Part shown: in pieces, positions 1 to 64,000 of the stretch | How the letters are laid out: each line of letters opens with the position of its first letter | How positions within the stretch are numbered: position 1 is the first letter of the stretch | Source: Gammaproteobacteria bacterium | GTDB taxonomy: Bacteria; Pseudomonadota; Gammaproteobacteria; Tethybacterales; Persebacteraceae | Direction: 5' to 3' | Assembly: GCA_965221835.1 (NCBI GenBank) | Contig: OZ244916.1 | Coordinates: 654,477 to 718,476, forward strand | Length of the DNA stretch: 64,000 nt | Notes under the pieces: generated by a model | The model's input: only the letters and a program-made list of their open reading frames with translations | What the model was told of the DNA's origin: nothing | The model's database searches: none | Position numbers and translations under genes: made by a program

Positions 1-1226
1 ATCGCGGCGATTGGCGACGCGCGATGGACACATTGCATTCCACAAATAACTTTCCCGAATTTACCGGACGCGTCTGCCCCGCCCCGTGCGAATCCGCCTG
101 CACGCTAAATATTAACGACGATGCGGTAACAATTAAATCCATAGAACGCGCGATTGTCGACAACGCATGGAACGAAGGACAAATTGCACCGCTGCCGCCG
201 CAAACCAAAACCGGCAAACGAGTCGCCGTTGTCGGTTCCGGTCCGTCCGGACTCGCTTGCGCACAACAACTCGCGCGCGCCGGACACGCCGTTGAAGTGT
301 TGGAAAAAAACGAAAAACCCGGCGGACTTTTGCGTTTCGGCATTCCCGATTTTAAGATGGAAAAATATCTCATAGACCGCCGCATTATGCAAATGGAATC
401 CGAAGGCGCGGTTTTCAAAACCGGCATAAATGTCGGCGGCGACACGGACGCAAAAAAATTGGCGCGAGAATACGACGCTGTCGTTATCGCTTGCGGTTCC
501 GAAACGCCGCGCGATTTGCCGATTGACGGACGCGATTTGCGCGGCGTGCATTTTGCGATGGATTTTTTGCCGCAACAAAATCGCCGTGTCGCCGGATTGC
601 CGGTCGGGGCGGCGGACATTCTCGCCGCCGGAAAACATGTTGTCGTTATCGGCGGCGGCGATACTGGTTCCGATTGCATCGGTACTTCCAACCGGCAAGG
701 CGCAGCGGAAATTGTGCAATTTGAATTGTTGCCGCAACCGCCGCACGACGAAGACAAACCGCTGACATGGCCGCACTGGCCGCTAAAACTTCGCGCTTCT
801 ACTTCGCACGATGAAGGATGCGAACGCGAATGGGCGGTAATGACGAAAGCGTTTGTCGGCGACGAAAACGGCAATGTCCGCAAACTTCGCGGCGCGCGAG
901 TTGAGTGGAAAAACCAAAACGGAAAAATGAAAATGGAAGAAATTCCCGGCGGCGAATTTGAACTTCCCGCCGACCTCGTTTTGCTGGCGATGGGCTATAT
1001 GCATCCGACACAAAACGGAATGCTGTCCGATTTAAATTTGCAATTGGACGCGCGCGGCAACATTTTGGCGGACGACAAAAACTATAAAACTTCGGTAAAA
1101 AACATTTTCGCCGCCGGCGACTGCCGCCGCGGTCAATCCCTCGTCGTCTGGGCAATCCGCGAAGGACGACAATGCGCCCGCGCAGTAGACAAATTCCTCA
1201 CCGGCAAATCGGATCTGCCGCGATAA
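1..1226 (+). CDS. gltD: Glutamate synthase small (beta) subunit, 5'-partial. The reading frame is open from position 1. The encoded protein contains [24 protein letters not shown] and GGGDTGSDC motifs.
   Basis: The ORF translation matches GltD along its whole length, covering the 4Fe-4S region and both nucleotide-binding motifs. There is no stop codon between position 1 and the listed ATG at 24. Confidence 0.9.
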
Positions 1227-1249
1227 AAAATTTCGCAAATCGCGGCAAC

Positions 1250-1876
1250 ATCATAATCCACACCCGCCCAAATGGGCGGGTGAATACTGACGAATTTCGA
1301 GTTGTGTGTGCGGCTGTTTCAATCCACACCCGCCCAAATGGACGGGTGAATGTTGGATAATCACATTCCCGACACTTTTGAGTTTCAATCCACACCCGCC
1401 CAAATGGACGGGTGAATCCACGAAGTCGCAGGGATATGAATCCAACGGTTTCAATCCACACCCGCCCAAATGGACGGGTGAATGACGAAATAAAACTCAA
1501 GCATCCGGTCTATGTTTCAATCCACACCCGCCCAAATGGACGGGTGAATCGGCAGTACGGTTGTTATAACTTCGGCATTGTTTCAATCCACACCCGCCCA
1601 AATGGACGGGTGAATTTCGGCGGCAGAGTCCTCATCTTGTTCTCGTTTCAATCCACACCCGCCCAAATGGACGGGTGAATGGCGGCGGCGGTTTTTCCTT
1701 GATTTTATCGTTTCAATCCACACCCGCCCAAATGGACGGGTGAATCAATTTCCTTCAATGCCATTTTCATATTGTGTTTCAATCCACACCCGCCCAAATG
1801 GACGGGTGAATAAAACCCGAATATGAAGCGGGTTTTCTTTGTTTCAATCCACACCCGCCCAAATGGACGGGTGAAT
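1250..1876 (-). CRISPR. CRISPR array of 10 repeats and 9 spacers. The repeat is 36 bp, GTTTCAATCCACACCCGCCCAAATGGACGGGTGAAT on the plus strand. Its reverse complement ends in GATTGAAAC, as type I-C repeats do. Spacers are 29-30 bp. The terminal repeat at 1250-1285 is degenerate.
   Basis: The repeat recurs with a 65-66 bp period at 1316, 1382, 1448, 1514, 1580, 1645, 1710, 1776 and 1841. Every spacer is unique. The repeat contains an internal palindrome, CACCCGCCCA / TGGACGGGTG. The array abuts the cas genes. Transcription is inferred to run on the minus strand, from the leader at 1877-1939. Confidence 0.95.
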
Positions 1877-1939
1877 AGCAAAATGTTAAAGATCTGTTAA
1901 TTCGCTTTTTTGCGAATAATCGGCGAATTAAAATTACTG
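1877..1939 (-). promoter_or_regulatory. AT-rich CRISPR leader lying between the cas7 stop codon and the first repeat.
   Basis: This is a 63-bp AT-rich stretch sitting directly between the cas7 stop at 1940 and the leader-proximal repeat, which ends at 1876. The repeat-degeneration gradient is consistent with this orientation. Confidence 0.6.
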
Positions 1940-2834
1940 TTATTTTAACCAATCTTCCAGCGTTACGCCCCAACTTTTCGGCGGCGTTTCGGCGGATACT
2001 TCAAAATCGGAAAAAGAACGCGGCGGCGCGGCGGCGTTTTTGCGCGCTACTTTTACCAAATCAAATAACTGATGCGCCGGTCTGTTGCCGAGTTTGCCAT
2101 CGTGCTTAAAAACATACAAACCGCGGACGGACATCATCCCGCGCGCCGCCGAACGGTCGTGTTCAAACATATTCCGCAACGCCTCCCAAAACAACGCCAA
2201 ATCTTCATCGGAAAAACCGATCCGCCGCCAAATGCGCCGAAATAAATCCGTGCGCGCGATACAGCGAATATGGAATCGTGTGCTTCCGCCCCATCGTCCG
2301 ATTGTCGCCGCTTTGTTTTTGCGCCTCCTTTTCGGTGGTGACCGCCATCCGCGTAATGGAATGTTCCAGCGAAACAATCGGCGCAACCGAACGCGCAAAA
2401 GTCATCTGCACCGGTCCGCGCACCTGTCCGCAATTGACGCCGGTGGACATCACCGCGCCGAAAGTGCGAATGTCGTAAAAATTGCCGCACATCCATTTGC
2501 GGAGATTTTTCGGTTCCCTTTCCGTTTTTGTCAACGCGTCATGGGCGCGCTGGTGTTGATTGTTCAGCACTGCCTTTTCTTTTACATAAATTTCATGGCG
2601 CGGCGACTCGCCGATTTTATAACTCTTCGGCTTGCCGTCCGCTTCGTCTTCCGCAAACTTCATTTCCACATAGTTGCGAATTTTGCGTTTCAGGCATACA
2701 TCGGTTACCAGCCCGTCGCCGGTTTCCGCGTCTATGCGCGGGTGATTTCCCGCATCGGGGTCGCCGTTCGGATTGCCGTCCAGCACATCAAAAAGCAATA
2801 CAAAATCATGCCGGTTTTGGATGGGATTATTCAT
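1940..2834 (-). pseudogene. cas7: Type I-C Cas7 (Csd2) with a broken reading frame. The N-terminal 209 aa and the C-terminal roughly 90 aa lie in different frames.
   Basis: The N-terminal part, [56 protein letters not shown], is a classic Csd2 start. That frame stops at 2205 after [15 protein letters not shown] second frame covering 2398 to 1940 carries the expected continuation, [27 protein letters not shown]...LFDLVKV. The junction lies near 2218-2226 in the sequence gcggcggatcgg. A strong RBS (aaggag) precedes the ATG at 2834. Confidence 0.7.
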
Positions 2835-4590
2835 TGTTATTCTCCTTTTTTGTGAAAAAATTCTGCCGCTGATGATAGTAGCCGAGGGCAAACAGCCCCT
2901 GCTCCTGCATTGTCAGTTGCGGCGGGAAATTGGCGAGTTTGCACATAATTTCGCCGACGGTTTTTTGGCGATTGACGGCAAGCCCGGGTTTGGCGTCTTT
3001 TAGTTTACTCAGATGGTGTTGGTGCAATTTTATCAGCGCGGGAAATGCCGCACCCGGCGACGATGACGCCGCACCGTAATAGCGGTCGCGAATGGTGGCG
3101 TTTATGCCGGGATTCGCGTCTTCTTGCAATTTTTCCAGCGCGGCAAACAACGCGCCCAGCCAATACCCCGGCGATTTAACTTCCGGATCCAGTTTCATAT
3201 CAATCTCCTTGTTGAGTTGCAAAGCGGGCGGCAATTGTTCCGCCCGATAAAATCGGTTTATGCAACCGCGCAAAAGCGCGGCGCGGTCCGGCGAAACATT
3301 TTCGCGTCGTTCCCCGTATTTTACGCCCGCGCGGCAACGATTGACCGCCGCCAGAAATGCCGTGCGCGGATACGGCGAATTTTGCAATATCGCCTGCATC
3401 ATTTCGCCGCCCAAATTGGGCGGGATATTGTCCGCCTTGCCTTGCACCGCCGTGGCAACCAGCAAACGAAATAGCCCCGGCGGGCGGGAGTCGTCCGCGC
3501 CGTCAATTTTAATGTCGTCAAAATGCCGCCGAATTCTTTCCGCAACATCTCCTACCGTTCCGTCGTGCCAAAAACGCACCGTCAACCGCACGCGATTCGC
3601 CCACAATCCCAGCACATAAAACGGCAAATCGCCTTCCGCGGCGTATGTTTTTCCGCTTCGGGGCGATTCGTACAATTTTTTCACCGCGGCAGTCCGGCGG
3701 TCGGGATTGTCTTCGGATGCGCCGCCAAATAAAACGCTAAAATCGGTTTCCAGTAGCGCGTCCTTTCCCGCCCAAAACACGGCGGTAGAATCGCCGACCT
3801 TGATTTTTTGTTCGCCAGTCAGCAGCATATTTAACGCGGCGGTGTATTTGTACATTGTCGCTTTTCCCACGGACGCATTTTTTGCCTTTGTTTTGCCGTA
3901 CGAATTAAACGCCGATTGCTTAAACGCGATAACTCCCGCGCCCGCCCCCGCACCGTTCACGCCGCGCACCGCGTTGTGCATATCCGGTATTTCGTCTTCG
4001 TCTCCGGAAATAATGCACCGTCCGTCCGGTTTCGCCGCCGCGCCGACATTTCGTTTTATTTCCGCCGCAACCGGCGGCGAATCGGAAACTATCGCATAAT
4101 CCGAATTTGCCAACTGAAACGACAAATACGCCAGACGCAAACGTTCATCACAAATTTCCGCCCACATCGGATCGCCGCGCACCGCGTCCATATCGGGATT
4201 TTGCAGAAACGCGACAACCGCGCGAACGCCCGAATCTTCGGCGACACTCTCCGGAATTTGCGTTTGTATTTTCCGCAAAAAACTTTCGCGGCGTTTTTTT
4301 GATACGGCGGCGGATGTGCCGCCGACTCCGAAAATATATTCCAAATTGTCGTACAATAAATTCGGATTTATCGCGCTTCCGCCGCGACACGACGGTTTAA
4401 TTGCAACTCTAACCGTATACTTCCCGCCGCGGTCTTTCGCATCGGCGCGGGTATCCTTAAAACCGGCAAACTCGCCGCTTTCGTTCAACACAATCAAAAA
4501 CGGAATTGGTTGATGTTCAAATCCCAGCGGCGGCATTTCGCCGCGCAACATTTTGCGGTCGTAATATTCCGTCAACGCGCGAACAGTCAT
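2827..4590 (-). CDS. cas8c: Type I-C Cas8c (Csd1) large subunit.
   Basis: The 587-aa translation begins [41 protein letters not shown], matching Csd1. It is positioned between cas5c and cas7, as in a canonical I-C operon. Confidence 0.85.
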
Positions 4591-5237
4591 TTGCGAATTT
4601 CCGCGCTATCGGGCGGCGGCAGATGAATCACGCCGTTTTGCATTTTCGCCCGAAACATCATCGGTTTCATTTCATCGGCAAAATCAATGTCGTACAACAT
4701 AAATCCCAAATCGCGGGAGTCGTCAATCGCCGCCCGTGCCGCCGCTTTCGTTCCCGGCGTTGCCAGACAAAACGCCGCCGAAAATTCGCGACATCCCAAA
4801 TACGGCTGATTAAAACACTGCCCTTTTTCCGCCCGCCGCGCAAATATTTCGGCGAATTTAACAATGCCGTCGCCCTCGCCCGCCTTGTCGGTCAATTGCA
4901 ACCGCGCATGCAAACGATACGCCACATCGCGCAAAAACAATCCCGCCCGCTGTTGCCGGTCTTCTTCCACATAAATTCCGCAACCCGCTTTGGACGGCGG
5001 ACGCGCAACACTCCCCACTTCGTTGCGGCGAAGATTAATCCACCGAATCGGTTTTAGTACTTCAATTTTTTCGGGAATCCACCTGATTGCCGGTTTCCAC
5101 ATAATCGCCTCAAAAATCGCCCGCGCCGCGGACGGAGTCATCACATCATAAGAAACGCGTTCCACTTTCATTTCCGGGCGCGTAAAGCAGGCAAAATCGC
5201 CCCAAACTTTCAGGCAAAAAGACGGCGACGATTTCAT
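4587..5237 (-). CDS. cas5: Type I-C Cas5c (Csd5d), the pre-crRNA-processing Cas5.
   Basis: The 216-aa translation contains FCLKVWGDFACFTRPEMKVERVSYDVMTPSAARAIFEAIMWKPAIRW, the Cas5d signature. Its stop overlaps the cas8c start by 4 bp. Confidence 0.9.
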   Translation of the reverse strand: MKSSPSFCLKVWGDFACFTRPEMKVERVSYDVMTPSAARAIFEAIMWKPAIRWIPEKIEVLKPIRWINLRRNEVGSVARPPSKAGCGIYVEEDRQQRAGLFLRDVAYRLHARLQLTDKAGEGDGIVKFAEIFARRAEKGQCFNQPYLGCREFSAAFCLATPGTKAAARAAIDDSRDLGFMLYDIDFADEMKPMMFRAKMQNGVIHLPPPDSAEIRK

Positions 5238-5245
5238 AACCGCGA

Positions 5246-7510
5246 TTATACTCCGCCCCGCCCGGGAATCGCAAACCCCGTTTCGTCCGAATAATTCGCC
5301 GCGCCCGATTCCGTCAGCACAAAAACGCCCGCCGTCAATTCTTCTATTTCGCCGCGACCGCGCATTTCGTCAAAATCTTTTTCCGGCACAGAAACCGAAA
5401 ACCGTTGCAACCCGCGCATCGTTGCACGCAAACGCGCACCTTCCGCCATCTGCAACGTTTTCCGCATTTTTTCGGAACCGGTATACCAAACGATAACCGG
5501 AATTTTTCCGTCTTCTTCAATAAACCGGAACTTCGCCGCCGCATCCCGAAATTGCATCTCGTCCGAACTCAACAGCCGGGAAATTCCTTTGTCATCAAAA
5601 TTGCGAATATCCCGATACAACAATTCAAAATAGCGGCGAAACTTGTCCGGCGTAAACATATCGTCGTCCGCGGCGAACAATTGCCGCATTTCTTGCACGA
5701 CCTGCCACCCCTGACGGATAAAACCCGGCGGCGGTATTTTCGGCGGCATAAACACGCGCAACTCGCCGCCGTCCGGCAATTTTCCTTCGCGGTTGCATCT
5801 TCCCGCCGCCTGCGCAATAGAATCCAATCCCGCCAGCGCGCGCCAGACGACCGGAAAATCAATATCCACGCCCGCCTCTATCAATGTCGTACTGACGACA
5901 ATCACTGGTTCGTTATTTTTCAATCGCGCCTTGATTTTTGCAATTTGTCGCGCGCGATGTTCGCCGCACATCAGCGCGGACAAATGAAAACATTCGGCGG
6001 CACCCCGTCCGATTGCGGACATTCGCGCCTTCGTTTTTTCGTACAAATCGCGGCACTCGTTCCGGCTGTTGACGATGCAAAGCGCGGATTTGTTTTCGCA
6101 AAGTTTTACGGCGATTTCGTCCCATTCCGTTTTTGACAAATCCCAGCGCGCGCGTACGCGCCGGAATTGGTCGCGGCGGAACAATGTTTCCGGCTGTTCG
6201 CAAACTTCGCGCGGCGCGCTGTTCAACGCCGCTTTCGCTTTCCGCAACGATTCCGCCCGAAACGCCGGTTGCGTAGCGGTGCAAAAAACAAAACTCGTTT
6301 TGTAAAACGCCGTCAATTCTTCAATCGCCGCCAAAGTCGGCGCGATCAATTCCAGCGGCAACGTTTGCGCTTCGTCCAAAATAACGACCGAATCGGCGAT
6401 GTTATGCAGTTTGCGACATTTCCCCGGCGCGGCGGCGAAAAGCGATTCAAAAAATTGCACATTCGTCGTAATGACAATCGGTGCGTCCCAATTTTCGGTT
6501 GCCAGCCGATTTTTGTACGCCGCGCGGCGCGCCTGTTCGTCTTCGGATTCTTCGCCGCGAATGTTGGAATGATGTTCCACGACATTGTCGTCGCCGAAAA
6601 CGCCGCGAAAAATATCGGCGGTTTGTTCAATAATGGAAGTGAACGGAATGGCGTAAATAATTCGCCGTTTGCCGTGCGCCGCGGCATGCGCCAGCGCGAA
6701 CGCCATGGACGACAATGTTTTGCCGCCGCCGGTCGGCACCGTGAAACTGAACAATCCCGGCGACTGTTCGCCCGCCGCAACGCATTGCGTCAAAATGTCG
6801 GCGCGGATTTTGTCAATCGCCGTTTTTTCCGCGTCCGTCTTAAAACCTTTCATATAGCCGTCAAACTTTTCGCGCAACGCGGAAATTTCCGCATAATCGC
6901 CGCGCACCGGCGGAACAGGCGAAGAAGATTTTTCCGCATGCAACCGGTCGGCATCCACCAAACACGAAAACAACATTCGCGTCCACAAAGAAAGTCGAAT
7001 CCAAGAAGGGGCGTTTTCATGTCCGGTGTTGCGGCGCAAACACGCCAAACCGGGAATTGTCGCGTTGCGCACAAATTCGGGAAAATGTTTCTCGTTTTTG
7101 CGCGCCTTATCCAGCCATTCGCCTTCGCGGAAAATTCGTTCTTCCAAACTCGCGCCTTTCGCATCGCCGTCTCCGCAATTCGGCAAGCCGGTGTGATGTC
7201 CGAAAATGACAAACGACAACAACTTCGCCGCGCATTTTTCTTCCGCATTTTTTGCGAGAAAGTTTTGCGCGTACAATCCGCCCGCCGAGGAATGTTTAAT
7301 TTTTCCGCGCGGCGCATTAATTTCGCCGCGTAAATATTGTTGAAACTCATCGCCGTATTTGCCGAGGTCGTGCAATCGCCCCGCCAACGTCGCCCATTCT
7401 TTCGCGCCAAAAACGGCGGCAAATCCTCCCGCATTTTTACCGACCGAATTTAAATGTTCCGCCAAATCGCATTTGGTGTTTTCGGAAAAATGCGAAAAAA
7501 ATGTTTTCAC
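5246..7510 (-). CDS. cas3: Cas3 HD-nuclease/helicase with a GTG start.
   Basis: The 754-aa translation has an N-terminal HD domain (HDLGKYGDEFQ), a Walker A motif (VPTGGGKT) and a DEAD-like VILDEAQ motif. The GTG start lies 4 nt after the mpl stop codon. Confidence 0.9.
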   Translation of the reverse strand: MKTFFSHFSENTKCDLAEHLNSVGKNAGGFAAVFGAKEWATLAGRLHDLGKYGDEFQQYLRGEINAPRGKIKHSSAGGLYAQNFLAKNAEEKCAAKLLSFVIFGHHTGLPNCGDGDAKGASLEERIFREGEWLDKARKNEKHFPEFVRNATIPGLACLRRNTGHENAPSWIRLSLWTRMLFSCLVDADRLHAEKSSSPVPPVRGDYAEISALREKFDGYMKGFKTDAEKTAIDKIRADILTQCVAAGEQSPGLFSFTVPTGGGKTLSSMAFALAHAAAHGKRRIIYAIPFTSIIEQTADIFRGVFGDDNVVEHHSNIRGEESEDEQARRAAYKNRLATENWDAPIVITTNVQFFESLFAAAPGKCRKLHNIADSVVILDEAQTLPLELIAPTLAAIEELTAFYKTSFVFCTATQPAFRAESLRKAKAALNSAPREVCEQPETLFRRDQFRRVRARWDLSKTEWDEIAVKLCENKSALCIVNSRNECRDLYEKTKARMSAIGRGAAECFHLSALMCGEHRARQIAKIKARLKNNEPVIVVSTTLIEAGVDIDFPVVWRALAGLDSIAQAAGRCNREGKLPDGGELRVFMPPKIPPPGFIRQGWQVVQEMRQLFAADDDMFTPDKFRRYFELLYRDIRNFDDKGISRLLSSDEMQFRDAAAKFRFIEEDGKIPVIVWYTGSEKMRKTLQMAEGARLRATMRGLQRFSVSVPEKDFDEMRGRGEIEELTAGVFVLTESGAANYSDETGFAIPGRGGV

Positions 7511-7514
7511 TTTT

Positions 7515-8861
7515 TTAGATGTTTTTCACCATTTCCGCCACGGTTTGCGGGAGGTTGGCGAAGTCGCCGTTGGACATTAATATTATGCAGTCGTTTGTGC
7601 GGATTTCGTGGTGCAAGTAGTCGGCGGCGGTGGCGGCGGTCGGGAAAACTTTTGTTTTTTCGGGCGGCAGAAATGTCGCCAACCATTCTTGTTCTCCGAC
7701 TGCGACAACTTTGTGTGCCGCAGCGAAAGCGTTCGGTAAACGCGCGCGCAATGCGCCCGCTTTCATCGTGTTGGAACGCGGTTCAAACACTGCGACAATT
7801 CGTTTTTGCGGATATTCCGCCGCCGCTGCTTCCAAAGTTTTGCGGTAGGCGGTCGGATGATGTGCGAAATCGTCGTAGACCAAAATTCCGTTCGCGTCTG
7901 CAAGTTTTTGCATTCGCCGCAACGGCGGACGAAATCCTTGCAAATAATCCGGCAGTTTGCGCACATCCGCTCCCGCATAATGTGCGGCGGCAGCGGCGGC
8001 GAGAATATTGTCGCGATTCGCTTCGCCGAACATCGGCGGAACAAACGCGCACATTTCTTCGCCGCGATAATAAACGCGCATTATTTTTCCGTCTTTGTCG
8101 CGTCTTTGCCATTCGCCGCCTTTTCCGAATTGCGACAGCGGCGAATATATTCCCGCCTTCGCCGCCGCGCGCAAATAACGCGAACGGGCGCGCATAATCA
8201 CCCGCCCGTTGCCGGGAACGCAACGCAACAAATAATGAAACTGTCGCGCGATTTCGTTTTCATTACGATAAATATCTGCGTGATCAAATTCTAAATTATT
8301 TAACAACGCGATGTGCGGGCGGTAATGCAAAAACTTCGGACGTTTATCAAAAAACGCCGTGTCATATTCGTCCGCTTCAACTACAAACCATTCGGAATTG
8401 CCGCTGCGTGCGGAAACGCCGAAGTTTGGTGCGATTCCGCCTGCCAAAAATCCCGGCGACAAACCGGCGCGTTCCAAAATCCATGCCAGCAATGCTGTCG
8501 TTGTTGTTTTGCCGTGCGTGCCGGCAACCGCTAATACTTTTCTGTCGGCGAGAATATTTTCGCCAAGCCATTGCGCCGCCGAAATATACGGACGGCGTTC
8601 CGCCAACACCGATTCCACCAACGGATTGCCGCGCGAAACCGCGTTGCCGACAATATACAAATCGGCGGGACGGTCAACGACTGTCGCCTCGTATCCTTCG
8701 TATAACTTCGCGCCCGATTGTCGCGCCGCATCGCCGAAAGGCGGATAAAATGCGCGGTCGCTGCCGCAAACAGTGAATCCTTTTTCCGCCGCCAGTTGTG
8801 CAACCCCCGCTCCCAATGCGCCGGCGATTCCGATGAAATGCAAATGTTTCATCGCCGCCAA
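7515..8861 (-). CDS. mpl: UDP-N-acetylmuramate:L-alanyl-gamma-D-glutamyl-meso-DAP ligase.
   Basis: The 448-aa translation shows the Mur ligase fold, with GIAGALG and GTHGKTTTT motifs and an Mpl-like C-terminus. Confidence 0.9.
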   Translation of the reverse strand: MAAMKHLHFIGIAGALGAGVAQLAAEKGFTVCGSDRAFYPPFGDAARQSGAKLYEGYEATVVDRPADLYIVGNAVSRGNPLVESVLAERRPYISAAQWLGENILADRKVLAVAGTHGKTTTTALLAWILERAGLSPGFLAGGIAPNFGVSARSGNSEWFVVEADEYDTAFFDKRPKFLHYRPHIALLNNLEFDHADIYRNENEIARQFHYLLRCVPGNGRVIMRARSRYLRAAAKAGIYSPLSQFGKGGEWQRRDKDGKIMRVYYRGEEMCAFVPPMFGEANRDNILAAAAAAHYAGADVRKLPDYLQGFRPPLRRMQKLADANGILVYDDFAHHPTAYRKTLEAAAAEYPQKRIVAVFEPRSNTMKAGALRARLPNAFAAAHKVVAVGEQEWLATFLPPEKTKVFPTAATAADYLHHEIRTNDCIILMSNGDFANLPQTVAEMVKNI

Positions 8862-9526
8862 AGCGGTTTGATTCCGGTATCTTTTTCCATCGCATCCAAA
8901 AATAATTCGTGTGCGGCAAGTTCTGTTGCAGACGGCGCGCGCGAAATAATTTTTTTCGCTTGCAAAATATCTTTTGCTTTTGCACCGCGCGACATACTCA
9001 TCGCGATTTGTTCACGCGTCATTGCAAAATAAACTTGCGCCAAAAGACGGGCGTCCAAAAGCGCGCTGTGTGTTGTGCGTTCCGAATCGTCAACGCCGAA
9101 ATGTTTGCATAAATCTTCCAAACGATGATGCCGAAGTCCTTGGTTTTTTAGACGCGACATTTCCAAAGAACATGTTATTTTGCAAATATCTTCCAGCGGC
9201 GGCATTCCGCATATTTTAAATTCTGAATTTAAAAATCCTTTGTCAAAAGCGGCGTTGTGAATAATGACTTCGCCGCCTTGCAAAAAGTTTTGCAATTGTT
9301 CTGCAATTTCCGAAAAATCCGGTTTGTCCGCCAAAAACTCATCGGAAATGCCATGTACTTTTTTTGCGTCCGCATCAATAGCGCGATGCGGATTGCAGAA
9401 AAAATGTATACTTTCAAACGCGTTCGTGCGGCGGTCGGGATAGGTCAGGGCGACGACTTCCACGATGCGATGTCCGCGTTCCACTTCCAAACCGGTAGTT
9501 TCGGTATCCAAAAAAATTTGTCTCAT
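8849..9526 (-). CDS. dnaQ: DNA polymerase III epsilon subunit (3'-5' exonuclease). The true start is the internal ATG at 9526 of the longer listed ORF.
   Basis: The translation begins [13 protein letters not shown] and contains HNAAFD. This gives a 225-aa product. The upstream extension of the listed ORF overlaps rnhA. Confidence 0.9.
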
Positions 9527-9960
9527 TGTTGTGCCGCCTCGCTTGCGCCCCGGTTTGCCAAATTGTCCGCCGCTTCGTTGCCGTCGTTGCCCGCATGCCC
9601 TTTCAGCCACCGCCATTCCACGCGATGACGCATCGCTGCTTGTTTTAGCAACTTCCACAAATCTGCATTTTTTATCGGGCGTTTTTTGGCGTTGAGAAAT
9701 CCGCGCCGTTCCCAATTCGGCAACCATTCGGTAATTCCTTTTTGCAAGTACGCGGAATCGGTATACAACACCACTTCGCATTCGCGTTTTAACGATTCCA
9801 GCGCGCGAATTGCGGCGCACATTTCCATCCGATTGTTGGTTGTGTCGCGTTCGCCGCCGTACAATTCTTTTTTCGTTTCGCCCCAATACAATACCGCCCC
9901 CCAGCCGCCGGGACCGGGATTGCCTTTGCATGCGCCGTCCGTATAAATCACAACTTTCAT
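9523..9960 (-). CDS. rnhA: Ribonuclease HI.
   Basis: The translation begins [21 protein letters not shown] and runs to DNLANRGA, 145 aa. Its stop overlaps the dnaQ start by 4 bp. Confidence 0.9.
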
Positions 9961-10658
9961 CGCCGGCACTCCGCTTTTGCTTTGGACGGCGCACGCCAGA
10001 ACGGAATGCGGCGATGACGCAAACGCCGAATCATTCGCATCCCGCAAGTATATTTTGTCGCGCTTAAAATATAAACGCCGCCGGCAAGCGGCCACCATCG
10101 CCGTCCGGCTTTTTCCATCCAGCCGAACCATTTACGATGACGGCGGCGATGCGGCGGCATAAACGCCGCGAATTGTCCTTCTTCGGCGGATAAATTCAAC
10201 AGCGTCAACCAATCTTTAACGCGCATCAGCGAAATCCAGTTTTTGCGCCACGGCATTACCGAAATCCGCGCACCCAACAAACTCCACGGATTGAATCCTA
10301 TAACCAACAGCCGCCCGTGCGGACGCAACACCCGCGCCGCTTCGCGCAATACTTCGTGCGGCGCACCGGATGCTTCCAAAGCGTGCGCAAGAACGATGCA
10401 ATCTACCGATTCCGCGGCAAACGGCAATGCCGTCCAGTCGGCGACAATGCTGCAATCGCGATTGACGCCGACAATCGCATGACTGCGCACCGGCACGCGC
10501 AAAATGCGGCGGCGATAACCGAGTTGCAACGCATAAAATCCGAACACTTCGCCGCTCATCATCCGGCAGCAACGCATTTCTTGCGCCATTATGCCGCGCC
10601 CGAATTCGGACGCGAACCAGTTTTCGGATTTGTTTTCGCCGGCGGATTGTATTAACAT
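9957..10658 (-). CDS. Class I SAM-dependent methyltransferase. The start is uncertain: M1 at 10658 or M24 at 10589.
   Basis: The translation contains a VLDLACGTG-like methyltransferase type 11 region ([23 protein letters not shown]...[11 protein letters not shown]). It sits downstream of rnhA, as in other Neisseria genomes. Confidence 0.7.
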
Positions 10659-10665
10659 TTACGGG

Positions 10666-11427
10666 ATGAGTTTTGACATACAAATTATTAACGCGTTTGC
10701 CGACAATTATATCTATTTGACGGCGGCGAACGGTAAAACCGTCGTCGTAGACCCCGGCGATGCGGATGCGGTATCGGATTCGTTGCCCGCACAAACGGCG
10801 TTGGAAGCGATTCTTCTCACCCATTCGCATGCCGACCACATCGGCGGTGTGCGGACGTTGATGCGGCGTTTTCCGTCTGCGAAACTATACGCCGCCGAAG
10901 AATGCGGTTTCGCCGCAGCCAGAATCTGCGCAGAAGGTGCGCAAATCGCGTTATTGAACGGCGCGCTTAATCTTGCGACAATGGAAACGCCCGGGCATAC
11001 CGCCGGGCATATTTCGTTTTACGGCAGCGGCGTTTTATTTTGCGGCGATGTTATGTTTGCCTGCGGTTGCGGCAGATTGTTGGGCGGTACGGCGGCGCAA
11101 ATGCAAAACTCTCTCGCCCGTTTCGCCGCCCTGCCCGCCGACACGAAAGTTTATTGCGGACACGAATATACGCTTGCAAATATCGCCTTTGCGCGGGCGG
11201 CGGATTGCGAAAACGCCGCTTTGCGCGAACGGCAAAAAATCGCCGAAAACTTGCGCGCCCGCCGATTGCCGACAATCCCTTTCACCATCGCCGAAGAGTT
11301 GGAAACTAATCCGTTTTTGCGTTTGGATTCGCCCGCCGTCATCGCCGCCGCCCGCGCCCGAAATCCCGCCGCCGCCGACAAAACCGCCCTTTTCGCCGCT
11401 TTGCGAGAATGGAAAGACGATTTTTAA
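10666..11427 (+). CDS. gloB: Hydroxyacylglutathione hydrolase (glyoxalase II).
   Basis: The translation begins MSFDIQIINAFADNYIYL and contains THSHADHIGG and GHEYT motifs. The start is placed at the internal ATG at 10666. Confidence 0.85.
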   Translation: MSFDIQIINAFADNYIYLTAANGKTVVVDPGDADAVSDSLPAQTALEAILLTHSHADHIGGVRTLMRRFPSAKLYAAEECGFAAARICAEGAQIALLNGALNLATMETPGHTAGHISFYGSGVLFCGDVMFACGCGRLLGGTAAQMQNSLARFAALPADTKVYCGHEYTLANIAFARAADCENAALRERQKIAENLRARRLPTIPFTIAEELETNPFLRLDSPAVIAAARARNPAAADKTALFAALREWKDDF

Positions 11428-11543
11428 GAAGGTGCAACAAAATACTGAATAATGGATATTTGTCGGAGAAGGGCAATATGGTTTATGGGCTGTGGCAGAT
11501 AAGAACCATCTTGCATTAAATAAGAATCGGCGGCGGCAGAATG

Positions 11544-11582
11544 ACAAAAACCGGCGGGGATTCCGTTTCCCCGCCGTTTTTT
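11544..11582. terminator. Intrinsic terminator hairpin, CCGGCGGGGATTCCGTTTCCCCGCCG followed by T6. An identical copy is present at 23668-23714.
   Basis: An 8-9 bp GC-rich stem with a U-tract lies downstream of gloB. A 39-bp identical sequence recurs about 12 kb away. Confidence 0.7.
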
Positions 11583-11738
11583 ATGGGAATTCGGCGCGCT
11601 GTGGAATTCGCAACTTCGGCGATAAACGGCGGCGGGAAAATCCGCAACTGCGGCGAAAGTTTATTCTCGGAAGCGAACGCGGGAATGGAAAAAAGCGGCA
11701 ATTTTTTCGGTTTGCGGTCTTTGCGCTATAATTGACGG

Positions 11739-12251
11739 ATGCAAAAAAATATGTCCGAAATGCGCGCGCGATTTCGCCGCTATCTATCTTCGCTTTTGCT
11801 TGCAGAATTGTGCCGGGGAATGGCGCTGACTTTCCGGCAGATGTTCCGCCGCAAAATCACCGTGCATTTTCCCGAAGAAAAAACACCGCGCAGCCCCCGA
11901 TTTCGCGGACTGCACGCCTTGCGCCGCTATCCGAACGGCGAAGAACGATGCATCGCTTGCAAATTGTGCGAGGCGGTTTGTCCGGCGATGGCGATTCATA
12001 TCGCTTCCGAACAACGCGAAGACGGCAGCCGCCGCACTACTCAGTACGACATTGATTTAACCAAATGCATTTTTTGCGGAATGTGCGAAGAGGCGTGTCC
12101 CGTTGATGCAATTGTAGAAACGCATGTTTTGGAATATCACGGCGAACGGCGCGGCGATTTGTACTACACAAAAGAAATGCTGCTCGCCGTGGGCGATAAA
12201 TACGAAGCGGAAATCGCTTCCGCCCGCAAAACCGATGCCGCTTATCGCTAA
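11739..12251 (+). CDS. nuoI: NADH-quinone oxidoreductase subunit I (2x[4Fe-4S] ferredoxin). It is isolated from any nuo operon.
   Basis: The translation contains [31 protein letters not shown] and [18 protein letters not shown], and is near-identical to NuoI over its full length. A TATAAT box lies about 20 bp upstream. Confidence 0.85.
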
Positions 12252-14418
12252 ACTTTTCCGCGCAACGGCGGCGGCGATTGTTCTCGGCATATTGTCGCCA
12301 TCTTTCGCCGAACCCGTCTCGGCGTATTCGCCGGAAAAAGAAATAGAAGAATTGGAACAGCGGTTTGTGCGCCAAGAAATTCTCGCCTTGCAGCGGGTGG
12401 AAGATGTGGAAACGCGGATTGAAATATTGGACCGCCATTTCAATCGCGTTTTTTTGATTTTGGGATTATCGGCGGCACTTGCGTTGATGCTTTTCGCCGC
12501 CCATCAACGCAGTCGCAATCGCTTAAATACCGAACGCTTAAATCGTGCCGTGCGCGAAGCCGATATGTTGCGAGACGATATTCGCCGCGAATTGCATCGC
12601 CCGGAAACGGAGTTTTTGCGCATCGGACATTTTTTGCGAAGAATGATGCGCGAATCGCTGGACGCCAAACCCGCCGAACGACATTTTTCGGAAATTCGTG
12701 CCATTATTCGCGACCCTAATGTGCCGGTGTCGCTGCATTATATGGCGCAAATTTTGCTTTTTGAACACGATTCGCGTTGGCGAGATGCCGAACATGTTTT
12801 GGAACAACTTCGGCAAATGGATCCCGAAGATCCTTTCGTACTTTTGCATTTATTTCATGTACATACCCGCATTTCCGAAGGTTCGGGCGATTCGTACGAC
12901 CGCAAACGCCATCGTCAAACCGCAAATCAATACTACGCCCAATTTGCAGTTATCGCGCAAACAAAAGACATTCCCGCCTCTCCGGCAACGGCGAAAAAAT
13001 CCCCGCCCGCCCCGAAAACGCCGCCCCCGGCAATTGCCGCCGCCGAATCCGAATCCGAAAACGCTTCCAAAACTGCCGAAAACGATTCCGAATTTGATTC
13101 CGAATCCGCCGCCGAAAACATTACCAAAAACGCCGCTGAATCCAAATCCAAATCCGCCGCCGAATCCGAATCCAAATCCGCCGCCGAATCCGAATCCGAA
13201 TCTGCATCCAAAATTGCCGAAAACGTTTCTGAATCTGATTCCGAATCCGTTGCCAAATCCGCCGCCGAATCTAAATCCAAAACTTCCGAAAACGTTTCTG
13301 AATCTGATTCCGAAAACATTGTCAAAAACGCCGCTGAATCCGAATCCAAATCCGCCGCCGAATCTAAATCCAAAACTTCCGAAAACGTTTCTGAATCTGA
13401 TTCCGAATCTGCTTCCGAAAACATTGTCAAAAACGCTGTTGAATCTGAATCCAAAACTTCCGAAAATGTTTCTGAATCTGATTCCGAAAACATTGCCGAA
13501 AACGTTTCTGAATCTGAATCCAAAACTTCCGAAAAAGATTCCGAAAACGATTCTGAATCTGAATCCGAATCTGGTGCGGAAGTGCAAACGAATATTTCCA
13601 AACCGCAATCGGAAATTGTGCATACAAAACCCGCGCAATCGCCGCCGGTTAAAACCGAATTCGCTCCTCCTCAAATTGTACCGCCCAAACCGCCGAAAAC
13701 GGCGGAAACAAAGCCCGCTCCGAAAATGCCGCCGTCATTGCCGTCCGCCGCAAACGGCAAAAAACGTCCCGCCGAAAATTTATTAATGAAAAAAATCGGC
13801 AAACTATCATGGCGGGGAATCGGCGGCGCAATCAAAAACAAAACCGTCAATTTAATCGGCGAAGCAACGAATGTTGCCGGAAAAATTAACAACGGCGCGA
13901 ACGGCGACATCCCGCCGTTTTTGCCGGTGCCCGCAATTTCCGAATTGCCGGAAAAAAAAGGAACGGCAGAAAGCGAAATGTGGAAATGCATTCGCGCCGG
14001 TGATTTGGCAATGGCGCAAGCCGCCGCAGTTGCGAATATGCGTCATCGCAATCGTTTGATAGACCGCGCGTTAATTTCTTATGCGCAAGCGCAAGGACAC
14101 AAAACTAACGAAACTTTGTATTTGAATTGGGGATTGTCTTTGCTCGGCAAGGCGTTGCATTTGCCGCTCAAAAAACGCGAACCATTTTTTAATGCCGCCA
14201 TAGATAAATTTTTGGCGGGCAATGTTATCAGTCCGCACCGTTTTGATTTTTCGCTGGCGACTTTATACGCTATCATCGGGCGCGAAACCGAGTGCAAACA
14301 ATGGCTTGCCACAGCGCGCGAATCGGGAACGCTGAATTTGGAATCGTTGCATCATGCGCCCGATTTTGACGGCGTGCGCAATCAGCCGTGGTTTGCCGAA
14401 TTCATGCGCGACGAATGA
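12235..14418 (+). CDS. Hypothetical membrane protein. It has an N-terminal signal/anchor, a coiled coil, a second transmembrane segment, an acidic Ser/Glu-rich tandem-repeat region, a Pro/Lys-rich linker and a C-terminal helical (TPR-like) domain.
   Basis: The 727-aa reading starts at the ATG at 12235, overlapping the nuoI end. Hydrophobic segments [14 protein letters not shown] and [18 protein letters not shown] are present. Repeats of the form [31 protein letters not shown] recur. A proline-rich stretch, [28 protein letters not shown], follows. Confidence 0.6.
13020..13600 (+). repeat. Imperfect in-frame tandem repeats of roughly 69-bp units, encoding Ser/Glu/Lys-rich acidic repeats.
   Basis: The motif gaatc(c/t)gaatccaaa(a/t)c... 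recurs many times. Antisense and alternative-frame ORFs here are artefacts of this repeat: 12698-13786 (PNPNPP-rich) and 12850-13674 (GFGFGG-rich). Confidence 0.8.
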
Positions 14419-16046
14419 TTCCTTCCGTTTTTATTGCGCAACGCGATTATCCGGTCGGCGCGCTCGCCCGAAATCGTTGCGCTATTTTGGCGGCGGCACA
14501 ACAAGCGCAAAAAAACGATGCATGCGCAGCGCTTACGCCGGAACTCGCGTTGACCGGCTATTGCCCGGACGATATGCTTTTTGATTCTTCGTTTATGGAT
14601 GCGGTGGAACGCGAGTTTGAAATACTCGCCGCGGAAGTGCCGCCGCTGCCGCTGATTGTCGGATTGCCGTGGCGCGAAGATGGAAAATTGTACGGCGCGG
14701 CGGCGTTGTTGCAAAACGGGCGCGTTGAATTTGTTTACAAAAAAACGCGTTTGCCGAACGAATCGGTATTTGACGAACGGCGATATTTTACCGCCGGAAA
14801 CGAATCGCCGCCGTGTTTTGAATCGGGCGGCGTAAAATTCGCTGTGCAAATTTGCGCCGATGTGTGGGATGTTTCGCAAGGTGCGCGAGTCGCCGAATGC
14901 GGCGCCGATTTTGTATTGTCGCCGAATGCCTCGCCGTTTCATCTCGGCAAACACGCCGAACGATTGCGCGCCGCCCGCGCATTTGTTGCCGCCGCCCGCG
15001 CCGGTTTATTTTATTGCAATTCGGTCGGCGGACAAGACGAATTGGTGTTTGACGGCGCATCTTTTTTTATGGACAAAGACGGCGCGGTGCAACGACAATC
15101 GCCCGCATTTGCGGCGGATGATGGCGGCGACAACATCGCGCAATATCCGGATGACGACGAGGCGGCGTATTCCGCATTGGTGACGGGACTTCGCGATTAT
15201 GCCGCTGCCGCCGGATTTCGCGGCGCGGTGTTCGGATTGTCGGGCGGAATCGATTCGGCATTAACCGCGGCGATTGCAGCAGACGCCCTCGGCGCAAAAA
15301 ACTTGCTGGCGGTGATGATGCCCTCCCCCCATACTTCCGCCGCGAGTTTGCAAGACGCCGCTGCAATCGCCTCCAATCTCGGTCTGGAATTGTTGACGAT
15401 TCCGATAAATCCGCTGATGGAATCGTTTGCCGCCGCGTTGTCGCCGCATTTGCAAACGCGAGACGGCGACATAACGCACGAAAATATACAAGCGCGTCTG
15501 CGCGGAATGTTGCTGATGGCGTTGTCCAACAATCGCGGATTGTTGACTCTCGCAACCGGCAACAAAAGCGAACTCGCTTGCGGTTACGCGACTTTATACG
15601 GCGACATGTGTGGCGGTTTTGCGCCGCTGAAAGATGTTGTCAAAACGCGCGTGTGGACGCTTTCGCGTTATCGCAACCGGCGCGGCGAAGTCATTCCCGC
15701 GCGCGTTATTTCCCGCGCCCCGTCCGCCGAATTGCGCGACAACCAAACCGACCAACAAACATTGCCGCCGTACGAAACGATAGATGCCGCCATCGCCGCG
15801 CATGTGGAAAACGGTGCGCCTTTTGGCGAATGGACTCGCGCGGCGGGTGCGCAAACGGCGCGACAATTTTTAACTCTTCTCGCGGCGGGCGAACATAAAC
15901 GGCGGCAAGGCGCGCCGGGACCAAAAATTACATCCCGCGCATTCGGACGCGATTGGCGAATGCCGATTGCGAATCGTTTTCGTTATCCGTTGCAAAACGA
16001 GTCGCCGAACGCGGCGAATGAAAACAATGCCGACAATGTCGATTGA
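14415..16046 (+). CDS. nadE: Glutamine-dependent NAD+ synthetase, with an N-terminal CN-hydrolase domain.
   Basis: The translation contains a GLSGGIDSALTAAIA PP-loop and an N-terminal nitrilase-like domain. The start is the ATG inside ATGA overlapping the upstream stop. Confidence 0.9.
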   Translation: MIPSVFIAQRDYPVGALARNRCAILAAAQQAQKNDACAALTPELALTGYCPDDMLFDSSFMDAVEREFEILAAEVPPLPLIVGLPWREDGKLYGAAALLQNGRVEFVYKKTRLPNESVFDERRYFTAGNESPPCFESGGVKFAVQICADVWDVSQGARVAECGADFVLSPNASPFHLGKHAERLRAARAFVAAARAGLFYCNSVGGQDELVFDGASFFMDKDGAVQRQSPAFAADDGGDNIAQYPDDDEAAYSALVTGLRDYAAAAGFRGAVFGLSGGIDSALTAAIAADALGAKNLLAVMMPSPHTSAASLQDAAAIASNLGLELLTIPINPLMESFAAALSPHLQTRDGDITHENIQARLRGMLLMALSNNRGLLTLATGNKSELACGYATLYGDMCGGFAPLKDVVKTRVWTLSRYRNRRGEVIPARVISRAPSAELRDNQTDQQTLPPYETIDAAIAAHVENGAPFGEWTRAAGAQTARQFLTLLAAGEHKRRQGAPGPKITSRAFGRDWRMPIANRFRYPLQNESPNAANENNADNVD

Positions 16047-16488
16047 ACGCGCCGCAAAAACACCCGCCGCTGCCGCCGCCATGGCGCGCCGATTTGCGCG
16101 TGCATTGCCGCCGCCGCCGATGCATTTGCATTTGCGCGGCGAGTTGGGAGCGGGCAAAACATTGTGGGCGCGCGCCGTCATTAAAGAATTGGGCGGCGGG
16201 CATGCGCCGAGTCCGAGTTATGCAACGGCGTTGTCTTACCCATCGCCGAAAATGCCGGTGCATCATTTAGATTTATTTCGTCTGCCGCCGCATTCGTTGT
16301 TGCCCGGCGAGTTGTCGGAGTTGCTTGGCGAAAATGCGTTGTGCATTGTGGAATGGCCGGAACGGGCGGCGGATTTACCGGCGGCGGATGTGGAAGTGCA
16401 TTTCCATTTCGCCCCTGCGGGTAGACGGCTGATTTTTACCGCCGCCGGAGAACGGGGAGAAAAATGTTTGCGCGCTTTTTTACGTTGA
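16018..16488 (+). CDS. tsaE: tRNA threonylcarbamoyladenosine biosynthesis ATPase TsaE (YjeE).
   Basis: The translation contains the P-loop GELGAGKT and is about 156 aa. It precedes amiC-mutL-miaA, as in the conserved operon. Confidence 0.8.
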   Translation: MKTMPTMSIERAAKTPAAAAAMARRFARALPPPPMHLHLRGELGAGKTLWARAVIKELGGGHAPSPSYATALSYPSPKMPVHHLDLFRLPPHSLLPGELSELLGENALCIVEWPERAADLPAADVEVHFHFAPAGRRLIFTAAGERGEKCLRAFLR

Positions 16489-17597
16489 TATTGTCGCTTG
16501 TTTTGTTGTCGCCGGTACGCGGCGCAGATTTTGATGCGCGTCTGTGGCCGGCGGCAGACCGAACGCGTCTCGTGATAGAAACATCCGCACAAGTGGAATA
16601 CCGAATTTTAAGTTTGCAAAATCCCGCCCGTTTGGCGGTAGACATTACCGACACAAAAAATAACGCCGATTTTTTGAACGACATTTCGCTGCGAGATGCA
16701 TCTTATTTGGGCGGTTTGCGCGCCGCACGACACGACAACAACACGCTGCGGTTGGTGTTTGACATCGCGGCGAAAATTAATTACGAAGTGCGCGCTATCG
16801 CCCCCGTCGCCGGCTATGCGCATCGTTTGGTAATAGACATTGCGCCGCAAGAATATACAGATCCGTTGCTCGCGCTCATTCGTTCGCTGGAAGAAAAAGA
16901 TCGCGAAGATGTACCGCAGTTTTTGGTACTAATAGATCCCGGACACGGCGGCGAAGATCCCGGTGCGGTCAGCAAAAATAATATTTATGAAAAAGATATT
17001 GTTTTATCTATTTCGCGAAAATTGAAAGAAGAAATTGAACGCCGTCCGGGAATGCGCGCGATATTGACGCGTTCCGAAGATCGTTTTTTGCCGCTTGCAC
17101 AACGAGTGTTAATCGCGCATCGTTTGGAAGCGGACGCTTTTGTATCGGTGCATGCCGATTCGGTTGCATCATCAAAAGCGAGTGGTTCGTCGGTGTTTAT
17201 GTTGTCGCAGCGAGGTGCAAGTTCCAAACTCGCGCAGCGATTGGCACGAGACGCGAATTTGTCCGACATTGTCGGCGGTGCGGCGGACGACCCGCAGTTT
17301 TCCGCCGCCTTGCCCGCTTTTTTTAAGGACGGCAAAGAACGCGCCTCGCGCACGCTTGCGATGTTGCTTGTTAAAGAAATTTCCGCAATTAATAAAATGC
17401 ACAAAAAGGAAGTGGAATCGGCGGGGTTTGCGGTATTAAAATCGCCGTCCATTCCTTCGGTGCTTGTTGAAACTGCTTTCATCAGCAATCCGCACGAAGA
17501 AAAAAAGTTGCGCAACGAATCCTTTCAGCAAAAAATGGCATCCGCCATCGCCGAAGGTTTGGATCAATATCGCCGCTGCTGCGAAGTGAGCGAATAA
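16464..17597 (+). CDS. amiC: N-acetylmuramoyl-L-alanine amidase with an N-terminal AMIN domain and a signal peptide.
   Basis: A signal peptide (MFARFFTLILSLVLLSPVRGADF) is followed by the amidase_3 motifs IDPGHGGEDPGA and VSVHAD. Confidence 0.9.
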   Translation: MFARFFTLILSLVLLSPVRGADFDARLWPAADRTRLVIETSAQVEYRILSLQNPARLAVDITDTKNNADFLNDISLRDASYLGGLRAARHDNNTLRLVFDIAAKINYEVRAIAPVAGYAHRLVIDIAPQEYTDPLLALIRSLEEKDREDVPQFLVLIDPGHGGEDPGAVSKNNIYEKDIVLSISRKLKEEIERRPGMRAILTRSEDRFLPLAQRVLIAHRLEADAFVSVHADSVASSKASGSSVFMLSQRGASSKLAQRLARDANLSDIVGGAADDPQFSAALPAFFKDGKERASRTLAMLLVKEISAINKMHKKEVESAGFAVLKSPSIPSVLVETAFISNPHEEKKLRNESFQQKMASAIAEGLDQYRRCCEVSE

Positions 17598-17600
17598 AAA

Positions 17601-19367
17601 ATGCGGCGGCGCATTAAAACATTGGCGCCTGCGGTCGCGGGAAAAGTCGCCGCCGGCGAAGTCATTGAACGACCGGCATCGGCGTTAAAAGAACTCATGG
17701 AAAACGCGTTGGATGCGCGCGCCGAAAATATTCGCATCCGCATTCGCGATGGCGGAGCGGCGTTGCTGGAAGTGCAAGATGACGGCGAAGGAATCGTTTC
17801 CGAAGATTTGCCTTACGCATTGATGCGACACGCAACAAGCAAAATCGCAAGCGAAGAAGATTTTTGCAAAGTGTCAACTTTCGGATTTCGCGGCGAAGCG
17901 TTGGCATCTTTGGCGGCGGTGTCGGAGTTTTCGCTCGCAAGTCGCACGGCAAATTCACCGCACGGTGCAATCTTTTCGCCGGGCATGAACGCGCCGCGCC
18001 CGCATCCGATGGCGTCCGGCACGATTGTATCGGCGCGCGCGTTATTCGCCGATTTTCCGGGACGGCGACGTTTTTTGCGTTCGCCTGCAACCGAAACCGC
18101 ACACTGCGCAAACGCTGCGACAATCGCCGCATTGTGCGCCCCGCAAACCGCATTCAATTTTAATGTCAACGGGCGCGACCGTTTAACTTTGCCGTCCAAA
18201 CAAACGCCGCAAGAACGTCTCACCGAATTGTTTCCGAAATTGCAAGACAATGTTCGCGAAGTCGCCGAAAATGCAGGCGCGCTATCTTTAAGCGGCGCGA
18301 TATTCGCCCCCCGACTCGGCGCGACCGCCCGCAGCATCGGGCAGTTTTTTTATGTCAACGACCGATTCGTTCGCGACCGTCTTTTGCGGCGCGCGGTATC
18401 AGATGCGTTGCGCGGTATGGCGCATGACGGCGAACCGGGTTATGCGCTTTTTTTGCGTCTTCCGCCCGCGGCGGTGGATGTAAATATGCATCCGGCAAAA
18501 CTGGAAGTGCGATTTATGGAACCGCGCGCGATTTTTGAATTCGTCCGCCGCGGCGCGGCAAAAGCGATGTCCGCACCGCTGGGAGAACCGCTCAATGCGG
18601 AAACATTGCCCGCGTCTTTGCCGCCCGCCGCCGATTCCAAATCGCCCGCATCGCCGTCAAATCCCGCCCCCGCCTTGCATTCGCCGCCGTCTTCTGCTTC
18701 CGCCGCCGCCGAAACATGGCGGCAGATGTTCGGCGATATGTACGCCCCGCCGTCTTCATCCGAATCGTCTTCGTCTCTTTTCGGCGATGCACCGCTCGGA
18801 CGCGCTATCGGACAATTGCACGACATTTACATCATTGCCGAAAACAAAAACGGACTCGTCGTATTGGATATGCACGCCGCACACGAACGAATTTTGTACG
18901 AAGAATTAAAAACCGCATGCGACAATGCGCGCCCGCCGATGCAACGTCTTCTCGCGCCCGTTGCGGTGGCGTTGTCGCCGTTGCAAGCGGCGGCGCTCGC
19001 CGAACACGGCGACAAACTGCCGGGAATCACCGCGGTGTTGCGGGACGATTACACCGCCGAAGTGCGCGAAGTAGCATCCGTCATCGCGCGCACATGCGAC
19101 CCGGCGAGTTTGCTGGCGGAAATATTGGACGCCGTCGCCGAAGCCGCAACAGGCGACCGGGCGCAAGTGTTGCGCGATGCCGCATTGTCGTCGGTCGCAT
19201 GTCATGCGGCGGTGCGGGCGAATCGCCGTTTGTCGCTGGACGAAATGAATGCGCTATTGCGGCGAATGGAAGAAACGGAACGGTCAGGCACATGCAATCA
19301 CGGTCGTCCGTGCTGGCAAAATATCGGGCGCAACTATTTTGACCGGATTTTCCGGCGCGGACGATGA
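17601..19367 (+). CDS. mutL: DNA mismatch repair protein MutL.
   Basis: The translation has an N-terminal GHKL ATPase (VAAGEVIERPASALKELMENALDA) and a C-terminal dimerisation region. It is 588 aa. Confidence 0.9.
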   Translation: MRRRIKTLAPAVAGKVAAGEVIERPASALKELMENALDARAENIRIRIRDGGAALLEVQDDGEGIVSEDLPYALMRHATSKIASEEDFCKVSTFGFRGEALASLAAVSEFSLASRTANSPHGAIFSPGMNAPRPHPMASGTIVSARALFADFPGRRRFLRSPATETAHCANAATIAALCAPQTAFNFNVNGRDRLTLPSKQTPQERLTELFPKLQDNVREVAENAGALSLSGAIFAPRLGATARSIGQFFYVNDRFVRDRLLRRAVSDALRGMAHDGEPGYALFLRLPPAAVDVNMHPAKLEVRFMEPRAIFEFVRRGAAKAMSAPLGEPLNAETLPASLPPAADSKSPASPSNPAPALHSPPSSASAAAETWRQMFGDMYAPPSSSESSSSLFGDAPLGRAIGQLHDIYIIAENKNGLVVLDMHAAHERILYEELKTACDNARPPMQRLLAPVAVALSPLQAAALAEHGDKLPGITAVLRDDYTAEVREVASVIARTCDPASLLAEILDAVAEAATGDRAQVLRDAALSSVACHAAVRANRRLSLDEMNALLRRMEETERSGTCNHGRPCWQNIGRNYFDRIFRRGR

Positions 19368-20290
19368 TTCGCGCGCTGGCGCTCGCCGGTCCGACAGCAT
19401 GCGGCAAAAGCGCGTTCGCGCCGACTCTCGCCGCCGCATTCGGCGGAGAAATTATCAGCGTCGATTCGGGCGCGGTCTATCGCGAAATGGATATCGGCAC
19501 CGCAAAACCGCCCGCCGAATTGCGCGCGCGTCTGCCGCATCATTTGGTGGATGTGTGCGCGCCGGACGAACCGTTTAATGTCGGAATGTTTTGTCGTCTC
19601 GCAACGGCGGCGGCGAAAGAAGTTTGCGCGCGCGGTGATGTACCGATTTTTGTCGGCGGCGCGATGATGTATTTTAATGCGCTCGTTCGCGGACTGCACG
19701 ATTTTCCCGAAATAACCGCCGAAATCCGCGACACCGTGCGCGAAATGATGCGACAAAACGGCGCGCCCGCAATGCATCAAAAATTGGCGGCGTTAGATTC
19801 GCGGGCGGCAGAAAAAATTCTCATCACCGATTCGCAGCGAATCGCGCGCGCGATGGAAATCGCAATGCAAACGCGCCGTTCGCCATCCGATTTTATCGCA
19901 GGCGCAACACCGCCGCCGCAACTAAATTTAACTTTCGTTTTTTTGTCGCCCGCAAATCGCACACCGTTGCGCGATTCTATCGCCGCACGACTCGCGCAAA
20001 TGTGGACGAACGGACTCGTCGACGAAACCGAACAGGTAATGCGCAAATACAAACTACCGCCGCAATCGCCGCCGTTGCGAATGGCGGGCTATCGTCAAGC
20101 GGCGGCGTTTTTGCGCGGCGAAACAAGCGAAAGCGAAATGCGCGAACACGCCCTTTTCGCCACCCGCCAACTCGCCAAGCGACAAATGACATGGATTCGC
20201 AACTGGAAAACCCCCGCCACAATCATCGACCCGTTCACACCAAACTCCGAAAAACAAATCCTCTCCGCATTTCACAAATTTTCAGATTAA
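19364..20290 (+). CDS. miaA: tRNA dimethylallyltransferase.
   Basis: The translation begins MIRALALAGPTACGKSAFA (P-loop). It overlaps the mutL stop by 4 bp. Confidence 0.9.
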   Translation: MIRALALAGPTACGKSAFAPTLAAAFGGEIISVDSGAVYREMDIGTAKPPAELRARLPHHLVDVCAPDEPFNVGMFCRLATAAAKEVCARGDVPIFVGGAMMYFNALVRGLHDFPEITAEIRDTVREMMRQNGAPAMHQKLAALDSRAAEKILITDSQRIARAMEIAMQTRRSPSDFIAGATPPPQLNLTFVFLSPANRTPLRDSIAARLAQMWTNGLVDETEQVMRKYKLPPQSPPLRMAGYRQAAAFLRGETSESEMREHALFATRQLAKRQMTWIRNWKTPATIIDPFTPNSEKQILSAFHKFSD

Positions 20291-20398
20291 TAAAAAATTT
20301 TAAATTAACGAAATTTTATTTATTTCGCCAAAGCGAACCGTTTTTATGATTTTGCAAAATCGGTTAAAATAGTGTTTTTACTTTTCGGAGAAATATCA

Positions 20399-21046
20399 AT
20401 GAAACTCAAAACTATTCTTTTCCCGCTTTTCGCCGCCGCACTGATGACGGTTGCGCCGTCTACATTCGCGCAAACCAAAGAAAAGAAAGCAATTGCTGCC
20501 CCGTTCGGTCTCAAATGGGGACAGTCCAAAGACGAAATTCGCGCGTTGGGCGTGAAGTTTGGTATCGTTAATATTTTCGGTTTCACATCTACTGATAAAT
20601 GTACCGATGAAGGCGCGTACGAATATTGTATTACAAATTCGCTTCCCAAAAATATAGAGAATGTATATTTCTATCGCCTTACGATTAATCCGAAATACGG
20701 GCTGATAGAAGTGTATTATGAATCCGAGAGTTTCGTTAACGATTCGTATGGGACGCACGGAAAAGAAGCATATCAGCGGATAAAAGATTTCATATCCGCG
20801 AAGTACGGTGCGCCGATATCAGAAGAATATGAGGGAGGAACAGAACTTTCCTCTAATAAATATTTTTATGAATGCTTGGAAAATGAAAAATGCGGACAAT
20901 GGCGTTCTGATTGGGAGGGAACTAATGACGGATTCATTCAACTTCGGCTATATCCCGAAAGCGATGACGGAGGTTCATTATCATTATTTTATGTTTCGCC
21001 CGATTATTCCAAAGCGGAAAATGAACACGCGGCGGACGCTTTTTAA
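20399..21046 (+). CDS. Hypothetical secreted protein. The gene is noticeably AT-rich.
   Basis: A signal peptide, MKLKTILFPLFAAALMTVAPSTFAQ, is present. An RBS (ggag) and an AT-rich promoter region lie upstream. There is no recognisable domain. GC content is lower than in flanking genes. Confidence 0.6.
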   Translation: MKLKTILFPLFAAALMTVAPSTFAQTKEKKAIAAPFGLKWGQSKDEIRALGVKFGIVNIFGFTSTDKCTDEGAYEYCITNSLPKNIENVYFYRLTINPKYGLIEVYYESESFVNDSYGTHGKEAYQRIKDFISAKYGAPISEEYEGGTELSSNKYFYECLENEKCGQWRSDWEGTNDGFIQLRLYPESDDGGSLSLFYVSPDYSKAENEHAADAF

Positions 21047-21077
21047 TTTCACTCTCCGCCATTCCGCATCCACATTT

Positions 21078-21884
21078 TCACTTTTGACAACGCGGGCAAT
21101 AATAAGTAGCGCGGGAGTTTTGGGTGATTTTTTTGACGATTCCGCCGCAGGTGCATTTTGTGTTTTCGCGTCCGTATACTTTCCACTGCATTTGAAAATA
21201 ACCCGGTGCGCCGTCCGTTTTTGCAAAATCGCGCATTGTGGAACCGCCCGCACGAATCGCCCGCCGCAATATATTTTTTATTGCCGCCGCCAGTTTTTTG
21301 GTGCGGACAGAAGACAATTCGCCCGCCGCAGTTTGCGGATTCACGCCCGCCAAATATAAAGATTCGGACGCGTAAATGTTGCCGATTCCGGCGACAACTT
21401 TGCCGTCCATCAGCGCGGTTTTAATCGACATTTTTCGCCCGCGCAACTTTTCGCGCAATACCGAACCGGAAAAAGCCGCCGACAACGGTTCCGGTCCCAA
21501 CTTTTGCAGCAAGGGATGCGAATCGGGCGAATCGCATAAAACAATGCATCCGAATCGCCGCGGATCTTTGTATATTAAAAATTCTTTTTCAATCTTAAAT
21601 CCGACATGTTCGTGTCGCGCTTTTTCCGGCGGCGAATCGGAAAAATAAAAAACGCCGCTCATTCCCAAATGCGCGATTAATGCAATTTCGTTAAATTCAA
21701 AAACTAAATATTTTCCGCGCCGCCGTAAATTTAATATGCGCCGTCCACAAATCCGGCGGCGAAAACTCGCATCCAACGGCAAACGCAAACGCCGTTCGCG
21801 AATGACAATATCGGAAATGATTCGCCCGACAATGCGCGGCGATAAACCGCGGCGGACGGTTTCCACTTCGGGCAATTCGGGCAT
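21078..21884 (-). CDS. mutM: Formamidopyrimidine-DNA glycosylase.
   Basis: The translation runs from MPELPEVETVRRGL to a C-terminal zinc finger, CPRCQ. It is 268 aa. The listed ORF over-extends upstream. Confidence 0.9.
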   Translation of the reverse strand: MPELPEVETVRRGLSPRIVGRIISDIVIRERRLRLPLDASFRRRICGRRILNLRRRGKYLVFEFNEIALIAHLGMSGVFYFSDSPPEKARHEHVGFKIEKEFLIYKDPRRFGCIVLCDSPDSHPLLQKLGPEPLSAAFSGSVLREKLRGRKMSIKTALMDGKVVAGIGNIYASESLYLAGVNPQTAAGELSSVRTKKLAAAIKNILRRAIRAGGSTMRDFAKTDGAPGYFQMQWKVYGRENTKCTCGGIVKKITQNSRATYYCPRCQK

Positions 21885-21898
21885 GCGATGCGCGTATT

Positions 21899-22762
21899 TT
21901 AACGCGGACGAACGGCGAAAGTCATGCGCGGCAAACGCGCCATATCGCGGCGACAACAAATGCCGCAAAAACCGGCGGCGGCAAAAATCTTCCGCACTTC
22001 GTCTTCCTGATTCGCGCCGTGTTCCACAAACAACAATCCGCCGGGACGAAGTTTTTGCGGCGCACCAGCGATGATTTCTTTTAACGCGCGCAATCCGTCC
22101 GCACCGCCGCACAACGCGAGATGCGGTTCGTAATGCAAACTTGCCAACGCGGAATCGTCCGCCGCAATATACGGCGGATTTGCGACAATCAAATCAAACT
22201 CGTCGCCGATTCCGTTGAACCAATCGCTGCGACAAAACCGCGCCGGGGATTGCAACATTTCGGCATTGCGCCGCGCCAACGAAAGCGCATCTTCGCTGCA
22301 ATCCGCCAACAAAACGCTGCTTTGCGGACGCAATCGCGCGATGGACAAACCGATAACGCCGCATCCCGCACCGAGATCCAACGCCCGCGCGGCGCGTCCC
22401 GGCAAAATATGCGCAAGCGCGATTTCGGTCAACTCTTCGGTTTCGGGACGCGGCACTAACGCGGCGGATGTGGTGATGAAATCCATCCCCATAAATTCGC
22501 GTTTGCCGACAATATAGGCGGCGGGTTCGCCGTCCAAACGCCGCGCAATGTCGCGCAAAAACGCGCGGCACACTTCGCCGTCCACAATGTCGTTTTCGCG
22601 CGCGACAAGCGCGGCGTCGCCGATTTGCAACCGGTGTTTTAGCAATGCGCGCGCATCCACATCGGCGGCGGCAACTCCGCCCGCCGACAAACGCCGCGCC
22701 CCGTCCCGCAAAAGCATTCCCGCCGTGCAATCCGCCCCGCCCGTTTTATTTTGTCCGGTCAT
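21899..22762 (-). CDS. prmC: Release factor glutamine N5-methyltransferase (HemK).
   Basis: The translation contains DLGAGCGVIGL and FDLIVANPPYI motifs. Confidence 0.85.
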   Translation of the reverse strand: MTGQNKTGGADCTAGMLLRDGARRLSAGGVAAADVDARALLKHRLQIGDAALVARENDIVDGEVCRAFLRDIARRLDGEPAAYIVGKREFMGMDFITTSAALVPRPETEELTEIALAHILPGRAARALDLGAGCGVIGLSIARLRPQSSVLLADCSEDALSLARRNAEMLQSPARFCRSDWFNGIGDEFDLIVANPPYIAADDSALASLHYEPHLALCGGADGLRALKEIIAGAPQKLRPGGLLFVEHGANQEDEVRKIFAAAGFCGICCRRDMARLPRMTFAVRPR

Positions 22763-22897
22763 TGTTTCATATTATAAGAAACAATCGGCAAAAATTTGGA
22801 ATTTCCGCCGATTTTTTCGGGTATAATATCATTTTCTACGGGCGGAAAATGGTTTCCGTCCGGGATTCCATCAACTCTCAAAAAGGAGAATAAAATA

Positions 22898-23218
22898 ATG
22901 AAAAAGAAAACTATGGCATTTATGCCGATTATCGCCGCCTTTGCTTTGGCGGGTTGTGCAACGCCGCATGTCGTTGAGGAAACGAAAACTTCGGACAAGG
23001 ATTTGTCTTGCACATCTCTGCAGTCCGAAATTGACGAAGCCAAGCGATTTGAACAACAGGCGCGGGAAGAAAAAGGGTTTACCGGCACGAATGTCGCGGC
23101 GGGACTTCTCTTTTGGCCGGCAATTATCGGCACCTATGCCAACGCCAACGAGGCGATAGAAGCGGCGCAGGAACGGCAAGAACATCTGTTGAAAATCTTC
23201 AACGAAAAGGATTGCTAA
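22898..23218 (+). CDS. Small lipoprotein, paralogue 1.
   Basis: A lipobox (FALAGCATPHVVEETKTSDKDLSCTSLQSEI) is present. A strong RBS (aaaggag) lies upstream. The product is 106 aa. Confidence 0.65.
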   Translation: MKKKTMAFMPIIAAFALAGCATPHVVEETKTSDKDLSCTSLQSEIDEAKRFEQQAREEKGFTGTNVAAGLLFWPAIIGTYANANEAIEAAQERQEHLLKIFNEKDC

Positions 23219-23652
23219 TGTATATCCGCAAAACCTTGATTCGTTTTGCGGGCGTTTCGGCGGCGGCGGCGGTTTTCATCGCCCTCGCCGGTTGCGCGAC
23301 TCCGCATGTCGTAGACGAGATAAAAATATCCGACCGCGATTTAAATTGTGACGCGCTTGATTCCGAAATTCGGAAATCCCGGGAACATTGGAGAACCGCG
23401 GAAAATGAACGGGAATCAACAACCGCGTCTGTTGTTTTTAACGGCATACTTTTTCCGCCGATGTTTTTGTTTTTGCCCGCCTCTATCGCTCTGGATAGCG
23501 CGAGCAATTCCAACATTGAAGAGGCGAAAAACGCCGCAAACAAACGGGAAGCGCATCTTCGGGATTTGTATAATAAGAAAAAATGCAATGAAAAAAAGGC
23601 GCGCGATGCCGAACGCACTTGGCCGACAAAAAATTCGAAAGAAGGGGAATAA
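23218..23652 (+). CDS. Small lipoprotein, paralogue 2.
   Basis: The ATG overlaps the upstream stop (TAATG). A lipobox (IALAGCATPHVVDEIKISDRDLNCDALDSEI) is present. The N-terminus is homologous to the upstream gene. Confidence 0.65.
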   Translation: MYIRKTLIRFAGVSAAAAVFIALAGCATPHVVDEIKISDRDLNCDALDSEIRKSREHWRTAENERESTTASVVFNGILFPPMFLFLPASIALDSASNSNIEEAKNAANKREAHLRDLYNKKKCNEKKARDAERTWPTKNSKEGE

Positions 23653-23667
23653 TTTGCCTTTTCGGAG

Positions 23668-23714
23668 GCAACAAAAACCGGCGGGGATTCCGTTTCCCCG
23701 CCGTTTTTTGTTGC
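23668..23714. terminator. Bidirectional intrinsic terminator. It is identical to the hairpin at 11544-11582.
   Basis: The sequence GCAACAAAAACCGGCGGGGATTCCGTTTCCCCGCCGTTTTTTGTTGC forms an extended palindrome with A/T tracts on both sides. Confidence 0.7.
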
Positions 23715-24077
23715 ATTCGTCTCCCGATTCCATTTCCGCCCAATTTATCATTCCCGCGAACGCGGGAATCTATTATGAGAGACAAATTCGCGCTTTCACC
23801 TCGTTTTTTGCGAAAAAATGCGGAAATTTCAAATTTAATTTTCGCATAAAATTCGCGGGAATTTCAAACTTAATCTCCCTTCCCGCTTTCGCAAGAATGA
23901 CGAATTTTTTTCGTTCGCAAACGCGCGAATCTCTGCGCAAACAGTGGAAATTTTTGTTTCGCGGAATTTTCTTGGTCTTTGCAAATAAAAAAATAACGAA
24001 AACGTTTTTCGGTTTTTTGGGAAATTAAAAAAATTTCCGTTTTTGTCAAAAAACACGAAAATGCCGAAAAAAAATCG
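23715..24077. repeat. NIME-like repeat block made of dRS3 (ATTCCCGCGAACGCGGGAAT) and RS-like units.
   Basis: ATTCCC-N8-GGGAAT elements are present. RS-like units (gaaatttcaaatttaattttcgc...) are shared with the array at 56658-57776. Confidence 0.7.
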
Positions 24078-25166
24078 TCATTCCCCGCCGTCCGCATCGG
24101 CGAGGGCGTTTAGTACTTCGTCCAAATCGCCTTCTATTACGGCGGGGAGTTTGTACAGAGTTAAGCCGATTCGGTGGTCGGTGATTCTGCCTTGCGGAAA
24201 GTTATAAGTGCGAATTCGTTCGGAACGGTCGCCGCCGCCGACAAGTGCGCGGCGTTCGCCCGCTTCTTTTTCGCGGCGTTCGCGGCGTTTTTGTTCTGCG
24301 ACTCGCGCATGCAAAACCGCTAACGCGCGTTCGCGATTTTTGTGTTGCGAACGGTCGTCCTGACATTCAACAACCGCACCGGTCGGCAAATGCGTAATTC
24401 GCACGGCGGAATCGGTCGTGTTGACATGCTGTCCGCCCGCACCGGACGAACGAAAAGTTTCAATGCGCAAATCGGCGGGCGAAATATGCACATTGTCTTC
24501 GGGTGCGGATTCGGGCATTACCGCAACGGTCGCAACCGAAGTATGAATGCGTCCTTGCGATTCGGTATCGGGAACGCGTTGTACGCGATGCGCACCCGAT
24601 TCGTATTTGAGTTTTCCGTAGACGCCGCCGCCGCCGATGCGGGCGATGATTTCTTTGTAGCCGCCAATTTCACCTGCGGCGGATGAAACAATTTCGGCGC
24701 GCCATTTTTGCGATTCGGCGTATCGCGAATACATGCGAAATAAATCGCCCGCAAAAAGACACGATTCCACGCCGCCGACCGCCGCGCGAATTTCCAAAAA
24801 ACAACTGCGCGAATCGTTTTCCGATTCCGGCGCAAAAAGACGGCGCAAAGTTTTCGTTAAAGTTTCGCATTGCGCGACAAGGGCGTCGCATTCTTCGCCG
24901 GCGATTGCGCCGAGTTCGGGATCGTTTTGCATTTCGCGCAACTCGCAAATTTTGGTTTGCGCGGCGCGCCATTGCCGATATTTGTCCGTTGCGGGCAGCA
25001 GTTTTCCATATTCTTCCGATAACGCCTGCCATTCTTCGCGCCCGGGTTGCGCCGCCATTTTATTTTCCAAAATCGTCCGCCGCGCATTTAACGCATCAAG
25101 TTTTTCTTGCACTTTCGGCGGCAATATACGATTTCGCACATTTTGCAAAGAATCAGAATCTGTCAT
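24078..25166 (-). CDS. prfA: Peptide chain release factor 1.
   Basis: The translation contains GGQHVNTT and the RF1-type RTYNFPQGRITDHRI motif. It is 362 aa. Confidence 0.9.
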   Translation of the reverse strand: MTDSDSLQNVRNRILPPKVQEKLDALNARRTILENKMAAQPGREEWQALSEEYGKLLPATDKYRQWRAAQTKICELREMQNDPELGAIAGEECDALVAQCETLTKTLRRLFAPESENDSRSCFLEIRAAVGGVESCLFAGDLFRMYSRYAESQKWRAEIVSSAAGEIGGYKEIIARIGGGGVYGKLKYESGAHRVQRVPDTESQGRIHTSVATVAVMPESAPEDNVHISPADLRIETFRSSGAGGQHVNTTDSAVRITHLPTGAVVECQDDRSQHKNRERALAVLHARVAEQKRRERREKEAGERRALVGGGDRSERIRTYNFPQGRITDHRIGLTLYKLPAVIEGDLDEVLNALADADGGE

Positions 25167-25273
25167 TAAGCAATTGTATCAAAAATCCCACATCCGAAGT
25201 TGGTGTTTGATTCCCGCTTTCGCGGAAATGACGAGTACTTATTATTTCGCCCCCGCCGCCCGTCATTCCCGCA

Positions 25274-26599
25274 TTAGATATATCCGAGTTCGTGCAGCCG
25301 TTTGCGGGCGTTTTCCATTGTGCGCGTTGATTTAATGGTGTTGCACGAACCGCAAAGAAGTTGCAAATTTCCGTCCACATCCGGACCGCCTTTTGCGCGG
25401 GGAATAATATGATCTAAATGAAAATAACGCGGTTCAAAATGGTGTTTGCAAAGATTGCAATTACCCCCCTGTCGTCCGTACAAAATTTGGCGAATATCCC
25501 GGCTGCGGATTTGTTTATAATCGGTGCGCATCGGGCAGTCGTTTTTAATGTTGCGGTGATGCACTTTCCGCTCGCCTTCGCCGAGTTTGCCTTTTTCGGT
25601 TTCCGATTTCAGCCGGGCTTTTACCAAACTTGCCGCCTTTTCGGCAACATCAATTCCAATCCATTTTCGGTCCAATCTTTCGGCGGCGATGCAAGTTGTC
25701 GCGCAACCGCAAAACGGATCAATAACCAAATCGCCTTCGTTGGAGGATGCAAGAACGATTCTTTCCAAAAGCGCGAGTGGTTTTTGCGTCGGGTATCCGG
25801 TGCGTTCGGGGGAATTCGGACCGAATGTAATTTCCCACCAATCTTCCGGAACTTTTCCCGCCGAATGCCGTGCCGCCAATTTTTCGGGCGGATCCCCCTT
25901 CCATATTCCGGATCCTCCGCGATTTCTTTCGGGGATATTTTTCCGTTCGGGCATGCGGGAAAGTTTGTAAGGCACGCGAACGGAATCGGCGTTAAAAACA
26001 TAATTCTCCGTTTTGCTATACCGGAAAATTAAGTCATGTTTTCGCGGAAAATCTTTTTTTGCGCTGCTTGTTGACGCATAACACCAGACAATTTCGTTGC
26101 GAAAATTGTTGTCGCCAAAAACAATATCCATAAGAAGTTTCAGCGAATGCGACATCGTCGGGTCGCAATGCAAATAAATGCTGCCGGTCGGTTTCAGCAG
26201 TCGCCGCATTTCCATCAATCGCGCCGCCATAAACGATAAATACGCCATTTCCGCATTGCCAACGATTTCGCCCATCGTTTCCAAAAAGCGCACGATTTTT
26301 TTCGCCGTTGCGCCGTCTATCAGCGGATTCCCGTCCGCCGCCGCCGCAATCAATTCGTCAAACGCATACAACTCCGCGTACGGCAAATACGGATTTTTTT
26401 CGTCCGCCGCGCTGTCCCAACCCCAAATATCCTTAAATCCAAACTCGGCGGAACCGCCTTTTCCAATCGGAAAAACAAACTTTTTATTGAACGGCGGATC
26501 TAGATAAATTAAATCCACCGTTTCGGAATTCATCGCGCGCATCACCTCCAAATTGTCGCCAGTAAACAAAGTCCGATTTTCTATCTGTTTTTTACTCAT
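25274..26599 (-). CDS. DNA methyltransferase (beta-class N6-adenine/N4-cytosine family, DPPF motif) fused to a C-terminal HNH nuclease domain. This is copy 1.
   Basis: The translation contains DLIYLDPPFN (motif IV), then ERTGYPTQKP and VIDPFCGCATT (motif I), then C-terminal CNLCKHHFEPRYFHLDHIIPRAKGGPDVDGNLQLLCGSCN (HNH). The start is placed at MSKKQIENR, which has an RBS (aaaagga). Confidence 0.8.
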   Translation of the reverse strand: MSKKQIENRTLFTGDNLEVMRAMNSETVDLIYLDPPFNKKFVFPIGKGGSAEFGFKDIWGWDSAADEKNPYLPYAELYAFDELIAAAADGNPLIDGATAKKIVRFLETMGEIVGNAEMAYLSFMAARLMEMRRLLKPTGSIYLHCDPTMSHSLKLLMDIVFGDNNFRNEIVWCYASTSSAKKDFPRKHDLIFRYSKTENYVFNADSVRVPYKLSRMPERKNIPERNRGGSGIWKGDPPEKLAARHSAGKVPEDWWEITFGPNSPERTGYPTQKPLALLERIVLASSNEGDLVIDPFCGCATTCIAAERLDRKWIGIDVAEKAASLVKARLKSETEKGKLGEGERKVHHRNIKNDCPMRTDYKQIRSRDIRQILYGRQGGNCNLCKHHFEPRYFHLDHIIPRAKGGPDVDGNLQLLCGSCNTIKSTRTMENARKRLHELGYI

Positions 26600-26757
26600 A
26601 ACATTCCTTTTCAATTCCGATATCCGCAAAAACTAATTATACCCGAATCCCGCCGCCGTTAAATGGTAATCGTGCGGGGTGATTTTCATTGTTCATCATT
26701 TCCGTGGCGGGCGGAGTCGGGGGCTTAATGGTGGGAAGATTTGTTTTGGTCATTTTT

Positions 26758-27774
26758 TTATTCGCCGTGCAAAATTCGTGTTTCGCGTTTTTCCCACCAT
26801 AAGCAAAACTCGTGTACATGGCGGGTGATGATTTCGTCTGCTGCTGTTGTTGCCGCCCGTCTTGCTGTTTGCGATTGTTCGGCTTGTTTTCCTAACTGTT
26901 CTAGCGTGTAGACAAACGCGCCGGATAGTTTGGCGATTTCGGGTTCTAAATCGTGCGGGACGCCCAAATCGGCGAATACGATTGGCGTGCGGCGGATCAT
27001 TAATGCGTGTTCGGCGGCGCCTTTTCCGATAATCGGCAGCGGGCTGGCGGTTGCGGAAATGACGATGTCAAACTGCGGCAGCATTTCTGGTACGCGCGAC
27101 AATGCAATCATTTCGCCGCCCGCTTGTGCGGCGAGTTCTTCCGCGCGTTCGGGCGTTCGTCCGGCGACGGCGATTCGGCGAACGCCCCTTCCGGCAAAAA
27201 TCGGAATGCCGGAACGGGTCATATCTCCGGTGCCGATAAATAAAACCGAAAGGCGCGAAAAATCGGGGAAAATGCCCGCCGCAGCGCGCGCGACCAATCC
27301 GCTGTATGAAACCGAACGCCGTCCGATGTCGGTGCGGGTGCGCACTTCTTTGGCGGCGGCGAGGGATTTTTCTAACAGGCGATTGACGAAAACGCCGGAA
27401 GTTCCGGCATCGCGCGCGATTTGGGCGGCGCGTTTGACTTGTCCGGTTATTTCGGTTTCGCCCAAAATTTGCGATTCTATTCCGCTGGCGATGCAGAATG
27501 CGCGGCGGACTGCATCTTTTGCGCGAACGCAAAATAACGCATTTTCGCTGCCGTTTGCTAACCATCGCGCGACTTCGTCGGGGCGGTCGGTGAGGCAATA
27601 AATTTCGGTGCGGTTGCAAGTAGAAAGCACCGCCGCCTCGCTGGCAATTCCGGAAACGAGTTGACGCAATTTTTGGGCGGCGGAATCGGCGGAAATTCCG
27701 ATAACTTCGCGCAACGCCCGCGGCGACATCCGAAAATCCGCGCCGATAGAAAACAAGTTTGATATTTCGCCCAT
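26758..27774 (-). CDS. hemA: Glutamyl-tRNA reductase, apparently 3'-truncated. The product is 338 aa against about 415 expected.
   Basis: The translation contains LSTCNRTEIYC and NAD-binding motifs. The N-terminus aligns from MGEISNLFSIGADFRMSPRALREV. The protein ends at WWEKRETRILHGE, which is where the roughly 80-aa C-terminal dimerisation region normally continues. Confidence 0.75.
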   Translation of the reverse strand: MGEISNLFSIGADFRMSPRALREVIGISADSAAQKLRQLVSGIASEAAVLSTCNRTEIYCLTDRPDEVARWLANGSENALFCVRAKDAVRRAFCIASGIESQILGETEITGQVKRAAQIARDAGTSGVFVNRLLEKSLAAAKEVRTRTDIGRRSVSYSGLVARAAAGIFPDFSRLSVLFIGTGDMTRSGIPIFAGRGVRRIAVAGRTPERAEELAAQAGGEMIALSRVPEMLPQFDIVISATASPLPIIGKGAAEHALMIRRTPIVFADLGVPHDLEPEIAKLSGAFVYTLEQLGKQAEQSQTARRAATTAADEIITRHVHEFCLWWEKRETRILHGE

Positions 27775-27839
27775 CGCGTTAATTATACAAAAATATGCGG
27801 CACTTGCGGAAGAAGCAAAACGGCGGCACTTCCTCGCCC

Positions 27840-27950
27840 ATGACATTTTTCGGGTGAGAACAGCCGCAAAAGTTTACTGCTACAAAACCCGGCATTTTCC
27901 GCAACTGATAAAACGGGCGGCGTAAACTCCGCCTTTTGCGGGAATGAAAA
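27840..27950. repeat. Partial, diverged copy of the MITE-like element found at 41968-42118.
   Basis: The sequence is about 80% identical to the internal part and right end of the 41968-42118 element, in inverted orientation. The short translated ORFs share AENxGFCSSKLLRL. Confidence 0.55.
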
Positions 27951-27956
27951 ACAAGG

Positions 27957-28046
27957 CGGAGAGAGGGGGATTCGAACCCCCGAAGGGAGGGAAACTCCCT
28001 TAACGGATTTCAAGTCCGCCGCATTCAACCGCTCTGCCATCTCTCC
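27957..28046 (-). tRNA. tRNA-Ser (anticodon TGA).
   Basis: On the minus strand the sequence reads GGAGAGATGGCAGAGCGGTTGAATGCGGCGGACTTGAAATCCG..., with a long variable arm and a GGGGGTTCGAATCCCCC T-arm. The acceptor pairing is GGAGAGA/TCTCTCC. Confidence 0.85.
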
Positions 28047-28076
28047 GCGCGAATTTGTGTTAAAATACGCCTTTCC

Positions 28077-28152
28077 GCCGCCATAGCTCAGCCCGGTAGA
28101 GCAGCTGATTTGTAATCAGTTGGTCGGGAGTTCAAATCTCTCTGGCGGCACC
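28077..28152 (+). tRNA. tRNA-Thr (anticodon TGT).
   Basis: The sequence GCCGCCATAGCTCAGCCCGGTAGAGCAGCTGATTTGTAATCAG...GGGAGTTCAAATCTCTCTGGCGGCACC folds as a cloverleaf. U33 and A37 flank the TGT anticodon. Confidence 0.85.
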
Positions 28153-28157
28153 GGAAT

Positions 28158-28922
28158 TTACGATGCCGGACAACGCGCTGCGCTTAAAATTCGCCCGGTA
28201 TCCCCTTGTTGCAACCATACTGCGCAATCTTGCAAATCGGCGTCAAATGCGGGAATGTCTATATCTCGCACGCCGAAAGGCGCACTTTCCAAACGCGTAA
28301 CGACATTTGTGTTGTGCAATAACTTTCCTTTATTTTCGCCGGCGACGACATCCGTTTGTCGCATTCGCCAAAAAATCGCGTAATAAACTTTTGCAGCGGG
28401 CGGCAATGCGCCTTCCGCCCGAACTTTGTTGCGCCCCGAAAAACGAAAGCGAACAGACGGCGTTTCTGCTAATGTTTCGTCTATCGCGCCGGTAATTCTG
28501 CCGCTTTGGGTGCCGGACGCTTGTTTTTGCCCTTGAATAATCGCTTGCGGCGTATAAACGGAACGGGTATTGCGAATGCGAATGTTATAACCGCTTTGCC
28601 GTCTCGTATATGCCGCATCGGAAAACGGATCTTTCCAGACCGACCCGCCGTATAACAAATCGTCCCAATAATCCACATGCAATTCCAGCGGCAACGCGCC
28701 GGGATATGTCGCAATTTCTTCCGCCAGAACGCGTTCGGCGGGCGGGCAGGAATAACATCCTTGCGAAGTAAACAACTCCACAATTGCCGCCGGGGGCGCG
28801 AAATCTTCCGCAAATGCGGGAATTGTTGCGCACAATGCCGCCGCGATTGCCGTTTTGCGCATTGTTTTGCACATCGTTTTGCGCATTATTGCCGATATTT
28901 TTTTTGGTGTCGTTTCAGGCAT
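28158..28922 (-). CDS. DUF1223 family secreted protein with a thioredoxin-like CxxC motif.
   Basis: The translation contains ELFTSQGCYSCPPAE. A signal peptide and a strong RBS (ggagg) are present. Confidence 0.7.
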   Translation of the reverse strand: MPETTPKKISAIMRKTMCKTMRKTAIAAALCATIPAFAEDFAPPAAIVELFTSQGCYSCPPAERVLAEEIATYPGALPLELHVDYWDDLLYGGSVWKDPFSDAAYTRRQSGYNIRIRNTRSVYTPQAIIQGQKQASGTQSGRITGAIDETLAETPSVRFRFSGRNKVRAEGALPPAAKVYYAIFWRMRQTDVVAGENKGKLLHNTNVVTRLESAPFGVRDIDIPAFDADLQDCAVWLQQGDTGRILSAARCPAS

Positions 28923-29004
28923 GAATTTCCTCCGAAAGTATTATAATAGCCGAATGGTAAGTTATTATACGCGTAAACGATACAAATCGGAAAGGATATA
29001 AATC

Positions 29005-30414
29005 ATGCCCGCAAAAACTTCGGCGGCAAAAAAAACCGCCGCCAAAACCGCCGACAAACCGGCGAAATATAACAGCACGAGTTTGACCGCTTTTATGAGC
29101 GGATTGACTCGCCGCACGCCCGGCGAATCGGAGTTTCATCAGGCGGTACGCGAAGTCGCCGAAACGGTCGTGCCATACATTCGCCGACACGACAAAATGA
29201 CTCGCGCCATCATTATGGAACGAATGACGGAACCCGAACGGGTTTTTATGTTTCGCGTGTTGTGGGAGGACGACGACGGCAATGTCCGCCTAAATCGCGG
29301 CTATCGCGTTCAATTTAATAACGCATTGGGACCGTACAAAGGCGGTTTGCGGTTTCATCCGTCCGTCAATCTCGGCGTATTAAAATTTCTCGCATTTGAA
29401 CAAACTTTTAAGAACGCCCTCACCGGATTGCCGTTGGGTGCGGCAAAAGGCGGTTCCGATTTCAATCCGCGCGGAAAATCGGACGCCGAAATGCTCCGGT
29501 TCTGCAAATCTTTTATGCTGGAATTATTTCATCATATCGGTCCAGACATAGATGTGCCTGCCGGCGACATCGGTGTCGGCGAACGCGAAATCGGCTATCT
29601 TTTCGGGCAATACAAACGCATCACCGGCAAATTCGCTTCCGGCGTACTGACCGGCAAAGGATTGACTTTCGGCGGCAGTTTAATCCGCCGCGAAGCGACC
29701 GGTTACGGCACGGCATATTTCGCCGAAGAAATGCTGAACCGGCGCGGTGATTCGTTGCGGGGCAAAACTTGCACGGTATCCGGCAGCGGCAATGTCGCAC
29801 AGTTTTGCGCCCAAAAAATTATTCAACTCGGCGGCAAAGTAATGACAATGTCCGATTCCGACGGTTCCATAGAAGACCCGGACGGAATTGATGAAGAAAA
29901 ACTCGCGCACATTATGGAGTTGAAAACCGTCCAACGCGCACGCATTCGCGAATATACAAATCGCTATCGCCGTGCGCGTTATCACGCCGGAAAACGTCCG
30001 TGGGATGTCGCATCTTTCGCCGCTTTTCCGTGCGCAACGCAAAACGAAGTAGACGCCGCAGACGCCCGCCGTCTGTTGCGCAACAAATGTTTTCTGATGG
30101 CGGAAGGCGCGAATATGCCGACAACATTAGACGCCCTCGCCCTTTTGCGCGACAAAGTAATGATCGCCCCGGCGAAAGCGGCAAATGCGGGCGGAGTCGC
30201 CATTTCCGGTTTGGAAATGAGTCAGAACAGTTTGCGTTTGTCGTGGTCCGAAGAAGAAATGCAGACGCGTCTTCGCGACATTATGCGCCGCATTCATTCG
30301 CAATGCGTCCAACACGGCGGCAAACGCGGGCGCAAAGAAATTGATTATATCGCCGGTGCGAACATCGCCGGTTTTGTCCGTGTCGCGGAGGCGATGCTCG
30401 CGCACGGCGTTTAA
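29005..30414 (+). CDS. gdhA: NADP-specific glutamate dehydrogenase. With the ATG at 29005 it carries an Ala/Lys-rich N-terminal extension. An alternative start lies at 29095.
   Basis: The translation contains the GGLRFHPSVNLGVLKFL and GAAKGGSDFNP motifs. An RBS (aaagga) precedes 29005. Confidence 0.9.
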   Translation: MPAKTSAAKKTAAKTADKPAKYNSTSLTAFMSGLTRRTPGESEFHQAVREVAETVVPYIRRHDKMTRAIIMERMTEPERVFMFRVLWEDDDGNVRLNRGYRVQFNNALGPYKGGLRFHPSVNLGVLKFLAFEQTFKNALTGLPLGAAKGGSDFNPRGKSDAEMLRFCKSFMLELFHHIGPDIDVPAGDIGVGEREIGYLFGQYKRITGKFASGVLTGKGLTFGGSLIRREATGYGTAYFAEEMLNRRGDSLRGKTCTVSGSGNVAQFCAQKIIQLGGKVMTMSDSDGSIEDPDGIDEEKLAHIMELKTVQRARIREYTNRYRRARYHAGKRPWDVASFAAFPCATQNEVDAADARRLLRNKCFLMAEGANMPTTLDALALLRDKVMIAPAKAANAGGVAISGLEMSQNSLRLSWSEEEMQTRLRDIMRRIHSQCVQHGGKRGRKEIDYIAGANIAGFVRVAEAMLAHGV

Positions 30415-30495
30415 TATCGCGATGCGTTATCTCTTCATTTCCGGCGATTCCGAAAATTTTTCGGCGCATTTTATGGCGCGCAATCTTGCCGCATT

Positions 30496-31548
30496 TTGGC
30501 GGGATGCGCTTTCCGGTCGTCTGCAAAATTGAACGCAAAACGGCGGCTGGCGTGGTTTGTCGTATTGCTGGCGGTGTGCGCCGCCGGTTATGGCGGCTGG
30601 CGACATTATCAAAGCGCGCTTTTTGAGGCGATGCTTGCCCGTCCGCTGGCGGCGCAAATGACAATTGAAATTCCGTCCGGCGCATCTTTGCGCGACATTG
30701 CCGCCGCCGCATCGCAATCGGGTGCGCCGTTGTCGGCTACCGAATTTATTCTCGCGGCGCGGCGGATGAATGTTGCCGCTAAATTGCAGGCGGGATATTA
30801 CGAGTTTATGGCGGGCGAATCGGCGCGCGATATTTTGCTGGCATTCGCCGCCGGAAAAGTCGCTCCGGCGTTGCGATTTACTATCGTGGAAGGAATCACT
30901 TACCGCGATTTGCGCGAAAACTTGCGCGCCGATTCGCGTTTGATGCAAAAACTTCCGCAAATGAATGAAGAAGAAATCCGGCGCGAAATGGAAAGCGAAA
31001 ACGGTCTGGAAGGCGTTTTTTTGCCGGAAACTTATTTTTTCAATCGCGGCGATTCCGATTTGGATATTTTGCGGCGGGCGCGGCGCGAAATGCAAAAAAC
31101 ATTGCAACCGCTATGGGAAAAACGACAAGACGGCGGATTATTTAATAACCGTTACGAAGCGTTAGCACTCGCATCCATCGTAGAAAAAGAAACCGGCGCG
31201 GCGGAAGAACGTCCGTTAATCGCATCAGTTTTTGCAAACCGTTTGCGGCGGGGAATACCGCTGCAAGCCGACCCGACTGTGATTTACGGACTCGGCGAAA
31301 CATTTGACGGCAACTTAACACGCGCGCATTTGCGCGACAAAAAAAATCCCTACAACACTTACGCGCGGCGCGGCATAACGCCGACTCCCATCGCGTTGCC
31401 GGGAAAAGATGCAATCGCTGCCGTTTTGAATCCGCCGGAAACGGATTATTATTATTTTGTCGCAAGCGGCGGCGGGCGACATGTTTTTTCTAAAACTTTG
31501 CGCGAACATAACAACGCAGTCAACAAATATCAGCGGCGGCGAAAATAA
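30496..31548 (+). CDS. mltG: Endolytic murein transglycosylase (YceG family).
   Basis: The translation has an N-terminal transmembrane segment and a YceG-like domain. It is followed by tmk-holB-tatD, as in the conserved cluster. Confidence 0.85.
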   Translation: MAGCAFRSSAKLNAKRRLAWFVVLLAVCAAGYGGWRHYQSALFEAMLARPLAAQMTIEIPSGASLRDIAAAASQSGAPLSATEFILAARRMNVAAKLQAGYYEFMAGESARDILLAFAAGKVAPALRFTIVEGITYRDLRENLRADSRLMQKLPQMNEEEIRREMESENGLEGVFLPETYFFNRGDSDLDILRRARREMQKTLQPLWEKRQDGGLFNNRYEALALASIVEKETGAAEERPLIASVFANRLRRGIPLQADPTVIYGLGETFDGNLTRAHLRDKKNPYNTYARRGITPTPIALPGKDAIAAVLNPPETDYYYFVASGGGRHVFSKTLREHNNAVNKYQRRRK

Positions 31549-32186
31549 TGCGCGGCGTTTTTGTCAGTTTTGAAGGAATGGACGGCGCCGGAAAATCCAC
31601 GCAACTTAAAATGTTGGCGGCGCGTTTGCGCGAACGCGGCGTAAAAGTTTTAGAAACGCGCGAACCCGGCGGCGATGCAACTGCCGAAAAACTCAGACAA
31701 ATTGTGTTGGACGCCGAAGGCGGTTTGGACGGCGCAACCGAAACTTTATTGATGGCGGCAGCGCGATGCGAACATGTCATTCGCCGAATCCGCCCCGCTT
31801 TGTCGGACGGCGAATGGGTGTTGTGCGATCGGTTCAGCGATTCGACTTTCGCCTATCAGGGCGGCGGGCGCGGCGTTTGTCGCGAATGGATTCGGGAAGT
31901 TTTGCGCGAAGCAGAAAAAAATATCGCACCCGACATTACATTTTATTTGCAAGCAAGCGCGCGTTCGGCGGGGCAACCTTTGTTGGCGGCGGGCGATAGT
32001 TTTGAAAATCAAAATGGCGATTTTTATTGCGCCGTAGAATCGGAATACAAAAAATTGAAAAAACAAAATCCGAAACGCATCTCTGAGATTCGCGCTTTTG
32101 TCGGCAACGCACGGCGCGAACGAAAAGAAATCGCCGAAGAAATTTACGCCGCTGTTCTAAAACAATTTTCGCACAAACTGCCATGA
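31548..32186 (+). CDS. tmk: Thymidylate kinase.
   Basis: The translation begins MRGVFVSFEGMDGAGKSTQ. Confidence 0.9.
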   Translation: MRGVFVSFEGMDGAGKSTQLKMLAARLRERGVKVLETREPGGDATAEKLRQIVLDAEGGLDGATETLLMAAARCEHVIRRIRPALSDGEWVLCDRFSDSTFAYQGGGRGVCREWIREVLREAEKNIAPDITFYLQASARSAGQPLLAAGDSFENQNGDFYCAVESEYKKLKKQNPKRISEIRAFVGNARRERKEIAEEIYAAVLKQFSHKLP

Positions 32187-33109
32187 TTTATCCGTGGCAC
32201 CGACAAACATTAAAAGAAACCGCGTTGGTACCGGCGACTCTGTTGCTCGGCGAAGAAGGCGACGGGCGCGATACATTGGCGTTGGCGTTGGCGGCGTCTT
32301 TTGCGGGCGCAGAAGAAAACGCAAATATCAATTCGCTCATCGGCAATTTAACTGCAATCAAAAAAAGCGAATCGTCCGCGAAAGAATGGTTTTTGGATAA
32401 AAATACCGACATTATGGCGGTGCGTCCGGATCAGGAAATTATTCCCGTAGATGCCGTGCGGCGGGTGATTGAGTTTTGCGCGTTGACGCCGATTGCGCTC
32501 GCCCGCCGTGCGGTCGCGATTTTGCGCGCCGAGTGTTTGAACGCCGCCGCCGCAAACGCCTTATTAAAAACTTTGGAAGAACCTGCCGAAGATAAAATTT
32601 TAATTCTTTCGGCGCGTTCGTCTTCTTTATTGCCGCCGACAATTACGAGTCGCTGTCGCATTGTTATCGCGCCCCGCCCCGCCGCCGAAGATGCACGCGA
32701 ATGGGTGATGCAACACGGCGGCACAGATTCCACTCTCGCATTTTGCGGCGGCGCACCGATTGCCGCAGCGACAACGGACGAAAACAAAATCGGGGAAGCC
32801 GCGGCACATTTTGCGGCAGGCAAAAACATCAACATTCACGCCGCGGCGCAAACAATGGCAAACTTTGACGGCTGGCTGGATTGTTTGCAAAAATGGATAG
32901 CAGATGGTGCGCGGGCGGCGGCGGGACTTTCGTGCCGCTATTTTCCGGGCGTTGAAAAACGGCAAATCGCATTGTGCGACAATCCGTTGCGATGGCTGGA
33001 TGCGTACGCCGCCCTAATTAAAAAACGTCGCCTCGTCAATCATCCGCTGGCGGCGGATTTATTTATCAAAGAGATTTTATATGATTTCCGAAAAATGTTT
33101 TTGGATTGA
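32183..33109 (+). CDS. holB: DNA polymerase III delta-prime subunit.
   Basis: The position in the tmk-holB-tatD cluster and the AAA-like N-terminus support the call. It is 308 aa. Confidence 0.75.
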   Translation: MIYPWHRQTLKETALVPATLLLGEEGDGRDTLALALAASFAGAEENANINSLIGNLTAIKKSESSAKEWFLDKNTDIMAVRPDQEIIPVDAVRRVIEFCALTPIALARRAVAILRAECLNAAAANALLKTLEEPAEDKILILSARSSSLLPPTITSRCRIVIAPRPAAEDAREWVMQHGGTDSTLAFCGGAPIAAATTDENKIGEAAAHFAAGKNINIHAAAQTMANFDGWLDCLQKWIADGARAAAGLSCRYFPGVEKRQIALCDNPLRWLDAYAALIKKRRLVNHPLAADLFIKEILYDFRKMFLD

Positions 33110-33875
33110 TTCGCATTGTCATCCGCATTTTCCGCAAACCGGCGGCGACATCTCCGCGGTGCGAAATGCCATGCGCGAAAACGGAGTCGCGTCTGCGTTG
33201 GCGGTGGCGACCGGCGGAAAAGAATGGGAAACAGTGCGCGAACTGGCGCGCGATTATCCGGGCGTATTTTACGCCGCTTGCGGCGTTCATCCGCTCGCCG
33301 ATGCAGATGAAAAAGATGATGAAAAAAGTTTAACCGCCGCATGCGAAGACAAAACGGTGTTGGCGGTCGGCGAAACCGGTTTGGATTTTTTTCGCGGTGC
33401 AGAAAGCGAAACAATGCAACGGCGGCGATTCGCGGCGCACATTGCAACGGCGCGCCGTTTGCAAAAACCGCTGATTATTCACACTCGCGATTCGCTGCCG
33501 CAAACTTTGGATATGTTGCGCGCCGAAAACGCGCGCGATTGCGGCGGCGTTTTGCATTGTTTTACCGGCGATGAAAAAGAAATGCGGGCGGCAGCAGACA
33601 TTAATTTTGTCGTCTCTTTTTCCGGCATTTTAACTTTTCGCAAATCGGATGAAATGCGTCGGGTCGCGGCGGCGGCGGCGGCGGACGGTTATATGATTGA
33701 AACCGATGCGCCGTATTTGTCGCCCGCACCGCATCGCGGAAAAATCAACACGCCCGGTTATGTGCGATTTGTCGGCGAAACAATTGCCGCCGCGCGCAAC
33801 ATTTCCGCCTCGCAAGCGGCGGCGGAAAGCGCGGCAACATTCCGGCGATTGTTCAAACCGGAAAACGCGCAATGA
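33081..33875 (+). CDS. tatD: TatD-family metal-dependent DNase/hydrolase (YcfH).
   Basis: The translation contains WIDSHCH and other TatD motifs. The start overlaps the holB end. Confidence 0.85.
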   Translation: MISEKCFWIDSHCHPHFPQTGGDISAVRNAMRENGVASALAVATGGKEWETVRELARDYPGVFYAACGVHPLADADEKDDEKSLTAACEDKTVLAVGETGLDFFRGAESETMQRRRFAAHIATARRLQKPLIIHTRDSLPQTLDMLRAENARDCGGVLHCFTGDEKEMRAAADINFVVSFSGILTFRKSDEMRRVAAAAAADGYMIETDAPYLSPAPHRGKINTPGYVRFVGETIAAARNISASQAAAESAATFRRLFKPENAQ

Positions 33876-34747
33876 TGCGGCGCGGAGTTTTATTGGCGGG
33901 CGGCGCAAACACGCGATTGTATCCGGCGACATTGGCAACGGCGAAATCGCTACTACCGATATACGACAAGCCGCTGATTTATTATCCGCTTGCGTCATTG
34001 ATGGATGCGGGGGTGCGCGAAGTTTTGATTATCGCCGCGCCTGCGCATCTCGAATCGCACCGCCGCCTTTTCGCGGACGGCGCAAAATGGGGAATGCATT
34101 TTTCATATTTGCCGCAAGAAAAACCGCGCGGAATCGCGGACGCATTTATACTCGGCGCGGATTTTATCGGCGGCGAATCGTCCGCGCTGGCGTTGGCGGA
34201 CAATATCCATTGCGGCAACGGCATGCGAAAAATGTTGCGACAAGCGGCGGCGCAAACAGATGGCGCAACGGTGTTCGTCCGGTGCGTAAAAGATCCGGAA
34301 CGATTCGGCATTGCAGAATTCGGCGAAGACGGACGGGTGTCGGGTTTGGAAGAAAAACCGGAAAATCCCAAATCGCCTTTTGCCATCACCGGAATATATT
34401 TTTACGATTCGCAAGTTTGCGATATTGCGGCGAATTTGTCGCCGTCTGCGCGCGGCGAGTTGGAAATTACCGATGTCAATCGCGAATATTTGCGGCGCGG
34501 CGAATTGCGGGCGGAAAAAATGCCCCGCACCGCCGCATGGTTTGACGCCGGCACGCCCGACAGTTTAACGGAATCGGCGAATTTCATTCGCAAAACGCAA
34601 ATGCGTAAACAAAACATTATCGCCGCTCCCGAAACAATCGCTTTCCGAAATAAATGGATTACGCGCGAAGAACTCCGCCGCCTCGCCGCCGCCCTCGGCA
34701 AAACCGAATACGCCGCCGCCTTACAAAAAATCGCCGAAAACGAATAA
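33872..34747 (+). CDS. rmlA: Glucose-1-phosphate thymidylyltransferase.
   Basis: The translation contains GGANTRLYPATLATAKSLLPIYDKPLIYYPL, the RmlA signature. Confidence 0.9.
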   Translation: MMRRGVLLAGGANTRLYPATLATAKSLLPIYDKPLIYYPLASLMDAGVREVLIIAAPAHLESHRRLFADGAKWGMHFSYLPQEKPRGIADAFILGADFIGGESSALALADNIHCGNGMRKMLRQAAAQTDGATVFVRCVKDPERFGIAEFGEDGRVSGLEEKPENPKSPFAITGIYFYDSQVCDIAANLSPSARGELEITDVNREYLRRGELRAEKMPRTAAWFDAGTPDSLTESANFIRKTQMRKQNIIAAPETIAFRNKWITREELRRLAAALGKTEYAAALQKIAENE

Positions 34748-34793
34748 AACTTTCACCCGCCCCTTTTCCATTCCCGCGAAAATTGGGCGAGAA

Positions 34794-34930
34794 GATAAAT
34801 TTTTTTTTCGAACATTTTCGGATAAATTAAATTTGCACCATTTCCGCAACTCGTTTTTTATAGATAAATTTTTTTCGGACATTTTCGGATAAAATTAAAT
34901 TTGCACCATTTCCGCAACTCGTTTTTTATT
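34794..34930. repeat. Direct tandem duplication of a 68-bp unit. The two copies carry T9 and T7 homopolymer tracts.
   Basis: Two near-identical units read gataaat(T7-9)cg(a/g)acattttcggataaa(a)ttaaatttgcaccatttccgcaactcgtttttta. They are followed by a TATAAT box at about 34947. Confidence 0.8.
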
Positions 34931-34957
34931 CGCGGCGAAATTTATTATAATAGCGAA

Positions 34958-35135
34958 ACCACATCACGCGAGATCTTTCCGACTCTGTCGGGTGGCTCGT
35001 GAATACAATACCCGATAACGGAGGGAATAATTAACCCGCCGGGGGAATAAACGGGGACATTCAGGAAGGTCTGCGTGTGATGTGGTAATCCTCCCGACTT
35101 TTTGGGGGACTTTGTCATTACCGCAAAGGACTACT
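34958..35135 (+). promoter_or_regulatory. Long structured 5' leader of the second MTase-HNH gene. A long-range stem (ACCACATCAC at 34958-34967, GTGATGTGGT at 35067-35076) encloses about 100 nt. The leader shows partial sequence similarity to the leader of copy 1.
   Basis: A 10-bp perfect long-range inverted repeat is present, with internal hairpins (CCGACTCTGTCGG). The motifs CCGACTC and TAACGG.GGG.ATAATT also occur in the leader of copy 1, which spans 26757-26600 on the minus strand. Confidence 0.4.
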
Positions 35136-36461
35136 GTGAACCAAGCGCAAATAGAGAACCGGACTCTGTTTACCGGCGACAATTTGGAAGTGATGCGCGC
35201 CGTCAATTCCGAGACGGTGGATTTGATTTATCTGGATCCGCCGTTTAACAAAAAATTCGTTTTTCCGATTGGAAAAGGCGATTCCGCCGAATTCGGATTT
35301 AAAGATATTTGGGGATGGGATAGCGCACCGGATGAAGGCAATCCGTATTTGCCGTACGCGGAGTTGGCGGCGTTTGACGAACTTGTGGCGGCGGAAGCGG
35401 ACGGCAATCCGTTAATAGACCGCAAGATGGCGAAAAACACCGTCCGCTTTTTGGAAACGATGGGACAAATCGCCGGCGAAGCGGAAATGGCGTATTTGTC
35501 GTTTATGGCGGCGCGTTTAATTGAAATGTGGCGGTTGCTGAAACCGACCGGCAGCATTTATTTGCACTGCGACCAAACAATGTCGCACTCGCTTAAACTT
35601 TTGATGGATATTGTTTTCGGTGAAAATAATTTCCGCAACGAAGTTATTTGGTGTTATGTCGGTGGCGGAAACGCAAAAAACGCTTTTAACAAAAAACATG
35701 ACACGGTCTTTTTTTACACGAAACAAAAAAATCGTTCGTTTTTTAATTGGAAAGATGTTGCTATGCCATATAATAATATTCCGCTTACGGCGCAATGGCG
35801 CAAAGGGTTTACAAACAGACAAGAAGCGGAAAAACGCGCCTTGGCAAAATATAAAGATGGCAAAGCGCGATATGATTGGTGGACGGATATTCCATCTTAT
35901 GGAACGGCTACGCGGAATCCCGAAAGAACCGGCTACCCGACTCAAAAACCGGTTTTGCTTTTGGAAAGAATCATAAAAGCGTCCAGCAACGAAGGCGATT
36001 TTGTTCTTGACCCGTTTTGCGGATGCGCGACAACTTGCGTTGCCGCCGAAAGATTAAACCGCCATTGGTGCGGAATTGATGTTGCCGAAAAAGCGGCGCA
36101 ACTCGTTCGCGCCCGCCTTCTTGCCGAAACAAAACAAGGCAAACTCGGCGACAAAGTACCGCAAGTGCATCACCGCGATTTCGGCAAAGGCGATTTTCCG
36201 ATGCGCACCGATTTGGGCGATTCGCGCAGTAAAAATATCCGCATAGTTTTGTTTGGAAATCAGGAAGGCAAATGCAATCTTTGTAAACGCCGTTTTGATT
36301 TGCGCGATTTTGAGGACGATCATATTATTCCGCGCAAAAAAGGCGGACCGGATGTTGACCGCAATTTGCAATTGCTTTGCAGTTCGTGCAACCGAATTAA
36401 ATCCACGCGCACAATGGAACAAGCCCGCAAACGACTGCGCGAATTGGGATACGCCGCTTAA
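35136..36461 (+). CDS. DNA methyltransferase (DPPF, beta-class) fused to a C-terminal HNH nuclease. This is copy 2, with a GTG start.
   Basis: It is about 70% identical at the protein level to the 25274-26599 product. The N-terminal 200 aa are near-identical, and the DNA is about 85-90% identical there. HNH motif: CNLCKRRFDLRDFEDDHIIPRKKGGPDVDRNLQLLCSSCN. An RBS (aaagga) lies 5 nt before the GTG. Confidence 0.8.
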   Translation: MNQAQIENRTLFTGDNLEVMRAVNSETVDLIYLDPPFNKKFVFPIGKGDSAEFGFKDIWGWDSAPDEGNPYLPYAELAAFDELVAAEADGNPLIDRKMAKNTVRFLETMGQIAGEAEMAYLSFMAARLIEMWRLLKPTGSIYLHCDQTMSHSLKLLMDIVFGENNFRNEVIWCYVGGGNAKNAFNKKHDTVFFYTKQKNRSFFNWKDVAMPYNNIPLTAQWRKGFTNRQEAEKRALAKYKDGKARYDWWTDIPSYGTATRNPERTGYPTQKPVLLLERIIKASSNEGDFVLDPFCGCATTCVAAERLNRHWCGIDVAEKAAQLVRARLLAETKQGKLGDKVPQVHHRDFGKGDFPMRTDLGDSRSKNIRIVLFGNQEGKCNLCKRRFDLRDFEDDHIIPRKKGGPDVDRNLQLLCSSCNRIKSTRTMEQARKRLRELGYAA

Positions 36462-36500
36462 AACGGAATCGGATTTACGCGGCGGGAAATTCCGATTTTT
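36462..36500 (+). terminator. Intrinsic terminator: GGAATCGG ... CCGATTCC hairpin followed by T5.
   Basis: A hairpin and a T-run lie immediately after the stop of the MTase-HNH copy 2. This is a convergent gene end. Confidence 0.55.
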
Positions 36501-36503
36501 CCA

Positions 36504-37319
36504 TTAGTTTTCGTGGCGGGATTTTAGGGTTTCTTCCAAACTTTTTAGGCGGGCGGAAATGTCGGCGAGTTGTTCGTCGGTTGTCGGCGAATCGTCTTCC
36601 TCTTTCATCATTCGTTCGTGCGCTTCCTGCATTACATTAATCACCACGCCGATCATCATATTGAGAAAAACAAACGCAGAAAGAAAAATAAAACTGATAT
36701 AAAAAATCCAACTCAACGGATATTCCACCATCGTCTCATACATCACATCCGTCCAATCTTCCAAAGTTGCAACGCGAAAAAGTGTGAGCATCGCTACGCC
36801 CACATCGCCCCACAATTCGGGATTGACCGGCGCAAAAAATAAGTTGCCCGCCGCAGCGTAAATATAAAAAATAATGAACATCATCAGCGCGATATACGAC
36901 ATTCGCGGCAAAGATGCCAGCAACGATTCCACCATTAAGCGCAGTTGCGGGACGAAAAAAATCAAACGCATCACGCGAAACAAGCGCAAAAGTCGCGCCA
37001 AAAGCGCGTATTCGCTTTCGTCTACCGGAATGAGAGAAGCGACGACGACAATGAAATCAAATATATTCCAGCCGCGCCGCCAAAAATTCCGCCAGCCGTC
37101 CGCCAGATAACGCACCGAAATTTCGGCGACAAAATATAAAGTCACCAAAAAATCCAACGCCTGCAACGCCACTTGCGCGGTTTCGGGAATGTCGTAAGTT
37201 TTTGCGCCGACCGCGAACGCCGACAACAAAATAACCGCCACCGTAAACCATTCAAATAAAGTATTGTGCCGCAACGCGCGCAGCGCATCCCGCCATTGCA
37301 CAAATTTATTTTGCGGCAT
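36504..37319 (-). CDS. Voltage-gated ion channel (NaChBac-like, single 6TM domain).
   Basis: An S4 segment with Arg at every third position (LLRLFRVMRLIFFV) and a pore motif (TLEDWTD) are present. It is 271 aa. Confidence 0.7.
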   Translation of the reverse strand: MPQNKFVQWRDALRALRHNTLFEWFTVAVILLSAFAVGAKTYDIPETAQVALQALDFLVTLYFVAEISVRYLADGWRNFWRRGWNIFDFIVVVASLIPVDESEYALLARLLRLFRVMRLIFFVPQLRLMVESLLASLPRMSYIALMMFIIFYIYAAAGNLFFAPVNPELWGDVGVAMLTLFRVATLEDWTDVMYETMVEYPLSWIFYISFIFLSAFVFLNMMIGVVINVMQEAHERMMKEEDDSPTTDEQLADISARLKSLEETLKSRHEN

Positions 37320-37334
37320 TGTCCGACAAAAAAA

Positions 37335-40300
37335 TCAGGCGACTCTGACGGATTCCATTTCCATCATCGCGCGGCGATATTCGTGCGGCAGTACTTTGAC
37401 GAATTTCATCCGGCAGGAATTCCAATCCGCCAGCACCGCCCGCGCCTTGGGACTGCCGGTATGCAAAATATGTTTTTCCAGCATATCGCGAACGATTTCC
37501 ACATCCGGACGACCGAGATGTTGCCCCGGACCGGGCGCGGCAGTCAGCGGTTCCAATGAAACCATATCCATATTGCACATCCGCGCAAAACGCGCGTGTT
37601 CGTCAAAAATATATGCCACGCCGCCGCTCATGCCCGCCGCAAAGTTGCGCCCGACATCGCCCAATACCAGCACCGTGCCGCCGGTCATATATTCGCAACA
37701 ATGATCGCCCGCATGTTCTACCACCGCATGCGCGCCCGAATTGCGCACCGCAAAACGCACACCCGCCGCACCGCGACAATAGCATTCGCCGCAAATCGCC
37801 CCGTATAACGCCGTGTTGCCGACAATCGCATTGTCGCCGTCCGCACCGCGCGAAGACGGCGGCGGAAATATCGCCAAAACGCCGCCCGACAATCCTTTGC
37901 CGACATAATCGTTCGCCTCGCCGCACAAACAAATCGTCATTCCGCGCGCGGCGAATGCACCAAAACTTTGTCCGGCAACTCCGCGTAAATTAATGTGAAT
38001 GGTATCCGGCGGCAATCCGGCATGTCCGCGGCGGGCGGCGATGGCGTTTGCAATCATCGCGCCCGCCGTGCGGTCGGTGTTTTTAATTTCGTCATTTATG
38101 ATAACTTTTTCGCCGTGCATAACCGCCCGTTCGCAACGCGCAAGCCATTTTTGATCAATCGCATTTTGCAATGCGTGTTCTTGTTTTTGGATATTGCGGC
38201 GCGCATATTCCGGCGGTGCTTGCGGCAACGCCAACACCGGCGACAAATCCACCGCCGCGCTTTTCCAATGTCCGCCCCGCCGCCGCCGCAACAAATCGGC
38301 GCGCCCGACAATATCGTTTAGTTTGCGAAATCCCATTTCCGCTAACAATCGCCGTACTTCTTCGGCAACAAAGAAAAAATAGTTGACGACATGTTCGGGT
38401 TTGCCCGCAAACTTCGCGCGCAATCTTTTGTCTTGAGTCGCGATGCCGACCGGGCAAGTATTGAGATGACACTTGCGCATCATAATGCATCCTTCGGCGA
38501 CAAGCGGCGCGGTGGCGAATCCGAATTCGTCCGCGCCCAATAACGCACCGATAACGACATCGCGTCCGGTTTTAATTTGCCCGTCTACTTGCAAACAAAC
38601 GCGCCCGCGCAAATCGTTTAATACGAGCGTTTGATGCGTTTCGGATAATCCCAACTCCCACGGCGTACCGGCGTGTTTGATGGACGACAGCGGACTCGCA
38701 CCGGTGCCGCCATCGTGTCCGGCGATGGTGATATGATCGGATTTTGCCTTTGCAACGCCCGCCGCAACGGTGCCGACTCCGCAACGGGAAACGAGTTTTA
38801 CGCTTACCTGCCCGCGCGGATTTGCACATTTCAAATCGTAAATCAGTTGCGCAATATCTTCTATGGAATAAATATCGTGATGCGGCGGCGGCGAAATCAA
38901 TCCGACTCCCGGCACCGAATGTCGAACGCCCGCAATCGCGTCGTCTACTTTGTGTCCGGGCAGTTGTCCGCCTTCGCCCGGTTTTGCGCCTTGCGCGATT
39001 TTAATTTGCATCATATCGGCGTTGGCGAGATATTCAGCGGTTACGCCGAATCGTCCGGACGCTACTTGTTTGATGGCGGAACGCATAGAATCGCCGGACG
39101 GCAGCGGGACAAAACGCGCCGCCTCTTCGCCGCCTTCGCCCGTGTTGGATTTGCCGCCGATGCGATTCATCGCAATCGCCAATGTGGTGTGCGCCTCGCG
39201 CGAAATGGAACCGAACGACATCGCGCCGGTGGAAAAACGCCGCACAATTTCCGCCGCCGATTCCACTTCTTCCAAAGCGACGGGTTGTTTTGCATCGACA
39301 ATTTCCAGCATACCGCGCAATGTCATTCGCTTTTCGTTTTGGATATTTATGTTGTCGGCGTATTCGCGATATTTTTCGTCACCGCCGCCGCGCACAGCGT
39401 GTTGCAATGCTGCAACAGTTTGCGGCGTCCACAAATGCGATTCGCCGCGAATGCGATAGGCGTAATCGCCGCCCGCATCCAAAGAATCGTCGCCGGAAAT
39501 AGATTCCGCACCGTACGCCGATTCGTGCAAGCGAAATGTTTCGCGCGCAACTTCCGCCGCCCCCACGCCGTCAATTTGCGAAACCGTGCCGCAAAAATAC
39601 TCGTCTACAAAATCGCGCGCGAGTCCGACTGCTTCAAAAATTTGCGCGCCGCAGTACGATTGATAAGTCGACACGCCCATTTTTGACATTGTTTTAAGAA
39701 GCCCTTTTCCCGCCGCGCGACGGTATCTTTGAATCCGTTGACGCGGCGACATTGCAGACGATTTGCGCACCGGAATCGCCGCCGCCAAATCATAAGCAAG
39801 CCACGGATAAATCGCTTCCGCACCATAACCCGCCAATACCGCAAAATCATGCACTTCGCGCGCCGCGCCGGTTTCGGCGACAATTCCCGCACGAAGTCGC
39901 GCACCATTAGCGACAAGATGATGATGCACCGCCGCCGCCGCCAAATAAACCGGCACGGCAATTCGGTCTTCGCCCGCCGCACGGTCGGACAAAATTAAAA
40001 TGTCGCATCCGTCTTCGCACACCGCCCGCAAAGCGGCATCGCGCAAATCGCGTACCGCCTTTTCCATTCCCGCCTCGCCCGCCGCCACCGCCCATGTAAA
40101 ATCCAACACCCGCGTACCAGAATGCGCGCGCAACTTCGCAAACTCTTCGGGCAACAATATCGGCGATTCCAGCGCGATACACGAAGTTTCCGGCGCATCC
40201 AGCGGACGAAATAAATCGGGACGTCCGCCGAGAAATGATTTCAGCGACATCACAACTTCTTCGCGAATCGGATCAATCGGCGGATTGGTCACCTGCGCAA

Positions 40301-41870
40301 ATTCTTGCCGAAAATATGCCGAAAGCGGTTTCATTCGTTCGGACAATACCGCCGTCGGCGCATCATCGCCCATCGCACCGATTGGTTCGGCGGCGTCTTC
40401 TACCATCGGGCGAAGAATAAATTTAATATCCTCTTCGGTATAACCAAAACTTTTTTGCAATCGCCGTTCGTCGTTTTCGGACAATGCGATTTTTTCCGCC
40501 GCCGCTGCCGGCAACTCGGCAATCGGCGTTTGCGACCGCCGCCGCCATTCGTCATAATCGCGTTGCAAAATCAATTCTTTTTTGATTTCGGAATCGTATA
40601 CCACCCCGCCTTTTTGCATATCTACAAGCAACATTTTGCCGGGTTCAATAAACCATTTGCCGGTAATTTCCGAATCGGGAATATCCAACGCACCGGCTTC
40701 AGACGCCATTACAATTCGCTCGTCTTTGGTTAAACAATATCTGCCGGGACGCAAACCGTTGCGATCCAACACGGCGGCAATTTGTACGCCATCCGAAAAA
40801 ACCACCTCGGCGGGACCGTCCCACGGTTCCATCATCGGCGCATGATATGCATAAAACGCGCGCCGTGCAGGATCCATCAGACGATCTTGCTGCCACGCTT
40901 CGGGAATGAGTACCGACAACGCATGCGCCGGCGAATAACCGGACAATCGCAACAACTCCACGGCGTTATCCAAAGATGCAGTGTCAGATTGATTTTCGTC
41001 CGCCAGCGGCGCAAGTTTGGCAGAATCGCCGCCCCAAATTGTAGACGGCGAAATATCGCCACGCGCGCGCATATTGTTAACATTGCCGCGCAAAGTATTG
41101 ATTTCGCCGTTGTGTGCGATGTAGCGATACGGATGCGCAAGCCGCCACGCCGGAAAAGTATTGGTGGAAAATCGCTGATGCACAAGTGCCAACGCCGAAG
41201 CAAAAAGCGGATTGGTTAAATCGGGATAATACGCCGCCAACTGCGCCGCCAAAAACATTCCCTTATACACCACCGTGCGCGAAGACAGCGAACAACAATA
41301 AAATCCCGCCGCATCATTTTCGGCAACAACAGCGCGTTCCATACATTTTCGTGCGACAAACAAACGCCGCTCAAACGCATCGCCGGCGGCGGTATCATTG
41401 CGCCCGACAAAAACTTGCCACACCGCCGGTTCGCTCGCCGCAACTTCGTCATTAATCGCCGCACGATTTGTCGGCACCCGCCGCCAGCCCAAAACAGGCA
41501 GATTTTCGCCGCGCAAAACTTCTTCAATTTTGGCAACTGCCGCCGCGCGTATTTTTTCGTCTTGCGGCATAAACATCATCCCGCAAGCATATTCGCCCGC
41601 CGGCGGCAATGCAAATTCGGTTTCGGCACGCAACAAAACATCCGGCATTTGCGCCAGCAATCCCGCCCCGTCGCCCGTTGTCGGATTTGCACCGGTCGCA
41701 CCGCGGTGTGTCAGATTGACGAGAATTTGCAACCCTTGCCGCACAATATCGTGTGCCGCCCGCCCCCGAATATCCGCAACAAAACCGACGCCGCAACTGT
41801 CATGCTCATAACGCGGATCATACAAACCATGCTTTGGCGGCTGCAAATGCCGATTAATTCGTTCTTTCAT
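37335..41870 (-). CDS. gltB: Glutamate synthase large (alpha) subunit. The start is probably the ATG at 41870. The listed ORF extends to 41966.
   Basis: The translation has an N-terminal amidotransferase domain with EHDSCGVGFV, FMN-binding and GXGXG domains, and a C-terminal GAGGRH-like region. It is about 1510 aa. Confidence 0.9.
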   Translation of the reverse strand: MKERINRHLQPPKHGLYDPRYEHDSCGVGFVADIRGRAAHDIVRQGLQILVNLTHRGATGANPTTGDGAGLLAQMPDVLLRAETEFALPPAGEYACGMMFMPQDEKIRAAAVAKIEEVLRGENLPVLGWRRVPTNRAAINDEVAASEPAVWQVFVGRNDTAAGDAFERRLFVARKCMERAVVAENDAAGFYCCSLSSRTVVYKGMFLAAQLAAYYPDLTNPLFASALALVHQRFSTNTFPAWRLAHPYRYIAHNGEINTLRGNVNNMRARGDISPSTIWGGDSAKLAPLADENQSDTASLDNAVELLRLSGYSPAHALSVLIPEAWQQDRLMDPARRAFYAYHAPMMEPWDGPAEVVFSDGVQIAAVLDRNGLRPGRYCLTKDERIVMASEAGALDIPDSEITGKWFIEPGKMLLVDMQKGGVVYDSEIKKELILQRDYDEWRRRSQTPIAELPAAAAEKIALSENDERRLQKSFGYTEEDIKFILRPMVEDAAEPIGAMGDDAPTAVLSERMKPLSAYFRQEFAQVTNPPIDPIREEVVMSLKSFLGGRPDLFRPLDAPETSCIALESPILLPEEFAKLRAHSGTRVLDFTWAVAAGEAGMEKAVRDLRDAALRAVCEDGCDILILSDRAAGEDRIAVPVYLAAAAVHHHLVANGARLRAGIVAETGAAREVHDFAVLAGYGAEAIYPWLAYDLAAAIPVRKSSAMSPRQRIQRYRRAAGKGLLKTMSKMGVSTYQSYCGAQIFEAVGLARDFVDEYFCGTVSQIDGVGAAEVARETFRLHESAYGAESISGDDSLDAGGDYAYRIRGESHLWTPQTVAALQHAVRGGGDEKYREYADNINIQNEKRMTLRGMLEIVDAKQPVALEEVESAAEIVRRFSTGAMSFGSISREAHTTLAIAMNRIGGKSNTGEGGEEAARFVPLPSGDSMRSAIKQVASGRFGVTAEYLANADMMQIKIAQGAKPGEGGQLPGHKVDDAIAGVRHSVPGVGLISPPPHHDIYSIEDIAQLIYDLKCANPRGQVSVKLVSRCGVGTVAAGVAKAKSDHITIAGHDGGTGASPLSSIKHAGTPWELGLSETHQTLVLNDLRGRVCLQVDGQIKTGRDVVIGALLGADEFGFATAPLVAEGCIMMRKCHLNTCPVGIATQDKRLRAKFAGKPEHVVNYFFFVAEEVRRLLAEMGFRKLNDIVGRADLLRRRRGGHWKSAAVDLSPVLALPQAPPEYARRNIQKQEHALQNAIDQKWLARCERAVMHGEKVIINDEIKNTDRTAGAMIANAIAARRGHAGLPPDTIHINLRGVAGQSFGAFAARGMTICLCGEANDYVGKGLSGGVLAIFPPPSSRGADGDNAIVGNTALYGAICGECYCRGAAGVRFAVRNSGAHAVVEHAGDHCCEYMTGGTVLVLGDVGRNFAAGMSGGVAYIFDEHARFARMCNMDMVSLEPLTAAPGPGQHLGRPDVEIVRDMLEKHILHTGSPKARAVLADWNSCRMKFVKVLPHEYRRAMMEMESVRVA

Positions 41871-41967
41871 AGCCGCAAATTTTACCACAACGCCGCAAAC
41901 CACTATACAAATCTCTCCATTTCCGCAAAACGACCGGGAAATAAAATTTACCATTCCGGCGTTCATG

Positions 41968-42118
41968 ACTCGCCCCCGACATTTGTCGGGGGCGAAACGA
42001 GTTCGGCGGAGTTTACTCCGCCCCGCATTTCTATCGTTCGCGGAAAATTCCGGGTTTTGCAGCAGTAAACTGCTGCGGCTTGTTTCGCCCCCGACAAATG
42101 TCAGGGGCGAGAAATTAA
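41968..42118. mobile_element. MITE-like element of about 150 bp with about 30-bp terminal inverted repeats (GACTCGCCCCCGACATTTGTCGGGGGCGAAAC / GTTTCGCCCCCGACAAATGTCAGGGGCGAG).
   Basis: Near-perfect terminal inverted repeats are present. A partial copy lies at 27840-27950. The element sits between two gene ends. Confidence 0.6.
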
Positions 42119-42121
42119 GAA

Positions 42122-43555
42122 TCAGAAACGATGAATCGCGTTTATTTGGAATCTGGCGTTTTCGGTGAAATCTTTTGCGTTTTCCCAGCGGAATCCGGCG
42201 GAGGGGAGAATCGTCCAGCCGTCATAACGGAAATTGCCTTGCAGATTTAACTCGTTGCGAGTTTCCGTTTCGCCTTTGTCATATTCGGAGTGCAGGCGAT
42301 AGACGGGGGAAAACATCATTAAACTCCCGTCTATATCCGCCGACAGCATAAATGAGGAGTTAGCCGTCTCGCCTGCAACGGATTCGGAAAATGCCGCTGT
42401 AAATAAATCGCCGTTATATTTTCCGCCCGATGTGTAGCGGAAATCACCGAAATCGCCGTTTGCGTTTGTTTGTTTTGCGGTGTAATACAAATGCCAATTG
42501 TCTTTGCGGAAATCCGCCCGTCCGCCGACATTTGCGTAATAGCCGCTTTCGGTTATGGAATAGCCGAAATCGGGCGACATATTAAAAGACGGAACGCCGC
42601 CTGCCAAAAATACCGCTATCACTCCGACAGCCAAAAGTCCGGTAGCGGTATTGATAGATTTTACCCTTCTCTCCTTATTATCCGCCCGATTTTGCGGTGT
42701 TTGCGTTGTCGGATTTTGCGTTTCCGGCGGATTAGTTCCCGTTTCCGTGTTGCCGTCTTGCGGATTTTCCGTTTCCGTGTTGTCGTCTTGCGGATTTGTT
42801 TGACAAATTCCGGCGTCGTCTCTTGTTTCAGTATCCAAACATGCGTCTACGCAAACGCCGTTAACAAAATCGGGAGTCGCCCCCGGGCAATCGGCGGCGG
42901 ATTCAATTGCACGGCAAGAAAGTCCGCCTGTTTCCAAAATCGGCAATTCATCGGTTGCACATTCGCATGCATCGCCCGCCTCGTTTAAGTTTGCAGTCGT
43001 GCCATCGCAAAAATCGGTTTCAATTATCGTATCGCAAGTTGTCGTTCTTCCCGCATCCGCCGCCGTGAAAGTAAACACATCGGTCAGCGGGATAGCATTT
43101 TCGGTTATATCCCGTGCAACGACAAGACAATCGCAGTTTGCGGGATCTGCACACTGATTCATTGCATGTGTGTGTGCCTCTGCTGCGGTGTCGCCTAGTC
43201 CCTCAATAGTTGCTACATCTCCTAAATTGGGTATGGATAAATCTGCATAAACGGCAAAATATTCCTCACCATTAACATTTCTTGCTACTGCTGAACAAGT
43301 ACTAGCAGTATCAGGATGAGATTGACATGTTAAAGCTGAATGAGCTACTGCAAGACGTTCCGTTTCTCCCATAACCTCCTCTGCAGGATAGCCGACAGCA
43401 ACACCGATAATAAGTATTGTTGGGTCTGGGCTGCCCGGACTAAAATCAGTATCAAATCCGGCAGTAGCAGCCCCTTCTGCATTTGCGGAAATGTTAGACA
43501 ATCCCGCCGCAAAAAAGACGGCGGCGATGATGATTTTATTGATTGTGTTTTTCAT
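42122..43555 (-). CDS. Hypothetical secreted or surface protein. It has a signal peptide, a Cys/Asp/Thr-rich central region, and a C-terminal region rich in aromatic/Gly beta-strands that ends in RF, which is outer-membrane-barrel-like.
   Basis: The start is at MKNTINKIIIAAVFFAAGLSNISANA with a strong RBS (gaggag). The C-terminus, ...FRWENAKDFTENARFQINAIHRF, has a terminal Phe. The listed 632-aa ORF over-extends into the upstream repeat array. Confidence 0.6.
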   Translation of the reverse strand: MKNTINKIIIAAVFFAAGLSNISANAEGAATAGFDTDFSPGSPDPTILIIGVAVGYPAEEVMGETERLAVAHSALTCQSHPDTASTCSAVARNVNGEEYFAVYADLSIPNLGDVATIEGLGDTAAEAHTHAMNQCADPANCDCLVVARDITENAIPLTDVFTFTAADAGRTTTCDTIIETDFCDGTTANLNEAGDACECATDELPILETGGLSCRAIESAADCPGATPDFVNGVCVDACLDTETRDDAGICQTNPQDDNTETENPQDGNTETGTNPPETQNPTTQTPQNRADNKERRVKSINTATGLLAVGVIAVFLAGGVPSFNMSPDFGYSITESGYYANVGGRADFRKDNWHLYYTAKQTNANGDFGDFRYTSGGKYNGDLFTAAFSESVAGETANSSFMLSADIDGSLMMFSPVYRLHSEYDKGETETRNELNLQGNFRYDGWTILPSAGFRWENAKDFTENARFQINAIHRF

Positions 43556-43684
43556 GGTTTTGCTCCTCTGATTAAAAATGTCTGCGAAAGTATAACACAT
43601 TCCGCCCGAATCAACAAAAAAACGGGCGGGTTCGGCAAGAAATGCGTAAATTGCTGATTTCCCGCCTTTTTTCTGCATTTCCGT

Positions 43685-43936
43685 GCGTTCGGAAATGTTT
43701 TCAGAGCGTTCCAAAATGTTTTCAGAGCGTTCGGAAATGTTTTCAGAGCATTCCGAAAAGTTTTCAGAGCGTTCGGAAATGTTTTCAGAGCATTCCGAAA
43801 TGTTTTCAGAGCATTCCGAAATGTTTTCAGAGCGTTCGGAAAAGTTTTCAGAGCGTTCGGAAATGTTTTCGGAGCGTTCGGAAATGTTTTCAGAGCATTC
43901 GGAAATGTTTTCAGAGCGTTCGGAAAAGTTTTCCGA
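43685..43936. repeat. Twelve tandem copies of a 21-bp unit (GCGTTCGGAAATGTTTTCAGA and variants), 130-380 bp upstream of the 42122-43555 gene.
   Basis: The units are head-to-tail with an exact 21-bp period and minor variants (gcattccgaaat, gcgttccaaaat). The ORFs 43642-44052 and 43683-43967 are translation artefacts of this array. Confidence 0.9.
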
Positions 43937-44035
43937 GACCTCGCAAAACATTTGCGGGGTTTTGTGAACGCCCTTTTTTGCCGAAAATTTTCGGCTGTGG
44001 TACAATTGGCATTCGCACATTTGGAATTGAAATTA

Positions 44036-45307
44036 ATGAACGAAACTTTTAATCAGACCGCCGCCCCGTCCGTTTCGGGGGGCGATATTGCCCGTGCCGC
44101 CCGCACCGCCGCACCCGTTATGTCGCGATTGCCGAGTGCAGTCAAAAACGCGGTATTGCAATTTTTTGTTGAAGAATTGCGCGATCAATCCGCGCGCATT
44201 ATTGCCGAAAATCGGCGCGATATGGAAGCCGGTGCCGGTTTGCCGGAGTCGCTAAAAGACCGCCTGCTTTTGGACGAAAAACGTCTGAATGCGATGGCGG
44301 CGGGAATCGGCGAAGTTATCGCCTTGCCCGACCCGATAGGCGAAATCGCAAACGCCATCGTCCGCCCTTCCGGAATTCGTGTCGGACAAATGCGCGTGCC
44401 GCTCGGCGTGATTTTGGCGATTTACGAATCGCGTCCGAATGTCACCGCAGACATCGCCGCCTTGGCATTAAAATCGGGCAACGCCGTTATTTTGCGCGGC
44501 GGCAGCGAAGCGAAATATAGCAACACCGCCATCGGCGATTGTCTCAACGCCGCGTTGCAAAAAGCCGAATTGCCGCCCGCCGCCGCACAAGTTGTCGCCG
44601 ATCCGTCCCGCAGTTTGGTGGATGAATTGTTGGCATGCGGCGACGATATTGATCTCGCCATTCCGCGCGGCGGACGCGGTCTGATAGAACGCGTTGCAAA
44701 AATCGCGCGGATGCCGGTGTTGAAACATTTGGACGGCAACTGCCATGTGTATGTGGACGCCGCCGCCGATTTAACAATGGCGGAAAAAATTGTAGAAAAC
44801 GCAAAAACCAGACGCTATGGCGTATGTTGTGCCGCCGAAAGTTTGCTGGTGCATCGCGATATTGCCGCCGTTTTTTTGCCGTCTATCGCATCTGTTTTTG
44901 CCAAACACGGCGTGGAAATTCGCGGCTGTCCGGCGACTCGCAAAATCATAAAATGCAAAACGGCGACGGCAGACGATTGGCGCAGCGAATATCTCGCGCC
45001 GATTATCAGCGTCAAAATCGTGCCGGATGCGGACGCCGCAATCGCGCACATAAACGAATTCGGTTCCGGGCATACCGATGCGATTGTGTCGGACAGCGTC
45101 AAAATCGGCGAACGATTTTTGCGCGAAGTGGATTCGTCTTCCGTGATTCTAAACGCGTCCACCGCATTTGCGGACGGCGGCGAATACGGTCTCGGCGCGG
45201 AAGTCGGAATTTCCACCGGCAAATTGCACGCCCGCGGTCCCGTCGGGCTTTGCGGTCTTACATGCCAAAAATATGTCGTCATCGGCGACGGCGCATTGCG
45301 CGCCTGA
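44036..45307 (+). CDS. proA: Gamma-glutamyl phosphate reductase.
   Basis: The translation begins MNETFNQ and contains aldehyde dehydrogenase-family motifs. It is 423 aa. Confidence 0.85.
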   Translation: MNETFNQTAAPSVSGGDIARAARTAAPVMSRLPSAVKNAVLQFFVEELRDQSARIIAENRRDMEAGAGLPESLKDRLLLDEKRLNAMAAGIGEVIALPDPIGEIANAIVRPSGIRVGQMRVPLGVILAIYESRPNVTADIAALALKSGNAVILRGGSEAKYSNTAIGDCLNAALQKAELPPAAAQVVADPSRSLVDELLACGDDIDLAIPRGGRGLIERVAKIARMPVLKHLDGNCHVYVDAAADLTMAEKIVENAKTRRYGVCCAAESLLVHRDIAAVFLPSIASVFAKHGVEIRGCPATRKIIKCKTATADDWRSEYLAPIISVKIVPDADAAIAHINEFGSGHTDAIVSDSVKIGERFLREVDSSSVILNASTAFADGGEYGLGAEVGISTGKLHARGPVGLCGLTCQKYVVIGDGALRA

Positions 45308-45322
45308 TATTAATTTTTTGCG

Positions 45323-46687
45323 ATGGAAGTTTTAATTCTCGGTTGCGGAAAAGTCGGCGGTGAAATCGCCCGGGCGCTCATCCAAAACGGATGTCGTGTC
45401 ACCGTCGTCGACAACGACACCCGCCAACTTTTGGAATTGCAATCTATGTACGATTTGCGCACCGTCACCGGCAACGCCGCCGATCCTACCGTATTGCGGC
45501 GGGCGGGCGGCGAAAATGCCGAAATCGTCATCGCCGTCACCGCCATAGACGAAGTCAATCTTGTCGCCTGCCGCATCTGTTCGGTCATATTTAAGACGCC
45601 CAAAAAAATCGCCCGTTTGCGAAACGATGCGCTCAACACGCCCGAAATTTCCTCACCCGAAGGATTTGACATTACCCGCATTTTTTCGCCGGAACAAATT
45701 ATTGCGGACAGCATTTGCGATACGATTCAACATCCCGGATGTCTTACGGTACACCGTTTTTCCGACCATCGTGTCGCGCTGGCTTCGGTGCGCGTTCTGG
45801 CGGGCGGCGAAATGACCGGTGCCGCCATCGGCGACATTCGCCGCGCCTATCCCGAAATTGATTTTCGCGTTGTCGCCGTTTATCGCGACAACAAAATTCA
45901 CATGCCGAACGGTCTTACGCGTCTTTTTGTCGGCGATGAAATTTCAATTGTTATTGCCGAAAACGATTTGGATGCGTTGCTGCCGCTCATCGCCGGCAAA
46001 GGCGATTGCCGCAATGTAATGATCGCCGGCGGCGGCAACATCGGATTGCAAGTCGCCCGCAAAATTCAGAAAACCAGCCGATTAAAAATAATAGAAAGAT
46101 CGCAAGAACGATGCGCCCTGCTTTCCGAAGAGTTGCAAGAATCGCTCGTCTTAAAAGGTCTTGCATCAGACGAAAGAACGCTGCTTGAAGAAAATATTCA
46201 CGACACCGATGTTTATTGCGCGTTGACAAACGATGACGAAGAAAATATTTTATCGGCGATGCTCGCCAAACGGTTGGGCGCAAAACGCAGCATCGTGCTG
46301 GTCAATCGCAACGCCTATGCCGATATTCTCGGACGCATTTTAGACAATGTCGTATCACCCGCCGAGCTTTCCATCGGCGCGATTCTCGCACACATTCGCG
46401 TAGGCGACATCGGCGTCGTGCATTCGTTGCACCACGGCAAAGCGGAAGTGATAGAGGCGATTATTCACGGCGCACCCGAAAACTCGCCGATTGTGGGACG
46501 CGCGATTATTGATATTGAATGGCCCGAAAACGCGATGCCCGGCGCGGTCGTGCGCGATGGCAGAATGATTGTCGCACACGACCGGACATTACTTTTGGAC
46601 GGCGACCGGCTGATTGTTTTTGTCGCCGGCGGAAAAGCAATGCGACAAACCGAAAAGTTATTGCAAGTTTCCGTTGGTTATTTTTAG
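45323..46687 (+). CDS. trkA: Trk potassium uptake system NAD-binding protein.
   Basis: The translation begins MEVLILGCGKVGGEIARAL. Two RCK/TrkA-N domains are present. It is 454 aa. Confidence 0.9.
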   Translation: MEVLILGCGKVGGEIARALIQNGCRVTVVDNDTRQLLELQSMYDLRTVTGNAADPTVLRRAGGENAEIVIAVTAIDEVNLVACRICSVIFKTPKKIARLRNDALNTPEISSPEGFDITRIFSPEQIIADSICDTIQHPGCLTVHRFSDHRVALASVRVLAGGEMTGAAIGDIRRAYPEIDFRVVAVYRDNKIHMPNGLTRLFVGDEISIVIAENDLDALLPLIAGKGDCRNVMIAGGGNIGLQVARKIQKTSRLKIIERSQERCALLSEELQESLVLKGLASDERTLLEENIHDTDVYCALTNDDEENILSAMLAKRLGAKRSIVLVNRNAYADILGRILDNVVSPAELSIGAILAHIRVGDIGVVHSLHHGKAEVIEAIIHGAPENSPIVGRAIIDIEWPENAMPGAVVRDGRMIVAHDRTLLLDGDRLIVFVAGGKAMRQTEKLLQVSVGYF

Positions 46688-46695
46688 GCGCGGCG

Positions 46696-48150
46696 GTGCG
46701 GCGGTTTTTCGGCATATTGGAACGGCTGGGAAAACTCGCCGTTTTTTTCAGCGCGCTGATGTGTCTGCCGGCAATCGTTTCTTTTTTGTACGAAGACAAT
46801 CTCGCGGCGGTATATTTGCAAAGTGCCGGACAAACCGCGTTCGGCGGATTGTGTTGCGCGTTGTTGGGCGCGCGATTTAAGAGTCCGCGTCTCGGATTGC
46901 GCGACGGTTTTTTGTTGGTCGCGCTGATTTGGATTTTATTGCCCGCCCTCGCCTCGCTGCCGATTATGCGCGTCTTGCCCGATTTGTCGTTTACCGGTGC
47001 ATATTTTGAAGCGGCATCCGGATTGACGGCGACTGGTGCGACAGTATTGTCGGGTTTGGATGATTTGCCGCCGTCTTTAAATTTCTGGCGCGGCGAAATG
47101 ATATGGCTCGGCGGGATGGGATTGATTGTTTTGGTTATCGCCATTTTGCCGGCGTTGTCGGCGGGCAACGCCGCGATGATGCAAAACGAATTACCCGGCG
47201 TTGCGCGCGACGAACGATTGACTCCGCAAATCGCGCAAACCGCAAAATCGTTGTGGCTGACCTACGCCGCATTGACGGCGGCATGCGCGGCGGCGTATTA
47301 TGCCGCCGGAATGTCCGGGCTGGACGCCGTCATTCATGCATTCACAACTTTGGGATTGGGCGGATTTTCATCGCACGATGCGAGTTATGCATTTTTTGAT
47401 TCGCCGCTCATAGAAGCGATTGCGGTGGTGTTTATGATTGTCGGCGGGATGAATTTCTTTTTGCATTTTCTGGCGTGGAAGCGGCGTGCGCCGCGAATGT
47501 ATTTGCGCAATTTGGAATGTCGCGCCTATTTGCTGGCGGTTTTTGCGGCGGCGGCGATTGTCGTTTTATATTTGCGTTTTTCGGGCGAATACGGATGGCT
47601 GGATGCCGCGCGTTTCGGCATCTTCAACACCGTTTCCATCATAACGACGACCGGTTATTCAAACAGCGATTACGGTGCGTGGCCATTGTTTGCGCCGTTG
47701 CTGATGCTGATTTTGGCGAACTTTATTTCTTGCGGCGGTTCTACCGGCGGCGGAATTAAAATGCAACGCACATTACTCACGCTATATCAAACCGGTTCCG
47801 AAAGCGACAAAAGTTTGCATCCGCAAGCGTATTACAGCAACAAAGCGGCGCCGTCTTTGCCGCAAAAACATTTGGTGACGGTGTTATTTTTTGTCCTCGC
47901 CTATTTCGGTACGGCGTGCGCGTTAATGCTTGTGTTGGCGGCAACGGGAATGGATTTTCTCACCGCCTTTTCGGCAGCGTTGGCGACAATCAGCAACACC
48001 GGTCCCGGACTCGGCGAAGTCGGTCCCGCCCAAAACTACGGATGGCTTTCGCCGCTGCAAACATGGCTATGCGCCGCCGCAATGCTGGTCGGACGACTGG
48101 AACTAATTTCATTTCTGGTAATACTCCGCCGCAGTTTTTGGAGATATTAA
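46696..48150 (+). CDS. trkH: Trk system potassium uptake protein TrkH, with a GTG start.
   Basis: The translation from the GTG begins (M)RRFFGILERLGKLAVFFSALMCLPAIVSFLYED, matching the TrkH N-terminus. It is 484 aa with multiple transmembrane segments. Confidence 0.85.
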   Translation: MRRFFGILERLGKLAVFFSALMCLPAIVSFLYEDNLAAVYLQSAGQTAFGGLCCALLGARFKSPRLGLRDGFLLVALIWILLPALASLPIMRVLPDLSFTGAYFEAASGLTATGATVLSGLDDLPPSLNFWRGEMIWLGGMGLIVLVIAILPALSAGNAAMMQNELPGVARDERLTPQIAQTAKSLWLTYAALTAACAAAYYAAGMSGLDAVIHAFTTLGLGGFSSHDASYAFFDSPLIEAIAVVFMIVGGMNFFLHFLAWKRRAPRMYLRNLECRAYLLAVFAAAAIVVLYLRFSGEYGWLDAARFGIFNTVSIITTTGYSNSDYGAWPLFAPLLMLILANFISCGGSTGGGIKMQRTLLTLYQTGSESDKSLHPQAYYSNKAAPSLPQKHLVTVLFFVLAYFGTACALMLVLAATGMDFLTAFSAALATISNTGPGLGEVGPAQNYGWLSPLQTWLCAAAMLVGRLELISFLVILRRSFWRY

Positions 48151-48686
48151 AGATTCGCGTTCGCGGATTTGGAGATATTAAAGTTTCGCGTTCGCGGAAA
48201 TGAAAGAGGGGCGGGAGAACGAATTTTTAATATCTCCAAAATGCGCGGCGCGAAATATCAATTGAATTTTCGCGGCGGTGTTTGTTATGCGGCGAAATTA
48301 GTACGGCGAAGTTTATTACGCCCCTGCTTGTTTTAGAAGAAGAATTATTTCCCAACCATAACTTTTTTCGGCGAACTTCAAAGCAGCGTCACCGTCTTTT
48401 GTGATTCGGATTACATTCCGCTGACAGCAAAATGTCGACAACTTCCGCATGCCAATTTTTTACCGCCAACATTAAAGGCGTGTTATTTTTTTTGATTGTC
48501 GTAATTCGGATTACCCTTTTGCCGCCAACAATATTTTGACAACTTCAACATATCCGTTTTTTGTTTTCTCTTTTTCGGAAAAAACAATTGTCCGCCGATA
48601 AAACAGAATAGTTGCGTCAAAATTAAAATCTTATTCCCTCTCCCGCCCGTAAAATGCGTTCTTTCGCGGCGGTGTGTGCGGCGAAA

Positions 48687-51452
48687 TTAATGTGTGATGA
48701 GTGCGGGCGGGGCGGTTTTCGGGGGTTTCGGGGTTTTAATTGGTGCATCGGCGGCGCGTTTGCGCGCGGTTTTGGCGGCGGGCATTTTGACAAGCGCCAG
48801 CGCAAAAACTTCGTCCACCCATTTGACCAAACAGATTTCAAACTTGTTTTTGATTTCTTGTTGGATTTCTAAAAGATCCTTTTCGTTTTCGGATGGCAAA
48901 ATAACGCGATTAATACCGCCGCGCGCCGCCGCGAGAAGTTTTTCTTTTACGCCGCCGACCGGCAATACTTCGCCGCGCAAAGTAATTTCGCCGGTCATCG
49001 CAACATCGGCGCGCACGGGAATATCGGCGACCGCGGACAAAATTGCCGTGGCAATGGCGACGCCCGCCGACGGACCGTCTTTGGGAATCGCGCCTTCTGG
49101 CAGGTGAATGTGAAAATCGCTTTCGCGCCACAACGCGGGCTTAATTTGATAGTTGTCGCACCGGCTGCGCACGGCGGAAAAAGCGGCGTCCACCGATTCT
49201 TGCAATACTTGTCCGAGTTTGCCGGTGCGCATGATTTTTCCGCGTCCGGCGAACTTGCACGATTCTATGGAAAGCAAATCGCCGCCGGTCGCCGTCCATA
49301 CGAGTCCGGTGACTTGTCCGACTTTGTCGTCCGCCGCCGATACGCCGAAACGGTGTTTGCGCGGCCCGAGATATTTGTCCAACGACGAAGCCGACACCCG
49401 CCGTCTGCGAACGCGTACGACATTTTCGGCGATGTTTGTTTTTTTCGCGATTTTGGCAATTTTGGTTTTTGCGCGTCTTTTTTTGGCGCGCGCGGAATCG
49501 TCGGCGGTGCGATCAATATCCAGAACGATTTTGCGGCACACCTTGGAAATACAACGATCCAAGGCGCGTACGCCCGCTTCGCGCGTGTAATAGCGAATCA
49601 TACCGCGCACGGCGGATTCTGTAATTTGCGCCTCTTTATTCTCCAGCCCGTTTTCTTTAAATTGGCGCGGAATAAGATGATCGCGGGCGATATTAATTCT
49701 TTCGTTTTCGGTGTAGCCGGATAAATTAACGATTTCCAACCGGTCCATCAGCGGCGGCGGAATATCCAGCGTGTTGGCGGTGGTGACAAACATTACTTCC
49801 GACAAATCAAAATCCACTTCCACATAATGGTCGGAAAAAGTCGCGTTTTGTTCGGGATCCAAAACTTCCAACAACGCCGAAGACGGATCGCCGCGAAAAT
49901 CGTATCCCATTTTGTCAATTTCGTCCAGCAAAATAATCGGATTTTTGACTCCCGCACGACTCATCGCGTTGATAATTTTTCCGGGCATTGAACCGATATA
50001 GGTGCGGCGATGCCCGCGAATTTCGGCTTCGTCGCGCACGCCGCCCAGCGAAATGCGCCCGAATACGCGCCCGGTCGCCGCCGCAATGCCGCGTCCCAAA
50101 GAAGTTTTACCGACTCCCGGCGGACCGACAAAACACAAAATCGGCGCTTTGCCGTTCGGTACGCGTTTTTGCACGGCGAGATGTTCCAAAATTCGTTCTT
50201 TGATTTTGTCCAGACCGTAATGATCCGAATCTAAAACTTTGCGCGCGTCTTTCGCCGAAACCGGCAGCGAAGTTCGCTTAACCCACGGCAGCGACAATAT
50301 GGTGTCTAAATAAGTACGCGTGACCGTTGCCTCGGCGGACATCGGCGGCATCATTTTTAGTTTGCGCATTTCCTGTTCGCATTTTTCGCGCGCCTGTTTG
50401 CTCATTCCCGATTTTTGGATGCGCTGTTTCATTGAATCCAACTCGGCATTTTGGTCGTCGCCGAGTTCGCGTTGAATGGCGCGCGCCTGTTCTTGCAAAT
50501 AATATTCGCGATGATTTTTTTCCATCTGATTTTTAATCCGCCCGCGAATCTTGCGTTCTATTTTTTGCACTTCGGTTTCGCGCCCGATAAGCGACAGCAA
50601 TCGCGCGGCGCGTTCGGCGACATCTGCCATTTCCAGCATTTCTTGCCGCTTTTTAATATTCAGCGGAAAGAAACCGGCAACATGATCCACCATCCGTTCA
50701 AAATCTTCAATCTCCTCTATTTTTGCCGACAAATCATCGCCGACTTTGTGATTAACCTTTGCATAAGAAGCAACGGCGGCGCGAAAAGACCGCAACAACG
50801 CGGTCGCTTCGTCAGCAGGCGGACGATTGACGGCGGGCATCGGAGAAACTTCGGCGGAAATTCGGGCGTTTTCTTCCACGCGATATTTCGCCTTGCCGCG
50901 CGAGATTCCTTCTACCAAAACTTTGACGGTGCCGTCCGGCAATCGCAACATTTGCAATACATTTGCCGCGCAACCGACATCGTATAAATCTTCCGCCGCC
51001 GGCGTATCGGTGTCGGGCGATTTTTGTGTTGCGAGAAAAACGCGCCCGCCTTCTTCCATCGCTTTGTTTAACGCGTCCAGCGACATTTGTCTGCCGACAT
51101 ACAAAGACAAAACGACTCGCGGAAATACCACGACATCGCGCAACGGTACCACTTGCATTCTCGTGTCATATTTCAATTCGCCGCCGCCCGCCGAATCGGA
51201 TTTTTTGACCGGCGCATTGTCGTTTGCGGAATCTGCCGCCGCATCCGCCGGGGATTCTTCCAAATCGGTCGGCGCGCGTTTTGTCGGATTTTTCGGCGAA
51301 TCCGCTGCGGCGGGTGCGCCGATAATCGCGTCTGTTGCGTCTATTGCCGCGTCTTTTGCGCCTGTTGTCGCGCCCGCAGCGGGTTCGTTTGCGGCGGAAT
51401 CGTCTTTAATGTCGCCGCCTTTTTTTATGTCGTCAAAACTGTCATCGCTCAT
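48687..51452 (-). CDS. lon: ATP-dependent Lon protease. The start is uncertain. The ATG at 51452 gives an acidic N-terminal extension of about 95 aa.
   Basis: The translation contains [10 protein letters not shown], the Walker A motif [11 protein letters not shown], and a C-terminal catalytic Ser-Lys proteolytic domain. Confidence 0.9.
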
Positions 51453-51558
51453 GTTTACCGACCTTTCCCGCCTTGCGGCGGCGTTAATCTTTTATTTATA
51501 GCACTTGAATTGCAAATTGCAAGCGCCCGCAAAAACGATGTTGCCGGACGCCGCATTT

Positions 51559-51861
51559 TTATTGTTCTCCGCCGGGCAATACAAAAATTTCGCCTTTTTT
51601 TATCATCTGCAAACGGCGGCGCGCGACTTCTTCCAGACGCGAAGTATCCGCCCGGACTTCGCGCACAAGAACGCGCATTTCTTCCACTTCCAGTTTCAGG
51701 CGGCTGTTGTCGCGCTGAAATGTCGCGAATTCGGCGCGGAGTTTCGCCGCCCGCACGGCACCGTCTCCCGGGTCGTAGGCGGCGGAATACAACATCCACG
51801 CGCTTCCGGCGACAAACGCCAGCGCCATCGCATAATATTTTCGTCCCGTCATGAACGACAT
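51559..51861 (-). CDS. ftsB: Cell division protein FtsB.
   Basis: A 100-aa product with a transmembrane segment (YYAMALAFVAGSAWMLY) and a coiled coil. It sits downstream of eno. Confidence 0.75.
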   Translation of the reverse strand: MSFMTGRKYYAMALAFVAGSAWMLYSAAYDPGDGAVRAAKLRAEFATFQRDNSRLKLEVEEMRVLVREVRADTSRLEEVARRRLQMIKKGEIFVLPGGEQ

Positions 51862-53147
51862 TTTAGCACGGATTGCCCGGCATATTTTGCCGCACCGCCC
51901 AATGCCTCGGCGATTCGCAAAAGACGGTTATATTTTGCGGTTCTTTCGCCGCGACACGGCGCGCCCGATTTGATTTGTCCGGCATTCCATGCAACCGCAA
52001 TATCCGCCAAATCCGCATATTCCGTTTCGCCGGAACGGTGCGACATCATCACGCCATAACCGGCATTTTGCGCCAGCCGCACTGCATCGCGCGTTTCCGT
52101 CAATGTGCCGATTTGATTCGGTTTAGCGAGCAACGCGTTCGCCGCCCGCCGGTCAATTCCTTTTTGCAACCGCACGCAGTTCGTCGCAAATAAATCGTCG
52201 CCGACAAGTTGCATTTTGTCGCCGAGACAATCGGTCAACAATCGCCAGCCGTCCCAATCCTCTTCGGCGCATCCGTCTTCAATACTTGCAATCGGATATT
52301 TTTTGTGCCAATCCGAAAACTTTTCCACCAACGCGTTCGCATCGCCGCGAAAGTTTTCGCCGGGCAAATGATACGCGCCGTTATGATGCAATTCGCCGGC
52401 GGCAACATCCAACGCAATTGCAATTTGTTTGCCGGGCGCAAAACCCGCGCTAATAATTGCCTCGCAAACTAATTCCAACGCTTTTTCGGCGTTATGCAAA
52501 TCGGGCGCAAATCCGCCTTCGTCGCCGACCGCCGTGGACAATTTTTGTCGCGCGAGCAATTTTTTTAACGAATGAAAAACTTCCGCGCCCGCAAAAAGCG
52601 CGGACGGAAAATCATCAAATCCTATCGGCGCAATCATAAACTCCTGAATATCTAAATTGTTGTCGGCATGCGCGCCGCCGTTAATGATGTTCATAAACGG
52701 CACCGGCATCGTGCATCCGTCGCCGAGAAATTCGTAAAACGGACGCGCACAAAACTTCGCCCCCGCTTTTGCCGCCGCCAAAGATGCCGCCAAAATCGCG
52801 TTCGCACCGAGGCGCGATTTGTCCGCACTGTTGTCGGCGGCAATCAGCAAATTGTCTACGCTTTCATAATCGCGGCAGTCCGCACCGCAAAGCGCATCGG
52901 CGATTTCCGAATTGAGATTCGCGGCGGCACGACGAACGCCTTTTCCTTGCAATCGTTTTTCTTTGTCGCGCAACTCCACCGCTTCGCCGCCGCCCACAGA
53001 CGCCCCGGACGGTGCGGCGGCGAATGCACGAATGCCACACGCGAGATGCACTTCGGCTTCCACAGTCGGCATTCCGCGCGAATCTAATATTTCGCGCCCG
53101 CAAACTTTCGCGATTTTCGCGCCCGCAGAATTGTCCGCCGCACTCAT
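51849..53147 (-). CDS. eno: Enolase.
   Basis: The translation contains GREILDSRGMPTVEAEVHL and SHRSGETE motifs. The start is placed at MSAADNSAGAKIAKV. Confidence 0.9.
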   Translation of the reverse strand: MSAADNSAGAKIAKVCGREILDSRGMPTVEAEVHLACGIRAFAAAPSGASVGGGEAVELRDKEKRLQGKGVRRAAANLNSEIADALCGADCRDYESVDNLLIAADNSADKSRLGANAILAASLAAAKAGAKFCARPFYEFLGDGCTMPVPFMNIINGGAHADNNLDIQEFMIAPIGFDDFPSALFAGAEVFHSLKKLLARQKLSTAVGDEGGFAPDLHNAEKALELVCEAIISAGFAPGKQIAIALDVAAGELHHNGAYHLPGENFRGDANALVEKFSDWHKKYPIASIEDGCAEEDWDGWRLLTDCLGDKMQLVGDDLFATNCVRLQKGIDRRAANALLAKPNQIGTLTETRDAVRLAQNAGYGVMMSHRSGETEYADLADIAVAWNAGQIKSGAPCRGERTAKYNRLLRIAEALGGAAKYAGQSVLKCRS

Positions 53148-53172
53148 CGCATTAAAATTAATAAATATTTTT

Positions 53173-55482
53173 TCATTTCGCAATTATACTCAAATCCCGG
53201 CGTTTGTTTTTTTCCGGCGGGCGATGCCAATAGCGAAAATATTCGTCACGCCATCTCGTCATTGCAACGCCGCTTGTCGAAAATTCGGCGACAATCGCGC
53301 CGTCTTTGTCGGTGCGATAAATCGCCGCCCCGAAATCCTCCGCACGCGCCACCACATCTTCGCGAGGATGCCCGAAACGGTTGCCGTCTCCTGCCGAAAA
53401 AATGACGGCGGCGGGCGACACTGTTTCCAAAAATGGAATCGCGGAAGAATCCGCACCGCCATGATGCGGCGCCAACAAAACATTCGCCCGCAACGAATCG
53501 CCATAACGCGCCGCCAAACGCAACTCCACTTCGCGCGGAATGTCGCCGGAAAGCAACGCCGTACCGCCCGCCGCGGTAATTTGAATAACGCAACTTTTCG
53601 CATTGTCATCGCCTTCGGCAGTTTCGCCGGACGGATGCAAAACCGCAAAATGCACGCCGTCCCATTCCCATTCGTCGCCCGCCGTACACGATTTTGCGTT
53701 TGTGTTGTGTCGCAACAAATGCCCCGCCGATAACGAAGATAAAAACACTTTCGGCGGACGCGCTTTCAACAATCGCGCCGCACCGCCGCTATGATCAATA
53801 TCGTCATGACTTACGACAATCATATCCAAATCGCCATGTCCGCGCAAAAAATCGTCAATGATGCGAAAGGCGAAAGGCGGACCGGTATCATAAACCAGCA
53901 AATGATTTTCGGTTTCCACCACCGCCGCCGCACCTTGTCCGACATCCAAAACCGTCATCTTAAAATCGCCCGCTTCCGGCGACGGTGCGCGCGCCAGCAG
54001 CATTGCAATTATCGGCGCAGCACCCGCCCACCGCAACGGCGTACCGCGCGGCATCAACATCCACGCCCCGCCCGCACATGCAGTCGCAAAAAACCACCAC
54101 GGCGCATTTGTTTGCAAAGCGGCAAACGGAAAATCGGATAACCAACGCAAAAAACTAAAACATTGCGTCAACACTTCCGCGGCAAGATACCACAACACAT
54201 CGCCGGGAATAAAAAGATCCAAAAAAATCAGCGGCAAAATAACAAATCCCGTCAACGGTACGGCAACCAGATTCGCCGGTAAAGACGCCAAAGACGCTTC
54301 GTTAAAAAATTGCAAAGTTAGCGGTATTGCAAAAAGCGATAATAAAAATTGCAACTTAAAAAGACGAATAAAAAAATTGCCGCCCGCCGAAGAAGCGGCG
54401 ACCACCGCCCCCGCCAACATAAACGAAAGCCAAAATCCCGCCGACAATACCGCCCACGGGTCAGCGAATGTCACGACAATCGCCGCCACCGCAATTGCAT
54501 TTGTCGCACCGATTGCGCCACCGGCAAGCATTGCCGCCGCCGCCGCCAGAAACATCAACGCGCCCCGCTGCACCGGCACTTCCAATCCTGCAAGCCACGC
54601 ATAACCCGCGACAAACGGAATCGCCGCCAGCAACGCCGCTTTTTGTGCGGGCATTATGCGCATCAGTTTACGATTTCGCCGCCAAAAAAATCCGCCCCAA
54701 AACGCAGCAACTCCCGCCACCAACGCAATATGCGTTCCCGAAATGCTGAACAAATGCGCGACTCCCGTACGCCGCAAAACGCGCCATTGTTCGTTGCGCA
54801 TTTGCGAACGGTCGCCGACAAGCAACGCCGACACCAACTCCCCGCCGTGCGGCAAAGACAACGCGCGTCGCCGCAACGCACCGCGAACACCTTCGCCCGC
54901 AGATAATAAAACAACTTTGTCGCGCGCGCGCACATAACCGGCGGCGCGAATGCCGCGCGCAAACAAATAACCCGCATAATCAAAACCGCGCGGATTAAGA
55001 TTCGTGCGCGGCGGACGGATGCGAATTTTCATTCGCAATCGCGCACCGTTTTGCAAAAAAGCAAACGATTTGCCGTAATGATAATCGGACAATCGCGCGC
55101 GCAATTGCAAATCCATCGGCGGCAAAACAATTCTTTCAATATCAAAATCAAAACGCGTACGCCGTTCGTCATTATCCGGAAATCCGCGCACGACGCCTTC
55201 CACAACAATGTCGCGCCATTCGTGCGCCGCCGGTACGCGTTCGGCGAGACGACTCTCGGCGCGATATGCCGCATATCCCCATCCGACAAAAAATATGCAA
55301 ATCAACATCGGCGCGCGCGCCCGCCGCCAAATCGCCCAAACCAACGGCGGCAAAAACGCCAACGCCCACTCCCACGGCGGCAAGGAATCTTGCGTCTGCA
55401 AAAGACATATTCCGGCGACAAATGCAGCGGCAGCGAACGGCATCGGCGAAATTATACGGCGCATTGCCGTACCGAAAAACAT
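53173..55482 (-). CDS. comEC: DNA internalisation competence protein ComEC/Rec2, with a C-terminal metallo-beta-lactamase domain.
   Basis: The protein is a polytopic membrane protein. Its C-terminus contains VLDVGQGAAAVVE...HDDIDHSGG. Confidence 0.85.
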   Translation of the reverse strand: MFFGTAMRRIISPMPFAAAAFVAGICLLQTQDSLPPWEWALAFLPPLVWAIWRRARAPMLICIFFVGWGYAAYRAESRLAERVPAAHEWRDIVVEGVVRGFPDNDERRTRFDFDIERIVLPPMDLQLRARLSDYHYGKSFAFLQNGARLRMKIRIRPPRTNLNPRGFDYAGYLFARGIRAAGYVRARDKVVLLSAGEGVRGALRRRALSLPHGGELVSALLVGDRSQMRNEQWRVLRRTGVAHLFSISGTHIALVAGVAAFWGGFFWRRNRKLMRIMPAQKAALLAAIPFVAGYAWLAGLEVPVQRGALMFLAAAAAMLAGGAIGATNAIAVAAIVVTFADPWAVLSAGFWLSFMLAGAVVAASSAGGNFFIRLFKLQFLLSLFAIPLTLQFFNEASLASLPANLVAVPLTGFVILPLIFLDLFIPGDVLWYLAAEVLTQCFSFLRWLSDFPFAALQTNAPWWFFATACAGGAWMLMPRGTPLRWAGAAPIIAMLLARAPSPEAGDFKMTVLDVGQGAAAVVETENHLLVYDTGPPFAFRIIDDFLRGHGDLDMIVVSHDDIDHSGGAARLLKARPPKVFLSSLSAGHLLRHNTNAKSCTAGDEWEWDGVHFAVLHPSGETAEGDDNAKSCVIQITAAGGTALLSGDIPREVELRLAARYGDSLRANVLLAPHHGGADSSAIPFLETVSPAAVIFSAGDGNRFGHPREDVVARAEDFGAAIYRTDKDGAIVAEFSTSGVAMTRWRDEYFRYWHRPPEKNKRRDLSIIAK

Positions 55483-55496
55483 ACTATAATAACGAA

Positions 55497-56657
55497 ATGC
55501 AATTTTCGCTTTCGCCCGAACAAAAAATGATCGTTTCCGCCGTCCGCAGTTTTGTGGAAAAGGAAGTTTATCCGCTGGAACGCGAGGTTGAAAAAACCGG
55601 AATCGTGCCGCGCGAAATCGCCGATTCCATTAAACAAAAATGCAAAGACGCCGGTTTTTACGCCGCCAACATTCCCGCCGAAGCAGGCGGCGGCGGATTA
55701 TGCAATTTGGATTTTGCATTATTAGAACGCGAACTCGGACGCGGGGCGATGGCGCTGACCGTTTTTTTCGGACGCCCGTCCAACATCTTAATGGCGTGTC
55801 GCGATTCGCAACGCGACAAATATCTTTATCCCGCAGTACGCGGCGAAAAAATGGACGCACTTGCAATGACCGAACCCGCCGCCGGTTCCGATGTACGCGG
55901 AATGCGATGCGCCGCCGTCCCCAAAAACGGCGATTGGATTCTTAACGGCGGCAAACATTTTATTTCGCATGCCGACATTGCCGATTTTTTCATCGTCTTT
56001 GCGGCAAGCGGCGAAGAAGAATCACCGCGCGGCATTCGCAAAAAAATTACATGTTTTTTGGTCGACCGCGATGCGCCCGGTTTTTCGGTTCGCCCCGGCT
56101 ATCATTCCGTTTCACATCGCGGCTATCACAACGGCGTTTTGCATTTTGACGATTGCCGCTTGTCAACCGAACAAATTTTGGGCGAAGTCCACCGCGGTTT
56201 CGAAACCGCAAACGAATGGCTATATGCAACGCGAATCACAGTCGCCGCAATGTGCGTCGGGCGGGCGAGACGCGTTTTTGATTTCGCACTTTCGCACGCC
56301 GCCGAACGAAAACAATTCGGGCAAGCAATCGGAAAATTTCAGGGAGTCGGATTCAAACTCGCGGATATGATTACCGATATTGACGCCGCAGATTTTTTAA
56401 CTTTGCACGCCGCATGGCGTTTGGACCAAAAACTTCCCGCCAATCGCGAAATCGCATCGGCAAAAGTTTTCGCCTCCGAAATGCTATCGCGAGTCACCGA
56501 CGAAGCAATTCAAATTCACGGCGGAATGGGATTGATGAACGATTTACCGCTGGAACGATTTTGGCGGGACGCCCGCGTAGAAAGAATCTGGGACGGCACT
56601 TCCGAAATCCAACGCCACATCATCGCCCGCGAACTCCTCCGCCCCCTCGGCGCATAA
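55497..56657 (+). CDS. Acyl-CoA dehydrogenase.
   Basis: The translation begins MQFSLSPEQKMIVSAVRSFVEKEV and ends with ...IWDGTSEIQRHIIAREL, the ACAD C-terminal signature. A TATAAT box lies just upstream. Confidence 0.85.
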   Translation: MQFSLSPEQKMIVSAVRSFVEKEVYPLEREVEKTGIVPREIADSIKQKCKDAGFYAANIPAEAGGGGLCNLDFALLERELGRGAMALTVFFGRPSNILMACRDSQRDKYLYPAVRGEKMDALAMTEPAAGSDVRGMRCAAVPKNGDWILNGGKHFISHADIADFFIVFAASGEEESPRGIRKKITCFLVDRDAPGFSVRPGYHSVSHRGYHNGVLHFDDCRLSTEQILGEVHRGFETANEWLYATRITVAAMCVGRARRVFDFALSHAAERKQFGQAIGKFQGVGFKLADMITDIDAADFLTLHAAWRLDQKLPANREIASAKVFASEMLSRVTDEAIQIHGGMGLMNDLPLERFWRDARVERIWDGTSEIQRHIIARELLRPLGA

Positions 56658-57776
56658 AAATTCCGAATTTCATCGGAATGGTAGAAGTTGGAAATTAGGA
56701 AAATAAAATTCACCATTCCCGTGAACGCGGCGGAATTCCGCAAAAAAACCCCGTCATTCCCGCGAAAGCGGGAATCCATTACGGGCGATTAATTTTAGAA
56801 TTTCCGCAAATTTTACGCGAAAATTAAATTTGAAAATTCCCGCATTTTTTCGCAAAAAACGAAGTGAAAGCGCGAATTTTACGCGAAAATTAAATTTGAA
56901 ATTCCCGCGAATTTTAAGCGAAAAACCCCCGTCATTCCCGCGAAAGCGGGAATCCATTACGGACGATTAAATTTGCAATTCCCGCAAATTTTACGCGAAA
57001 ATTAAGTTTGAAATTCCCGCACATTTTTTTGTGAAAAACGAGGTGAAGGCGGGAATTTGTCGGTAAAAATGGATTCCCGCTTTCGCGGGAATGACGGCGG
57101 GAATCCGCACATTTTACGCGAAAATTAAGTTTGGAATTTCCGCAAATTTTACGCAAAAAACCCCGTCATTCCCGCGAAAGCGGGAATCCATTACGGGAGA
57201 TTAATTTTAGAATTTCCGCGAATTTTACGCGAAAATTAAGTTTGGAATTTCCGCGAATTTTTTCGCAAAAAACGAGGTGAATGCGAGGGTTTGTCAGTAA
57301 AAATGGATTCCCGCTTTCGCGAGAATGACAAGGTGAAACCGCAAATTTTATGCGAAAATTAAGTTTCGCGAATTTTACGCAAAAAAACCCCGTCATTCCC
57401 GCGAACGCGGGAATCCATTACGGGAGATTAATTTTAGAATTTCCGCAAATTTTACGCGAAAATTAAGTTTGGAATTTCCGCATTTTTTCGCAAAAAACGA
57501 GGTGAAAGCGCGAAAACGAGGTGAATGCGGGAATCCATTTTGTCGCGAAAATTAAGTTTGGATTCCCGCTTTCGCGGGAATGACGGCGGGAATCCGCACA
57601 TTTTACGCGAAAATTAAGTTTGGAATTTCCATATTTTTTCGCAAAAAACGAGGTGAATGCGGGATTTTGTCGGTAAAAAATTCCCGCTTTCGCGGGAATG
57701 ACAAGGTGAAACCGTGAATTTTAAGAAAAAATTAAGTTTGGAATTTCCGTGCATTTTTTCGCGAAAAGGGTGGGAA
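56658..57776. repeat. NIME-like array of about 1.1 kb. It contains multiple dRS3 units (ATTCCCGCGAAAGCGGGAAT) in both orientations, separated by RS-like blocks of about 100-150 bp.
   Basis: At least 8 dRS3 copies are present. The block GATTAATTTTAGAATTTCCGCAAATTTTACGCGAAAATTAAGTTTGGAATTTCCGC recurs. The many small ORFs here are artefacts. Confidence 0.85.
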
Positions 57777-59090
57777 CTAATCGCGTTCTTCAACGAGGCG
57801 GAGTCCGGCGGCGATGGCTTGTTTGGAAAAACCGGGAAATGAAGTCGCGACATTGTCGCAATCGCGCACGATAATATCGCCTTTTGCGCGCAATGCCGCA
57901 ATCGCCATCGCCATCGCAATACGATGATCGCCGCGCGATTCTACTTCGCCTTTGTCAAAAACAAATTCGCGTTCGCCTCGTCCGTCCATTGTTAAGCCGT
58001 CTTCGGTTTCTTCGCATTCCACGCCCAGAGTGCGCAATCCGGCGACCATTGCGCCGATGCGGTCGCTTTCTTTGTGTCGCAACTCGCCCGCACCGGATAA
58101 TGTTGTTTCGCCTTTTGCGGCGGCGGCGGCAACCAGCAAAGCGGGAAACTCGTCTATCGCAAACGGCACATCGGCGGCGGTAATGTCAATTCCGCGCAAC
58201 TCGCCGCCCAATATGCGAATGTCCGCCACCGGTTCCGCGCCCATTCGCCGCGGATTTAAGATTTCAATGCGCGCGCCCATTCGTCGCAACAACTCCACGA
58301 CGCCGATGCGGGTCGGATTGATTCCCGTCTCGCGCAACAGCATTTCGCCGCCCGAAATTGCCGCACCGACCATCAAAAACGCCGCCGATGAAATATCCGC
58401 CGGCACGCCGAAACGGGCGGGCGACAACGCCGCCCCGCCGCAAACCGAAACGATATTGTCGTTTAGCGATACCGGTGCGCCGAAAACTTCCAGCATTCGT
58501 TCGGTATGATCGCGAGTCGGCAGCGGTTCTGCAACCGATGTTTCGCCTTCGGCACGCAATCCCGCCAGCAGAAGGGCGGATTTGACTTGCGCGCTTGCGA
58601 TGTCAATTGTGTGCGCCGTGCCGCGAAGTTTTGCGCCGCCGCCAATTTGCACCGGCGGCGTACCGTTTTCGGCGGTGCGAATGTCCGCCCCCATTGCCGC
58701 CAGCGGTTCGGCAACGCGCCGCATCGGTCGGCGCATTAGCGAAGAATCGCCGATTAGAGTTGCCGCAACTCCCCATCCCGCCGCAACGCCGCAAAACAAA
58801 CGCATTAAAGTGCCGGAGTTGCCGCAATCAATTTCGGCAGCGGGCGCGCGCAATCCGCCGCCGTCTACGGTGAGTCGTCCGTCTTCCCGTTCGCAAACTT
58901 TTACGCCGCATGCGCAAACGGCGTTGATGGTTGCGCGCACATCTTCGCTCATTAAAATGTTTGAGATTTCGCTTGTGCCGTCTGCAAGTGCGGCAAGCAT
59001 AACCGCCCGATGCGACACCGATTTGTCGGACGGTACGCGCCATTCGCCGCGCAACTCGCCGCCGGGTGATACGACAAAACGCACGGTCAT
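57777..59090 (-). CDS. aroA: 3-phosphoshikimate 1-carboxyvinyltransferase (EPSP synthase).
   Basis: The translation contains LRGEWRVPSDKSVSHRAVMLAALA. It is 437 aa from the internal ATG at 59090. Confidence 0.9.
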   Translation of the reverse strand: MTVRFVVSPGGELRGEWRVPSDKSVSHRAVMLAALADGTSEISNILMSEDVRATINAVCACGVKVCEREDGRLTVDGGGLRAPAAEIDCGNSGTLMRLFCGVAAGWGVAATLIGDSSLMRRPMRRVAEPLAAMGADIRTAENGTPPVQIGGGAKLRGTAHTIDIASAQVKSALLLAGLRAEGETSVAEPLPTRDHTERMLEVFGAPVSLNDNIVSVCGGAALSPARFGVPADISSAAFLMVGAAISGGEMLLRETGINPTRIGVVELLRRMGARIEILNPRRMGAEPVADIRILGGELRGIDITAADVPFAIDEFPALLVAAAAAKGETTLSGAGELRHKESDRIGAMVAGLRTLGVECEETEDGLTMDGRGEREFVFDKGEVESRGDHRIAMAMAIAALRAKGDIIVRDCDNVATSFPGFSKQAIAAGLRLVEERD

Positions 59091-59944
59091 TTTTCCAAAT
59101 CCTCGCGCCATCGCCGCCGCAATGCCCGCGCCGCCGAAAACTTTTGATTGAGCAATTCGCCATCGCCCGCGCGAATCGCCTCGTCCAATATGTCCAGTTG
59201 CCGCCGAAATCGCGCCGTTGCCGCCAGCAATGCATCGCCATTTTGCAGACAAATGTCGCGCCACATAACTGAATTTGAACCGGCGATTCGCGTAAAATCA
59301 CGAAATCCGCCCGCCGCAAAACGCAACGCCGATTCGCCTTCGGAATCGGCGCGCAACGATTCCATCAGCGCGAACGAAAGCAAGTGCGGCAGATGACTGA
59401 CCGCCGCAAAAACCGAATCGTGTTGCGCCGCCGTCATTTCCGTCACACGCGCACCGGTTCGTTGCCACGCCGATTTTGCAATTGCCGCAGCGTCCGCATC
59501 CGATTCCGCCGGACACATCACCACCCAGCGGTCGGCAAACAACTCCGCGAAAGATGCAGCAAAACCGCTATCTTCTCCGCCGGCAACCGGATGAGACGGC
59601 ACGAAACGCCCGGCTTTTTCGCCCAAATATTCCGCCGCAACCGCCGCCGCCTGCCGTTTGCAACTGCCGCAATCAAACACCGTTGTGCGCGGAGAAATAA
59701 CATCGGCGATTGCGGCGAAAATGTCGCCGAACGCCCCGACCGGCGTTGCGATAAAAACTTCATCGGCAACACAAACCGCCGCCGGTTCGGAATAAACTTC
59801 GTCCGCCGCACCCGCCGCCCGCGCCGCCGCCCGTGTTTCGGCGCAAATATCCGCGCCGATAACGCGCATTCCCGCCTTTTTGCACGCCCGCGCAAATGAC
59901 CCGCCGACAAGTCCCAAACCGATAACGCCCGCCGTGCGATTCAT
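59087..59944 (-). CDS. tyrA: Prephenate dehydrogenase.
   Basis: The translation begins MNRTAGVIGLGLVGGSFA (Rossmann fold). It overlaps the aroA start by 4 bp. Confidence 0.8.
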   Translation of the reverse strand: MNRTAGVIGLGLVGGSFARACKKAGMRVIGADICAETRAAARAAGAADEVYSEPAAVCVADEVFIATPVGAFGDIFAAIADVISPRTTVFDCGSCKRQAAAVAAEYLGEKAGRFVPSHPVAGGEDSGFAASFAELFADRWVVMCPAESDADAAAIAKSAWQRTGARVTEMTAAQHDSVFAAVSHLPHLLSFALMESLRADSEGESALRFAAGGFRDFTRIAGSNSVMWRDICLQNGDALLAATARFRRQLDILDEAIRAGDGELLNQKFSAARALRRRWREDLEK

Positions 59945-61047
59945 TGCGAAAAACTTTTGCGAAAACTTTTGAGTACGCGCAAAAAGCGGCGATTTTCTTC
60001 TTCCCGCCCGATGGAAACGCGCAACCATTCGGGCATTTTGTATCCCGCCAGCGGACGGATGATAATGCCGCCGTTTAACATTTCTTCGTAAATGTGTGCG
60101 GCGGCGGAACCGGCGTTAAAAGTGATGAAGTTTGCGCGCGAATGCAGGCGCGGAATTTTCATTTCGTCCAACGCCGCGCCAATTTGCGCCATTCCGGCGG
60201 CGTTTGTTTCCACGCTGCGGGCGACATGCGCGCGATCTGCAATCGCCGCAATCGCCGCCGTTTGCGCCGCCGCACCGACATTAAAAGGTTGACGAATGCG
60301 ATTTAACATCGCGACAACTTCCGCATCTGCAACGCCGAATCCGACTCGCAATCCGGCGAGTCCGTGTATTTTGGAAAAAGTGCGGGTGACCAGCACATTC
60401 GGAAATCCGGACGCCGTTATTCGGTCTTCGCCGTCCGTATATTCGCGATATGCCTCGTCCAAAACGACCAGCACATGCGGCGGCACGCGCGCTATCATTG
60501 CCGCGATTTTGTCGGGCGAATGCCAGCCGCCGGTAGGATTATTCGGATTTGCGACAAAAAGCAGACGCACATCGGGTTTCGCCGCCGCCGCTGCCAACGC
60601 ATCCAAATCGTGTTCGTAATCGCGGGCGGGAGCGACAATCGCGCGGGCACGGCGGGCGGCAACGGCAAGCCCATACACCGCAAACGAATACGCCGAAAAA
60701 ACCGCCGCATCGTTTTCCGTTAAAACGAGTTGCGCGGCGAGTTCCAAAACTTCGTTTGAGCCGTTGCCGACAATCACGCATTCCGGCGACACCGCAAGCC
60801 GTTCGCCGATAGCACGCCGCAATGTTTCGCCGCCGCCGTCCGGATAGTGCGATACCGCAGCAGGCGGCAACTCGCGCAACGCCCGCAACGCCGCCGCGCC
60901 CGCCCCAAGCGGATTTTCATTAGACGCCATTTTGACGACATCCTTCAATCCGCGTTCCGCCGCGACTTCTTCAATCGGTCGCCCCGGCTGATAAGGCGAC
61001 ATTTGCCGCACCGATTCCGCGACATTTTGCAACACCGGATTAACCAT
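59941..61047 (-). CDS. hisC: Histidinol-phosphate aminotransferase.
   Basis: The translation contains MASNENPLG and a PLP lysine region. It is 368 aa. Confidence 0.85.
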   Translation of the reverse strand: MVNPVLQNVAESVRQMSPYQPGRPIEEVAAERGLKDVVKMASNENPLGAGAAALRALRELPPAAVSHYPDGGGETLRRAIGERLAVSPECVIVGNGSNEVLELAAQLVLTENDAAVFSAYSFAVYGLAVAARRARAIVAPARDYEHDLDALAAAAAKPDVRLLFVANPNNPTGGWHSPDKIAAMIARVPPHVLVVLDEAYREYTDGEDRITASGFPNVLVTRTFSKIHGLAGLRVGFGVADAEVVAMLNRIRQPFNVGAAAQTAAIAAIADRAHVARSVETNAAGMAQIGAALDEMKIPRLHSRANFITFNAGSAAAHIYEEMLNGGIIIRPLAGYKMPEWLRVSIGREEENRRFLRVLKSFRKSFSQ

Positions 61048-61765
61048 ATTTTTGCAAAATCTGTTTGAGCATTTGCGGATTGTTATATGCGGCGCGTCCC
61101 ACAACCGCCCCGGCGATATTCGGATGCGCCGCCAATGCGCGAAAATCGTCTTCGTCACGCGCACCGCCTGATGCGATAACCGGACACGGCGACAGCCGCG
61201 CGACTTCGGCAGTCGCGTCCACATTGACGCCGCCCAACATTCCGTCCCGCCCGATATCGGTAAAAATCACCGCCGCAGGCGGATTCGCGCGAATCGCATC
61301 CAGCAATTCGCCGACTTGCATTCCCGCATCTTCGCACCAGCCGGCGACCGCGATGTGTCCGTTGCGGGCGTCTGCGGCGAGCATTATTTTTTCGGGAAAT
61401 GCCGCAAATATTTCTTCGCGAAATGTCGCATCGCGAATTGCAGCAGTGCCGACAATTGCAAATGCCGCGCCCGCATCCAGCACGCGGCGAATATCTTGCA
61501 TCGTCCGCAATCCGCCGCCGGTTTGCACTGTCGCACCGAATTCGGCGGCGGCGGCAATGACGGCGGCAACCGCCGCGGCGTTTTCGTCACCGCCGCTTTT
61601 AGCGGCATCCAAATCTATCAAATGCAAACGGCGCGCGCCGAGGGCGAAAAATCGCCGCGCCATTTCGGCGGGATTGTCGCCGAAAAACTCCGCCGATTCG
61701 TACGCGCCGCGCCGCAAACGGGCGCATTTGCCGCCGAGAATATCAATCGCCGGAATCGCCCGCAA
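61040..61765 (-). CDS. hisA: Phosphoribosylformimino-5-aminoimidazole carboxamide ribotide isomerase. The start is probably a TTG.
   Basis: The translation from the TTG begins (M)RAIPAIDILGGKCARLRRG, matching the HisA start. It is about 241 aa. The listed ORF over-extends. Confidence 0.7.
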   Translation of the reverse strand: MRAIPAIDILGGKCARLRRGAYESAEFFGDNPAEMARRFFALGARRLHLIDLDAAKSGGDENAAAVAAVIAAAAEFGATVQTGGGLRTMQDIRRVLDAGAAFAIVGTAAIRDATFREEIFAAFPEKIMLAADARNGHIAVAGWCEDAGMQVGELLDAIRANPPAAVIFTDIGRDGMLGGVNVDATAEVARLSPCPVIASGGARDEDDFRALAAHPNIAGAVVGRAAYNNPQMLKQILQKYG

Positions 61766-61769
61766 TCCG

Positions 61770-62234
61770 TTATTCCGCTTCGCGATAGCCGAGTCGCGCC
61801 AACTCCCGCTGAATTGCGGCGATATTGCGGCGGTGTTCGTCGCGGCGTTTTTGCAGAAATTGCCGCCGCCGGTCATCATCCGCGTTTTCCGCCATCCCGT
61901 TGAGACGCAACTCAATTTGTTTTTCGCTGCGCAATTCGTACAACAAAATATCCCCGCGTTTTTTGTCCATTTCGCTCTGCCGCCGCGATGACACTTTTCC
62001 GAATTTACCCGGCGAAGACGAAGACGCTTTCGGTGCGGCGGCGGAAGATTTTTTGACGGGTTTTTTGCCGCTAAACGAAGGCAACTCTTTGTACGACGAA
62101 GAACACTGTTCGGCGGAAGACACAAATCGCACTCGCCCGTCTTCGCCCTTGCATTGATACAACTGCGCCTGCGCCGCCCCCACCGCAAACAACACAAACG
62201 CGCAACCCGCGCAAATATTTCGTCCGTTTGTCAT
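61770..62234 (-). CDS. DUF4124-like periplasmic protein.
   Basis: A signal peptide (MTNGRNICAGCAFVLFAVGAAQA) is followed by LYQCKGEDGRVRFVSS. Confidence 0.55.
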   Translation of the reverse strand: MTNGRNICAGCAFVLFAVGAAQAQLYQCKGEDGRVRFVSSAEQCSSSYKELPSFSGKKPVKKSSAAAPKASSSSPGKFGKVSSRRQSEMDKKRGDILLYELRSEKQIELRLNGMAENADDDRRRQFLQKRRDEHRRNIAAIQRELARLGYREAE

Positions 62235-62246
62235 TAACCCGCAATT

Positions 62247-63803
62247 TTACACCGATTCCGCCGAATCAAAAAAAAGGGCGGCGGTGCGCCGCGCCGCGCC
62301 GACGACGCCGAAATCCTTGATAAACGCCTTCGCGTAGGATTTCCAGCCATTACGATAGTCGCGTCCAGTGCGGCGGATGAAAAAATCCATGTCGGCGGAA
62401 TTCAACTGCGCCAGCAACTCATCCTCGCCGATGGCGCGGTCTTTAATCTTAATCGCATAGCCCGAATAAAAAGTGTACTGCGGATCGGGGCATTTCATAA
62501 AATTCGGCGCGCGATTCATTCCCGAAGTCAGAATTTTGTCGCCCAAAGTTTTGTGCAGATTAATTTCGCGCCCGTACGCATACCACGGCGCACGCGCCGC
62601 GCCCTTGTCGCGCATCAGCAAACGCGGTTTGCGCGCCGAAAGATACGCGAATATTTTCGGAAATCGCGCGCGCAATTCGTCCTCCGGCAACAGCGGCGGA
62701 CGGCGCGCGTCCGTCATTTTGTACGGGCAAATAATAACGCGATTTTTGGGATCGCGCCCGCGCTTCATCACCGAAACTTTCAATATCGGCAAAACCCCCG
62801 CCTTTTCCAAGCGAACGGTGTCGCCGTCCGCGGTTTTGCAAACAAACCATTCGCCCTCTTCGCCGACGGTCTCCAAAATAAAAACATCGTCCGCCAGCGT
62901 TTGTACGCCCACGCTGATGTCGGCGATTTGTGCGAGCGGCGCGCCGCGGCGGCGAATGCTTTCCGTCCGCGCGTATTCTTCCCCGCCACACAAATCCCAG
63001 CGCGGCGCGTGCAGACGGTCACATTCCATCCGGTCGCAAAAGCGTATTTTGTCGCCGTCATAACGATATAAATCCAACGCCGCGCCGTCCGCGTTCTTGT
63101 CCAAAATGGTAATCAGTGAATAAGTCGTCGCGTTCGCAAAAACCTGATGTTCGCCGAAATCAATCAACGTTTGCACGACGCCCTCCGCCGCCAGCAATTC
63201 GCGCAACGGTTTTCCCGCGTCCGTCTTTGTAAAACCGTTCGGAGTGATATAACCGAGCCGCCCGCCAGCGTTCAACAGATTCAATCCCGCCTCAAAAAAC
63301 GCCATATAAATGTCGCTGCATCCCCGCGCCGCCGCCCGCCACTGCCGCGCAAGCCGCACGCGCGTTTCTTTCGGCAAATGTTGAATGCGGATATACGGCG
63401 GATTGCCGGCGACAAAATCAAACGCGCCGAAAAAAGGCGCGAGCGCGTTTTTGTCCGCGCCGTCCATTCGCCGCAAATTCCAATTGATATTCGCGCGCAT
63501 TCCGCGTTCGCGCAAAAGCGTATCCAACCGCGCGCGACATTTTTCCAAGGCGGCGGAATCCAAATCAAATCCGCAAACGCCGTTTTGCAAATCCCGTTTC
63601 AATGTTTTGGAATCACCGTGTTCGGAAAGAATTTTTTCCGCCGCGGCAACGAGAAAGTTGCCGTCCCCGCACGCCGGATCGCAAAGCGCCTTGCCGCGCA
63701 ATCCGCCCCCGCACAGACGCGAAAGAATTTCATCCACAATCCAGCGCGGCGTATACACCGCGCCATTCCGCTTTTGTTCGCCGATGTCGTTTCTCAACGG
63801 CAC
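62247..63803 (-). CDS. Gamma-class N6-adenine DNA methyltransferase (Eco57I/TaqI-like) with a C-terminal target-recognition domain. It has a GTG start.
   Basis: Motif X (VYTPRWIVDEIL), motif I (DPACGDGNFLV) and motif IV (VAGNPPYI) occur in gamma-class order. The start overlaps the stop of an upstream minus-strand ORF by 8 nt. Confidence 0.8.
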   Translation of the reverse strand: MPLRNDIGEQKRNGAVYTPRWIVDEILSRLCGGGLRGKALCDPACGDGNFLVAAAEKILSEHGDSKTLKRDLQNGVCGFDLDSAALEKCRARLDTLLRERGMRANINWNLRRMDGADKNALAPFFGAFDFVAGNPPYIRIQHLPKETRVRLARQWRAAARGCSDIYMAFFEAGLNLLNAGGRLGYITPNGFTKTDAGKPLRELLAAEGVVQTLIDFGEHQVFANATTYSLITILDKNADGAALDLYRYDGDKIRFCDRMECDRLHAPRWDLCGGEEYARTESIRRRGAPLAQIADISVGVQTLADDVFILETVGEEGEWFVCKTADGDTVRLEKAGVLPILKVSVMKRGRDPKNRVIICPYKMTDARRPPLLPEDELRARFPKIFAYLSARKPRLLMRDKGAARAPWYAYGREINLHKTLGDKILTSGMNRAPNFMKCPDPQYTFYSGYAIKIKDRAIGEDELLAQLNSADMDFFIRRTGRDYRNGWKSYAKAFIKDFGVVGAARRTAALFFDSAESV

Positions 63804-63805
63804 GA

Positions 63806-64000
63806 CAATTTTGCCGCCTTGTATTCGGTCAGTTTGACGAAAAGATTAATAAAATGTTCCAAACTCGCGTCTGTCTTTAGAAATTCTTTAATTTCCGGGT
63901 CAAATTCGGTTTTATCAATATCGGTCAGACGGGCGACTTTCCTGCTTTTGTAATTAATATCCACAAACACCAATCCGAACGCGTCCGGTTTATGCGGAAA
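63806..64000 (-). CDS. 3' end of an unidentified gene translationally coupled to the MTase. It may be the cognate restriction endonuclease or a specificity partner. It is AT-rich.
   Basis: An open frame runs from the window edge to the TGA at 63806-63808, giving ...DINYKSRKVARLTDIDKTEFDPEIKEFLKTDASLEHFINLFVKLTEYKAAKLSCR. GC content is lower than in flanking genes. Confidence 0.4.

Follow-up and report, generated by a model that had tools for sequence, protein, structure and literature searches.

Restriction enzymes that hold nuclease and methylase in one chain are known as Type IIC/IIG, with MmeI, Eco57I and BpuSI as members and BtgZI as an atypical one. In the known members a PD-(D/E)XK nuclease stands at the N-terminus, the methylase is gamma-class and the specificity domain is C-terminal, while BtgZI combines an alpha-class methylase with a C-terminal PD-(D/E)XK variant. 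Their recognition modules diversify freely, several paralogues may occur in one genome, and some lack a separate methylase; the specificity module of such combined restriction-modification enzymes is freely swapped, and both activities depend on it (PMC4081073). The beta-class methylases M.RsrI, M.BceJIV, CcrM, M.MboIIA and Type III Mod (EcoP15I, Mbo45V) have no nuclease domain, and Type III Mod acts with a Res helicase-nuclease. The free-standing homing endonuclease genes of phage T4 are solitary between conserved genes. The minimal mobile elements of Neisseria are cassettes, often of restriction-modification genes, that are exchanged between fixed flanking genes, and the model for their exchange relies on recombination in those flanking genes.

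Here we describe MTase-HNH, a gene present in two copies in the window, that is, the whole 64,000-nt stretch of DNA that was analysed. As in Type IIC/IIG enzymes, both domains lie in one polypeptide, and one specificity module would serve both predicted activities. In contrast, the build known from the MTase-HNH sequence, an N-terminal beta-class methylase, an internal recognition region and a C-terminal HNH domain, is not the canonical Type IIC/IIG one. The methylase part shares fold, motif order and placement of the variable region with M.RsrI, M.BceJIV, CcrM, M.MboIIA and Type III Mod, but unlike them it is joined to a nuclease. The Type III arrangement of Mod with an adjacent Res gene was not found: the gene has no ResIII/helicase neighbour in the window, and the neighbour families seen most often across the 77 upstream and 78 downstream genes scanned include none.

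The genomic setting recalls the T4 genes of the mobE type (“intronless homing”), since MTase-HNH is likewise a solitary HNH ORF between packed conserved genes, with a sporadic distribution and empty sites in relatives. However, mobE-type genes carry no methylase, reside in phage genomes and have co-converted flanks, whereas MTase-HNH resides in cellular chromosomes and its flanks are unconverted, with no reduction in diversity. The copy 1 locus also resembles the Neisseria elements in having alternative or empty contents between the same genes, no mobility genes and dRS3-like palindromes nearby. In contrast to the Neisseria model, the invariant block of copy 1 ends at the cassette and not in the flanks.

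Architecture of the two copies

The initial annotation proposed a beta-class methyltransferase fused to a C-terminal HNH nuclease, and the domain matches bear this out. In copy 1 (Table 1), PF01555 (N6_N4_Mtase) matches residues 38-336 with an E value of 1.6e-49, and PF01844 (HNH) matches both copies (E 4e-12 and 1e-13 in copies 1 and 2). The motif order is that of the beta class: DPPF (motif IV, residues 34-37) precedes DPFCGCATT (motif I, residues 294-302), and the variable region lies between them at residues ~175-265. An alternative, longer start of copy 1 is a TTG at 26629.

Table 1. Coordinates of features at the two MTase-HNH loci of the window.
Feature	Position	Strand	Remarks
prfA, downstream flank	24078-25166	-	PCRF + RF-1; DNA again homologous to that of relatives from 25069
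Copy 1 trailer	25128-25273	-	Ends at ancestral prfA start, now ATA (25125-25127)
Invariant block, 1406 nt	25251-26656	-	Without variation across five strain-level genomes
MTase-HNH copy 1 ORF	25274-26599	-	441 aa from ATG; Pfam PF01555 + PF01844/PF14279
HNH nuclease domain, copy 1	25295-25429	-	Residues 391-435; PF01844 E 3.8e-12
C-terminal methylase part and linker to HNH, copy 1	25430-25810	-	TGYPTQKP, motif I DPFCGCATT; invariant columns
Hypervariable central region, copy 1 (presumed target-recognition domain)	25811-26032	-	No DNA similarity to copy 2
N-terminal conserved methylase half, copy 1	26033-26599	-	Motif IV DPPF, helical insert, motifs to NEIVWCY
Copy 1 leader, 158 nt	26600-26757	-	Only the last 57 nt within the invariant block
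hemA, upstream flank	26758-27846	-	GlutR_N + Shikimate_DH; homology to relatives stops at 26785
Structured 5' leader RNA of copy 2	34950-35112	+	Preceded by TATAAT at 34946-34951; putative distant relative of sRNA-Xcc1
MTase-HNH copy 2 ORF	35136-36461	+	GTG start; same architecture as copy 1
Hairpin followed by T-run after copy 2	36467-36497	+	GCGGCGGG in loop at 36479-36486

The methylase fold matched M.RsrI, M.BceJIV, CcrM, MboIIA and Type III Mod, with a Foldseek probability of 1.00 to RsrI, BceJIV and CcrM. The HNH sequence matched PDB 4h9d, a group II intron maturase and the HNH domain of IscB/Cas9. None of the solved structures among these matches covered the full length, and the PADLOC library recognised the methylase part only. 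An alignment of 33 diverse homologues showed D34-P35-P36-F37 to be invariant, together with C381, C384, D396, H397, N411, C416, C419, N420 and K423. Degeneration of the HNH motif in both copies had been named beforehand as evidence against the proposal; the motif (CxxC...DH...N...CxxC-N-K) is intact in both, with the catalytic His, the flanking Asp/Asn and two zinc-binding CxxC pairs. Our literature search found no paper describing a fusion of a beta-class methylase with HNH, and two restriction-enzyme reviews, one of them PMC4081073, do not describe such a build.

Copy 2 proved to be a second copy as annotated, and tblastn detected no others in the window. The two proteins share 67% identity (307/455). 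By blastn, 26587-26033 pairs with 35148-35702 at 83% nucleotide identity and 25810-25281 pairs with 35919-36451 at 76%, whereas the central ~220 nt and all flanks gave no match between the two loci. Copy 2 has a different recognition region (35703-35918). The central region of copy 1, which has low pLDDT in the AF2 model, is of a type that recurs on other scaffolds (P0033 and P0036). The copy 1 protein is identical to P0001, present on 7 contigs, and copy 2 is 98.4% identical to P0007, which represents a cluster of 8 member sequences. The same genome carries a third paralogue, P0016, distinct from copy 2.

Insertion between hemA and prfA

Copy 1 was described as lying between hemA and prfA, genes said to be normally contiguous, and both statements held. 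All three genes are on the minus strand, and in five related lineages of the sponge-type Tethybacterales clade (L089, L090/91, L088, L092 and L099/100) hemA and prfA are separated by 1-7 nt only. The suggested comparison with relatives thus yielded empty alleles, and not the uniformly occupied site by which vertical inheritance would have been recognised. Copy 1 is an insertion into the normally contiguous hemA-prfA(-prmC-fpg) cluster and is not ancestral there. The site is occupied in the window, in L001-4 and in L085/86. L085 and L089 form a sister pair (their HemA proteins share 85% identity) to which the window is the outgroup, and the occupant in L085 is a different family member with unrelated flanks. 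Because this occupant shares only 41% identity with copy 1 and the site is empty in the sister L089, at least two independent insertions took place at hemA|prfA. The wider claim, that paralogues occupy conserved operon junctions, stands for copy 1, the one copy at which such a junction was shown.

The composition of the MTase-HNH genes is foreign: their GC is 0.47-0.48, versus 0.515-0.595 in eleven of the twelve listed neighbour genes. Copy 2 lies at a junction of rfbA with an ion-channel gene, and the latter also has a GC of 0.47. The trailer of copy 1 contains a hairpin (arms 25261-25272 and 25222-25233) and a dRS3-like palindrome (25210-25229). The hemA gene of the window lacks the GlutR_dimer tail; truncation by the insertion was rejected as the cause, since the empty-site lineages L088, L090 and L099 lack this dimerisation tail too, and a weak tblastn extension beyond the hemA stop codon was judged to be noise.

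The invariant block consists of a TATAAT (26636-26641), a ribosome-binding site, the ORF and 23 nt of trailer. Among five strains it contains no variable site, versus ~41 expected, while the flanking genes have ~2.9% and the adjacent non-coding DNA ~14% variable columns. Variation sets in directly beyond the ends of the block, and all four pairings of left with right flank haplotypes are seen. The copy 1 protein is identical in every strain examined; in a control pair with identical protein, 9 synonymous differences remain. A single allele has very recently swept through the co-existing strains and displaced every other one. The octamer GCGGCGGG is found at both ends of the block as an 8-nt direct repeat, and it occurs 53 times in the window.

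No convincing terminal inverted repeat or classical target duplication was found at copy 1 or copy 2, and no transposase, integrase, phage or plasmid gene lies within 6 kb; the locus thus lacks the transposase, terminal inverted repeats and target-site duplication of insertion sequences and transposons. Since transposase, integrase and terminal inverted repeats are absent, spread appears to occur by recombination of the bare promoter-plus-ORF cassette. The sharp block ends, identical in five strains and with diverged DNA immediately outside, argue against ordinary recombination mediated by the flanks. The initial annotation had proposed a mobile single-gene unit. Our results agree on both points, as there is no partner gene, and as two unrelated members sit at the same junction in different lineages, close homologues are present at other loci and the zero-diversity cassette is common to the strains.

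Family-wide variation and competing explanations

All 8000 of the 8000 scored family candidates reached E<=1e-5, and both domains were present in 118 of the best 120. The family is very large and spans many phyla, mostly as sponge and termite symbionts, and presence or absence of the gene is patchy among close relatives. One sibling (P0052) has a T5orf172/MUG113 nuclease-type domain instead of HNH. A census of neighbours at 80 genome loci, in which 77 genes upstream and 78 downstream were scanned, revealed no recurrent partner gene for restriction, helicase or control functions. The neighbours are diverse housekeeping genes of 92 upstream and 86 downstream families, co-directional with the gene on both sides at 37 of the 80 loci. 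In tandem arrays of 3-5 genes, the N- and C-terminal parts are 98-100% identical and the recognition region only 22-48%. Such swapping on a constant scaffold is also seen between the window copies and between two alleles of one locus (P0004 and P0009). Carriage by phages or plasmids was rejected, because nearly all homologues there match the methylase part only: at least 80% of the query was covered in none of 50,697 phage records and in 1 of 72,556 plasmid records, and 5 of the best 80 viral contigs matched over the full length.

We consider it moderately probable, judging from sequence, that MTase-HNH is a one-polypeptide restriction-modification enzyme that follows Type IIC logic in a new architecture and is carried as a promoter-plus-ORF cassette. 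Each copy encodes a complete predicted single-chain enzyme, in which an N-terminal beta-class (Mod/RsrI/CcrM-like) amino-methyltransferase holds its recognition region between two conserved halves and is joined by a ~45-residue linker to a zinc-stabilised HNH nuclease. The single recognition region would guide both methylation of host sites and HNH cleavage of DNA with unmethylated sites, so that a swap would change both specificities together. The cassette, with its own putative promoter, entered the 1-7 nt hemA|prfA spacer, and a different family member entered the same spacer independently in a neighbouring lineage. The one-gene restriction-modification reading fits the family best because scaffolds are constant while recognition regions are swapped. 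A fused enzyme cannot delay restriction relative to methylation in a new host, and therefore its establishment would need a control that is unexplained.

A rival explanation is a homing-type gene drive, in which the HNH domain would cut an allele that is unoccupied or unmethylated, such as the bare junction of hemA|prfA. The cassette would then be copied in as the break is repaired from a genome that carries it, and the fused methylase would shield the carrier; defence would be secondary and the gene mainly selfish. In its favour, the very same spacer of 1-7 nt has been taken in separate lineages by two members that are only distantly related, and the block is identical in five strains whose diverged flanks form all four haplotype combinations, as if the cassette alone had been copied repeatedly. 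Group II introns, IscB and Cas9 have HNH domains of this type, P0052 has a nuclease-type domain in its place, and the gene is solitary between conserved genes like those of T4. However, homing normally co-converts the adjacent flanks, yet here no DNA of the locus varies more than the flanks; insertion sites differ across the family, as the range of neighbour families shows, and tandem arrays whose recognition regions have diversified are more in keeping with defence than with site-specific homing. Moreover, two bacterial chromosomes seldom share a cell, and phages and plasmids hardly ever carry the fusion. We regard a gene drive of this type as unlikely. It is likewise rather doubtful that the block bounded by GCGGCGGG is a self-propagating “homing restriction-modification” cassette. 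Here HNH would break unmethylated, unoccupied or older alleles, the methylase would shield carriers and repair would copy the cassette exactly, which would explain both the recurrent capture of hemA|prfA and the identical copy in diverged strains.

MTase-HNH may also be an orphan, epigenetic or repair-linked methylase, which we think improbable. Its HNH domain would then act as a nickase or DNA clamp in a housekeeping task such as strand marking, recombination or repair, and not in restriction or mobility. No separate restriction gene is present, the gene is co-directional among housekeeping genes in many genomes, and the regulatory methylase CcrM is among its beta-class relatives; but a resident function of this kind is at odds with patchy presence in close relatives, paralogues with different recognition regions in one genome (copy 1, copy 2 and P0016), tandem arrays and foreign composition. 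It is hardly credible that the gene belongs to the hemA-prfA operon by vertical descent, or that it is what is left of a prophage or plasmid. Its co-direction with hemA and prfA and its presence in all five strains examined are as expected of an operon member, but the empty sites in five related lineages, together with the different occupant in L085, refute vertical inheritance. Against a remnant, no phage, plasmid, integrase or transposase gene lies within 6 kb, and both copies have uninterrupted ORFs in which the catalytic motifs are complete, the copy 1 protein being identical in all strains examined.

If MTase-HNH is active as the proposed one-polypeptide restriction-modification enzyme, a beta-class methylase with an internal recognition region and a C-terminal HNH domain would constitute a very abundant, uncharacterised single-chain architecture. 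PF01555 methylase and PF01844 HNH domains are both reported to be enriched in sponge microbiomes (PMC12284385), and the family could account for part of both enrichments. The natural arrays, with identical scaffolds and swapped recognition regions, would offer a ready-made set of programmable specificities. Recurrent insertion into one spacer and a zero-diversity cassette provide a concrete system for the spread of bare genes without mobility functions among symbionts. Were the cassette of the homing restriction-modification kind, it would represent a hitherto undescribed type of minimal selfish element, and it would help to drive the reported excess of methylase and HNH domains in the microbiomes of sponges.

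Leaders of the two copies

The ~160-nt leader reported for copy 1 measured 158 nt, and the claim that copy 2 has a related leader was rejected. Similarity detected by blastn is confined to the coding sequence, and a forced alignment of the leaders gave 59% identity. The copy 2 leader is a structured RNA of ~160 nt (z -4.1), whereas the copy 1 leader, 90-97% identical between strains, folds no better than shuffled sequences (z +0.29). The sole resemblance is a promoter-proximal GCGGCG-N8/9-TATAAT, read by eye. The TATAAT promoter assignments were likewise made by eye; a consensus promoter scan found no more sites than in shuffles and called neither TATAAT, and a terminator scan was not above chance.

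At the gathering threshold, Rfam detected two tRNAs in the window and neither leader. With a relaxed threshold the copy 1 leader gave no meaningful match, and the copy 2 leader gave a weak match to sRNA-Xcc1 (RF02221; 22.8 bits, E 0.14) that falls below the gathering threshold of 53. Both RNAs have a AAUACAAUACCCGA...GGGGAAU core and a GUCGGGUGG/CCNCCCGRC pairing, and this shared core suggests that the copy 2 leader is distantly related to sRNA-Xcc1, no more. sRNA-Xcc1 precedes symE in Xanthomonas integron cassettes, and the copy 2 leader is alike in being an RNA upstream of a gene for a putative DNA-damaging protein. Unlike sRNA-Xcc1, it has an extra outer helix of ~20 bp, and copy 1 has no such leader RNA.

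A covariance model made from four homologous leaders detected the RNA upstream of the gene at 0 of 80 distant loci, and a structured leader as a defining part of the unit was therefore rejected. The exact leader-core pattern occurred on no viral contig and on a single metagenome contig, there ahead of a small ORF that is unrelated. The covariance model gave one extra match (L081), which lies ~4 kb from the gene on the opposite strand.

The MTase-HNH fusion and its insertion at the hemA–prfA junction

Our analysis revealed an intact fusion of a beta-class DNA methyltransferase and a C-terminal HNH nuclease between hemA and prfA; Pfam domains, motifs and gene order agree with the initial annotation on this point. 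Residues 38–336 of copy 1 match the PF01555 DNA methylase (E 1.6e-49), residues 391–445 match the HNH families PF01844 (E 4e-12) and PF14279 (E 5e-10), and the motif order, DPPF and then DPFCGCATT, is that of the beta class. A TTG located 30 nt upstream of the ATG would give an alternative product of 451 aa. The second copy claimed for the window is also present, and tblastn of the window detected no MTase-HNH copies beyond these two. The 3.2-Mb contig to which the window belongs also carries, outside the window, a third paralogue, P0016; it shares 67% identity with copy 1, from which it differs in the central (recognition) region. GC content is 0.48 in copy 1 and 0.47 in copy 2, and 0.515–0.595 in 11 of the 12 listed neighbouring genes; the ion-channel gene adjoining copy 2 is also at 0.47.

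Across 33 aligned homologues, the most distant of them 48% identical, the methylase motifs (D34-P35-P36-F37, YPTQKP and DPFCGCAT) and the HNH residues C381, C384, D396-H397, N411, C416, C419, N420 and K423 are invariant. The AlphaFold2 model of copy 1 (pLDDT 79, pTM 0.81) is of low confidence only in the recognition region and two loops. Foldseek and sequence searches placed the methylase part nearest to M.RsrI, M.BceJIV, CcrM, M.MboIIA and Type III Mod subunits, and found no solved structure matching the full length (query-normalised TM-score at most 0.47). The HNH part is similar to Gmet_0936 (4h9d), the nuclease domain of a group II intron maturase and the HNH of IscB/Cas9. The PADLOC match was limited to the methylase part, and in P0052, a 59%-identical sibling protein, a T5orf172/MUG113-type domain replaces the HNH.

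Coordinates and junction states of the features discussed (window coordinates unless a fetched locus, L, is named)
Feature	Position	Strand	Remarks
MTase-HNH copy 1 ORF	25274-26599	minus	441 aa from ATG
hemA	26758-27846	minus	same strand as copy 1; upstream of it
prfA	24078-25166	minus	same strand as copy 1; downstream of it
Invariant block	25251-26656	minus	57 nt before ATG, TATAAT 26636-26641, ORF, 23 nt past stop
Copy 2 structured 5' leader RNA	34950-35112	plus	RNAalifold, homologues
MTase-HNH copy 2 ORF	35136-36461	plus	architecture as copy 1; 67% identical
Type I-C CRISPR-Cas locus	1312-7510
CRISPR array	1312-1880		9 repeats GTTTCAATCCACACCCGCCCAAATGGACGGGTGAAT, period 65-66 nt
cas7	2205-2891		type I-C locus
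csd1/cas8c	2827-4590		type I-C locus
cas5d	4587-5237		type I-C locus
cas3	5246-7510		type I-C locus
MTase-HNH array, five genes	L025:3082-10167		head-to-tail; stop abuts next start
MTase-HNH array, four genes	L054:4472-10347		head-to-tail
MTase-HNH array, three genes	L016:27-3738		head-to-tail
L089 junction			empty, 7-nt gap; HemA 76% identical; upstream synteny as in window
L090/L091 junction			empty, 3-nt gap; HemA 67%
L088 junction			empty, 3-nt gap; HemA 65%
L099/L100 junction			empty, 3-nt gap; HemA 60%
L092 (Persebacteraceae Df01) junction			empty, 1-nt gap; HemA 63%

Judged by HemA homologues, the host belongs near Candidatus Persebacteraceae in the Tethybacterales, an order of sponge symbionts. 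We compared the junctions in the hemA loci retrieved from eight lineages related to it. In five of these hemA and prfA are separated by only 1–7 nt, which bears out the proposal that the two genes are normally contiguous: copy 1 is an insertion. The empty sites thus refute vertical inheritance or a prophage remnant. The hemA region is rearranged in L087 and L098, and an occupant is present at the junction in the window, in L001–L004, which are four more strain genomes, and in L085/L086 (HemA 79%). The L085 occupant belongs to another subfamily, is only 41% identical to copy 1, has an unrelated leader and trailer, and fits precisely between the TAA of hemA and the ATG of prfA. In terms of HemA and PrfA identity, L085 is the sister of the empty L089 (85%), and the window lineage lies outside this pair (76–79%). 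Given this relationship and the dissimilar occupants, the simplest history would be that different family members entered the one spacer twice, independently.

In the window, flank homology to the relatives ends at 26785 and restarts at 25069. The ancestral prfA start, an ATG in five relatives, is ATA (25125–25127), and a new ATG lies 39 nt further upstream (25166), adding 13 residues; translation must begin there or at the TTG at 25122–25124. The window HemA ends just past WWEKR and lacks the C-terminal GlutR_dimer domain, while other relatives retain a full HemA of 386–398 aa. The insertion did not cause this loss, since three genomes with empty junctions (L088, L090 and L099) share the truncation.

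Absence of variation in a promoter-plus-ORF unit

The window and L001–L004 represent five strain-level genomes, drawn from two or more assemblies. The window is 97.8–98.4% identical to each of the other four in hemA and 98.7–98.9% in prfA; approximately 2.9% of columns vary in the flanking genes (5.6 kb) and approximately 14% in the non-coding leader and trailer. From 26656 to 25251 (1406 nt), none of the approximately 41 variable columns expected was found, and variable sites lie directly outside, at 26657 and 25250. Each end of the block is the octamer GCGGCGGG, of which the two strands of the window together contain 53 copies; in copy 2, GCGGCG lies 8 nt before TATAAT and GCGGCGGG lies 18 nt after the stop, in a hairpin loop. 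All four combinations of left and right flank haplotypes are present among the five strains. L093 and L094 encode an identical protein and yet differ at 9 synonymous sites, so genomes retrieved through an exact protein match need not be identical in nucleotides. In 90% clusters, copy 1 is one sequence on 7 contigs and copy 2 is 8 sequences. In our reading, precisely the promoter-plus-ORF unit has spread among the strains, or been converted, very recently, and the older insert DNA around it has diverged normally. Ordinary flank recombination would not end at identical nucleotides in every strain, and an assembly artefact seems unlikely.

Family distribution, recognition-region shuffling and predicted function

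The homology search was saturated, all 8000 scored candidates having E ≤ 1e-5; both domains are present in 118 of the 120 best homologues. When one genome per species was scanned, at least 582 loci were confirmed. The best 80 of these are by name mostly sponge-associated MAGs of many phyla and groups, including Poribacteria, Dehalococcoidia, Acidobacteriota, Alpha- and Gammaproteobacteria, Nitrospirales and a Nitrosopumilus; a few are from symbionts of termite-gut protists. PF01555 and PF01844 are each reported as enriched in sponge metagenomes (PMC12284385).

A census of the nearest neighbours of these best 80 loci, based on crude ORF calling, found no recurrent partner gene. The 92 upstream and 86 downstream families were mostly seen once or twice (e.g. 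Hsp70, chorismate synthase, DnaA, class II tRNA synthetase, glutamine synthetase, COX1); a further MTase-HNH gene was the commonest neighbour (8 cases), and an IS1595-type transposase came next (6). Both neighbours were co-directional in 37 loci, and they often lay only a few nucleotides away. Homologues 65–70% identical lie between an ABC ATPase and an FRG/TPR gene, and between acpP-fabF and lutA. Together with the empty sites, the missing partner and the varied loci make the proposed mobile single-gene unit well supported. Sequenced mobile elements hardly ever carry the fusion: none of 50,697 phage records and one of 72,556 plasmid records cover 80% or more of the query, and 5 of the 80 best predicted viral contigs gave a full-length match.

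The DNA of copies 1 and 2 is alignable only within the coding sequence, with 83% identity over the N-terminal 555 nt and 76% over the C-terminal 530 nt; the central ~220 nt and all flanks gave no match. This central stretch sits between the two conserved methylase halves, the place of the target-recognition domain in beta-class enzymes and Type III Mod subunits. Within the tandem arrays, N- and C-terminal parts are 98–100% identical and the central region merely 22–48%. P0004 and P0009 are alleles of one locus that differ in the central region, and the central region of copy 1 recurs on another scaffold (P0033, P0036).

The best supported reading, which we judge somewhat more likely than not, is a stand-alone single-chain restriction-modification enzyme. 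One recognition region would steer both self-methylation and HNH cleavage of unmethylated DNA, and the gene would be carried as a minimal cassette recombining into intergenic spacers. This function, with its predicted methylase and nuclease activities, is plausible. Our main reason for preferring it is the swapping of central regions. According to a review of Type II enzymes, where a single specificity module serves restriction and modification, any change in it alters the two together and leaves specificities free to diverge, the MmeI family being an example (PMC4081073); the swapping fits that logic. Repeated insertion into one spacer and the invariant block among the five strains would also suit a homing-type gene drive; however, the flanks lack co-conversion, insertion sites are diverse across the family and recognition regions are diversified within arrays, and we regard homing as unlikely. 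A housekeeping or repair role is slightly less probable still, as the patchy distribution does not fit it. Known Type IIC enzymes combine PD-(D/E)XK with a gamma-class methylase, BtgZI being the one alpha-class exception (PMC4081073), in contrast to the beta-class and C-terminal HNH combination described here. In a 2025 review on host-dependent restriction, HNH is named solely for modification-dependent enzymes, and full-text literature searches found no papers on an MTase-HNH fusion.

The copy 2 leader and other features of the window

The two copies had been credited with related leaders. This was not supported, because the DNA alignment is confined to the coding sequence; moreover, the copy 2 leader folds strongly (z -4.1) and that of copy 1 does not (z +0.3). 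RNAalifold predicted an outer helix of ~20 bp in the copy 2 leader, with compensatory changes in 16 of 28 predicted pairs. Homologues precede the MTase-HNH genes of P0004 and P0009 (L093–L095) and, in L097, a small unrelated ORF. The core AAUACAAUACCCGA...GGGGAAU gave a sub-threshold match (22.8 bits, E 0.14) to sRNA-Xcc1, which precedes the symE toxin gene in integron cassettes of Xanthomonas. GUCGGGUGG has two alternative partners, one local and the other CCNCCCGRC past the outer helix, which suggests a switch or pseudoknot. A covariance model found this leader type upstream of the gene in none of 80 distant loci; its sole extra match (L081) lies ~4 kb from the MTase-HNH gene on the opposite strand. 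It follows that the leader is an optional regulatory module and does not define the family. At 34798–34929, between rfbA and the promoter of copy 2, an A/T-rich unit of 64 nt is present as two tandem copies with a period of 68 nt.

In the type I-C CRISPR-Cas locus, the space between cas7 and the array is too short for cas4, cas1 or cas2. Islands 22840–24058 and 20241–21039 are almost wholly different among the five strains. The former, with two small lipoprotein-like ORFs (22796–23218 and 23113–23652), separates prfA from prmC; in L085, L088 and L092 these two genes overlap or abut. The window also holds, in both orientations, ten Neisseria dRS3-like palindromes (ATTYCC-N8-GGRAAT, e.g. CGTCATTTCCGCGAAAGCGGGAATC), among them those at 25210–25229, 23750 and 43677 and a cluster at 56756–57700. 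Near-identical matches of 22–36 nt occur in L089, L093–L095 and three symbiont MAGs of other phyla (L009, L019 and L083).

Follow-up and report, generated by a model that had tools for sequence, protein, structure and literature searches.

Beta-class N6-adenine methyltransferases such as M.RsrI, M.BceJIV, CcrM and M.MboIIA, which comprise Type II enzymes and orphans, share a motif order in which DPPF (motif IV) is followed by a central TRD and by an FxGxG-type DPFCGCATT (motif I). Two genes in the 64,000-nucleotide stretch of DNA analyzed here (the window), designated MT_L and MT_R, encode proteins with this motif order, with a match to the same family PF01555 and with a predicted fold matching those of the four enzymes (Foldseek E 3e-17 to 6e-15). 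They differ from these enzymes in a same-chain C-terminal HNH domain of ~100 aa, a ~50 aa insertion after motif IV, the lack of an adjoining partner restriction gene, and an identity of ~20% to the solved structures.

Characterized Type IIG enzymes are ~900-1000 aa long and combine an N-terminal PD-(D/E)XK nuclease with a gamma-class methylase. Like the Type IIC/IIG single-chain restriction-modification (RM) enzymes MmeI, BcgI and Eco57I, the two proteins carry nuclease and methyltransferase in one polypeptide with an exchangeable recognition domain, and between paralogs or alleles it is mainly the TRD that differs; for single-chain RM enzymes, Furuta et al. 2010 (PMC2853133) described allelic TRD diversity. 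However, with 441 aa, a beta-class methylase and a C-terminal HNH domain, their membership in this group is putative.

Two further systems resemble the locus in its arrangement. In a cassette-slot system reported in 2007, as summarized in PMC3787668, cassettes without mobility genes occupy conserved slots and are considered to be exchanged through homologous recombination in the flanks; there, as here, very close relatives carry differing cassettes between the same conserved flanks. Compared with that summary, the host here is an uncultured bacterium labelled Gammaproteobacteria, and the slot lies inside a hemA-prfA operon, immediately downstream of a promoter-like site, with several occupants encoding nucleases. 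Inverted repeats inside paralogous specificity-determining genes are likewise found in the Type I hsdS shufflons (pneumococcal ivr/SpnD39III and Mycoplasma pulmonis hsd). Those loci rely on a dedicated recombinase, on near-identical repeats or on both; they contain silent partial gene copies, their invertible segments are short, and both orientations coexist. The locus described here, by contrast, has two complete, separately expressed genes, 84% repeats, 8.5 kb of essential genes between them, no recombinase nearby and only one observed orientation.

Two methyltransferase-HNH paralogs and their central segments

The inverted paralog pair of the original prediction was confirmed. MT_L (25274..26599, minus strand; 441 aa, ATG start) and MT_R (35136..36461, plus strand; 441 aa, GTG start with AAGGA before it) are both intact and share 305 of 446 residues in a BLASTP alignment (68%). 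Each is predicted to fuse a beta-class N6/N4 DNA methyltransferase to a C-terminal HNH nuclease, with matches to PF01555 (N6_N4_Mtase) at E 1.5e-49 for MT_L and 2.9e-45 for MT_R, and to PF01844 (HNH) at E 3.7e-12 and 1.1e-13, respectively. The HNH domain of MT_L (25325..25459, minus strand; PF01844 at aa 381-425) has the pattern CxxC ... DH ... N ... CxxC, and that of MT_R (36273..36407, plus strand) carries the conserved family columns. In a 40-sequence alignment, C381, C384, D396, H397, N411, C416, C419 and N420 (MT_L numbering) were invariant, and this invariance of the catalytic residues implies selection for nuclease activity. Among the family columns conserved at 90% or more, MT_L retains 110/110 and MT_R 109/110, with I170V as the sole exception. 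The AlphaFold model of MT_L (pLDDT 78.8) has M.RsrI, M.BceJIV, CcrM and M.MboIIA as its nearest folds, the PADLOC match is restricted to the methyltransferase part, and a literature search on MTase-HNH fusions found no paper. Both genes have a G+C content of 46-49%, compared with 50-56% in their neighbours.

MT_L lies between the prfA promoter and prfA, within the hemA-prfA-prmC gene string, and MT_R is flanked by rmlA on one side and an ion-channel gene on the other. The exact interval between the two start codons (26600..35135) is a housekeeping segment, and its genes had been listed correctly as hemA, tRNA-Ser(tga), tRNA-Thr(tgt), DUF1223, gdhA, YceG/mltG, tmk, holB, tatD and rmlA. The two genes had been described as facing both outward and toward each other; the outward transcription holds, but they are divergent, with their 5′ ends toward the inner segment. 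The 5′ third of each gene, together with its ribosome-binding site, forms one arm of a 534-nt inverted repeat (26077..26610 in MT_L and 35125..35658 in MT_R), and these arms, 8514 nt apart, are 84% complementary, far above chance; the 5′ DNA identity was measured as 83-84%, slightly below the 85-90% stated before. At this 16% divergence, the exact runs between the arms reach 31 (the longest), 27 and 22 nt, and the 3′ gene parts add weaker inverted arms of 217 nt at 79%, 179 nt at 82% and 66 nt at 73%.

The putative TRDs correspond to aa 176-262 of MT_L (25814..26074, minus strand), the highest-entropy region in 122 family members, and to aa 176-260 of MT_R (35661..35915, plus strand), which are at most 38% identical to anything beyond their own cluster. 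Comparison of the central parts placed them at the beta-class TRD position, with 23-33% identity versus 83-97% in the N-terminal part; residues 217-232 of the MT_L model form a low-confidence loop. The MT_L TRD is 72-79% identical to those of the homologs P0033, P0034 and P0037, while the whole proteins are only ~50% identical, and the segment at the TRD position is evidently exchanged as a module across the family, as judged from such mismatched identities. Furthermore, a third paralog lies ~190 kb off in the same circular 1,999,211-bp genome, and the TRDs of the three paralogs are only 13-30% identical. The TRD divergence, the module exchange and the three unlike TRDs therefore make the previously suggested difference in specificity plausible; the divergence itself is borne out by the alignments.

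Separate exchange of the two cassettes

Thirteen sequences were compared, namely the window and 12 public contigs of ~98% identity, all of the latter being consensus assemblies from three metagenome samples. MT_L and MT_R are independent accessory cassettes, gained and lost separately between strains: both copies occur in four sequences, MT_L alone in two and MT_R alone in six. The homologs in other genomes invariably occur as single genes flanked by housekeeping genes, at differing loci, and no integrase or transposase was seen beside them.

At the left slot, a block at 25251..26657 is 100% identical in all seven MT_L strains, with 0 variable sites in 1407 nt, while its flanks vary by about 2-4.5% (25 variable sites in prfA and 50 in hemA per 1100 nt). 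This zero diversity between variable flanks indicates a recently spread cassette, and the edges of the block lie 23 and 58 nt past the MT_L ORF. The conserved flank carries TTTAAC-16 nt-TATAAT (26636..26663, minus strand), which was read from the sequence as a promoter-like site and may act as one; a simple promoter scan made no call there, owing to the weak -35 element. MT_L, the ankyrin genes and the T5orf172 cassettes all start just downstream of its -10 box. The hemA|prfA site is hypervariable, and five other cassette types are found in place of MT_L, with occupants that encode a T5orf172 protein (PDC-S57, E 2.5e-45), a TnpB/Cas12f-like protein or a 154-aa REase_II-like protein, and others without nuclease that encode ankyrin or DnaJ-like proteins. 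Across the types, the cassette boundaries form a nested set rather than one fixed site. Where the MT_L cassette ends on its 3′ side, there is a degenerate inverted pair (25222..25272) of the genome's REP-like repeat (GTCATTCCCGC). The genome also has palindromic repeats that match the dRS3 pattern ATTCCC-N8-GGGAAT, a further resemblance to the cassette-slot system reported in 2007. The T5orf172 occupant gave a weak match (22 bits versus a threshold of 35.2) to RAMA, an adenine-methylation-associated domain. The alternation of MT_L with this protein is comparable, as a parallel only, to that in Neisseria, where a methyltransferase gene (dam) and a methylation-dependent endonuclease gene (drg) alternate in one chromosomal slot (PMC4269198).

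At the right slot, the MT_R unit (34947..36503, plus strand) comprises most of a -10 box, the leader, the gene and a 42-nt tail. Ten strains carry this unit, and two have ~150 nt of unrelated sequence instead. Variable sites amount to 1.2% over the leader and gene (35000-36400) versus 3.1-4.5% in the flanks. The 'empty' site retains the apparent upstream promoter part of the unit, so it may have arisen by deletion rather than having never been filled. Just upstream of the unit, a tandem repeat of a ~64-68 nt unit (34798..34929, plus strand), present in 1-4 copies among strains, holds TTGCAC, which resembles the -35 region of homologous units.

The structured leader of MT_R

The MT_R gene is preceded by a structured 5′ leader of ~180 nt (34953..35135, plus strand), which is conserved upstream of seven homologous MTase-HNH genes in other genomes; such a folded leader was previously unlinked to MTase-HNH genes of this kind. 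It contains a long stem A/A′ (34959-34975 / 35068-35085), a B/B′ pairing (34987-34995 / 35090-35098) in a core resembling sRNA-Xcc1, a terminator-like hairpin (35091-35108) and a Shine-Dalgarno sequence (35126-35130), all on the plus strand. The covariance model recovered all leader homologs at 35-70 bits, 96.1% of the cells in the alignment were paired, and 22 of the 34 modelled pairs were changed on both sides, a value that none of 500 shuffles reached and that compares with 5-10 in slid controls. The leader structure is thus supported by covariation.

The leader matched Rfam RF02221 (sRNA-Xcc1) at 22.8 bits versus a gathering score of 53. It shares the core GUCGGGnGG...AAUAnAAnACCCG...GGGGAAU...CCnCCCGAC, whose closing helix it is able to form, but its length is about double, a hairpin of 26 nt is inserted, and an additional covarying stem of 17 bp (A-A′) is mutually exclusive with the Xcc1 closing helix; and whereas sRNA-Xcc1 is a free-standing 88-nt sRNA, here the element is the 5′ leader of a methylase-nuclease mRNA. 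Known sRNA-Xcc1 members precede the toxin gene symE in integron cassettes (bioRxiv 10.1101/2025.06.18.660453) and an ORF6N gene in APSE phages (PMC7313666), and they also occur on a genomic island of Xylella (PMC12189769). These known contexts are all mobile, and at least one member precedes a DNA-damaging toxin.

Spread and role of the cassettes

The two genes are probably separate members of a large family of solitary MTase-HNH cassettes that are independently exchanged, and an RM-like defence or selfish role appears the most likely one for them. Each protein combines a methyltransferase core of the beta class and N6-adenine type with an exchangeable recognition domain in the centre and an HNH nuclease at the C-terminus, and would methylate its own recognition sequence and nick or cut unmodified DNA. 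Gain, loss or replacement of each copy between strains of one species most likely follows DNA transfer and proceeds by homologous recombination in the conserved flanks. MT_L is a leaderless copy of very recent spread, consisting of only the ORF and its ribosome-binding site just downstream of the host promoter-like site. MT_R forms a complete unit that includes a -10 box of its own and the structured leader, which probably gates translation of the potentially toxic nuclease. Against this account, a fused nuclease and methylase made simultaneously could kill a naive host, and MT_L has no leader that might prevent this; moreover, simple flank exchange should drag along more flank than is seen around MT_L.

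The very sharp edges of the MT_L block are fitted as well or better by nuclease-driven, homing-like spread, in which the HNH nuclease would cut a cognate site where the gene or its methylation is absent, repair from the filled allele would copy the cassette precisely into the slot, and the fused methylase would protect the carrier; at hemA|prfA, nuclease-encoding cassettes would then displace one another. The zero diversity of MT_L within such close edges and between differing flank haplotypes, the nearly common boundaries of the MT_L, ankyrin and T5orf172 cassettes, and the nucleases among the alternative occupants are consistent with this, as are the single genes of this family in many different intergenic sites. 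In addition, the homolog P0052 joins the same methylase N-terminal part and an MT_L-type TRD to T5orf172/MUG113 in place of HNH, and the HNH domain resembles a small stand-alone HNH endonuclease (4h9d) and a group II intron maturase (6me0). However, no common target sequence is evident across the differing insertion sites, the nested boundaries vary by cassette type, the ankyrin and DnaJ-like occupants have no nuclease, and repeated recombination can also yield low diversity with sharp edges, and we consider homing unlikely as the overall explanation.

It is quite improbable that the proteins are CcrM-like epigenetic regulators, be they orphan, regulatory or repair methyltransferases, in which the HNH domain would act, for example, in nicking for repair rather than in restriction or mobility. 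CcrM and M.BceJIV, which they resemble in sequence and fold, do act as orphan or regulatory methylases, no separate restriction gene adjoins, and MT_L sits within a housekeeping operon; but both genes are strain-variable and assort independently, which is unexpected for a core regulator, the TRDs of the three paralogs in one genome are unrelated, the catalytic residues of the HNH domain do not vary across the family, and the low G+C content and reduced diversity point to recent acquisition.

The proposal that the paralogs act as long inverted repeats, through which RecA recombination would invert the 8.5-kb segment and swap 5′ parts and promoters, or would homogenize the copies by gene conversion, has very little probability left. 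The repeat and its further 79-82% arms are genuine, its longest exact runs are near the minimal length needed by RecA, and a crossover within the arms would leave both genes in frame. However, all 13 sequences were collinear at the left junction and 12/12 at the right, with no inverted order seen; the order hemA-cassette-prfA-prmC is that of the ancestral operon, which leaves no endpoint of a net inversion there; the divergence of the arms disfavours homologous recombination, which is cut by orders of magnitude at 16%; and no recombinase gene, site-specific recombinases included, was found within 10 kb. Rare within-population inversions may have been hidden by the consensus assemblies. Gene conversion found no support either: no chimeric L/R gene or protein is on record, as the cluster of MT_L at 90% identity consists of a single sequence on seven contigs, and MT_L is monomorphic, with no MT_L-derived tract at the 16 polymorphic MT_R sites. 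The N-terminal part of MT_L is 88% and 86.7% identical to other family members versus 85.7% to MT_R, so the 5′ similarity points to a catalytic N-terminal part that is strongly conserved across the family, not to homogenization of the two copies. That the two genes stand inverted around the 8.5-kb housekeeping segment is probably incidental.

If the two proteins do methylate their own recognition sequences and nick or cut unmodified DNA, each gene would be a small RM-like unit of a defensive or selfish kind, and the paralogs would differ in specificity.

The two MTase-HNH paralogs and their putative recognition domains

The inverted pair of paralogous genes of about 1.3 kb described in the original prediction is real and consists of two intact genes of 1326 nt, MT_L (25274–26599, minus strand, ATG start) and MT_R (35136–36461, plus strand, GTG start after AAGGA), which encode 441-aa proteins with 68% identity that combine a beta-class N6_N4 methyltransferase with a C-terminal HNH domain. 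MT_L lies between prfA and hemA and MT_R between rmlA and an ion-channel gene, and the G+C content of both genes is lower than that of their surroundings. Their start codons delimit the inner segment (26600–35135), in which the listed housekeeping genes were all confirmed, namely hemA, tRNA-Ser, tRNA-Thr, DUF1223, gdhA, mltG, tmk, holB, tatD and rmlA. The two genes diverge, so the statement that they face outward stands but the statement that they also face toward each other does not. A repeat finder identified inverted arms of 534 nt with 84% complementarity (26077–26610 and 35125–35658), and the 84% DNA identity measured for the 5′ parts falls short of the 85–90% first estimated; the 3′ parts are covered by weaker inverted arms (73–82%). 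No separate restriction endonuclease gene, as in a classical two-gene Type II restriction-modification (R-M) system, adjoins either methylase.

Pfam searches indicated that MT_L and MT_R match N6_N4_Mtase (PF01555) at 169.4 and 155.4 bits (gathering cut-off 26.7) and HNH at 46.6 and 51.5 bits (cut-off 21.4), respectively. The motifs DPPF (motif IV, aa 34–37) and DPFCGCATT (motif I, aa 294–302) are invariant in 40 homologs, and a variable segment (aa 176–262) lies between them, which is the beta-class motif order with motif IV N-terminal to motif I. The HNH residues C381, C384, D396, H397, N411, C416, C419 and N420, comprising the catalytic His, the Asn and two CxxC zinc pairs, are likewise invariant. 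Across 122 aligned members, conservation is 95% or higher for DLIYLDPPFN (motif IV), GYPTQKP, DPFCGCATT (motif I) and the HNH signature (CxxC, DH, N, CxxC), and the highly conserved family columns are kept at 110 of 110 positions in MT_L and 109 of 110 in MT_R. The AlphaFold model (pLDDT 78.8, pTM 0.80) resembles the beta-class N6-adenine methyltransferases M.RsrI (Foldseek E 3.3e-17), M.BceJIV, CcrM and M.MboIIA, with target TM-scores of 0.52–0.76. The family comprises at least 8000 homologs at E < 1e-10, is very common in metagenomes, and has hosts that include Gammaproteobacteria, Bacteroidota and Planctomycetota, among others. Literature searches on the MTase-HNH fusion found no paper characterising the family, and PADLOC recognises just its generic methylase part, not the fusion; the architecture is thus uncharacterised but common. 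As in the single-chain R-M enzymes of Type IIC/IIG, nuclease and methylase domains reside in one polypeptide.

Variability within the family is highest at residues ~200–260, with one half of the methylase core on either side; beta-class enzymes hold the target-recognition domain (TRD) at this position, and the region is designated the putative TRD. The anticipated TRD-like divergence between the two central regions was found (23–33% identity between MT_L and MT_R), and the TRD is exchanged as a module in the family. Specifically, the MT_L TRD is 72–79% identical to those of the homologous proteins P0033, P0034 and P0037, with which the whole protein shares just ~50% identity, and 62% identical to that of P0052, a homolog with a T5orf172/MUG113 nuclease in place of HNH. 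This modularity supports the side remark of the prediction that MT_L and MT_R may differ in specificity. The nuclease module also appears swappable, P0052 joining the same methylase N-terminal part and an MT_L-type TRD to T5orf172/MUG113. A third paralog, P0016 (439 aa), is encoded ~190 kb off in the same circular 1,999,211-bp genome, between moaE and a low-molecular-weight phosphatase gene (locus L044, 5001–6320; also L041–L043), as a tight insertion with a short hairpin leader, and its TRD is 13–26% identical to those of MT_L and MT_R.

Strain-variable cassettes at the left and right sites

MT_L and MT_R are both accessory, and INDEPENDENTLY so: of the 12 sequences in which both sites could be read, both genes are present in four, MT_L alone in two and MT_R alone in six. 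The contigs with MT_L alone are contig_2 of ERZ25072479 and ctg52259, those with MT_R alone include ctg52286, ctg52244, ctg52272 and ctg52280, and those with both include ctg52285, ctg52225 and ctg52288. At the right site, between rmlA and the ion-channel gene, the unit 34947–36503 is swapped for ~150 nt of unrelated sequence in the two strains lacking MT_R. At the left site, the hemA–prfA slot (window 25250–26640; about 5000–7800 in each of the extracted loci L011–L020) has six different contents among ~98%-identical strains. One is MT_L and another a pair of ankyrin-repeat genes; a third is a T5orf172 protein (PADLOC PDC-S57, E 2.5e-45) accompanied by small ORFs, and a fourth a TnpB/Cas12f-like gene of 585 aa. 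The last two are sets of ankyrin and DnaJ-like genes, and the set in L016 also contains a REase_II-like gene of 154 aa. The T5orf172 protein that fills the MT_L slot in L012 (6698–7402) is a stand-alone protein with a weak match to RAMA, an adenine-methylation-associated domain, which recalls the dam/drg replacement in Neisseria. Three of the cassette types begin within a few bases of one point, just 3′ of a perfect TATAAT in the conserved flank (26636–26641, minus strand), and these three probably ride on a host promoter; a simple promoter scan called neither of the promoters proposed for MT_L and MT_R, whose −35 boxes are weak.

The block 25251–26657, which comprises MT_L with 23 and 58 nt of flank, contains no variable site in seven strains, in which prfA and hemA vary at 25 and 50 sites per 1100 nt, respectively, and the MT_R unit has 1.2% variable sites versus 3.1–4.5% in its flanks. 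Both units contain the MTase-HNH gene only and no mobility gene; one alternative cassette has the TnpB-like gene. Homologs in other genomes likewise stand singly among housekeeping genes, and their loci are unrelated (for example frr–dnaG, a hypothetical gene by aldehyde dehydrogenase–phosphoglucomutase, acpP–lutA and moaE–phosphatase), and no integrase or transposase was found next to them in the examined genomes. Variable genes between conserved flanks, with no mobility gene in the MT_L and MT_R units, also characterise Neisseria minimal mobile elements (PMC3787668), and the pattern agrees with published accounts of allelic substitution and TRD diversity in R-M genes (PMC2853133). We infer that transformation with recombination in the flanks may be the route of exchange.

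We consider it fairly probable that MT_L and MT_R are independent, strain-variable single-chain methylase-nuclease cassettes with differing TRDs. Each copy would be a compact R-M-like defence or selfish gene, the cassettes would be swapped between strains through their conserved flanks, and the inverted placement of the two genes around the inner segment would be incidental. A serious rival, though on balance an unlikely one, is that the cassettes move by homing-like, nuclease-driven spread, which accounts for the razor-sharp invariant MT_L block and for the several nuclease-encoding genes among the other hemA–prfA occupants; against it stand the lack of a visible common target and cassette boundaries that form a nested set, not a fixed one. 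A role as an orphan or regulatory methylase is more doubtful still, as it fits poorly with the variable presence of the genes and with their conserved nuclease residues.

Other variable sites and repeats occur nearby. A REP-like palindrome, ATTCCCGC-N4-GCGGGAAT, is present in eight exact copies in the window where none is expected by chance, seven of them in an array at 56750–57700 and one at 23750–23769, and a degenerate half-site pair lies at the MT_L 3′ junction (25222–25272); the palindrome fits the Neisseria dRS3 pattern ATTCCC-N8-GGGAAT. In a second variable region, between prfA and prmC (22800–24100), the sets of small ORFs differ by strain (106 and 144 aa; 131 aa; 134, 167 and 148 aa), and neither these nor the 226-aa ORF of the window (23348–24028) matched Pfam; they may be toxin-antitoxin-like cassettes. 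A further variable R-M slot is located by fpg (mutM), where an SfiI-like restriction gene and a separate 329-aa N6_N4 methylase are inserted in L011 (1–1605, ctg52286) and where other strains have miaA and a 215-aa ORF.

Orientation of the inner segment

The orientation of the inner segment was compared between the window and 12 contigs of public long-read metagenomes (three samples), which are consensus assemblies identified by exact-protein look-ups and represent strains ~98% identical to the window. Relative to prfA–prmC, the orientation is the same in all 12 contigs and in the window, and relative to the ion-channel and gltB genes it is the same in 11 of the 12 contigs, the remaining one stopping short of that junction; both orientations were sought among these 13 consensus sequences and one was found. 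Since the hemA–(cassette)–prfA–prmC order is canonical, there is no inversion endpoint at the left junction. The longest exact run common to both arms is 31 nt, and RecA recombination is strongly suppressed at 16% divergence. No recombinase family was detected among the genes called within 10 kb, and no left–right chimera, expected to be ~95% identical to MT_L, was recovered, the 90%-identity cluster of MT_L consisting of one sequence from seven contigs. Apart from the existence of the repeats themselves, nothing speaks for the paralogs serving as inverted repeats of an invertible segment, and with 13 of 13 sequences collinear at the left, arms short on exact identity and no recombinase or chimera, that proposal is very improbable. 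If true, it would have revealed a novel means of inverting a stretch of essential genes; the evidence is against it, and a false lead is thereby removed.

The companion claim of gene conversion between the copies fared no better, as two approaches failed to find any. Ten MT_R alleles differ at 16 sites, and these include no tract copied from MT_L, which is identical in all strains, and a segment-wise comparison of nearest relatives likewise gave no sign of conversion. Over its first 175 residues, MT_L shares 88% identity with P0002 and 86.7% with P0004, both closer than MT_R (85.7%), so the 5′ similarity reflects clade-wide conservation of the catalytic N-terminal part rather than homogenisation.

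Two further histories were rejected. The GC skew of the plus strand is mostly positive across 27000–35000 (mean ~+0.03) and negative in both flanks, and mostly tracks gene orientation, hemA excepted; an old inversion, considered as the source of the positive skew of the inner plus-strand genes, was rejected in view of the canonical hemA–prfA–prmC order common to all strains. A composite transposon, formed by two mobile genes and the segment between them, was rejected because strains that lack one or the other copy keep the inner segment in place. In an unrelated 1.73-Mb genome (L040, 1–1332 and 4001–5239), two divergent MTase-HNH genes 2.7 kb apart bracket ccmE, a glycosyl hydrolase gene and a small ORF, so inverted pairs are not unique to the window and arise easily where copies are many.

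The MT_R leader RNA and the meaning of the cassettes

MT_R, in contrast to MT_L, has a −10 box of its own (34946–34951, plus strand), followed by a 183-nt leader (34953–35135, plus strand) that is common to seven homologous MTase-HNH genes of other genomes and absent from MT_L, P0016 and more distant homologs. Its core matches Rfam sRNA-Xcc1 (RF02221) at 22.8 bits, below the gathering score of 53, related leaders score 30–35 bits, and L036, a standard sRNA-Xcc1 member with the same DNA pattern, scores 64.2 bits. At the gathering threshold, Rfam reported just two tRNAs in the whole window, and an E-value scan of 24000–37500 returned nothing in the leader, the weak sRNA-Xcc1 match surfacing only in a 301-nt scan. 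A covariance model built from the window leader recovered all the homologous leaders at full length with 35–70 bits.

In the leader alignment, which was fitted to the covariance model and hence favours structure, 96.1% of cells pair versus 76.5 ± 1.7 in shuffles and 40–47% with partners slid, and 22 of 34 pairs have changes on both sides versus 11 ± 2 when shuffled and 5–10 when slid. For the long stem A–A′ (34959–34975 with 35068–35085), which is additional to the Xcc1-like core, the proportion reaches 16 of 17 pairs. An independent check points the same way, as cognate A:A′ duplexes average −27.0 kcal/mol versus −13.1 ± 5.3 for non-cognate ones. An alternative pairing of A′ with the Shine-Dalgarno-proximal segment is strong in L021, L023, L025 and L027 and weak in the window leader, where −16.6 kcal/mol offers no advantage over non-cognate pairs. 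The closing helix B–B′, which is of the Xcc1 type and mutually exclusive with A–A′, can pair in 90.3% of cells, with one doubly changed pair and 99 of 500 shuffles reaching the observed pairing, and is without covariation support. Taken as a whole, the leader is an extended sRNA-Xcc1-like element with strong covariation.

Scanning for the leader core yielded no match in viral contigs and 11 loci in metagenomes, of which L031 is a true MTase-HNH leader, L027 and L035 are Xcc1-like leaders before other genes, L032 and L036 are standard sRNA-Xcc1-type elements, and the other six are probably chance matches. In the literature, sRNA-Xcc1 precedes the toxin gene symE in integron cassettes (bioRxiv 10.1101/2025.06.18.660453) and an ORF6N gene in APSE phages (PMC7313666), and it also occurs in a Xylella island (PMC12189769). 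These published contexts suggest that the leader may act in cis as a translational switch for MT_R, limiting or delaying translation of a potentially harmful nuclease. Terminator-like hits were not above shuffled expectation, and given this and the weak −35 boxes, the promoter and attenuator roles are ones that we infer. Just upstream of the MT_R unit, a tandem repeat of about 64–68 nt (34798–34929) occurs in one, two, three or four copies by strain. Each copy has a TTGCAC motif that resembles the −35 region found in homologous units, and the number of copies might therefore tune expression. The repeat is kept in strains lacking MT_R, which suggests loss by deletion.

The novelty lies in the combination of an uncharacterised MTase-HNH architecture, turnover of the minimal-mobile-element type and an extended sRNA-Xcc1-like leader. 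A broader and rather speculative proposal is that MTase-HNH genes are widespread self-protecting homing-like selfish nucleases rivalling T5orf172-RAMA, TnpB and small REase genes for promoter-proximal slots such as hemA–prfA, and that the sRNA-Xcc1-type fold is a general translational gate or timer before DNA-damaging cassette genes (symE, ORF6N, MTase-HNH). Through the covarying leader, sRNA-Xcc1, a motif that is still poorly understood, becomes linked to the control of nuclease or toxin genes on mobile DNA and gains a testable function. The panel of strains with MT_L only, MT_R only or both is a natural experiment for assigning methylation motifs from existing long-read data. If the family members are single-chain R-M enzymes, they would offer new specificities as well as small (441 aa) programmable methylase-nickase scaffolds.

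Follow-up and report, generated by a model that had tools for sequence, protein, structure and literature searches.

Two of the closest described systems for the locus reported here are the c4 RNA of phage P1 and sRNA-Xcc1. The c4 RNA is a small structured antisense RNA that arises from the leader of its own target gene and can block the ribosome-binding site there through an exposed variable segment; it is processed by RNase P. Its order in the P1 record is the promoter P1c4, 'putative a1 and b1 target sites', the 77-nt C4 RNA, a2/b2, icd and ant, with b2 overlapping the icd Shine-Dalgarno sequence. In the Rfam C4 consensus, UAU|G precedes a long closing helix, within which come a first hairpin, a second one whose loop (b') is variable, and a linker (a'); the helix is completed by its 3' strand, and aCC follows. 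Maturation of the c4 5' end by RNase P is cited in PMC4919922. The second system, sRNA-Xcc1, is an expressed 88-nt RNA in Xanthomonas (PMC2996969) which the literature portrays as a trans-acting, virulence-associated sRNA, its described cargo being symE in Xanthomonas integron cassettes and an ORF6N protein in APSE phages. The literature that we searched contained no link between sRNA-Xcc1 and either c4 or antirepressor control.

The window considered here (the whole stretch of DNA that was analysed, 64,000 nucleotides or 64 kb) carries two genes for a DNA methyltransferase fused to an HNH nuclease (MTase-HNH), referred to as copy 1 and copy 2. The leader upstream of copy 2 is a conserved structured RNA, an insertion-bearing variant of the sRNA-Xcc1 family. 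Copy 2 matches the Pfam families N6_N4_Mtase (2.9e-45) and HNH (1.1e-13), and its start codon was set by alignment with copy 1 and homologues. The features to which we refer are the following, in window coordinates.

34946-34951, + strand: -10 promoter box TATAAT; an extended -10 (TGn) is seen in homologous leaders
34959-34980, + strand: strand A, 5'-terminal and complementary to A', a putative antisense mask equivalent to a1/b1 of phage P1 (RNAduplex, covariation)
34979-34991, + strand: small hairpin CCGAC-UCU-GUCGG (CCGACUCUGUCGG), predicted to sequester the 5' strand of P1 (predicted fold)
34987-34995, + strand: 5' strand of P1, GUCGGGUGG (Rfam alignment, model R1)
34996-35055, + strand: P2 domain (Rfam alignment, pattern scan, covariation)
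34996-35000 with 35051-35055, + strand: P2 helix, which covaries across the family
35002-35015, + strand: 5' part of the core, AAUACAAUACCCGA, an exact match to the sRNA-Xcc1 consensus
35019-35041, + strand: inserted hairpin of 23 nt in the GAAA loop (Rfam alignment, homologues)
35042-35050, + strand: 3' part of the core, GGGGAAUAA, in which GGGGAAU is 35042-35048, an exact match to the consensus
35064-35085, + strand: strand A', putative antisense segment in place of the canonical P3 loop and linker (predicted fold)
35090-35098 and 35099-35103, + strand: 3' strand of P1, CCUCCCGAC, and then UUUUU (Rfam alignment, model R1)
35110-35135, + strand: ribosome-binding region (predicted fold)
35110-35114 with 35124-35128, + strand: CUUUG/CAAAG hairpin, whose loop (35115-35123) carries AUUACC
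35126-35130, + strand: Shine-Dalgarno sequence AAGGA, within the ribosome-binding region
35136-36461, + strand: copy 2, N6/N4 DNA methyltransferase fused to a C-terminal HNH nuclease, GTG start (Pfam)
26599-25280, - strand: copy 1, a paralogue 68% identical to copy 2 (alignment)
26600-26757, - strand: leader of copy 1, a short promoter-proximal UTR with its own -10 region

When the whole window was scanned with Rfam at gathering thresholds only two tRNAs were returned, with nothing at the leader, and ARAGORN agreed on these two and detected no tmRNA. A permissive Rfam scan aligned 34987-35103 (+) to sRNA-Xcc1 (RF02221) with 22.8 bits and E = 0.18, which falls below the gathering threshold of 53 bits for that family. 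The family of this sub-threshold match is a related one, so that the known but unrelated Rfam element that would have counted against the sequence-only reading did not emerge. In the alignment the core is matched letter for letter (AAUACAAUACCCGA ... GGGGAAU), and both P1 (GUCGGGUGG with CCUCCCGAC, and then UUUUU) and P2 are correctly placed. The low score is explained by a gap of 26 nt where the model has 2 nt, which holds the 23-nt hairpin, together with the P3 region. The canonical P3 hairpin is absent from the window; the Rfam alignment imposes there a stem of 4 bp around a 19-nt loop, but the segment at this position pairs with the 5' strand A instead. In P1 itself (34987-95 with 35090-98), eight of the nine pairs form and the remaining one is a U-U mismatch. 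A single match to the core pattern was found in the window, against an expectation of zero (none in 100 shuffles).

A covariance model, R1, that was trained on eight related leaders with the window excluded finds 34987-35102 at 74.5 bits (E ~1e-12) as its sole match in 64 kb. Its scores are 33-40 bits for canonical sRNA-Xcc1 and 41-70 bits for intermediate forms, and it gives no match at six loci with leaderless MTase-HNH genes. Covariation was assessed on a family alignment of 46 distinct sequences, across which P1 is 99% paired with compensatory changes in six of its nine pairs, and the three inner pairs of P2 covary strongly. The observed covariation was reached by none of 500 shuffles and collapses in slid controls. 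A comparison of homologous leaders had been proposed beforehand as the means of checking the structure, and in it A/A', P1 and P2 all covary, with more structure than chance would give. Taken together, the core, P1 and P2 and the recognition by R1 place the leader as a structural variant within sRNA-Xcc1, despite its failing Rfam's threshold.

The likeness to canonical sRNA-Xcc1 thus lies in the same core, in P1 and P2 at the same places, in recognition of both forms by one covariance model, and in an arrangement with the promoter directly upstream and the controlled gene directly downstream. The window variant differs in the 23-nt hairpin inserted in the GAAA loop, in having, instead of P3, a 22-nt strand whose partner is a new strand at the 5' terminus, in an extra small hairpin that competes with P1, and in having UUUUU after P1 where canonical members have RCC(C/A). 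Its cargo is also different, being a chromosomal MTase-HNH gene rather than an antirepressor or symE. Cores of the insertion type were not found in viral contigs by pattern scan. The corresponding pattern occurs five times in genome contigs, where only L091 and perhaps L090 look real (we denote leaders and other loci carrying the RNA by L numbers, and homologous genes by P numbers), and of these two R1 confirmed only L091. A BLAST search of plasmids and phages with the leader gave short, chance-level matches only.

The TATAAT box, which had been noted near 34947, was found at 34946-34951, and transcription is predicted to start at ~34958, 7 nt 3' of the box. All five homologous leaders compared have a -10 hexamer (TATAAT, or TATACT in L093) preceded by TGn and separated from strand A by 6-7 nt. 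A strict sigma-70 scan found no -35/-10 pair at the copy-2 leader. The leader is ~177 nt long and folds at -69 kcal/mol (z = -4.1), with none of 200 shuffles equally stable. Its - strand folds at -57.7 kcal/mol, approximately 11 kcal/mol weaker, and the better fold of the + strand fits an RNA read from that strand. The dominant helix is one of 22 bp (three G-U pairs and one bulge) between A (34959-34980) and A' (35064-35085). The perfect 10-bp stem of the sequence-only reading exists as part of this helix; its 3' arm had been placed 10 nt away from its true position, since 34958-34967 (ACCACATCAC) pairs with 35077-35086 (GTGATGTGGT) and not with 35067-35076 (AGGTCTGCGT). The further hairpins and G-rich segments described for this stretch are also present, including CCGACUCUGUCGG at 34979-34991. 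RNAduplex gives the A:A' pairing -37.5 kcal/mol, and across the 64-kb window strand A is the best target of A' (-40.8 compared with -31.6 kcal/mol for the runner-up). No trans target for A' stands out in the window besides strand A, the ribosome-binding site of copy 1 having been included in the search.

The arrangement of strands has consequences for which helices may coexist. A:A' and P1 cannot both form fully because their strands interleave (A, the 5' strand of P1, A', the 3' strand of P1), with 4 nt between A' and the 3' strand of P1. The small hairpin that overlaps the 5' strand of P1 (CCCGA / UCGGG) is invariant in seven of seven aligned MTase-type leaders, so covariation cannot speak to its pairing. 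The inserted hairpin is also found in L093, L095, L106, L112 and L113, with differing sequence. An alternative hairpin with GGGGG is predicted for 35091-35108. We also considered an intrinsic terminator, and rejected it, since both the 35091-35108 hairpin and P1 with its five U residues are terminator-like only at chance frequency.

MTase-HNH fusions are widespread, with at least 8000 scored candidates, all at E < 1e-30. Among the matches listed, the nearest named relatives are metagenome-assembled genomes labelled Gammaproteobacteria bacterium. We compared the upstream DNA of twelve homologues and of L106, which was found by pattern. Five independent MTase-HNH genes have the same leader plan, namely P0002, P0003/P0005, P0006 and P0007, which are 67-72% identical to copy 2, and the gene at L106; the leaders that share the plan upstream of MTase-HNH genes are L093, L095/L111, L106, L112 and L113/L114. 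In its 5' half the plan consists of an extended -10, strand A at the expected start, the CCCGA-loop-GUCGGG hairpin and the 5' strand of P1, and in its 3' half of P2, the core with its inserted hairpin, A', the 3' strand of P1, a short hairpin and the ribosome-binding site. Strand A begins where transcription is predicted to start in each of the six leaders, and P1, P2 and the core are kept intact in every MTase-type leader. The sequences of A and A' differ entirely between loci and yet are mutually complementary within each, as the following three examples illustrate.

Window: A = CCACAUCACGCGAGAUCUUUCC; A' = GGAAGGUCUGCGUGUGAUGUGG
L093: A = ACUACGAGAAUGCCAAGG; A' = CCUUGGUAUUUCGCGUAGU
L095: A = GGACUACCAAAUUCAAAGAACA; A' = UGUUCUUUGCAUUUGGUAGUCC

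Strand A covaries completely with A' in L093, L095, L106, L112, L113 and L100-104. Within the MTase group, cognate A:A' duplexes have energies of -24.5 to -37.5 kcal/mol compared with approximately -9 to -24 kcal/mol for non-cognate ones. The arrangement recurs in a second subgroup (L100, L102, L104) upstream of other genes, and the cognate A:A' energies there are -38 to -43 kcal/mol. Nine contigs from strains of the same species could also be compared. Here the leader is invariant except for one Shine-Dalgarno-proximal SNP in three of them, so that this comparison gave no covariation signal, and a 68-nt tandem repeat just upstream of the leader varies from one to three copies.

The sRNA-Xcc1-type leader is not a fixed companion of these genes, being absent from copy 1 and from the homologues P0009, P0016, P0025 and P0032. 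Copy 1, its orthologues (which lie between hemA and prfA), P0016, P0025 and P0032 have a promoter and short UTR only, and R1 gave no match on the copy-1 leader or its orthologues L115-L117. Motifs had been thought to be shared between the leaders of copies 1 and 2, but this sharing carries no meaning: they belong to the promoter of copy 1, 'TAACGG..GGG.ATAATT' being its own -10 region, and R1 is silent there. The proposal of a conserved cis-regulatory RNA therefore holds for the copy-2 leader, which is conserved, structured and most likely cis-regulatory, and does not extend to conservation between the leaders of the window's two paralogues. We also asked if the leader-bearing MTase-HNH genes form one clade, a grouping that was discarded because the neighbour-joining tree is star-like and leader presence on it is patchy.

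A' matches the Shine-Dalgarno region significantly in seven of nine variants (z -2.8 to -5.0 relative to shuffles), and among the MTase-type leaders it does so in four of six (z -2.9 to -5.0). For L106, L112 and L113, the full-length minimum-energy fold already pairs A' with the ribosome-binding site. The window is a weaker case: A' pairs with its own ribosome-binding site at -16.6 kcal/mol (z = -1.2), with 12% of shuffles as good, this site is not among the best targets of A' within 64 kb, and the match in L093 is as weak. At this site the only clear complementarity is that of a short stretch beside the Shine-Dalgarno sequence, AUUACCGC (35118-35125, mostly in the hairpin loop), with GUGGUAAU (35082-35089), a pairing that was read by eye and for which RNAduplex chose another register. 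Removing A from the window leader gives a predicted fold in which A' pairs with 35116-35134, across the Shine-Dalgarno sequence. For the full leader, the fold with A:A' and the small hairpin is predicted at -66.8 kcal/mol and the fold in which P1 is enforced at -49.7 kcal/mol, a difference of 17 kcal/mol which suggests that the sRNA-Xcc1 fold may rarely form in the window. The leader would thus be a three-part alternative-pairing device, in which A masks A' and an unmasked A' would cover the ribosome-binding site.

Canonical sRNA-Xcc1 at other loci allows the antisense reading to be examined more broadly. When viral contigs were scanned with the core pattern, 86 loci emerged, all of them canonical, and those tested against RF02221 scored 61.8-79.4 bits. 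The gene that follows the RNA at a distance of approximately 105-120 nt nearly always codes for an antirepressor (P22_AR_N, AntA, KilA-N, Bro-N or Rha). One such case is the Stx2-converting phage Stx2a_WGPS6, in which the RNA is unannotated and the next gene is labelled 'anti-repressor Ant'. The loop of the second hairpin is complementary to a downstream segment that ends in the Shine-Dalgarno sequence, and the linker that follows this hairpin is complementary to a segment a few bases further upstream. Over 42 distinct canonical loci, the antisense segments pair with their cognate ribosome-binding sites at -17.6 kcal/mol and with non-cognate ones at -11.1 kcal/mol; the cognate site is better than the median non-cognate site in 100% of these loci, and in 64% it beats all 15 that were sampled. 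Upstream sites resembling a1/b1 gave no signal in the same 42 viral loci, with cognate and non-cognate values equal, and a second upstream copy of the target is present in L103, L105, L109 and the L100 group. Other cargo includes hydrophobic peptides of 36 residues (L101, L105), a LuxR-type protein (L103) and membrane proteins.

Set beside these data, c4 (RF01695 and RF03163, clan CL00128) and sRNA-Xcc1 have the same plan, including which element pairs with which target. The order of promoter, upstream target copy, RNA enclosed by a closing helix, antisense segment, Shine-Dalgarno target and gene is shared, as is the U|G at the first base of the closing helix, which in the window is U at -1 and G at +1 of P1. 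Canonical sRNA-Xcc1 and c4 also control the same class of gene, the antirepressors, and the window has an upstream target copy of the c4 kind, equivalent to a1/b1, in strand A. The 3' tail after P1 reads UUUU in the window and RCC(A/C) in L100-L104 and canonical members. There are differences, however. Hairpin 1 of c4 is a simple UUCG hairpin where sRNA-Xcc1 has its conserved core, and in the window, unlike c4, the upstream copy forms a continuous 22-bp helix with the antisense strand and the match to the downstream target is weak. The Rfam C4 and c4-a1b1 models gave no match at E <= 10 on 34700-35300, with phage P1 as a control scoring 68.8 and 51.0 bits, and R1 gave no match on P1 c4. Since the covariance models do not detect one another's RNAs, the claim that we make is of a shared way of working and not of proven common descent. 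With that understood, the comparison indicates that the sRNA-Xcc1 family probably behaves like c4, as a portable antisense module in the leaders of potentially harmful genes. Among the roles first suggested for the copy-2 leader, that of an antisense target comes nearest to this picture, with the amendment that the leader carries the antisense RNA module as well as a 5' copy of its target.

We therefore favour, and consider probable, a c4-type antisense module whose antisense strand, A', is masked by A and would otherwise pair with the ribosome-binding site. Family membership, conservation, the covariation of A/A', P1 and P2, and complementarity to the ribosome-binding site in most relatives were computed here. 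Transcription would start at ~34958, and the first 22 nt (A) would pair with A' (35064-85) while the small hairpin would hold the 5' strand of P1. With A' masked, and with the Shine-Dalgarno sequence only in a weak local hairpin of 5-6 bp, MTase-HNH is proposed to be translatable. A may then be displaced or cut off, one candidate for the latter being an RNase P-type cleavage before P1, as for c4. Once A is lost, the sRNA-Xcc1 fold (P1, P2 and core) could form and free A', which might pair with the ribosome-binding region either in cis or, as a released sRNA, in trans, and so turn translation off; the excised RNA would act on new transcripts. The direction of regulation, the processing step and the action in trans are what we infer in this scheme. 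MTase-HNH would then be expected to be made in a burst, after which synthesis of this potentially toxic methylase-nuclease would limit itself.

Other explanations need to be weighed against this one. It is conceivable, if rather doubtful, that the antisense role has been lost and that the leader persists as a relic or a purely structural 5' UTR, in which A:A' stabilises the mRNA (RNase E, RppH) or sets constitutive translation. That strand A starts exactly where transcription is predicted to begin, in each of the six leaders, would suit such a role, as would the dominance of A:A' in the predicted ensemble of the window and the non-significant complementarity of A' to the window's ribosome-binding site. 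It is the weak match to this site, the U-U mismatch in P1, the missing RCC(A/C) tail and the less stable P1 fold that lend this explanation its plausibility. A stabilising helix would nevertheless need none of P1, P2 and the core, which are intact in all MTase-type leaders, nor would a stabiliser require that A' also match the Shine-Dalgarno sequence, as it does in four of six of them. The nine strains point the same way: the leader is invariant among them, save the one SNP in three, and yet the copy number of the flanking repeat ranges from one to three. An improbable reading is that of a sensor, in which the core (AAUACAAUACCCGA/GGGGAAUAA) would bind a small molecule or a protein, possibly MTase-HNH itself, and so choose between folds. 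In its favour, the core changes little or not at all between phage, integron and chromosomal members when all else varies, and mutually exclusive folds are predicted to exist. However, the family precedes unrelated genes (antirepressors, symE, small peptides, MTase-HNH, LuxR-type) with no evident metabolite in common, canonical members exist as discrete sRNAs of 88 nt, and no Rfam riboswitch family matches. The riboswitch or thermosensor that was once suggested for this leader does not agree with an RNA family that precedes unrelated genes and whose variable part tracks the ribosome-binding site of each.

Two further readings seem to us very unlikely indeed. According to one of these, the RNA is a cofactor or guide of MTase-HNH, like the omega-RNA beside IscB, making the element an RNA-directed methylase-nuclease. 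A structured RNA with a variable segment of ~22 nt does lie immediately upstream of the gene, and the HNH, which resembles those of IscB and Cas9d most, gives sub-threshold, domain-level matches to them (E 1e-8 to 2e-11). Set against this, the IscB model reaches 34.5 bits relative to a cut-off of 175 and does so in the HNH region alone, the protein having no RuvC, PLMP or other IscB features beyond it, and Rfam HEARO does not match. Antirepressors, toxins and other genes are also preceded by members of this RNA family, the variable segment matches the 5' end and ribosome-binding site of its own transcript, and copy 1, P0009, P0016, P0025 and P0032 are without such an RNA. The other, which we hold to be just as improbable, is a DNA-level element, that is the end of a transposon or cassette, or a recombination site that folds as single-stranded DNA in the manner of an integron attC. 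The gene and leader do occur in different chromosomal neighbourhoods in related genomes, and sRNA-Xcc1 occurs in integron cassettes. Yet folding is strand-asymmetric, the G-U pairs of the helices being A-C mismatches on the other strand, the element begins at a conserved promoter and ends at a ribosome-binding site, and the experimentally verified member of the family is an RNA. The advantage of 11 kcal/mol for the + strand and the use of G-U pairs likewise speak against the transposition end that the sequence-only reading had entertained.

The c4-type antisense module that we favour may usefully be compared with other systems. It has in common with type I toxin-antitoxin pairs such as SymE/SymR, and with antisense control of restriction-modification, a small RNA that limits translation of a product that can damage host DNA, and some members of the sRNA-Xcc1 family precede symE and 36-residue hydrophobic peptides. 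Unlike RNAs of the SymR type, the window RNA lies upstream in the same orientation and on the same transcript, not on the opposite strand across the ribosome-binding site. With HEARO and the omega-RNA of IscB it shares the position of a structured RNA beside a gene with an IscB/Cas9-like HNH domain. It differs from these in giving no Rfam match to them, in the lack of RuvC in the protein, in an RNA that is common to unrelated genes, and in a variable segment that would target its own transcript.

What is new here is an insertion-bearing, self-masked variant of a known RNA family on a new class of cargo. The built-in mask, strand A, would make this a three-part switch, with A pairing with A', or A' with the ribosome-binding site, and it suggests what the 'putative' a1/b1 sites that lie upstream in phage P1 may be for. 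For uncultured Gammaproteobacteria, the proposal is one of RNA-based control of a solitary methylase-HNH fusion, which bears on how selfish or defence genes stay harmless. That the sRNA-Xcc1 family as a whole appears to behave like c4 may perhaps be a more useful point than the single variant. It would offer a testable mechanism for an RNA that carries an annotation in many genomes but in none of the named phages examined, Stx2-converting phage included, and the cargo of the proposed c4-type module would range over antirepressors, symE, small hydrophobic peptides and methylase-nucleases.

Directly 5' of the promoter of the sRNA-Xcc1-type leader that precedes copy 2 of the MTase-HNH gene lies a 68-nt tandem repeat (34793-34929), which is present in two copies in the window and carries a promoter-like TTGCAC...TATAGA in every unit. 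Across nine contigs of the same species the number of these repeats ranges from one to three, and the leader is invariant in the same contigs. The paralogous copy 1 (25280-26599, - strand) is inserted with a hemA-like gene for glutamyl-tRNA reductase on one side and prfA on the other, a position that is kept in related genomes (loci L115-L117, which hold its orthologues), and an sRNA-Xcc1-like leader is absent both at copy 1 and at these three loci. The HNH domains of copy 2 (35136-36461) and copy 1 match the HNH models of IscB and Cas9d with E-values of 1e-8 to 2e-11, these being domain-level, sub-threshold matches that fall far under the full-length cut-offs.

The window also contains further repeats and a CRISPR-Cas region, in which the array adjoins type I-C cas genes that together span 2827-7510:

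1316-1877, CRISPR array with the 36-nt repeat GTTTCAATCCACACCCGCCCAAATGGACGGGTGAAT at a period of 65-66
2827-4590, - strand, Csd1/Cas8c, type I-C cas gene
4587-5237, - strand, Cas5d, type I-C cas gene
5246-7510, - strand, Cas3, type I-C cas gene
13037-13564, long imperfect 69/105-nt repeats within ORF 12124-14418
43678-43937, 21-nt tandem repeat, 12.4 copies, in frame within ORF 42122-44020 (- strand)
56744-57533, densely packed, nested 35/178/234-nt repeats that include ATTCCCGCGAAAGCGGGAAT-type palindromes

REP-like palindromes of this last type also border the MTase-HNH cassettes of L093, L095 and L111, three other loci that bear the leader. For the proteins of the two repeat-containing ORFs (42122-44020 and 12124-14418), Pfam returned no family above threshold.

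The canonical form of sRNA-Xcc1 can occur in several copies, with two in tandem at one locus (L015, 1183-1266 and 1432-1515), 250 nt apart. In Xylella fastidiosa Temecula1 the RNA is present five times in a cluster, and in X. fastidiosa De Donno it adjoins matches to C4, the antisense RNA of phage P1, and to isrK (PMC12189769). Unannotated sRNA-Xcc1 was found in Stx2-converting phages, Rac-SA53, Aaphi23, S1249 and Moraxella Mcat15-17, and likewise in Pasteurella and Acinetobacter phages. In the Stx2-converting phage Stx2a_WGPS6 it lies at 19431-19476 of the record, with a gene annotated 'anti-repressor Ant' directly downstream.

At two further loci (L101 and L105), what directly follows a canonical-type sRNA-Xcc1 is a 36-residue hydrophobic peptide, for example MVHKPSRSELALVALSRAMLAFTVFAAFQNWSSTPR. 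Both loci hold target copies, that is, stretches complementary to the antisense segment of the RNA, upstream as well as at the Shine-Dalgarno sequence. The peptides themselves look like type I toxins.

Follow-up and report, generated by a model that had tools for sequence, protein, structure and literature searches.

The gene at 42122..43555 on the minus strand of the window, the 64-kb stretch of DNA analysed here, comes from an uncultured marine gammaproteobacterium and belongs to a large family of envelope proteins that had not been described before. Its 477-aa product consists, in this order, of a Sec signal peptide, a DUF4189-like domain, a Cys-rich module, a spacer rich in T, P, N, Q, D and E, a Gly-rich hydrophobic helix and an all-beta domain (Table 1). 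It is best read as an autotransporter-like protein for surface display, the anchor of which is new and which falls outside every known type V class. We give the model as a whole, namely a modular envelope protein with an outer-membrane barrel as anchor and an exposed, variable passenger, a probability of roughly 55%.

Table 1. Features of the gene and of its upstream region
Feature	Coordinates	Strand	Remarks
Signal peptide, aa 1-26	43478..43555	-	SPase I type A-N-A cleavage motif; kept in members with differing passengers
N-terminal passenger domain, aa 27-165	43061..43477	-	GC3 0.28
Cys-rich module, aa 166-255, 9 Cys	42791..43060	-	predicted stacked short beta-hairpins, pLDDT 73-88
Low-complexity T/P/N/Q/D/E spacer, aa 256-292	42680..42790	-	sequence composition
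Hydrophobic Gly-zipper-like helix, aa ~300-319	42599..42658	-	Kyte-Doolittle (KD) ~2.0
All-beta anchor domain, aa 320-477 + stop codon	42122..42598	-	~10 amphipathic strands, no Cys, ends RFQINAIHRF
Conserved promoter + 5'UTR	43556..43677	-	read from sequence; conserved in L061, L063
21-bp tandem array, 12.4 copies	43678..43937	-	TRF score 408

Gene, passenger and family

The open reading frame, which occupies exactly the positions given above, is a real gene and starts with an ATG at 43555-43553, with the sequence GAGGAG 8 nt upstream. A mechanical ORF call extends to 44020 and yields a 632-aa form; we set the start at the ATG because the extension merely translates the upstream 21-bp tandem array and the orthologues begin at MKNT. 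Gene callers mis-start many genes of this family, either via repeat arrays or past out-of-frame tracts, and the protein database therefore contains a number of truncated or extended entries of the family. Neither the 477-aa nor the 632-aa form of the exact protein has a record in the contig index. Within the 64-kb window we found no second family member, and on the strand of the gene no convincing intrinsic terminator 3' of it.

The signal peptide (MKNTINKIIIAAVFFAAGLSNISANA, followed by EG) proposed in an earlier note made from the DNA letters is indeed present, with a basic n-region, a hydrophobic core and A-N-A, and it is conserved across the family; it has no lipobox. The same note had counted about 12 cysteines in CxC/CD motifs. 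A Cys-rich region with such motifs (CDC, CEC, FCD and CVDAC among them) exists, and the number is 14, all within residues 77-251. The acidic Asp/Thr/Asn/Pro-rich linker of the note corresponds to the acidic T/N/P/Q linker at residues 256-292, which contains a tandem duplication (30 bp, two copies) at 42739-42797. The hydrophobic Gly-rich helix, the array of 12.4 copies of 21 bp and the membership in a multigene family had not been mentioned there.

The N-terminal passenger domain probably represents a diverged two-lobe disulfide domain of the DUF4189/Rv1813c type. In each lobe the order is helix-C-x(5-9)-C-strand, with C77/C87 in one and C135/C141/C143 in the other; the window protein stays under Pfam detection for DUF4189 (PF13827), and the profile comparison with the domain was weak. 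The same domain type was found in ten relatives. Overall the passenger is predicted as alpha/beta plus hairpins and not as a beta-helix. In more distant family members the Cys-rich repeats are TNFR-like, Ephrin_rec_like, NCD3G or cEGF; recognition or eukaryote-like domains among the family passengers comprise ankyrin, TNFR-like, Ephrin_rec_like and DUF4189. The known DUF4189 proteins (Rv1813c of M. tuberculosis, XAC2611/Tpf of Xanthomonas) differ from the window protein in being small, soluble and not fused to a membrane anchor.

That the protein is novel, as had been claimed, was borne out by searches of Pfam, NCBIfam and PDB sequences with the whole protein, none of which gave a match; two anchor profiles and 52 individual anchors (19+33) returned nothing beyond sub-threshold matches, and Foldseek of the full model against the PDB found no match with E<0.1. 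The C-terminal module, i.e. the helix and the beta domain, is the hallmark of an orphan family with 241 clusters, which we encountered in uncultured Gammaproteobacteria only, and lies at the extreme C-terminus in all 150 matches listed out of these clusters. The proteins carrying it are 150-7188 aa long, with passengers of ~150 to ~7000 aa, and Sec-like N-termini occur in 128 of 224 full-length members. Cysteine makes up 4.25% of the passengers versus 0.05% of the anchors. In the family alignment, N-terminal conservation is confined to the signal peptide and the next conserved block begins at the helix. At least 55 family copies are present in one MAG.

The C-terminal module and the topology of the protein

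The beta domain comprises 158 aa (about 155 in the family) and ends with ...AIHRF. Over the last ~155 aa it shows a strict two-residue periodicity, in which polar columns alternate with aromatic or aliphatic ones; the lipid-facing columns are unusually aromatic and the opposite face is rich in charged residues. AF2 predicted the helix plus 10 long antiparallel strands, with one of five models reaching pLDDT 69 and the other four 37-46. Of 227 family members, 192 have Phe as the last residue and 221 an aromatic residue or Leu; the ending in distant members is ...INYSYRF. Thus a general feature of outer-membrane barrels, the C-terminal aromatic residue on an amphipathic last strand (beta-signal), is present. 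The anchors have sub-threshold Pfam matches only to outer-membrane-barrel families, namely Phenol_MetA_deg (2+2 members, best 3e-4), Porin_10 and MipA. The predicted 10-strand sheet, the terminal Phe and the weak Pfam matches support the earlier suggestion of a barrel-like C-terminus, in which the sheet would close into a barrel. An aromatic lipid face combined with a charged opposite face also suits a soluble barrel around a hydrophobic helix, which speaks against the surface-display model.

Judged by its curvature, the AF2 sheet fits a barrel of 16-26 strands, and a ring could thus be closed by two or three copies. We therefore considered an oligomeric beta-barrel or pore in which the module forms one subunit, or else release of the module and its insertion in target membranes, with the Gly-zipper helices packing together; the conserved GxxxG-like spacing of Gly in the helix would fit this, and trimeric autotransporters are a precedent for shared barrels (PMC9289746). 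On the other hand, AF2 often leaves barrels unclosed when alignments are shallow (Meff ~70-100), and mean-field DCA of 123-150 non-redundant anchors (Meff 71-97), aimed at the strand 1-strand 10 pairing and dominated by gap and phylogeny artefacts, yielded no coevolution signal. We regard such an assembly as improbable.

The hydrophobic segment between linker and beta domain has 19 Gly-rich residues and follows the family consensus I-G-G-G-x-x-x-V-G-x-x-A-[YW]-[FY]-L-S-G. AF2 places the helix at 294-317, with pLDDT <50 for its position relative to the sheet. Across the family, 117 distinct versions of an equivalent helix were seen, with a mean KD of 2.05. A segment so hydrophobic is normally a stop-transfer signal in the inner membrane, and this counts against surface display. 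Being hydrophobic enough for membrane integration (KD ~2.0), it would rather suit a bitopic inner-membrane protein resembling a eukaryotic type I receptor, with a periplasmic Cys-rich ectodomain, the helix as transmembrane anchor and a cytoplasmic beta domain. Such a protein would also account for the Cys distribution (oxidising outside, reducing inside), TNFR-like ectodomains occur in some relatives, and two family members weakly match DUF883_C, a glycine-zipper tail anchor. However, K+R per 15 aa across the family amounts to 0.99 upstream and 0.22 downstream of the helix, which is the opposite of the expectation for an N-out/C-in inner-membrane anchor and breaks the positive-inside rule. The conserved aromatic last residue, the beta-signal-like terminal strand, the giant passengers and the phase variation described below also argue against this topology, and we consider it about as improbable as the oligomer.

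In the surface-display model, the Sec signal peptide would carry the protein over the inner membrane, and the C-terminal module would enter the outer membrane via its beta-signal-like aromatic terminus and form a small beta-barrel of ~10 strands. The Gly-rich helix ahead of strand 1, in the position of the autotransporter linker helix, would cross the outer membrane within the barrel or against it. Spacer and disulfide-rich passenger, i.e. the DUF4189-like domain and the Cys-rich hairpins, would then lie on the cell surface and may act as a variable binding or recognition module for a putative ligand. A further point against the model is that classical autotransporter passengers are poor in Cys, because periplasmic disulfides block translocation, while this passenger has 14.

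Alternatively, the outer-membrane barrel could hold its passenger in the periplasm, in the manner of an OmpA whose domains have changed places, and the Cys-rich DUF4189-like passenger could have an internal task in the envelope, such as binding phage components or the tips of hostile secretion systems as they come in. The one functionally studied Gram-negative DUF4189 protein, XAC2611 of Xanthomonas, is periplasmic and stops T4SS attack by binding VirB5 (bioRxiv 10.64898/2026.05.09.723464), which is a point against surface display. Moreover, disulfide-rich domains fold in the periplasm, and an even strand count puts the N-terminus of a barrel on the periplasmic side. However, this arrangement leaves the conserved hydrophobic helix of 19 residues, which is unable to sit in water, without a function, the periplasm is an implausible place for passengers that reach ~7000 aa, and dozens of phase-variable paralogues, together with a dN/dS of 0.73 in the passenger, are the usual picture for exposed proteins. 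A periplasmic passenger thus appears unlikely, if somewhat less so than the oligomer and the bitopic protein.

The autotransporter- or Opa-like character noted earlier stands as far as the layout is concerned; membership in either family does not. The translocator of type Va is a 12-stranded barrel of ~250-300 aa (PMC9289746). Compared to autotransporters of this type (NalP, AIDA-I, Hbp; PF03797), the anchor of the window protein is a ~155-aa domain of ~10 predicted strands, and PF03797 was matched at E<=10 neither by the window protein nor by the 19+33 anchors. A Sec signal is present, but the 14-Cys passenger is not predicted as a beta-helix. The helix predicted ahead of the first strand, of low placement confidence as mentioned above, is strongly hydrophobic and Gly-rich, whereas the linker helix of type Va is amphipathic. 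Type Vc (YadA-like anchor PF03895, 4 strands per chain, coiled-coil stalk) differs as well, since the window protein has no Pfam match and ~10 strands are predicted per chain.

The surface-display protein proposed here resembles Helicobacter Hop adhesins (BabA, SabA, HopQ; proposed type Vf) in that both belong to large families of paralogues, made up of outer-membrane proteins whose barrel is small and whose ectodomain contains disulfides, and in having conserved ends, variable middles and recombination among paralogues. In addition, repeat tracts in the signal-peptide coding region switch Hop genes on and off, as described for oipA (PMC10564699). However, the Hop passenger is a loop between strands 1 and 2 of an 8-stranded barrel (PMC9289746), whereas the window family lacks a conserved strand behind the signal peptide and has a hydrophobic helix ahead of the barrel. 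The two families are not similar in sequence, and their hosts come from different phyla.

Neisseria Opa proteins are likewise a multicopy, phase-variable outer-membrane family, switched by repeats in the leader-coding sequence. Neisserial outer-membrane proteins terminate in a motif of the kind ...H-[KR]-F, the residue before the last being basic, and so does the window protein. Opa, however, is 8-stranded with variable loops and has no passenger, spacer or helix, while the window protein has a 290-aa passenger. Neither this protein nor the anchors match Opacity, OMP_b-brl or OmpA_membrane, the window copy has no coding repeat, and no DNA uptake sequence of any dialect, including that of Neisseria, occurs in the 64-kb window. 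The ...HRF ending and ATTCCC-N8-GGGAAT-like repeats in L001 had pointed to Neisseriaceae as the source; we rejected this origin, given the lack of uptake sequences and an identity of only 56-58% to the closest named ProA proteins (Reinekea, Suttonella).

If the anchor is as it appears, it is a compact export and display module absent from the curated families and an addition to type V-like secretion. This would raise the question of how a strongly hydrophobic helix and Cys-rich cargo pass the inner membrane and the periplasm. As a 180-residue module with very diverse passengers, it could also serve surface-display engineering.

Divergence and base composition of the passenger

The window and ENA ERZ25072152 ctg52285 are strain variants of each other. 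Between near-identical strains, the flanks of which are 99.1-99.2% identical, the passenger has a dN of 0.084 and a dN/dS of 0.73, whereas the anchor has a dN of 0.0047 and a dN/dS of 0.08 (proA for comparison, 0.06). Both dN and dS are raised in the passenger only. Thus, the passenger diverges fast and patchily, and the anchor is under strong purifying selection. The spacer of the window strain differs from that of L061 by a 7-aa indel, and both intergenic flanks of the gene differ between near-identical strains.

Conserved 5' and 3' blocks bracket unrelated passengers: in the paralogue P0070 of L063 the 5' cassette is 91.8% and the 3' anchor 82.5% identical to the window gene, and the passenger is unrelated. 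Because paralogues share these two blocks around unrelated passengers, the comparison supports cassette exchange of the passenger. The discordant segment similarities among relatives and the rise of dN and dS in the passenger point in the same direction, so the mosaic or cassette-exchanged passenger suggested earlier gains support from the allele comparison across strains.

The lower GC content reported for the 5' third of the gene was confirmed by computation. Positions 43100-43600 have a GC of 0.43-0.47, compared to 0.49-0.53 in the remainder of the gene and 0.53 in the 64-kb window, and the contrast is much stronger at codon position 3, with a GC3 of 0.28 in the N-terminal domain, 0.42 in the Cys region and 0.54 in the anchor. 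Among 638 sliding windows of 139 codons from 39 other ORFs (mean 0.559, sd 0.057), the lowest GC3 was 0.338, so that the N-terminal domain is the most extreme. This value and the differing intergenic flanks might indicate that the low-GC part entered recently from a foreign source and that the gene is a pseudogene or the product of an accidental fusion. In three other genomes, however, the orthologues have a passenger GC3 of 0.33-0.36 and intact reading frames, and passenger GC3 is below anchor GC3 in 33 of 45 family loci; we therefore rejected a recent horizontal import of the domain. Since ten relatives have the same N-terminal domain type, the anchor is under purifying selection, and promoter, Shine-Dalgarno sequence and signal peptide are all conserved, a fusion or pseudogene is hardly credible.

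The 5' region and leader tracts

Most paralogues carry homopolymer tracts in the leader. A poly-C or poly-G tract of at least 10 nt was found in 42 of 59 family loci (12-15 nt in the seacave MAG), and nearly all of the remaining 17 were without 5' sequence. Eight poly-C loci are in frame and 17 out of frame, 7 poly-G loci are open and 10 closed, and in the clade of the window the tracts are G19 (ON) and G20 (OFF), with G15 (OFF) in the window's own genome, all of these being homopolymer lengths from assemblies and thus error-prone. As read from the sequence, most paralogues carry what appear to be built-in on/off switches, i.e. phase-variable leader tracts. Most known examples of programmed surface variation of this kind come from pathogens, for instance Neisseria and Helicobacter; here, uncultured environmental bacteria would have swappable cassettes together with dozens of leader-tract switches in a genome.

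It is tempting to speculate, as a doubtful though conceivable extension, that the helix and the ~155-aa beta module are a new minimal type-V-like outer-membrane translocator and anchor displaying disulfide-rich passengers of 150-7000 residues, and also the basis of one of the largest homopolymer-switched contingency families known (at least 55 copies in one genome), giving combinatorial surface variation in a probably host- or biofilm-associated marine gammaproteobacterial lineage.

The window gene itself has no homopolymer switch, with no run of at least 9 G/C anywhere in the window. Its only simple repeats are the upstream 21-bp array and a T7 run near the -35 region, and no hypermutable coding or promoter repeat altering frame or expression was found in it. 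This copy carries a third type of 5' cassette, in which the array is followed by a promoter. The array unit, ACATTTCCGAACGCTCTGAAA on the gene strand, is repeated ~125-380 nt upstream of the ATG (12 matches vs 0 expected by chance). A putative extended -10 element TGT-TATACT (hexamer at 43594-43589) and the Shine-Dalgarno sequence GAGGAG (43568-43563) follow; the consensus promoter scanner made no call here, owing to a weak -35. From -367 to +81 the sequence shares 91.8% identity with L063, where the same array (15-17 copies) and the same downstream promoter precede P0070. Two copies of a REP-like element of ~120 bp stand in place of the array in L001 and in the sister strain L061.

The studied gene and its composition

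The gene proposed in the earlier note is real: reading the sequence revealed an intact ORF with a Shine-Dalgarno sequence, and its MKNT start is common to the orthologues. The mechanical ORF runs on to 44020, the extra part being only the translated 21-bp tandem array and the promoter. The Sec signal peptide and the acidic Asp/Thr/Asn/Pro-rich linker had been recognized correctly, and so had the novelty of the protein, which as a whole gave no match in Pfam, NCBIfam or PDB sequences. The Cys-rich region is also present, but it was counted at about 12 cysteines instead of 14, all located within residues 77-251. The beta-rich C-terminus ending in AIHRF stands as well, and the hydrophobic segment preceding it had been overlooked.

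Features of the studied gene and protein, of related loci and of the surrounding window (positions refer to the window unless a locus or residues are named)
Feature	Position	Strand	Remarks
Studied gene	42122-43555	-	477 codons; GAGGAG 8 nt 5' of ATG
Presumed -35 T-run	43605-43611	-	T7
21-bp tandem array	43678-43937		12.4 copies, upstream of studied gene
Sec signal peptide	N-terminus		classical; MKNTINKIIIAAVFFAAGLSNISANA, followed by EG
N-terminal domain	residues 27-165
Cys-rich stretch	residues 166-255
T/P/N/Q/D/E spacer	residues 256-292		holds 30-bp duplication
Hydrophobic Gly-rich segment	residues ~300-318		Kyte-Doolittle ~2.0
Beta-rich C-terminal domain	C-terminus		158 residues, without cysteine, ends RFQINAIHRF
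T-run in paralogue locus L063	~2742-2749		T8
REP-like elements, L001	5583-5834, 7842-7895		~120 bp
REP-like elements, L061	1860-2321, 3935-4167		~120 bp
C-run, L042 (MAG_seacave_91)	493-564		72 C, then TT, then 13 C
Inverse autotransporter gene, L060	1-1464	-	2718 aa (IAT_beta)
rve/HTH transposase gene, L063	5069-6019	-
CRISPR array	1250-1905		10-11 repeats of 36 nt, GTTTCAATCCACACCCGCCCAAATGGACGGGTGAAT, period 65-66
Csd1/Cas8c	2827-4590	-
Cas5d	4587-5237	-
Cas3-like helicase	5246-7510	-
764-aa ORF	12124-14418	+	no Pfam match
Ser/Glu-rich repeat of 764-aa ORF	13037-13564		periods 24, 69, 105
Low-GC ORF	20372-21046	+	GC 0.42; no Pfam match
Low-GC ORF	23348-24028	+	GC 0.44
tRNA gene (Rfam)	27957-28046	-
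tRNA gene (Rfam)	28077-28150	+

The low GC content noted for the 5' third of the gene could be reproduced. Plain GC over 43100-43600 is 0.43-0.47 compared to 0.53 in the whole window, and the contrast sits at third codon positions, with a GC3 of 0.28 in the N-terminal domain, 0.42 in the Cys region and 0.54 in the conserved C-terminal domain (the anchor). In 638 sliding windows of 139 codons across the 39 other ORFs, GC3 had a mean of 0.559 (sd 0.057) and a minimum of 0.338, and thus the N-terminal domain is the most extreme stretch in the 64 kb. A recent import of this domain into the strain was rejected, since orthologues in three other genomes share the low GC3 of the variable N-terminal part (the passenger; 0.33-0.36, anchor 0.51-0.56), and passenger GC3 is below anchor GC3 in 33 of 45 family loci. 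Two further ORFs of low GC are listed in the table.

The N-terminal domain contains two repeats of the type helix-Cys-x(5-9)-Cys-strand (AHSALTC...TCSAVAR and THAMNQC...NCDCLVVAR), and in the AF2 model residues 99-148 form a beta-beta-alpha-beta lobe. In these terms the DUF4189 fold has been described for M. tuberculosis Rv1813c (bioRxiv 10.1101/2021.01.31.428746). Against the Pfam DUF4189 profile the studied protein is below detection and profile-profile comparison was weak; P0010, a family protein with the same type of N-terminal domain, reaches 17.5 bits at a cut-off of 25, the members P0118 and P0180 are above the threshold, and 10 of 71 distant members match. The evidence is mixed, and the domain is probably DUF4189-like. 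Passengers elsewhere in the family carry ankyrin repeats or TNFR-like, Ephrin_rec_like, NCD3G or cEGF cysteine-rich repeats, and one signal peptide precedes at least three unrelated types of N-terminal domain.

Probable passenger exchange and variable leaders

The mosaic, cassette-exchanged passenger suggested in the earlier note was supported by comparisons across strains and among paralogues. Between the window and L061, the orthologous locus of a sister strain, gltB and proA-trkA-trkH are 99.1-99.2% identical, while the studied gene shows 93.8% identity and 11 gaps. Amino-acid changes occur in clustered patches and the spacer differs in length by 7 residues. For the passenger, dN is 0.084 and dS 0.115 (dN/dS 0.73), compared to 0.0047 and 0.059 (0.08) for the anchor and 0.0021 and 0.032 (0.06) for proA. 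By these values the anchor is under strong purifying selection and the passenger is diversifying.

The paralogue P0070 (locus L063) has an unrelated passenger, but is 91.8% identical to the window gene from -367 to +81, a block comprising array, promoter, Shine-Dalgarno sequence and signal peptide, and 82.5% identical from +1082 to about 120 nt beyond the stop codon; no nucleotide similarity was found between these blocks. Two other relatives are discordant: L060 shares the anchor (89.5%) and not the N-terminal domain, and L059 is 77% identical in the N-terminal domain and only 72% in the anchor. Shared ends around unrelated passengers, together with these discordant similarities, are the architecture expected of cassette exchange by recombination among paralogues.

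The intergenic flanks on both sides of the gene also differ between the window and L061, with the core promoter kept. The 21-bp array is replaced in L061 and in the related locus L001 by two copies of a REP-like element; in the sister genomes the orthologous gene has such elements on either side, and they are absent from the corresponding window sites. The elements contain the inverted repeat ATTCCCGCGAAAGCGGGAAT, which resembles Neisseria dRS3 repeats. The studied gene and gltB are 155 bp apart in the window and about 570-590 bp apart in the sister genomes. The non-coding array has the motif GAAAAC(A/G)TTTC(C/T)GAA in common with the repeat DNA of the 764-aa ORF, which has a hydrophobic N-terminal region, locally low GC3 (0.34) and a long acidic Ser/Glu-rich coding repeat.

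Odd N-termini in gene calls, such as MKPTTNQ...QIVKGGGGGGYNS, prompted us to check the leaders at the DNA level. In the window clade, some members carry an extra leader ending in a coding poly-G tract, which is 19 nt long and in frame in L060, 20 nt and out of frame in L059, and 15 nt and out of frame in a paralogue beside rpoD in the window's own genome. A sea-cave MAG harbours 40 family loci that have a tract of 12-15 nt at their 5' end. Altogether, the tract is found in 42 of 59 family loci (these 40, L059 and L060), almost all others being without upstream sequence. The first cassette type reads SD-ATGAAAATCACTG-C(12-15), with a Pro run four codons after the start, and the second has a leader ending in K-G(13-15). 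Eight poly-C loci are in frame and 17 out of frame, and seven poly-G loci are open and 10 closed, homopolymer assembly errors being possible in these counts. The 72-C run in L042, at the 5' end of a family gene, is an artefact of assembly or else a tract that has expanded to an extreme length. No homopolymer leader tract was found in the studied gene, which with its array represents a third cassette type. The difference between T7, in the window and L061, and T8, in L063, at the presumed -35 of the conserved promoter may be a further length polymorphism, at the level of the promoter.

Anchor, topology and relation to known systems

The full-length AF2 model has a pLDDT of 50 overall and 70-88 in the passenger core. 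A second run on residues 290-477 with a cleaner alignment yielded one model of pLDDT 69 and four of 37-46. The best model predicts a helix (294-317) and ten antiparallel strands, each 9-16 residues long and joined by turns of two residues; the fold of the anchor comes from this one mid-confidence model. Independently of it, sequence features of the anchor are consistent with an outer-membrane barrel: aromatic or aliphatic and polar columns alternate strictly, the last residue is Phe in 192 of 227 members (aromatic or Leu in 221), cysteine makes up 0.05% of anchors versus 4.25% of passengers, and the weak, sub-threshold Pfam matches of individual anchors are all to the outer-membrane-barrel families Phenol_MetA_deg, Porin_10 and MipA. 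The barrel-like C-terminus postulated earlier is supported by the predicted strands, the alternation and the terminal Phe; a closed, membrane-embedded barrel is putative.

The helix is the element that stands out. In a bitopic inner-membrane protein, with an outer passenger, the helix as membrane anchor and a cytoplasmic beta domain, basic residues should come after the helix. However, in 117 distinct helices such residues are scarcer after the helix than before it (K+R per 15 residues 0.22 downstream, 0.99 upstream), and the flank that follows is acidic. This charge pattern and the conserved terminal Phe speak against such a topology. If the anchor is an outer-membrane barrel, strand 1 would begin on the periplasmic side, and the 19-residue helix just before it would cross the membrane, leaving spacer and passenger outside, in the same geometry as the linker of autotransporters. 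We consider such autotransporter-like surface display slightly favoured, with a probability of roughly 0.55 in view of three counterpoints. A segment as hydrophobic as this helix should tend to arrest in the inner membrane, cysteines are avoided in classical autotransporter passengers, and the charged face of the anchor strands would also be compatible with a soluble barrel that encloses the helix.

In layout the protein is like an autotransporter, as the earlier note had proposed, and the way the family behaves in populations is similar to that of the Helicobacter Hop or Neisseria Opa families. Membership did not hold: the sequence and size features defining types Va, Vc and Vf (summarized in PMC9289746) are lacking, and Pfam comparisons did not reveal those of Opa. 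Judged by sequence, the anchor is an orphan domain, and we classify the family as putative outer-membrane-anchored, phase-variable, modular surface proteins. That it forms a distinct type-V-like class is a tentative and rather doubtful proposal.

Extent of the family and its host

Among 149 relatives in the protein database, only two have Pfam domains (ankyrin repeats). Most match the last ~36% of the studied protein alone, with 50-85% identity; their N-terminal parts differ, their length is 280-820 aa, and several are often encoded on one multi-megabase contig. An exhaustive search of 1.84 billion cluster representatives with a 19-anchor profile yielded 241 clusters, 197 of them below 1e-10. 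Among the matches listed, the anchor is always at the extreme C-terminus, in proteins of up to 7188 aa. Nearly all have a Gly/Ala-rich hydrophobic segment of 17-20 residues directly before it, and their C-termini read R-[RDEN]-[FL] or INYSYRF. In GTDB r232 (one genome per species), the family is present in two 'sea cave' Gammaproteobacteria MAGs only, one of which has at least 55 loci. The clue to the source habitat is the name of a relative MAG ('seacave').

The window is a strain variant of the circular 1,999,211-bp contig of ENA ERZ25072152, based on 100% identity of ProA and 99.1-99.2% of the flanks. The closest named organisms by ProA, Reinekea and Suttonella, show only 56-58% identity. 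Family genes are mostly single and scattered among housekeeping genes (rpoD, hisS, trp genes, purM); genes for an inverse autotransporter and a transposase lie near members in sister genomes. No Neisseria uptake sequences were found in the 64-kb window. Its CRISPR array is adjoined by type I-C cas genes (2827-7510, minus strand), and the two tRNA genes are divergent. Finally, (GCC)n-type 10-mers such as CGCCGCCGCC occur at least 40 times in the 64 kb, indicating a strong bias to Ala-rich/GCC coding repeats.
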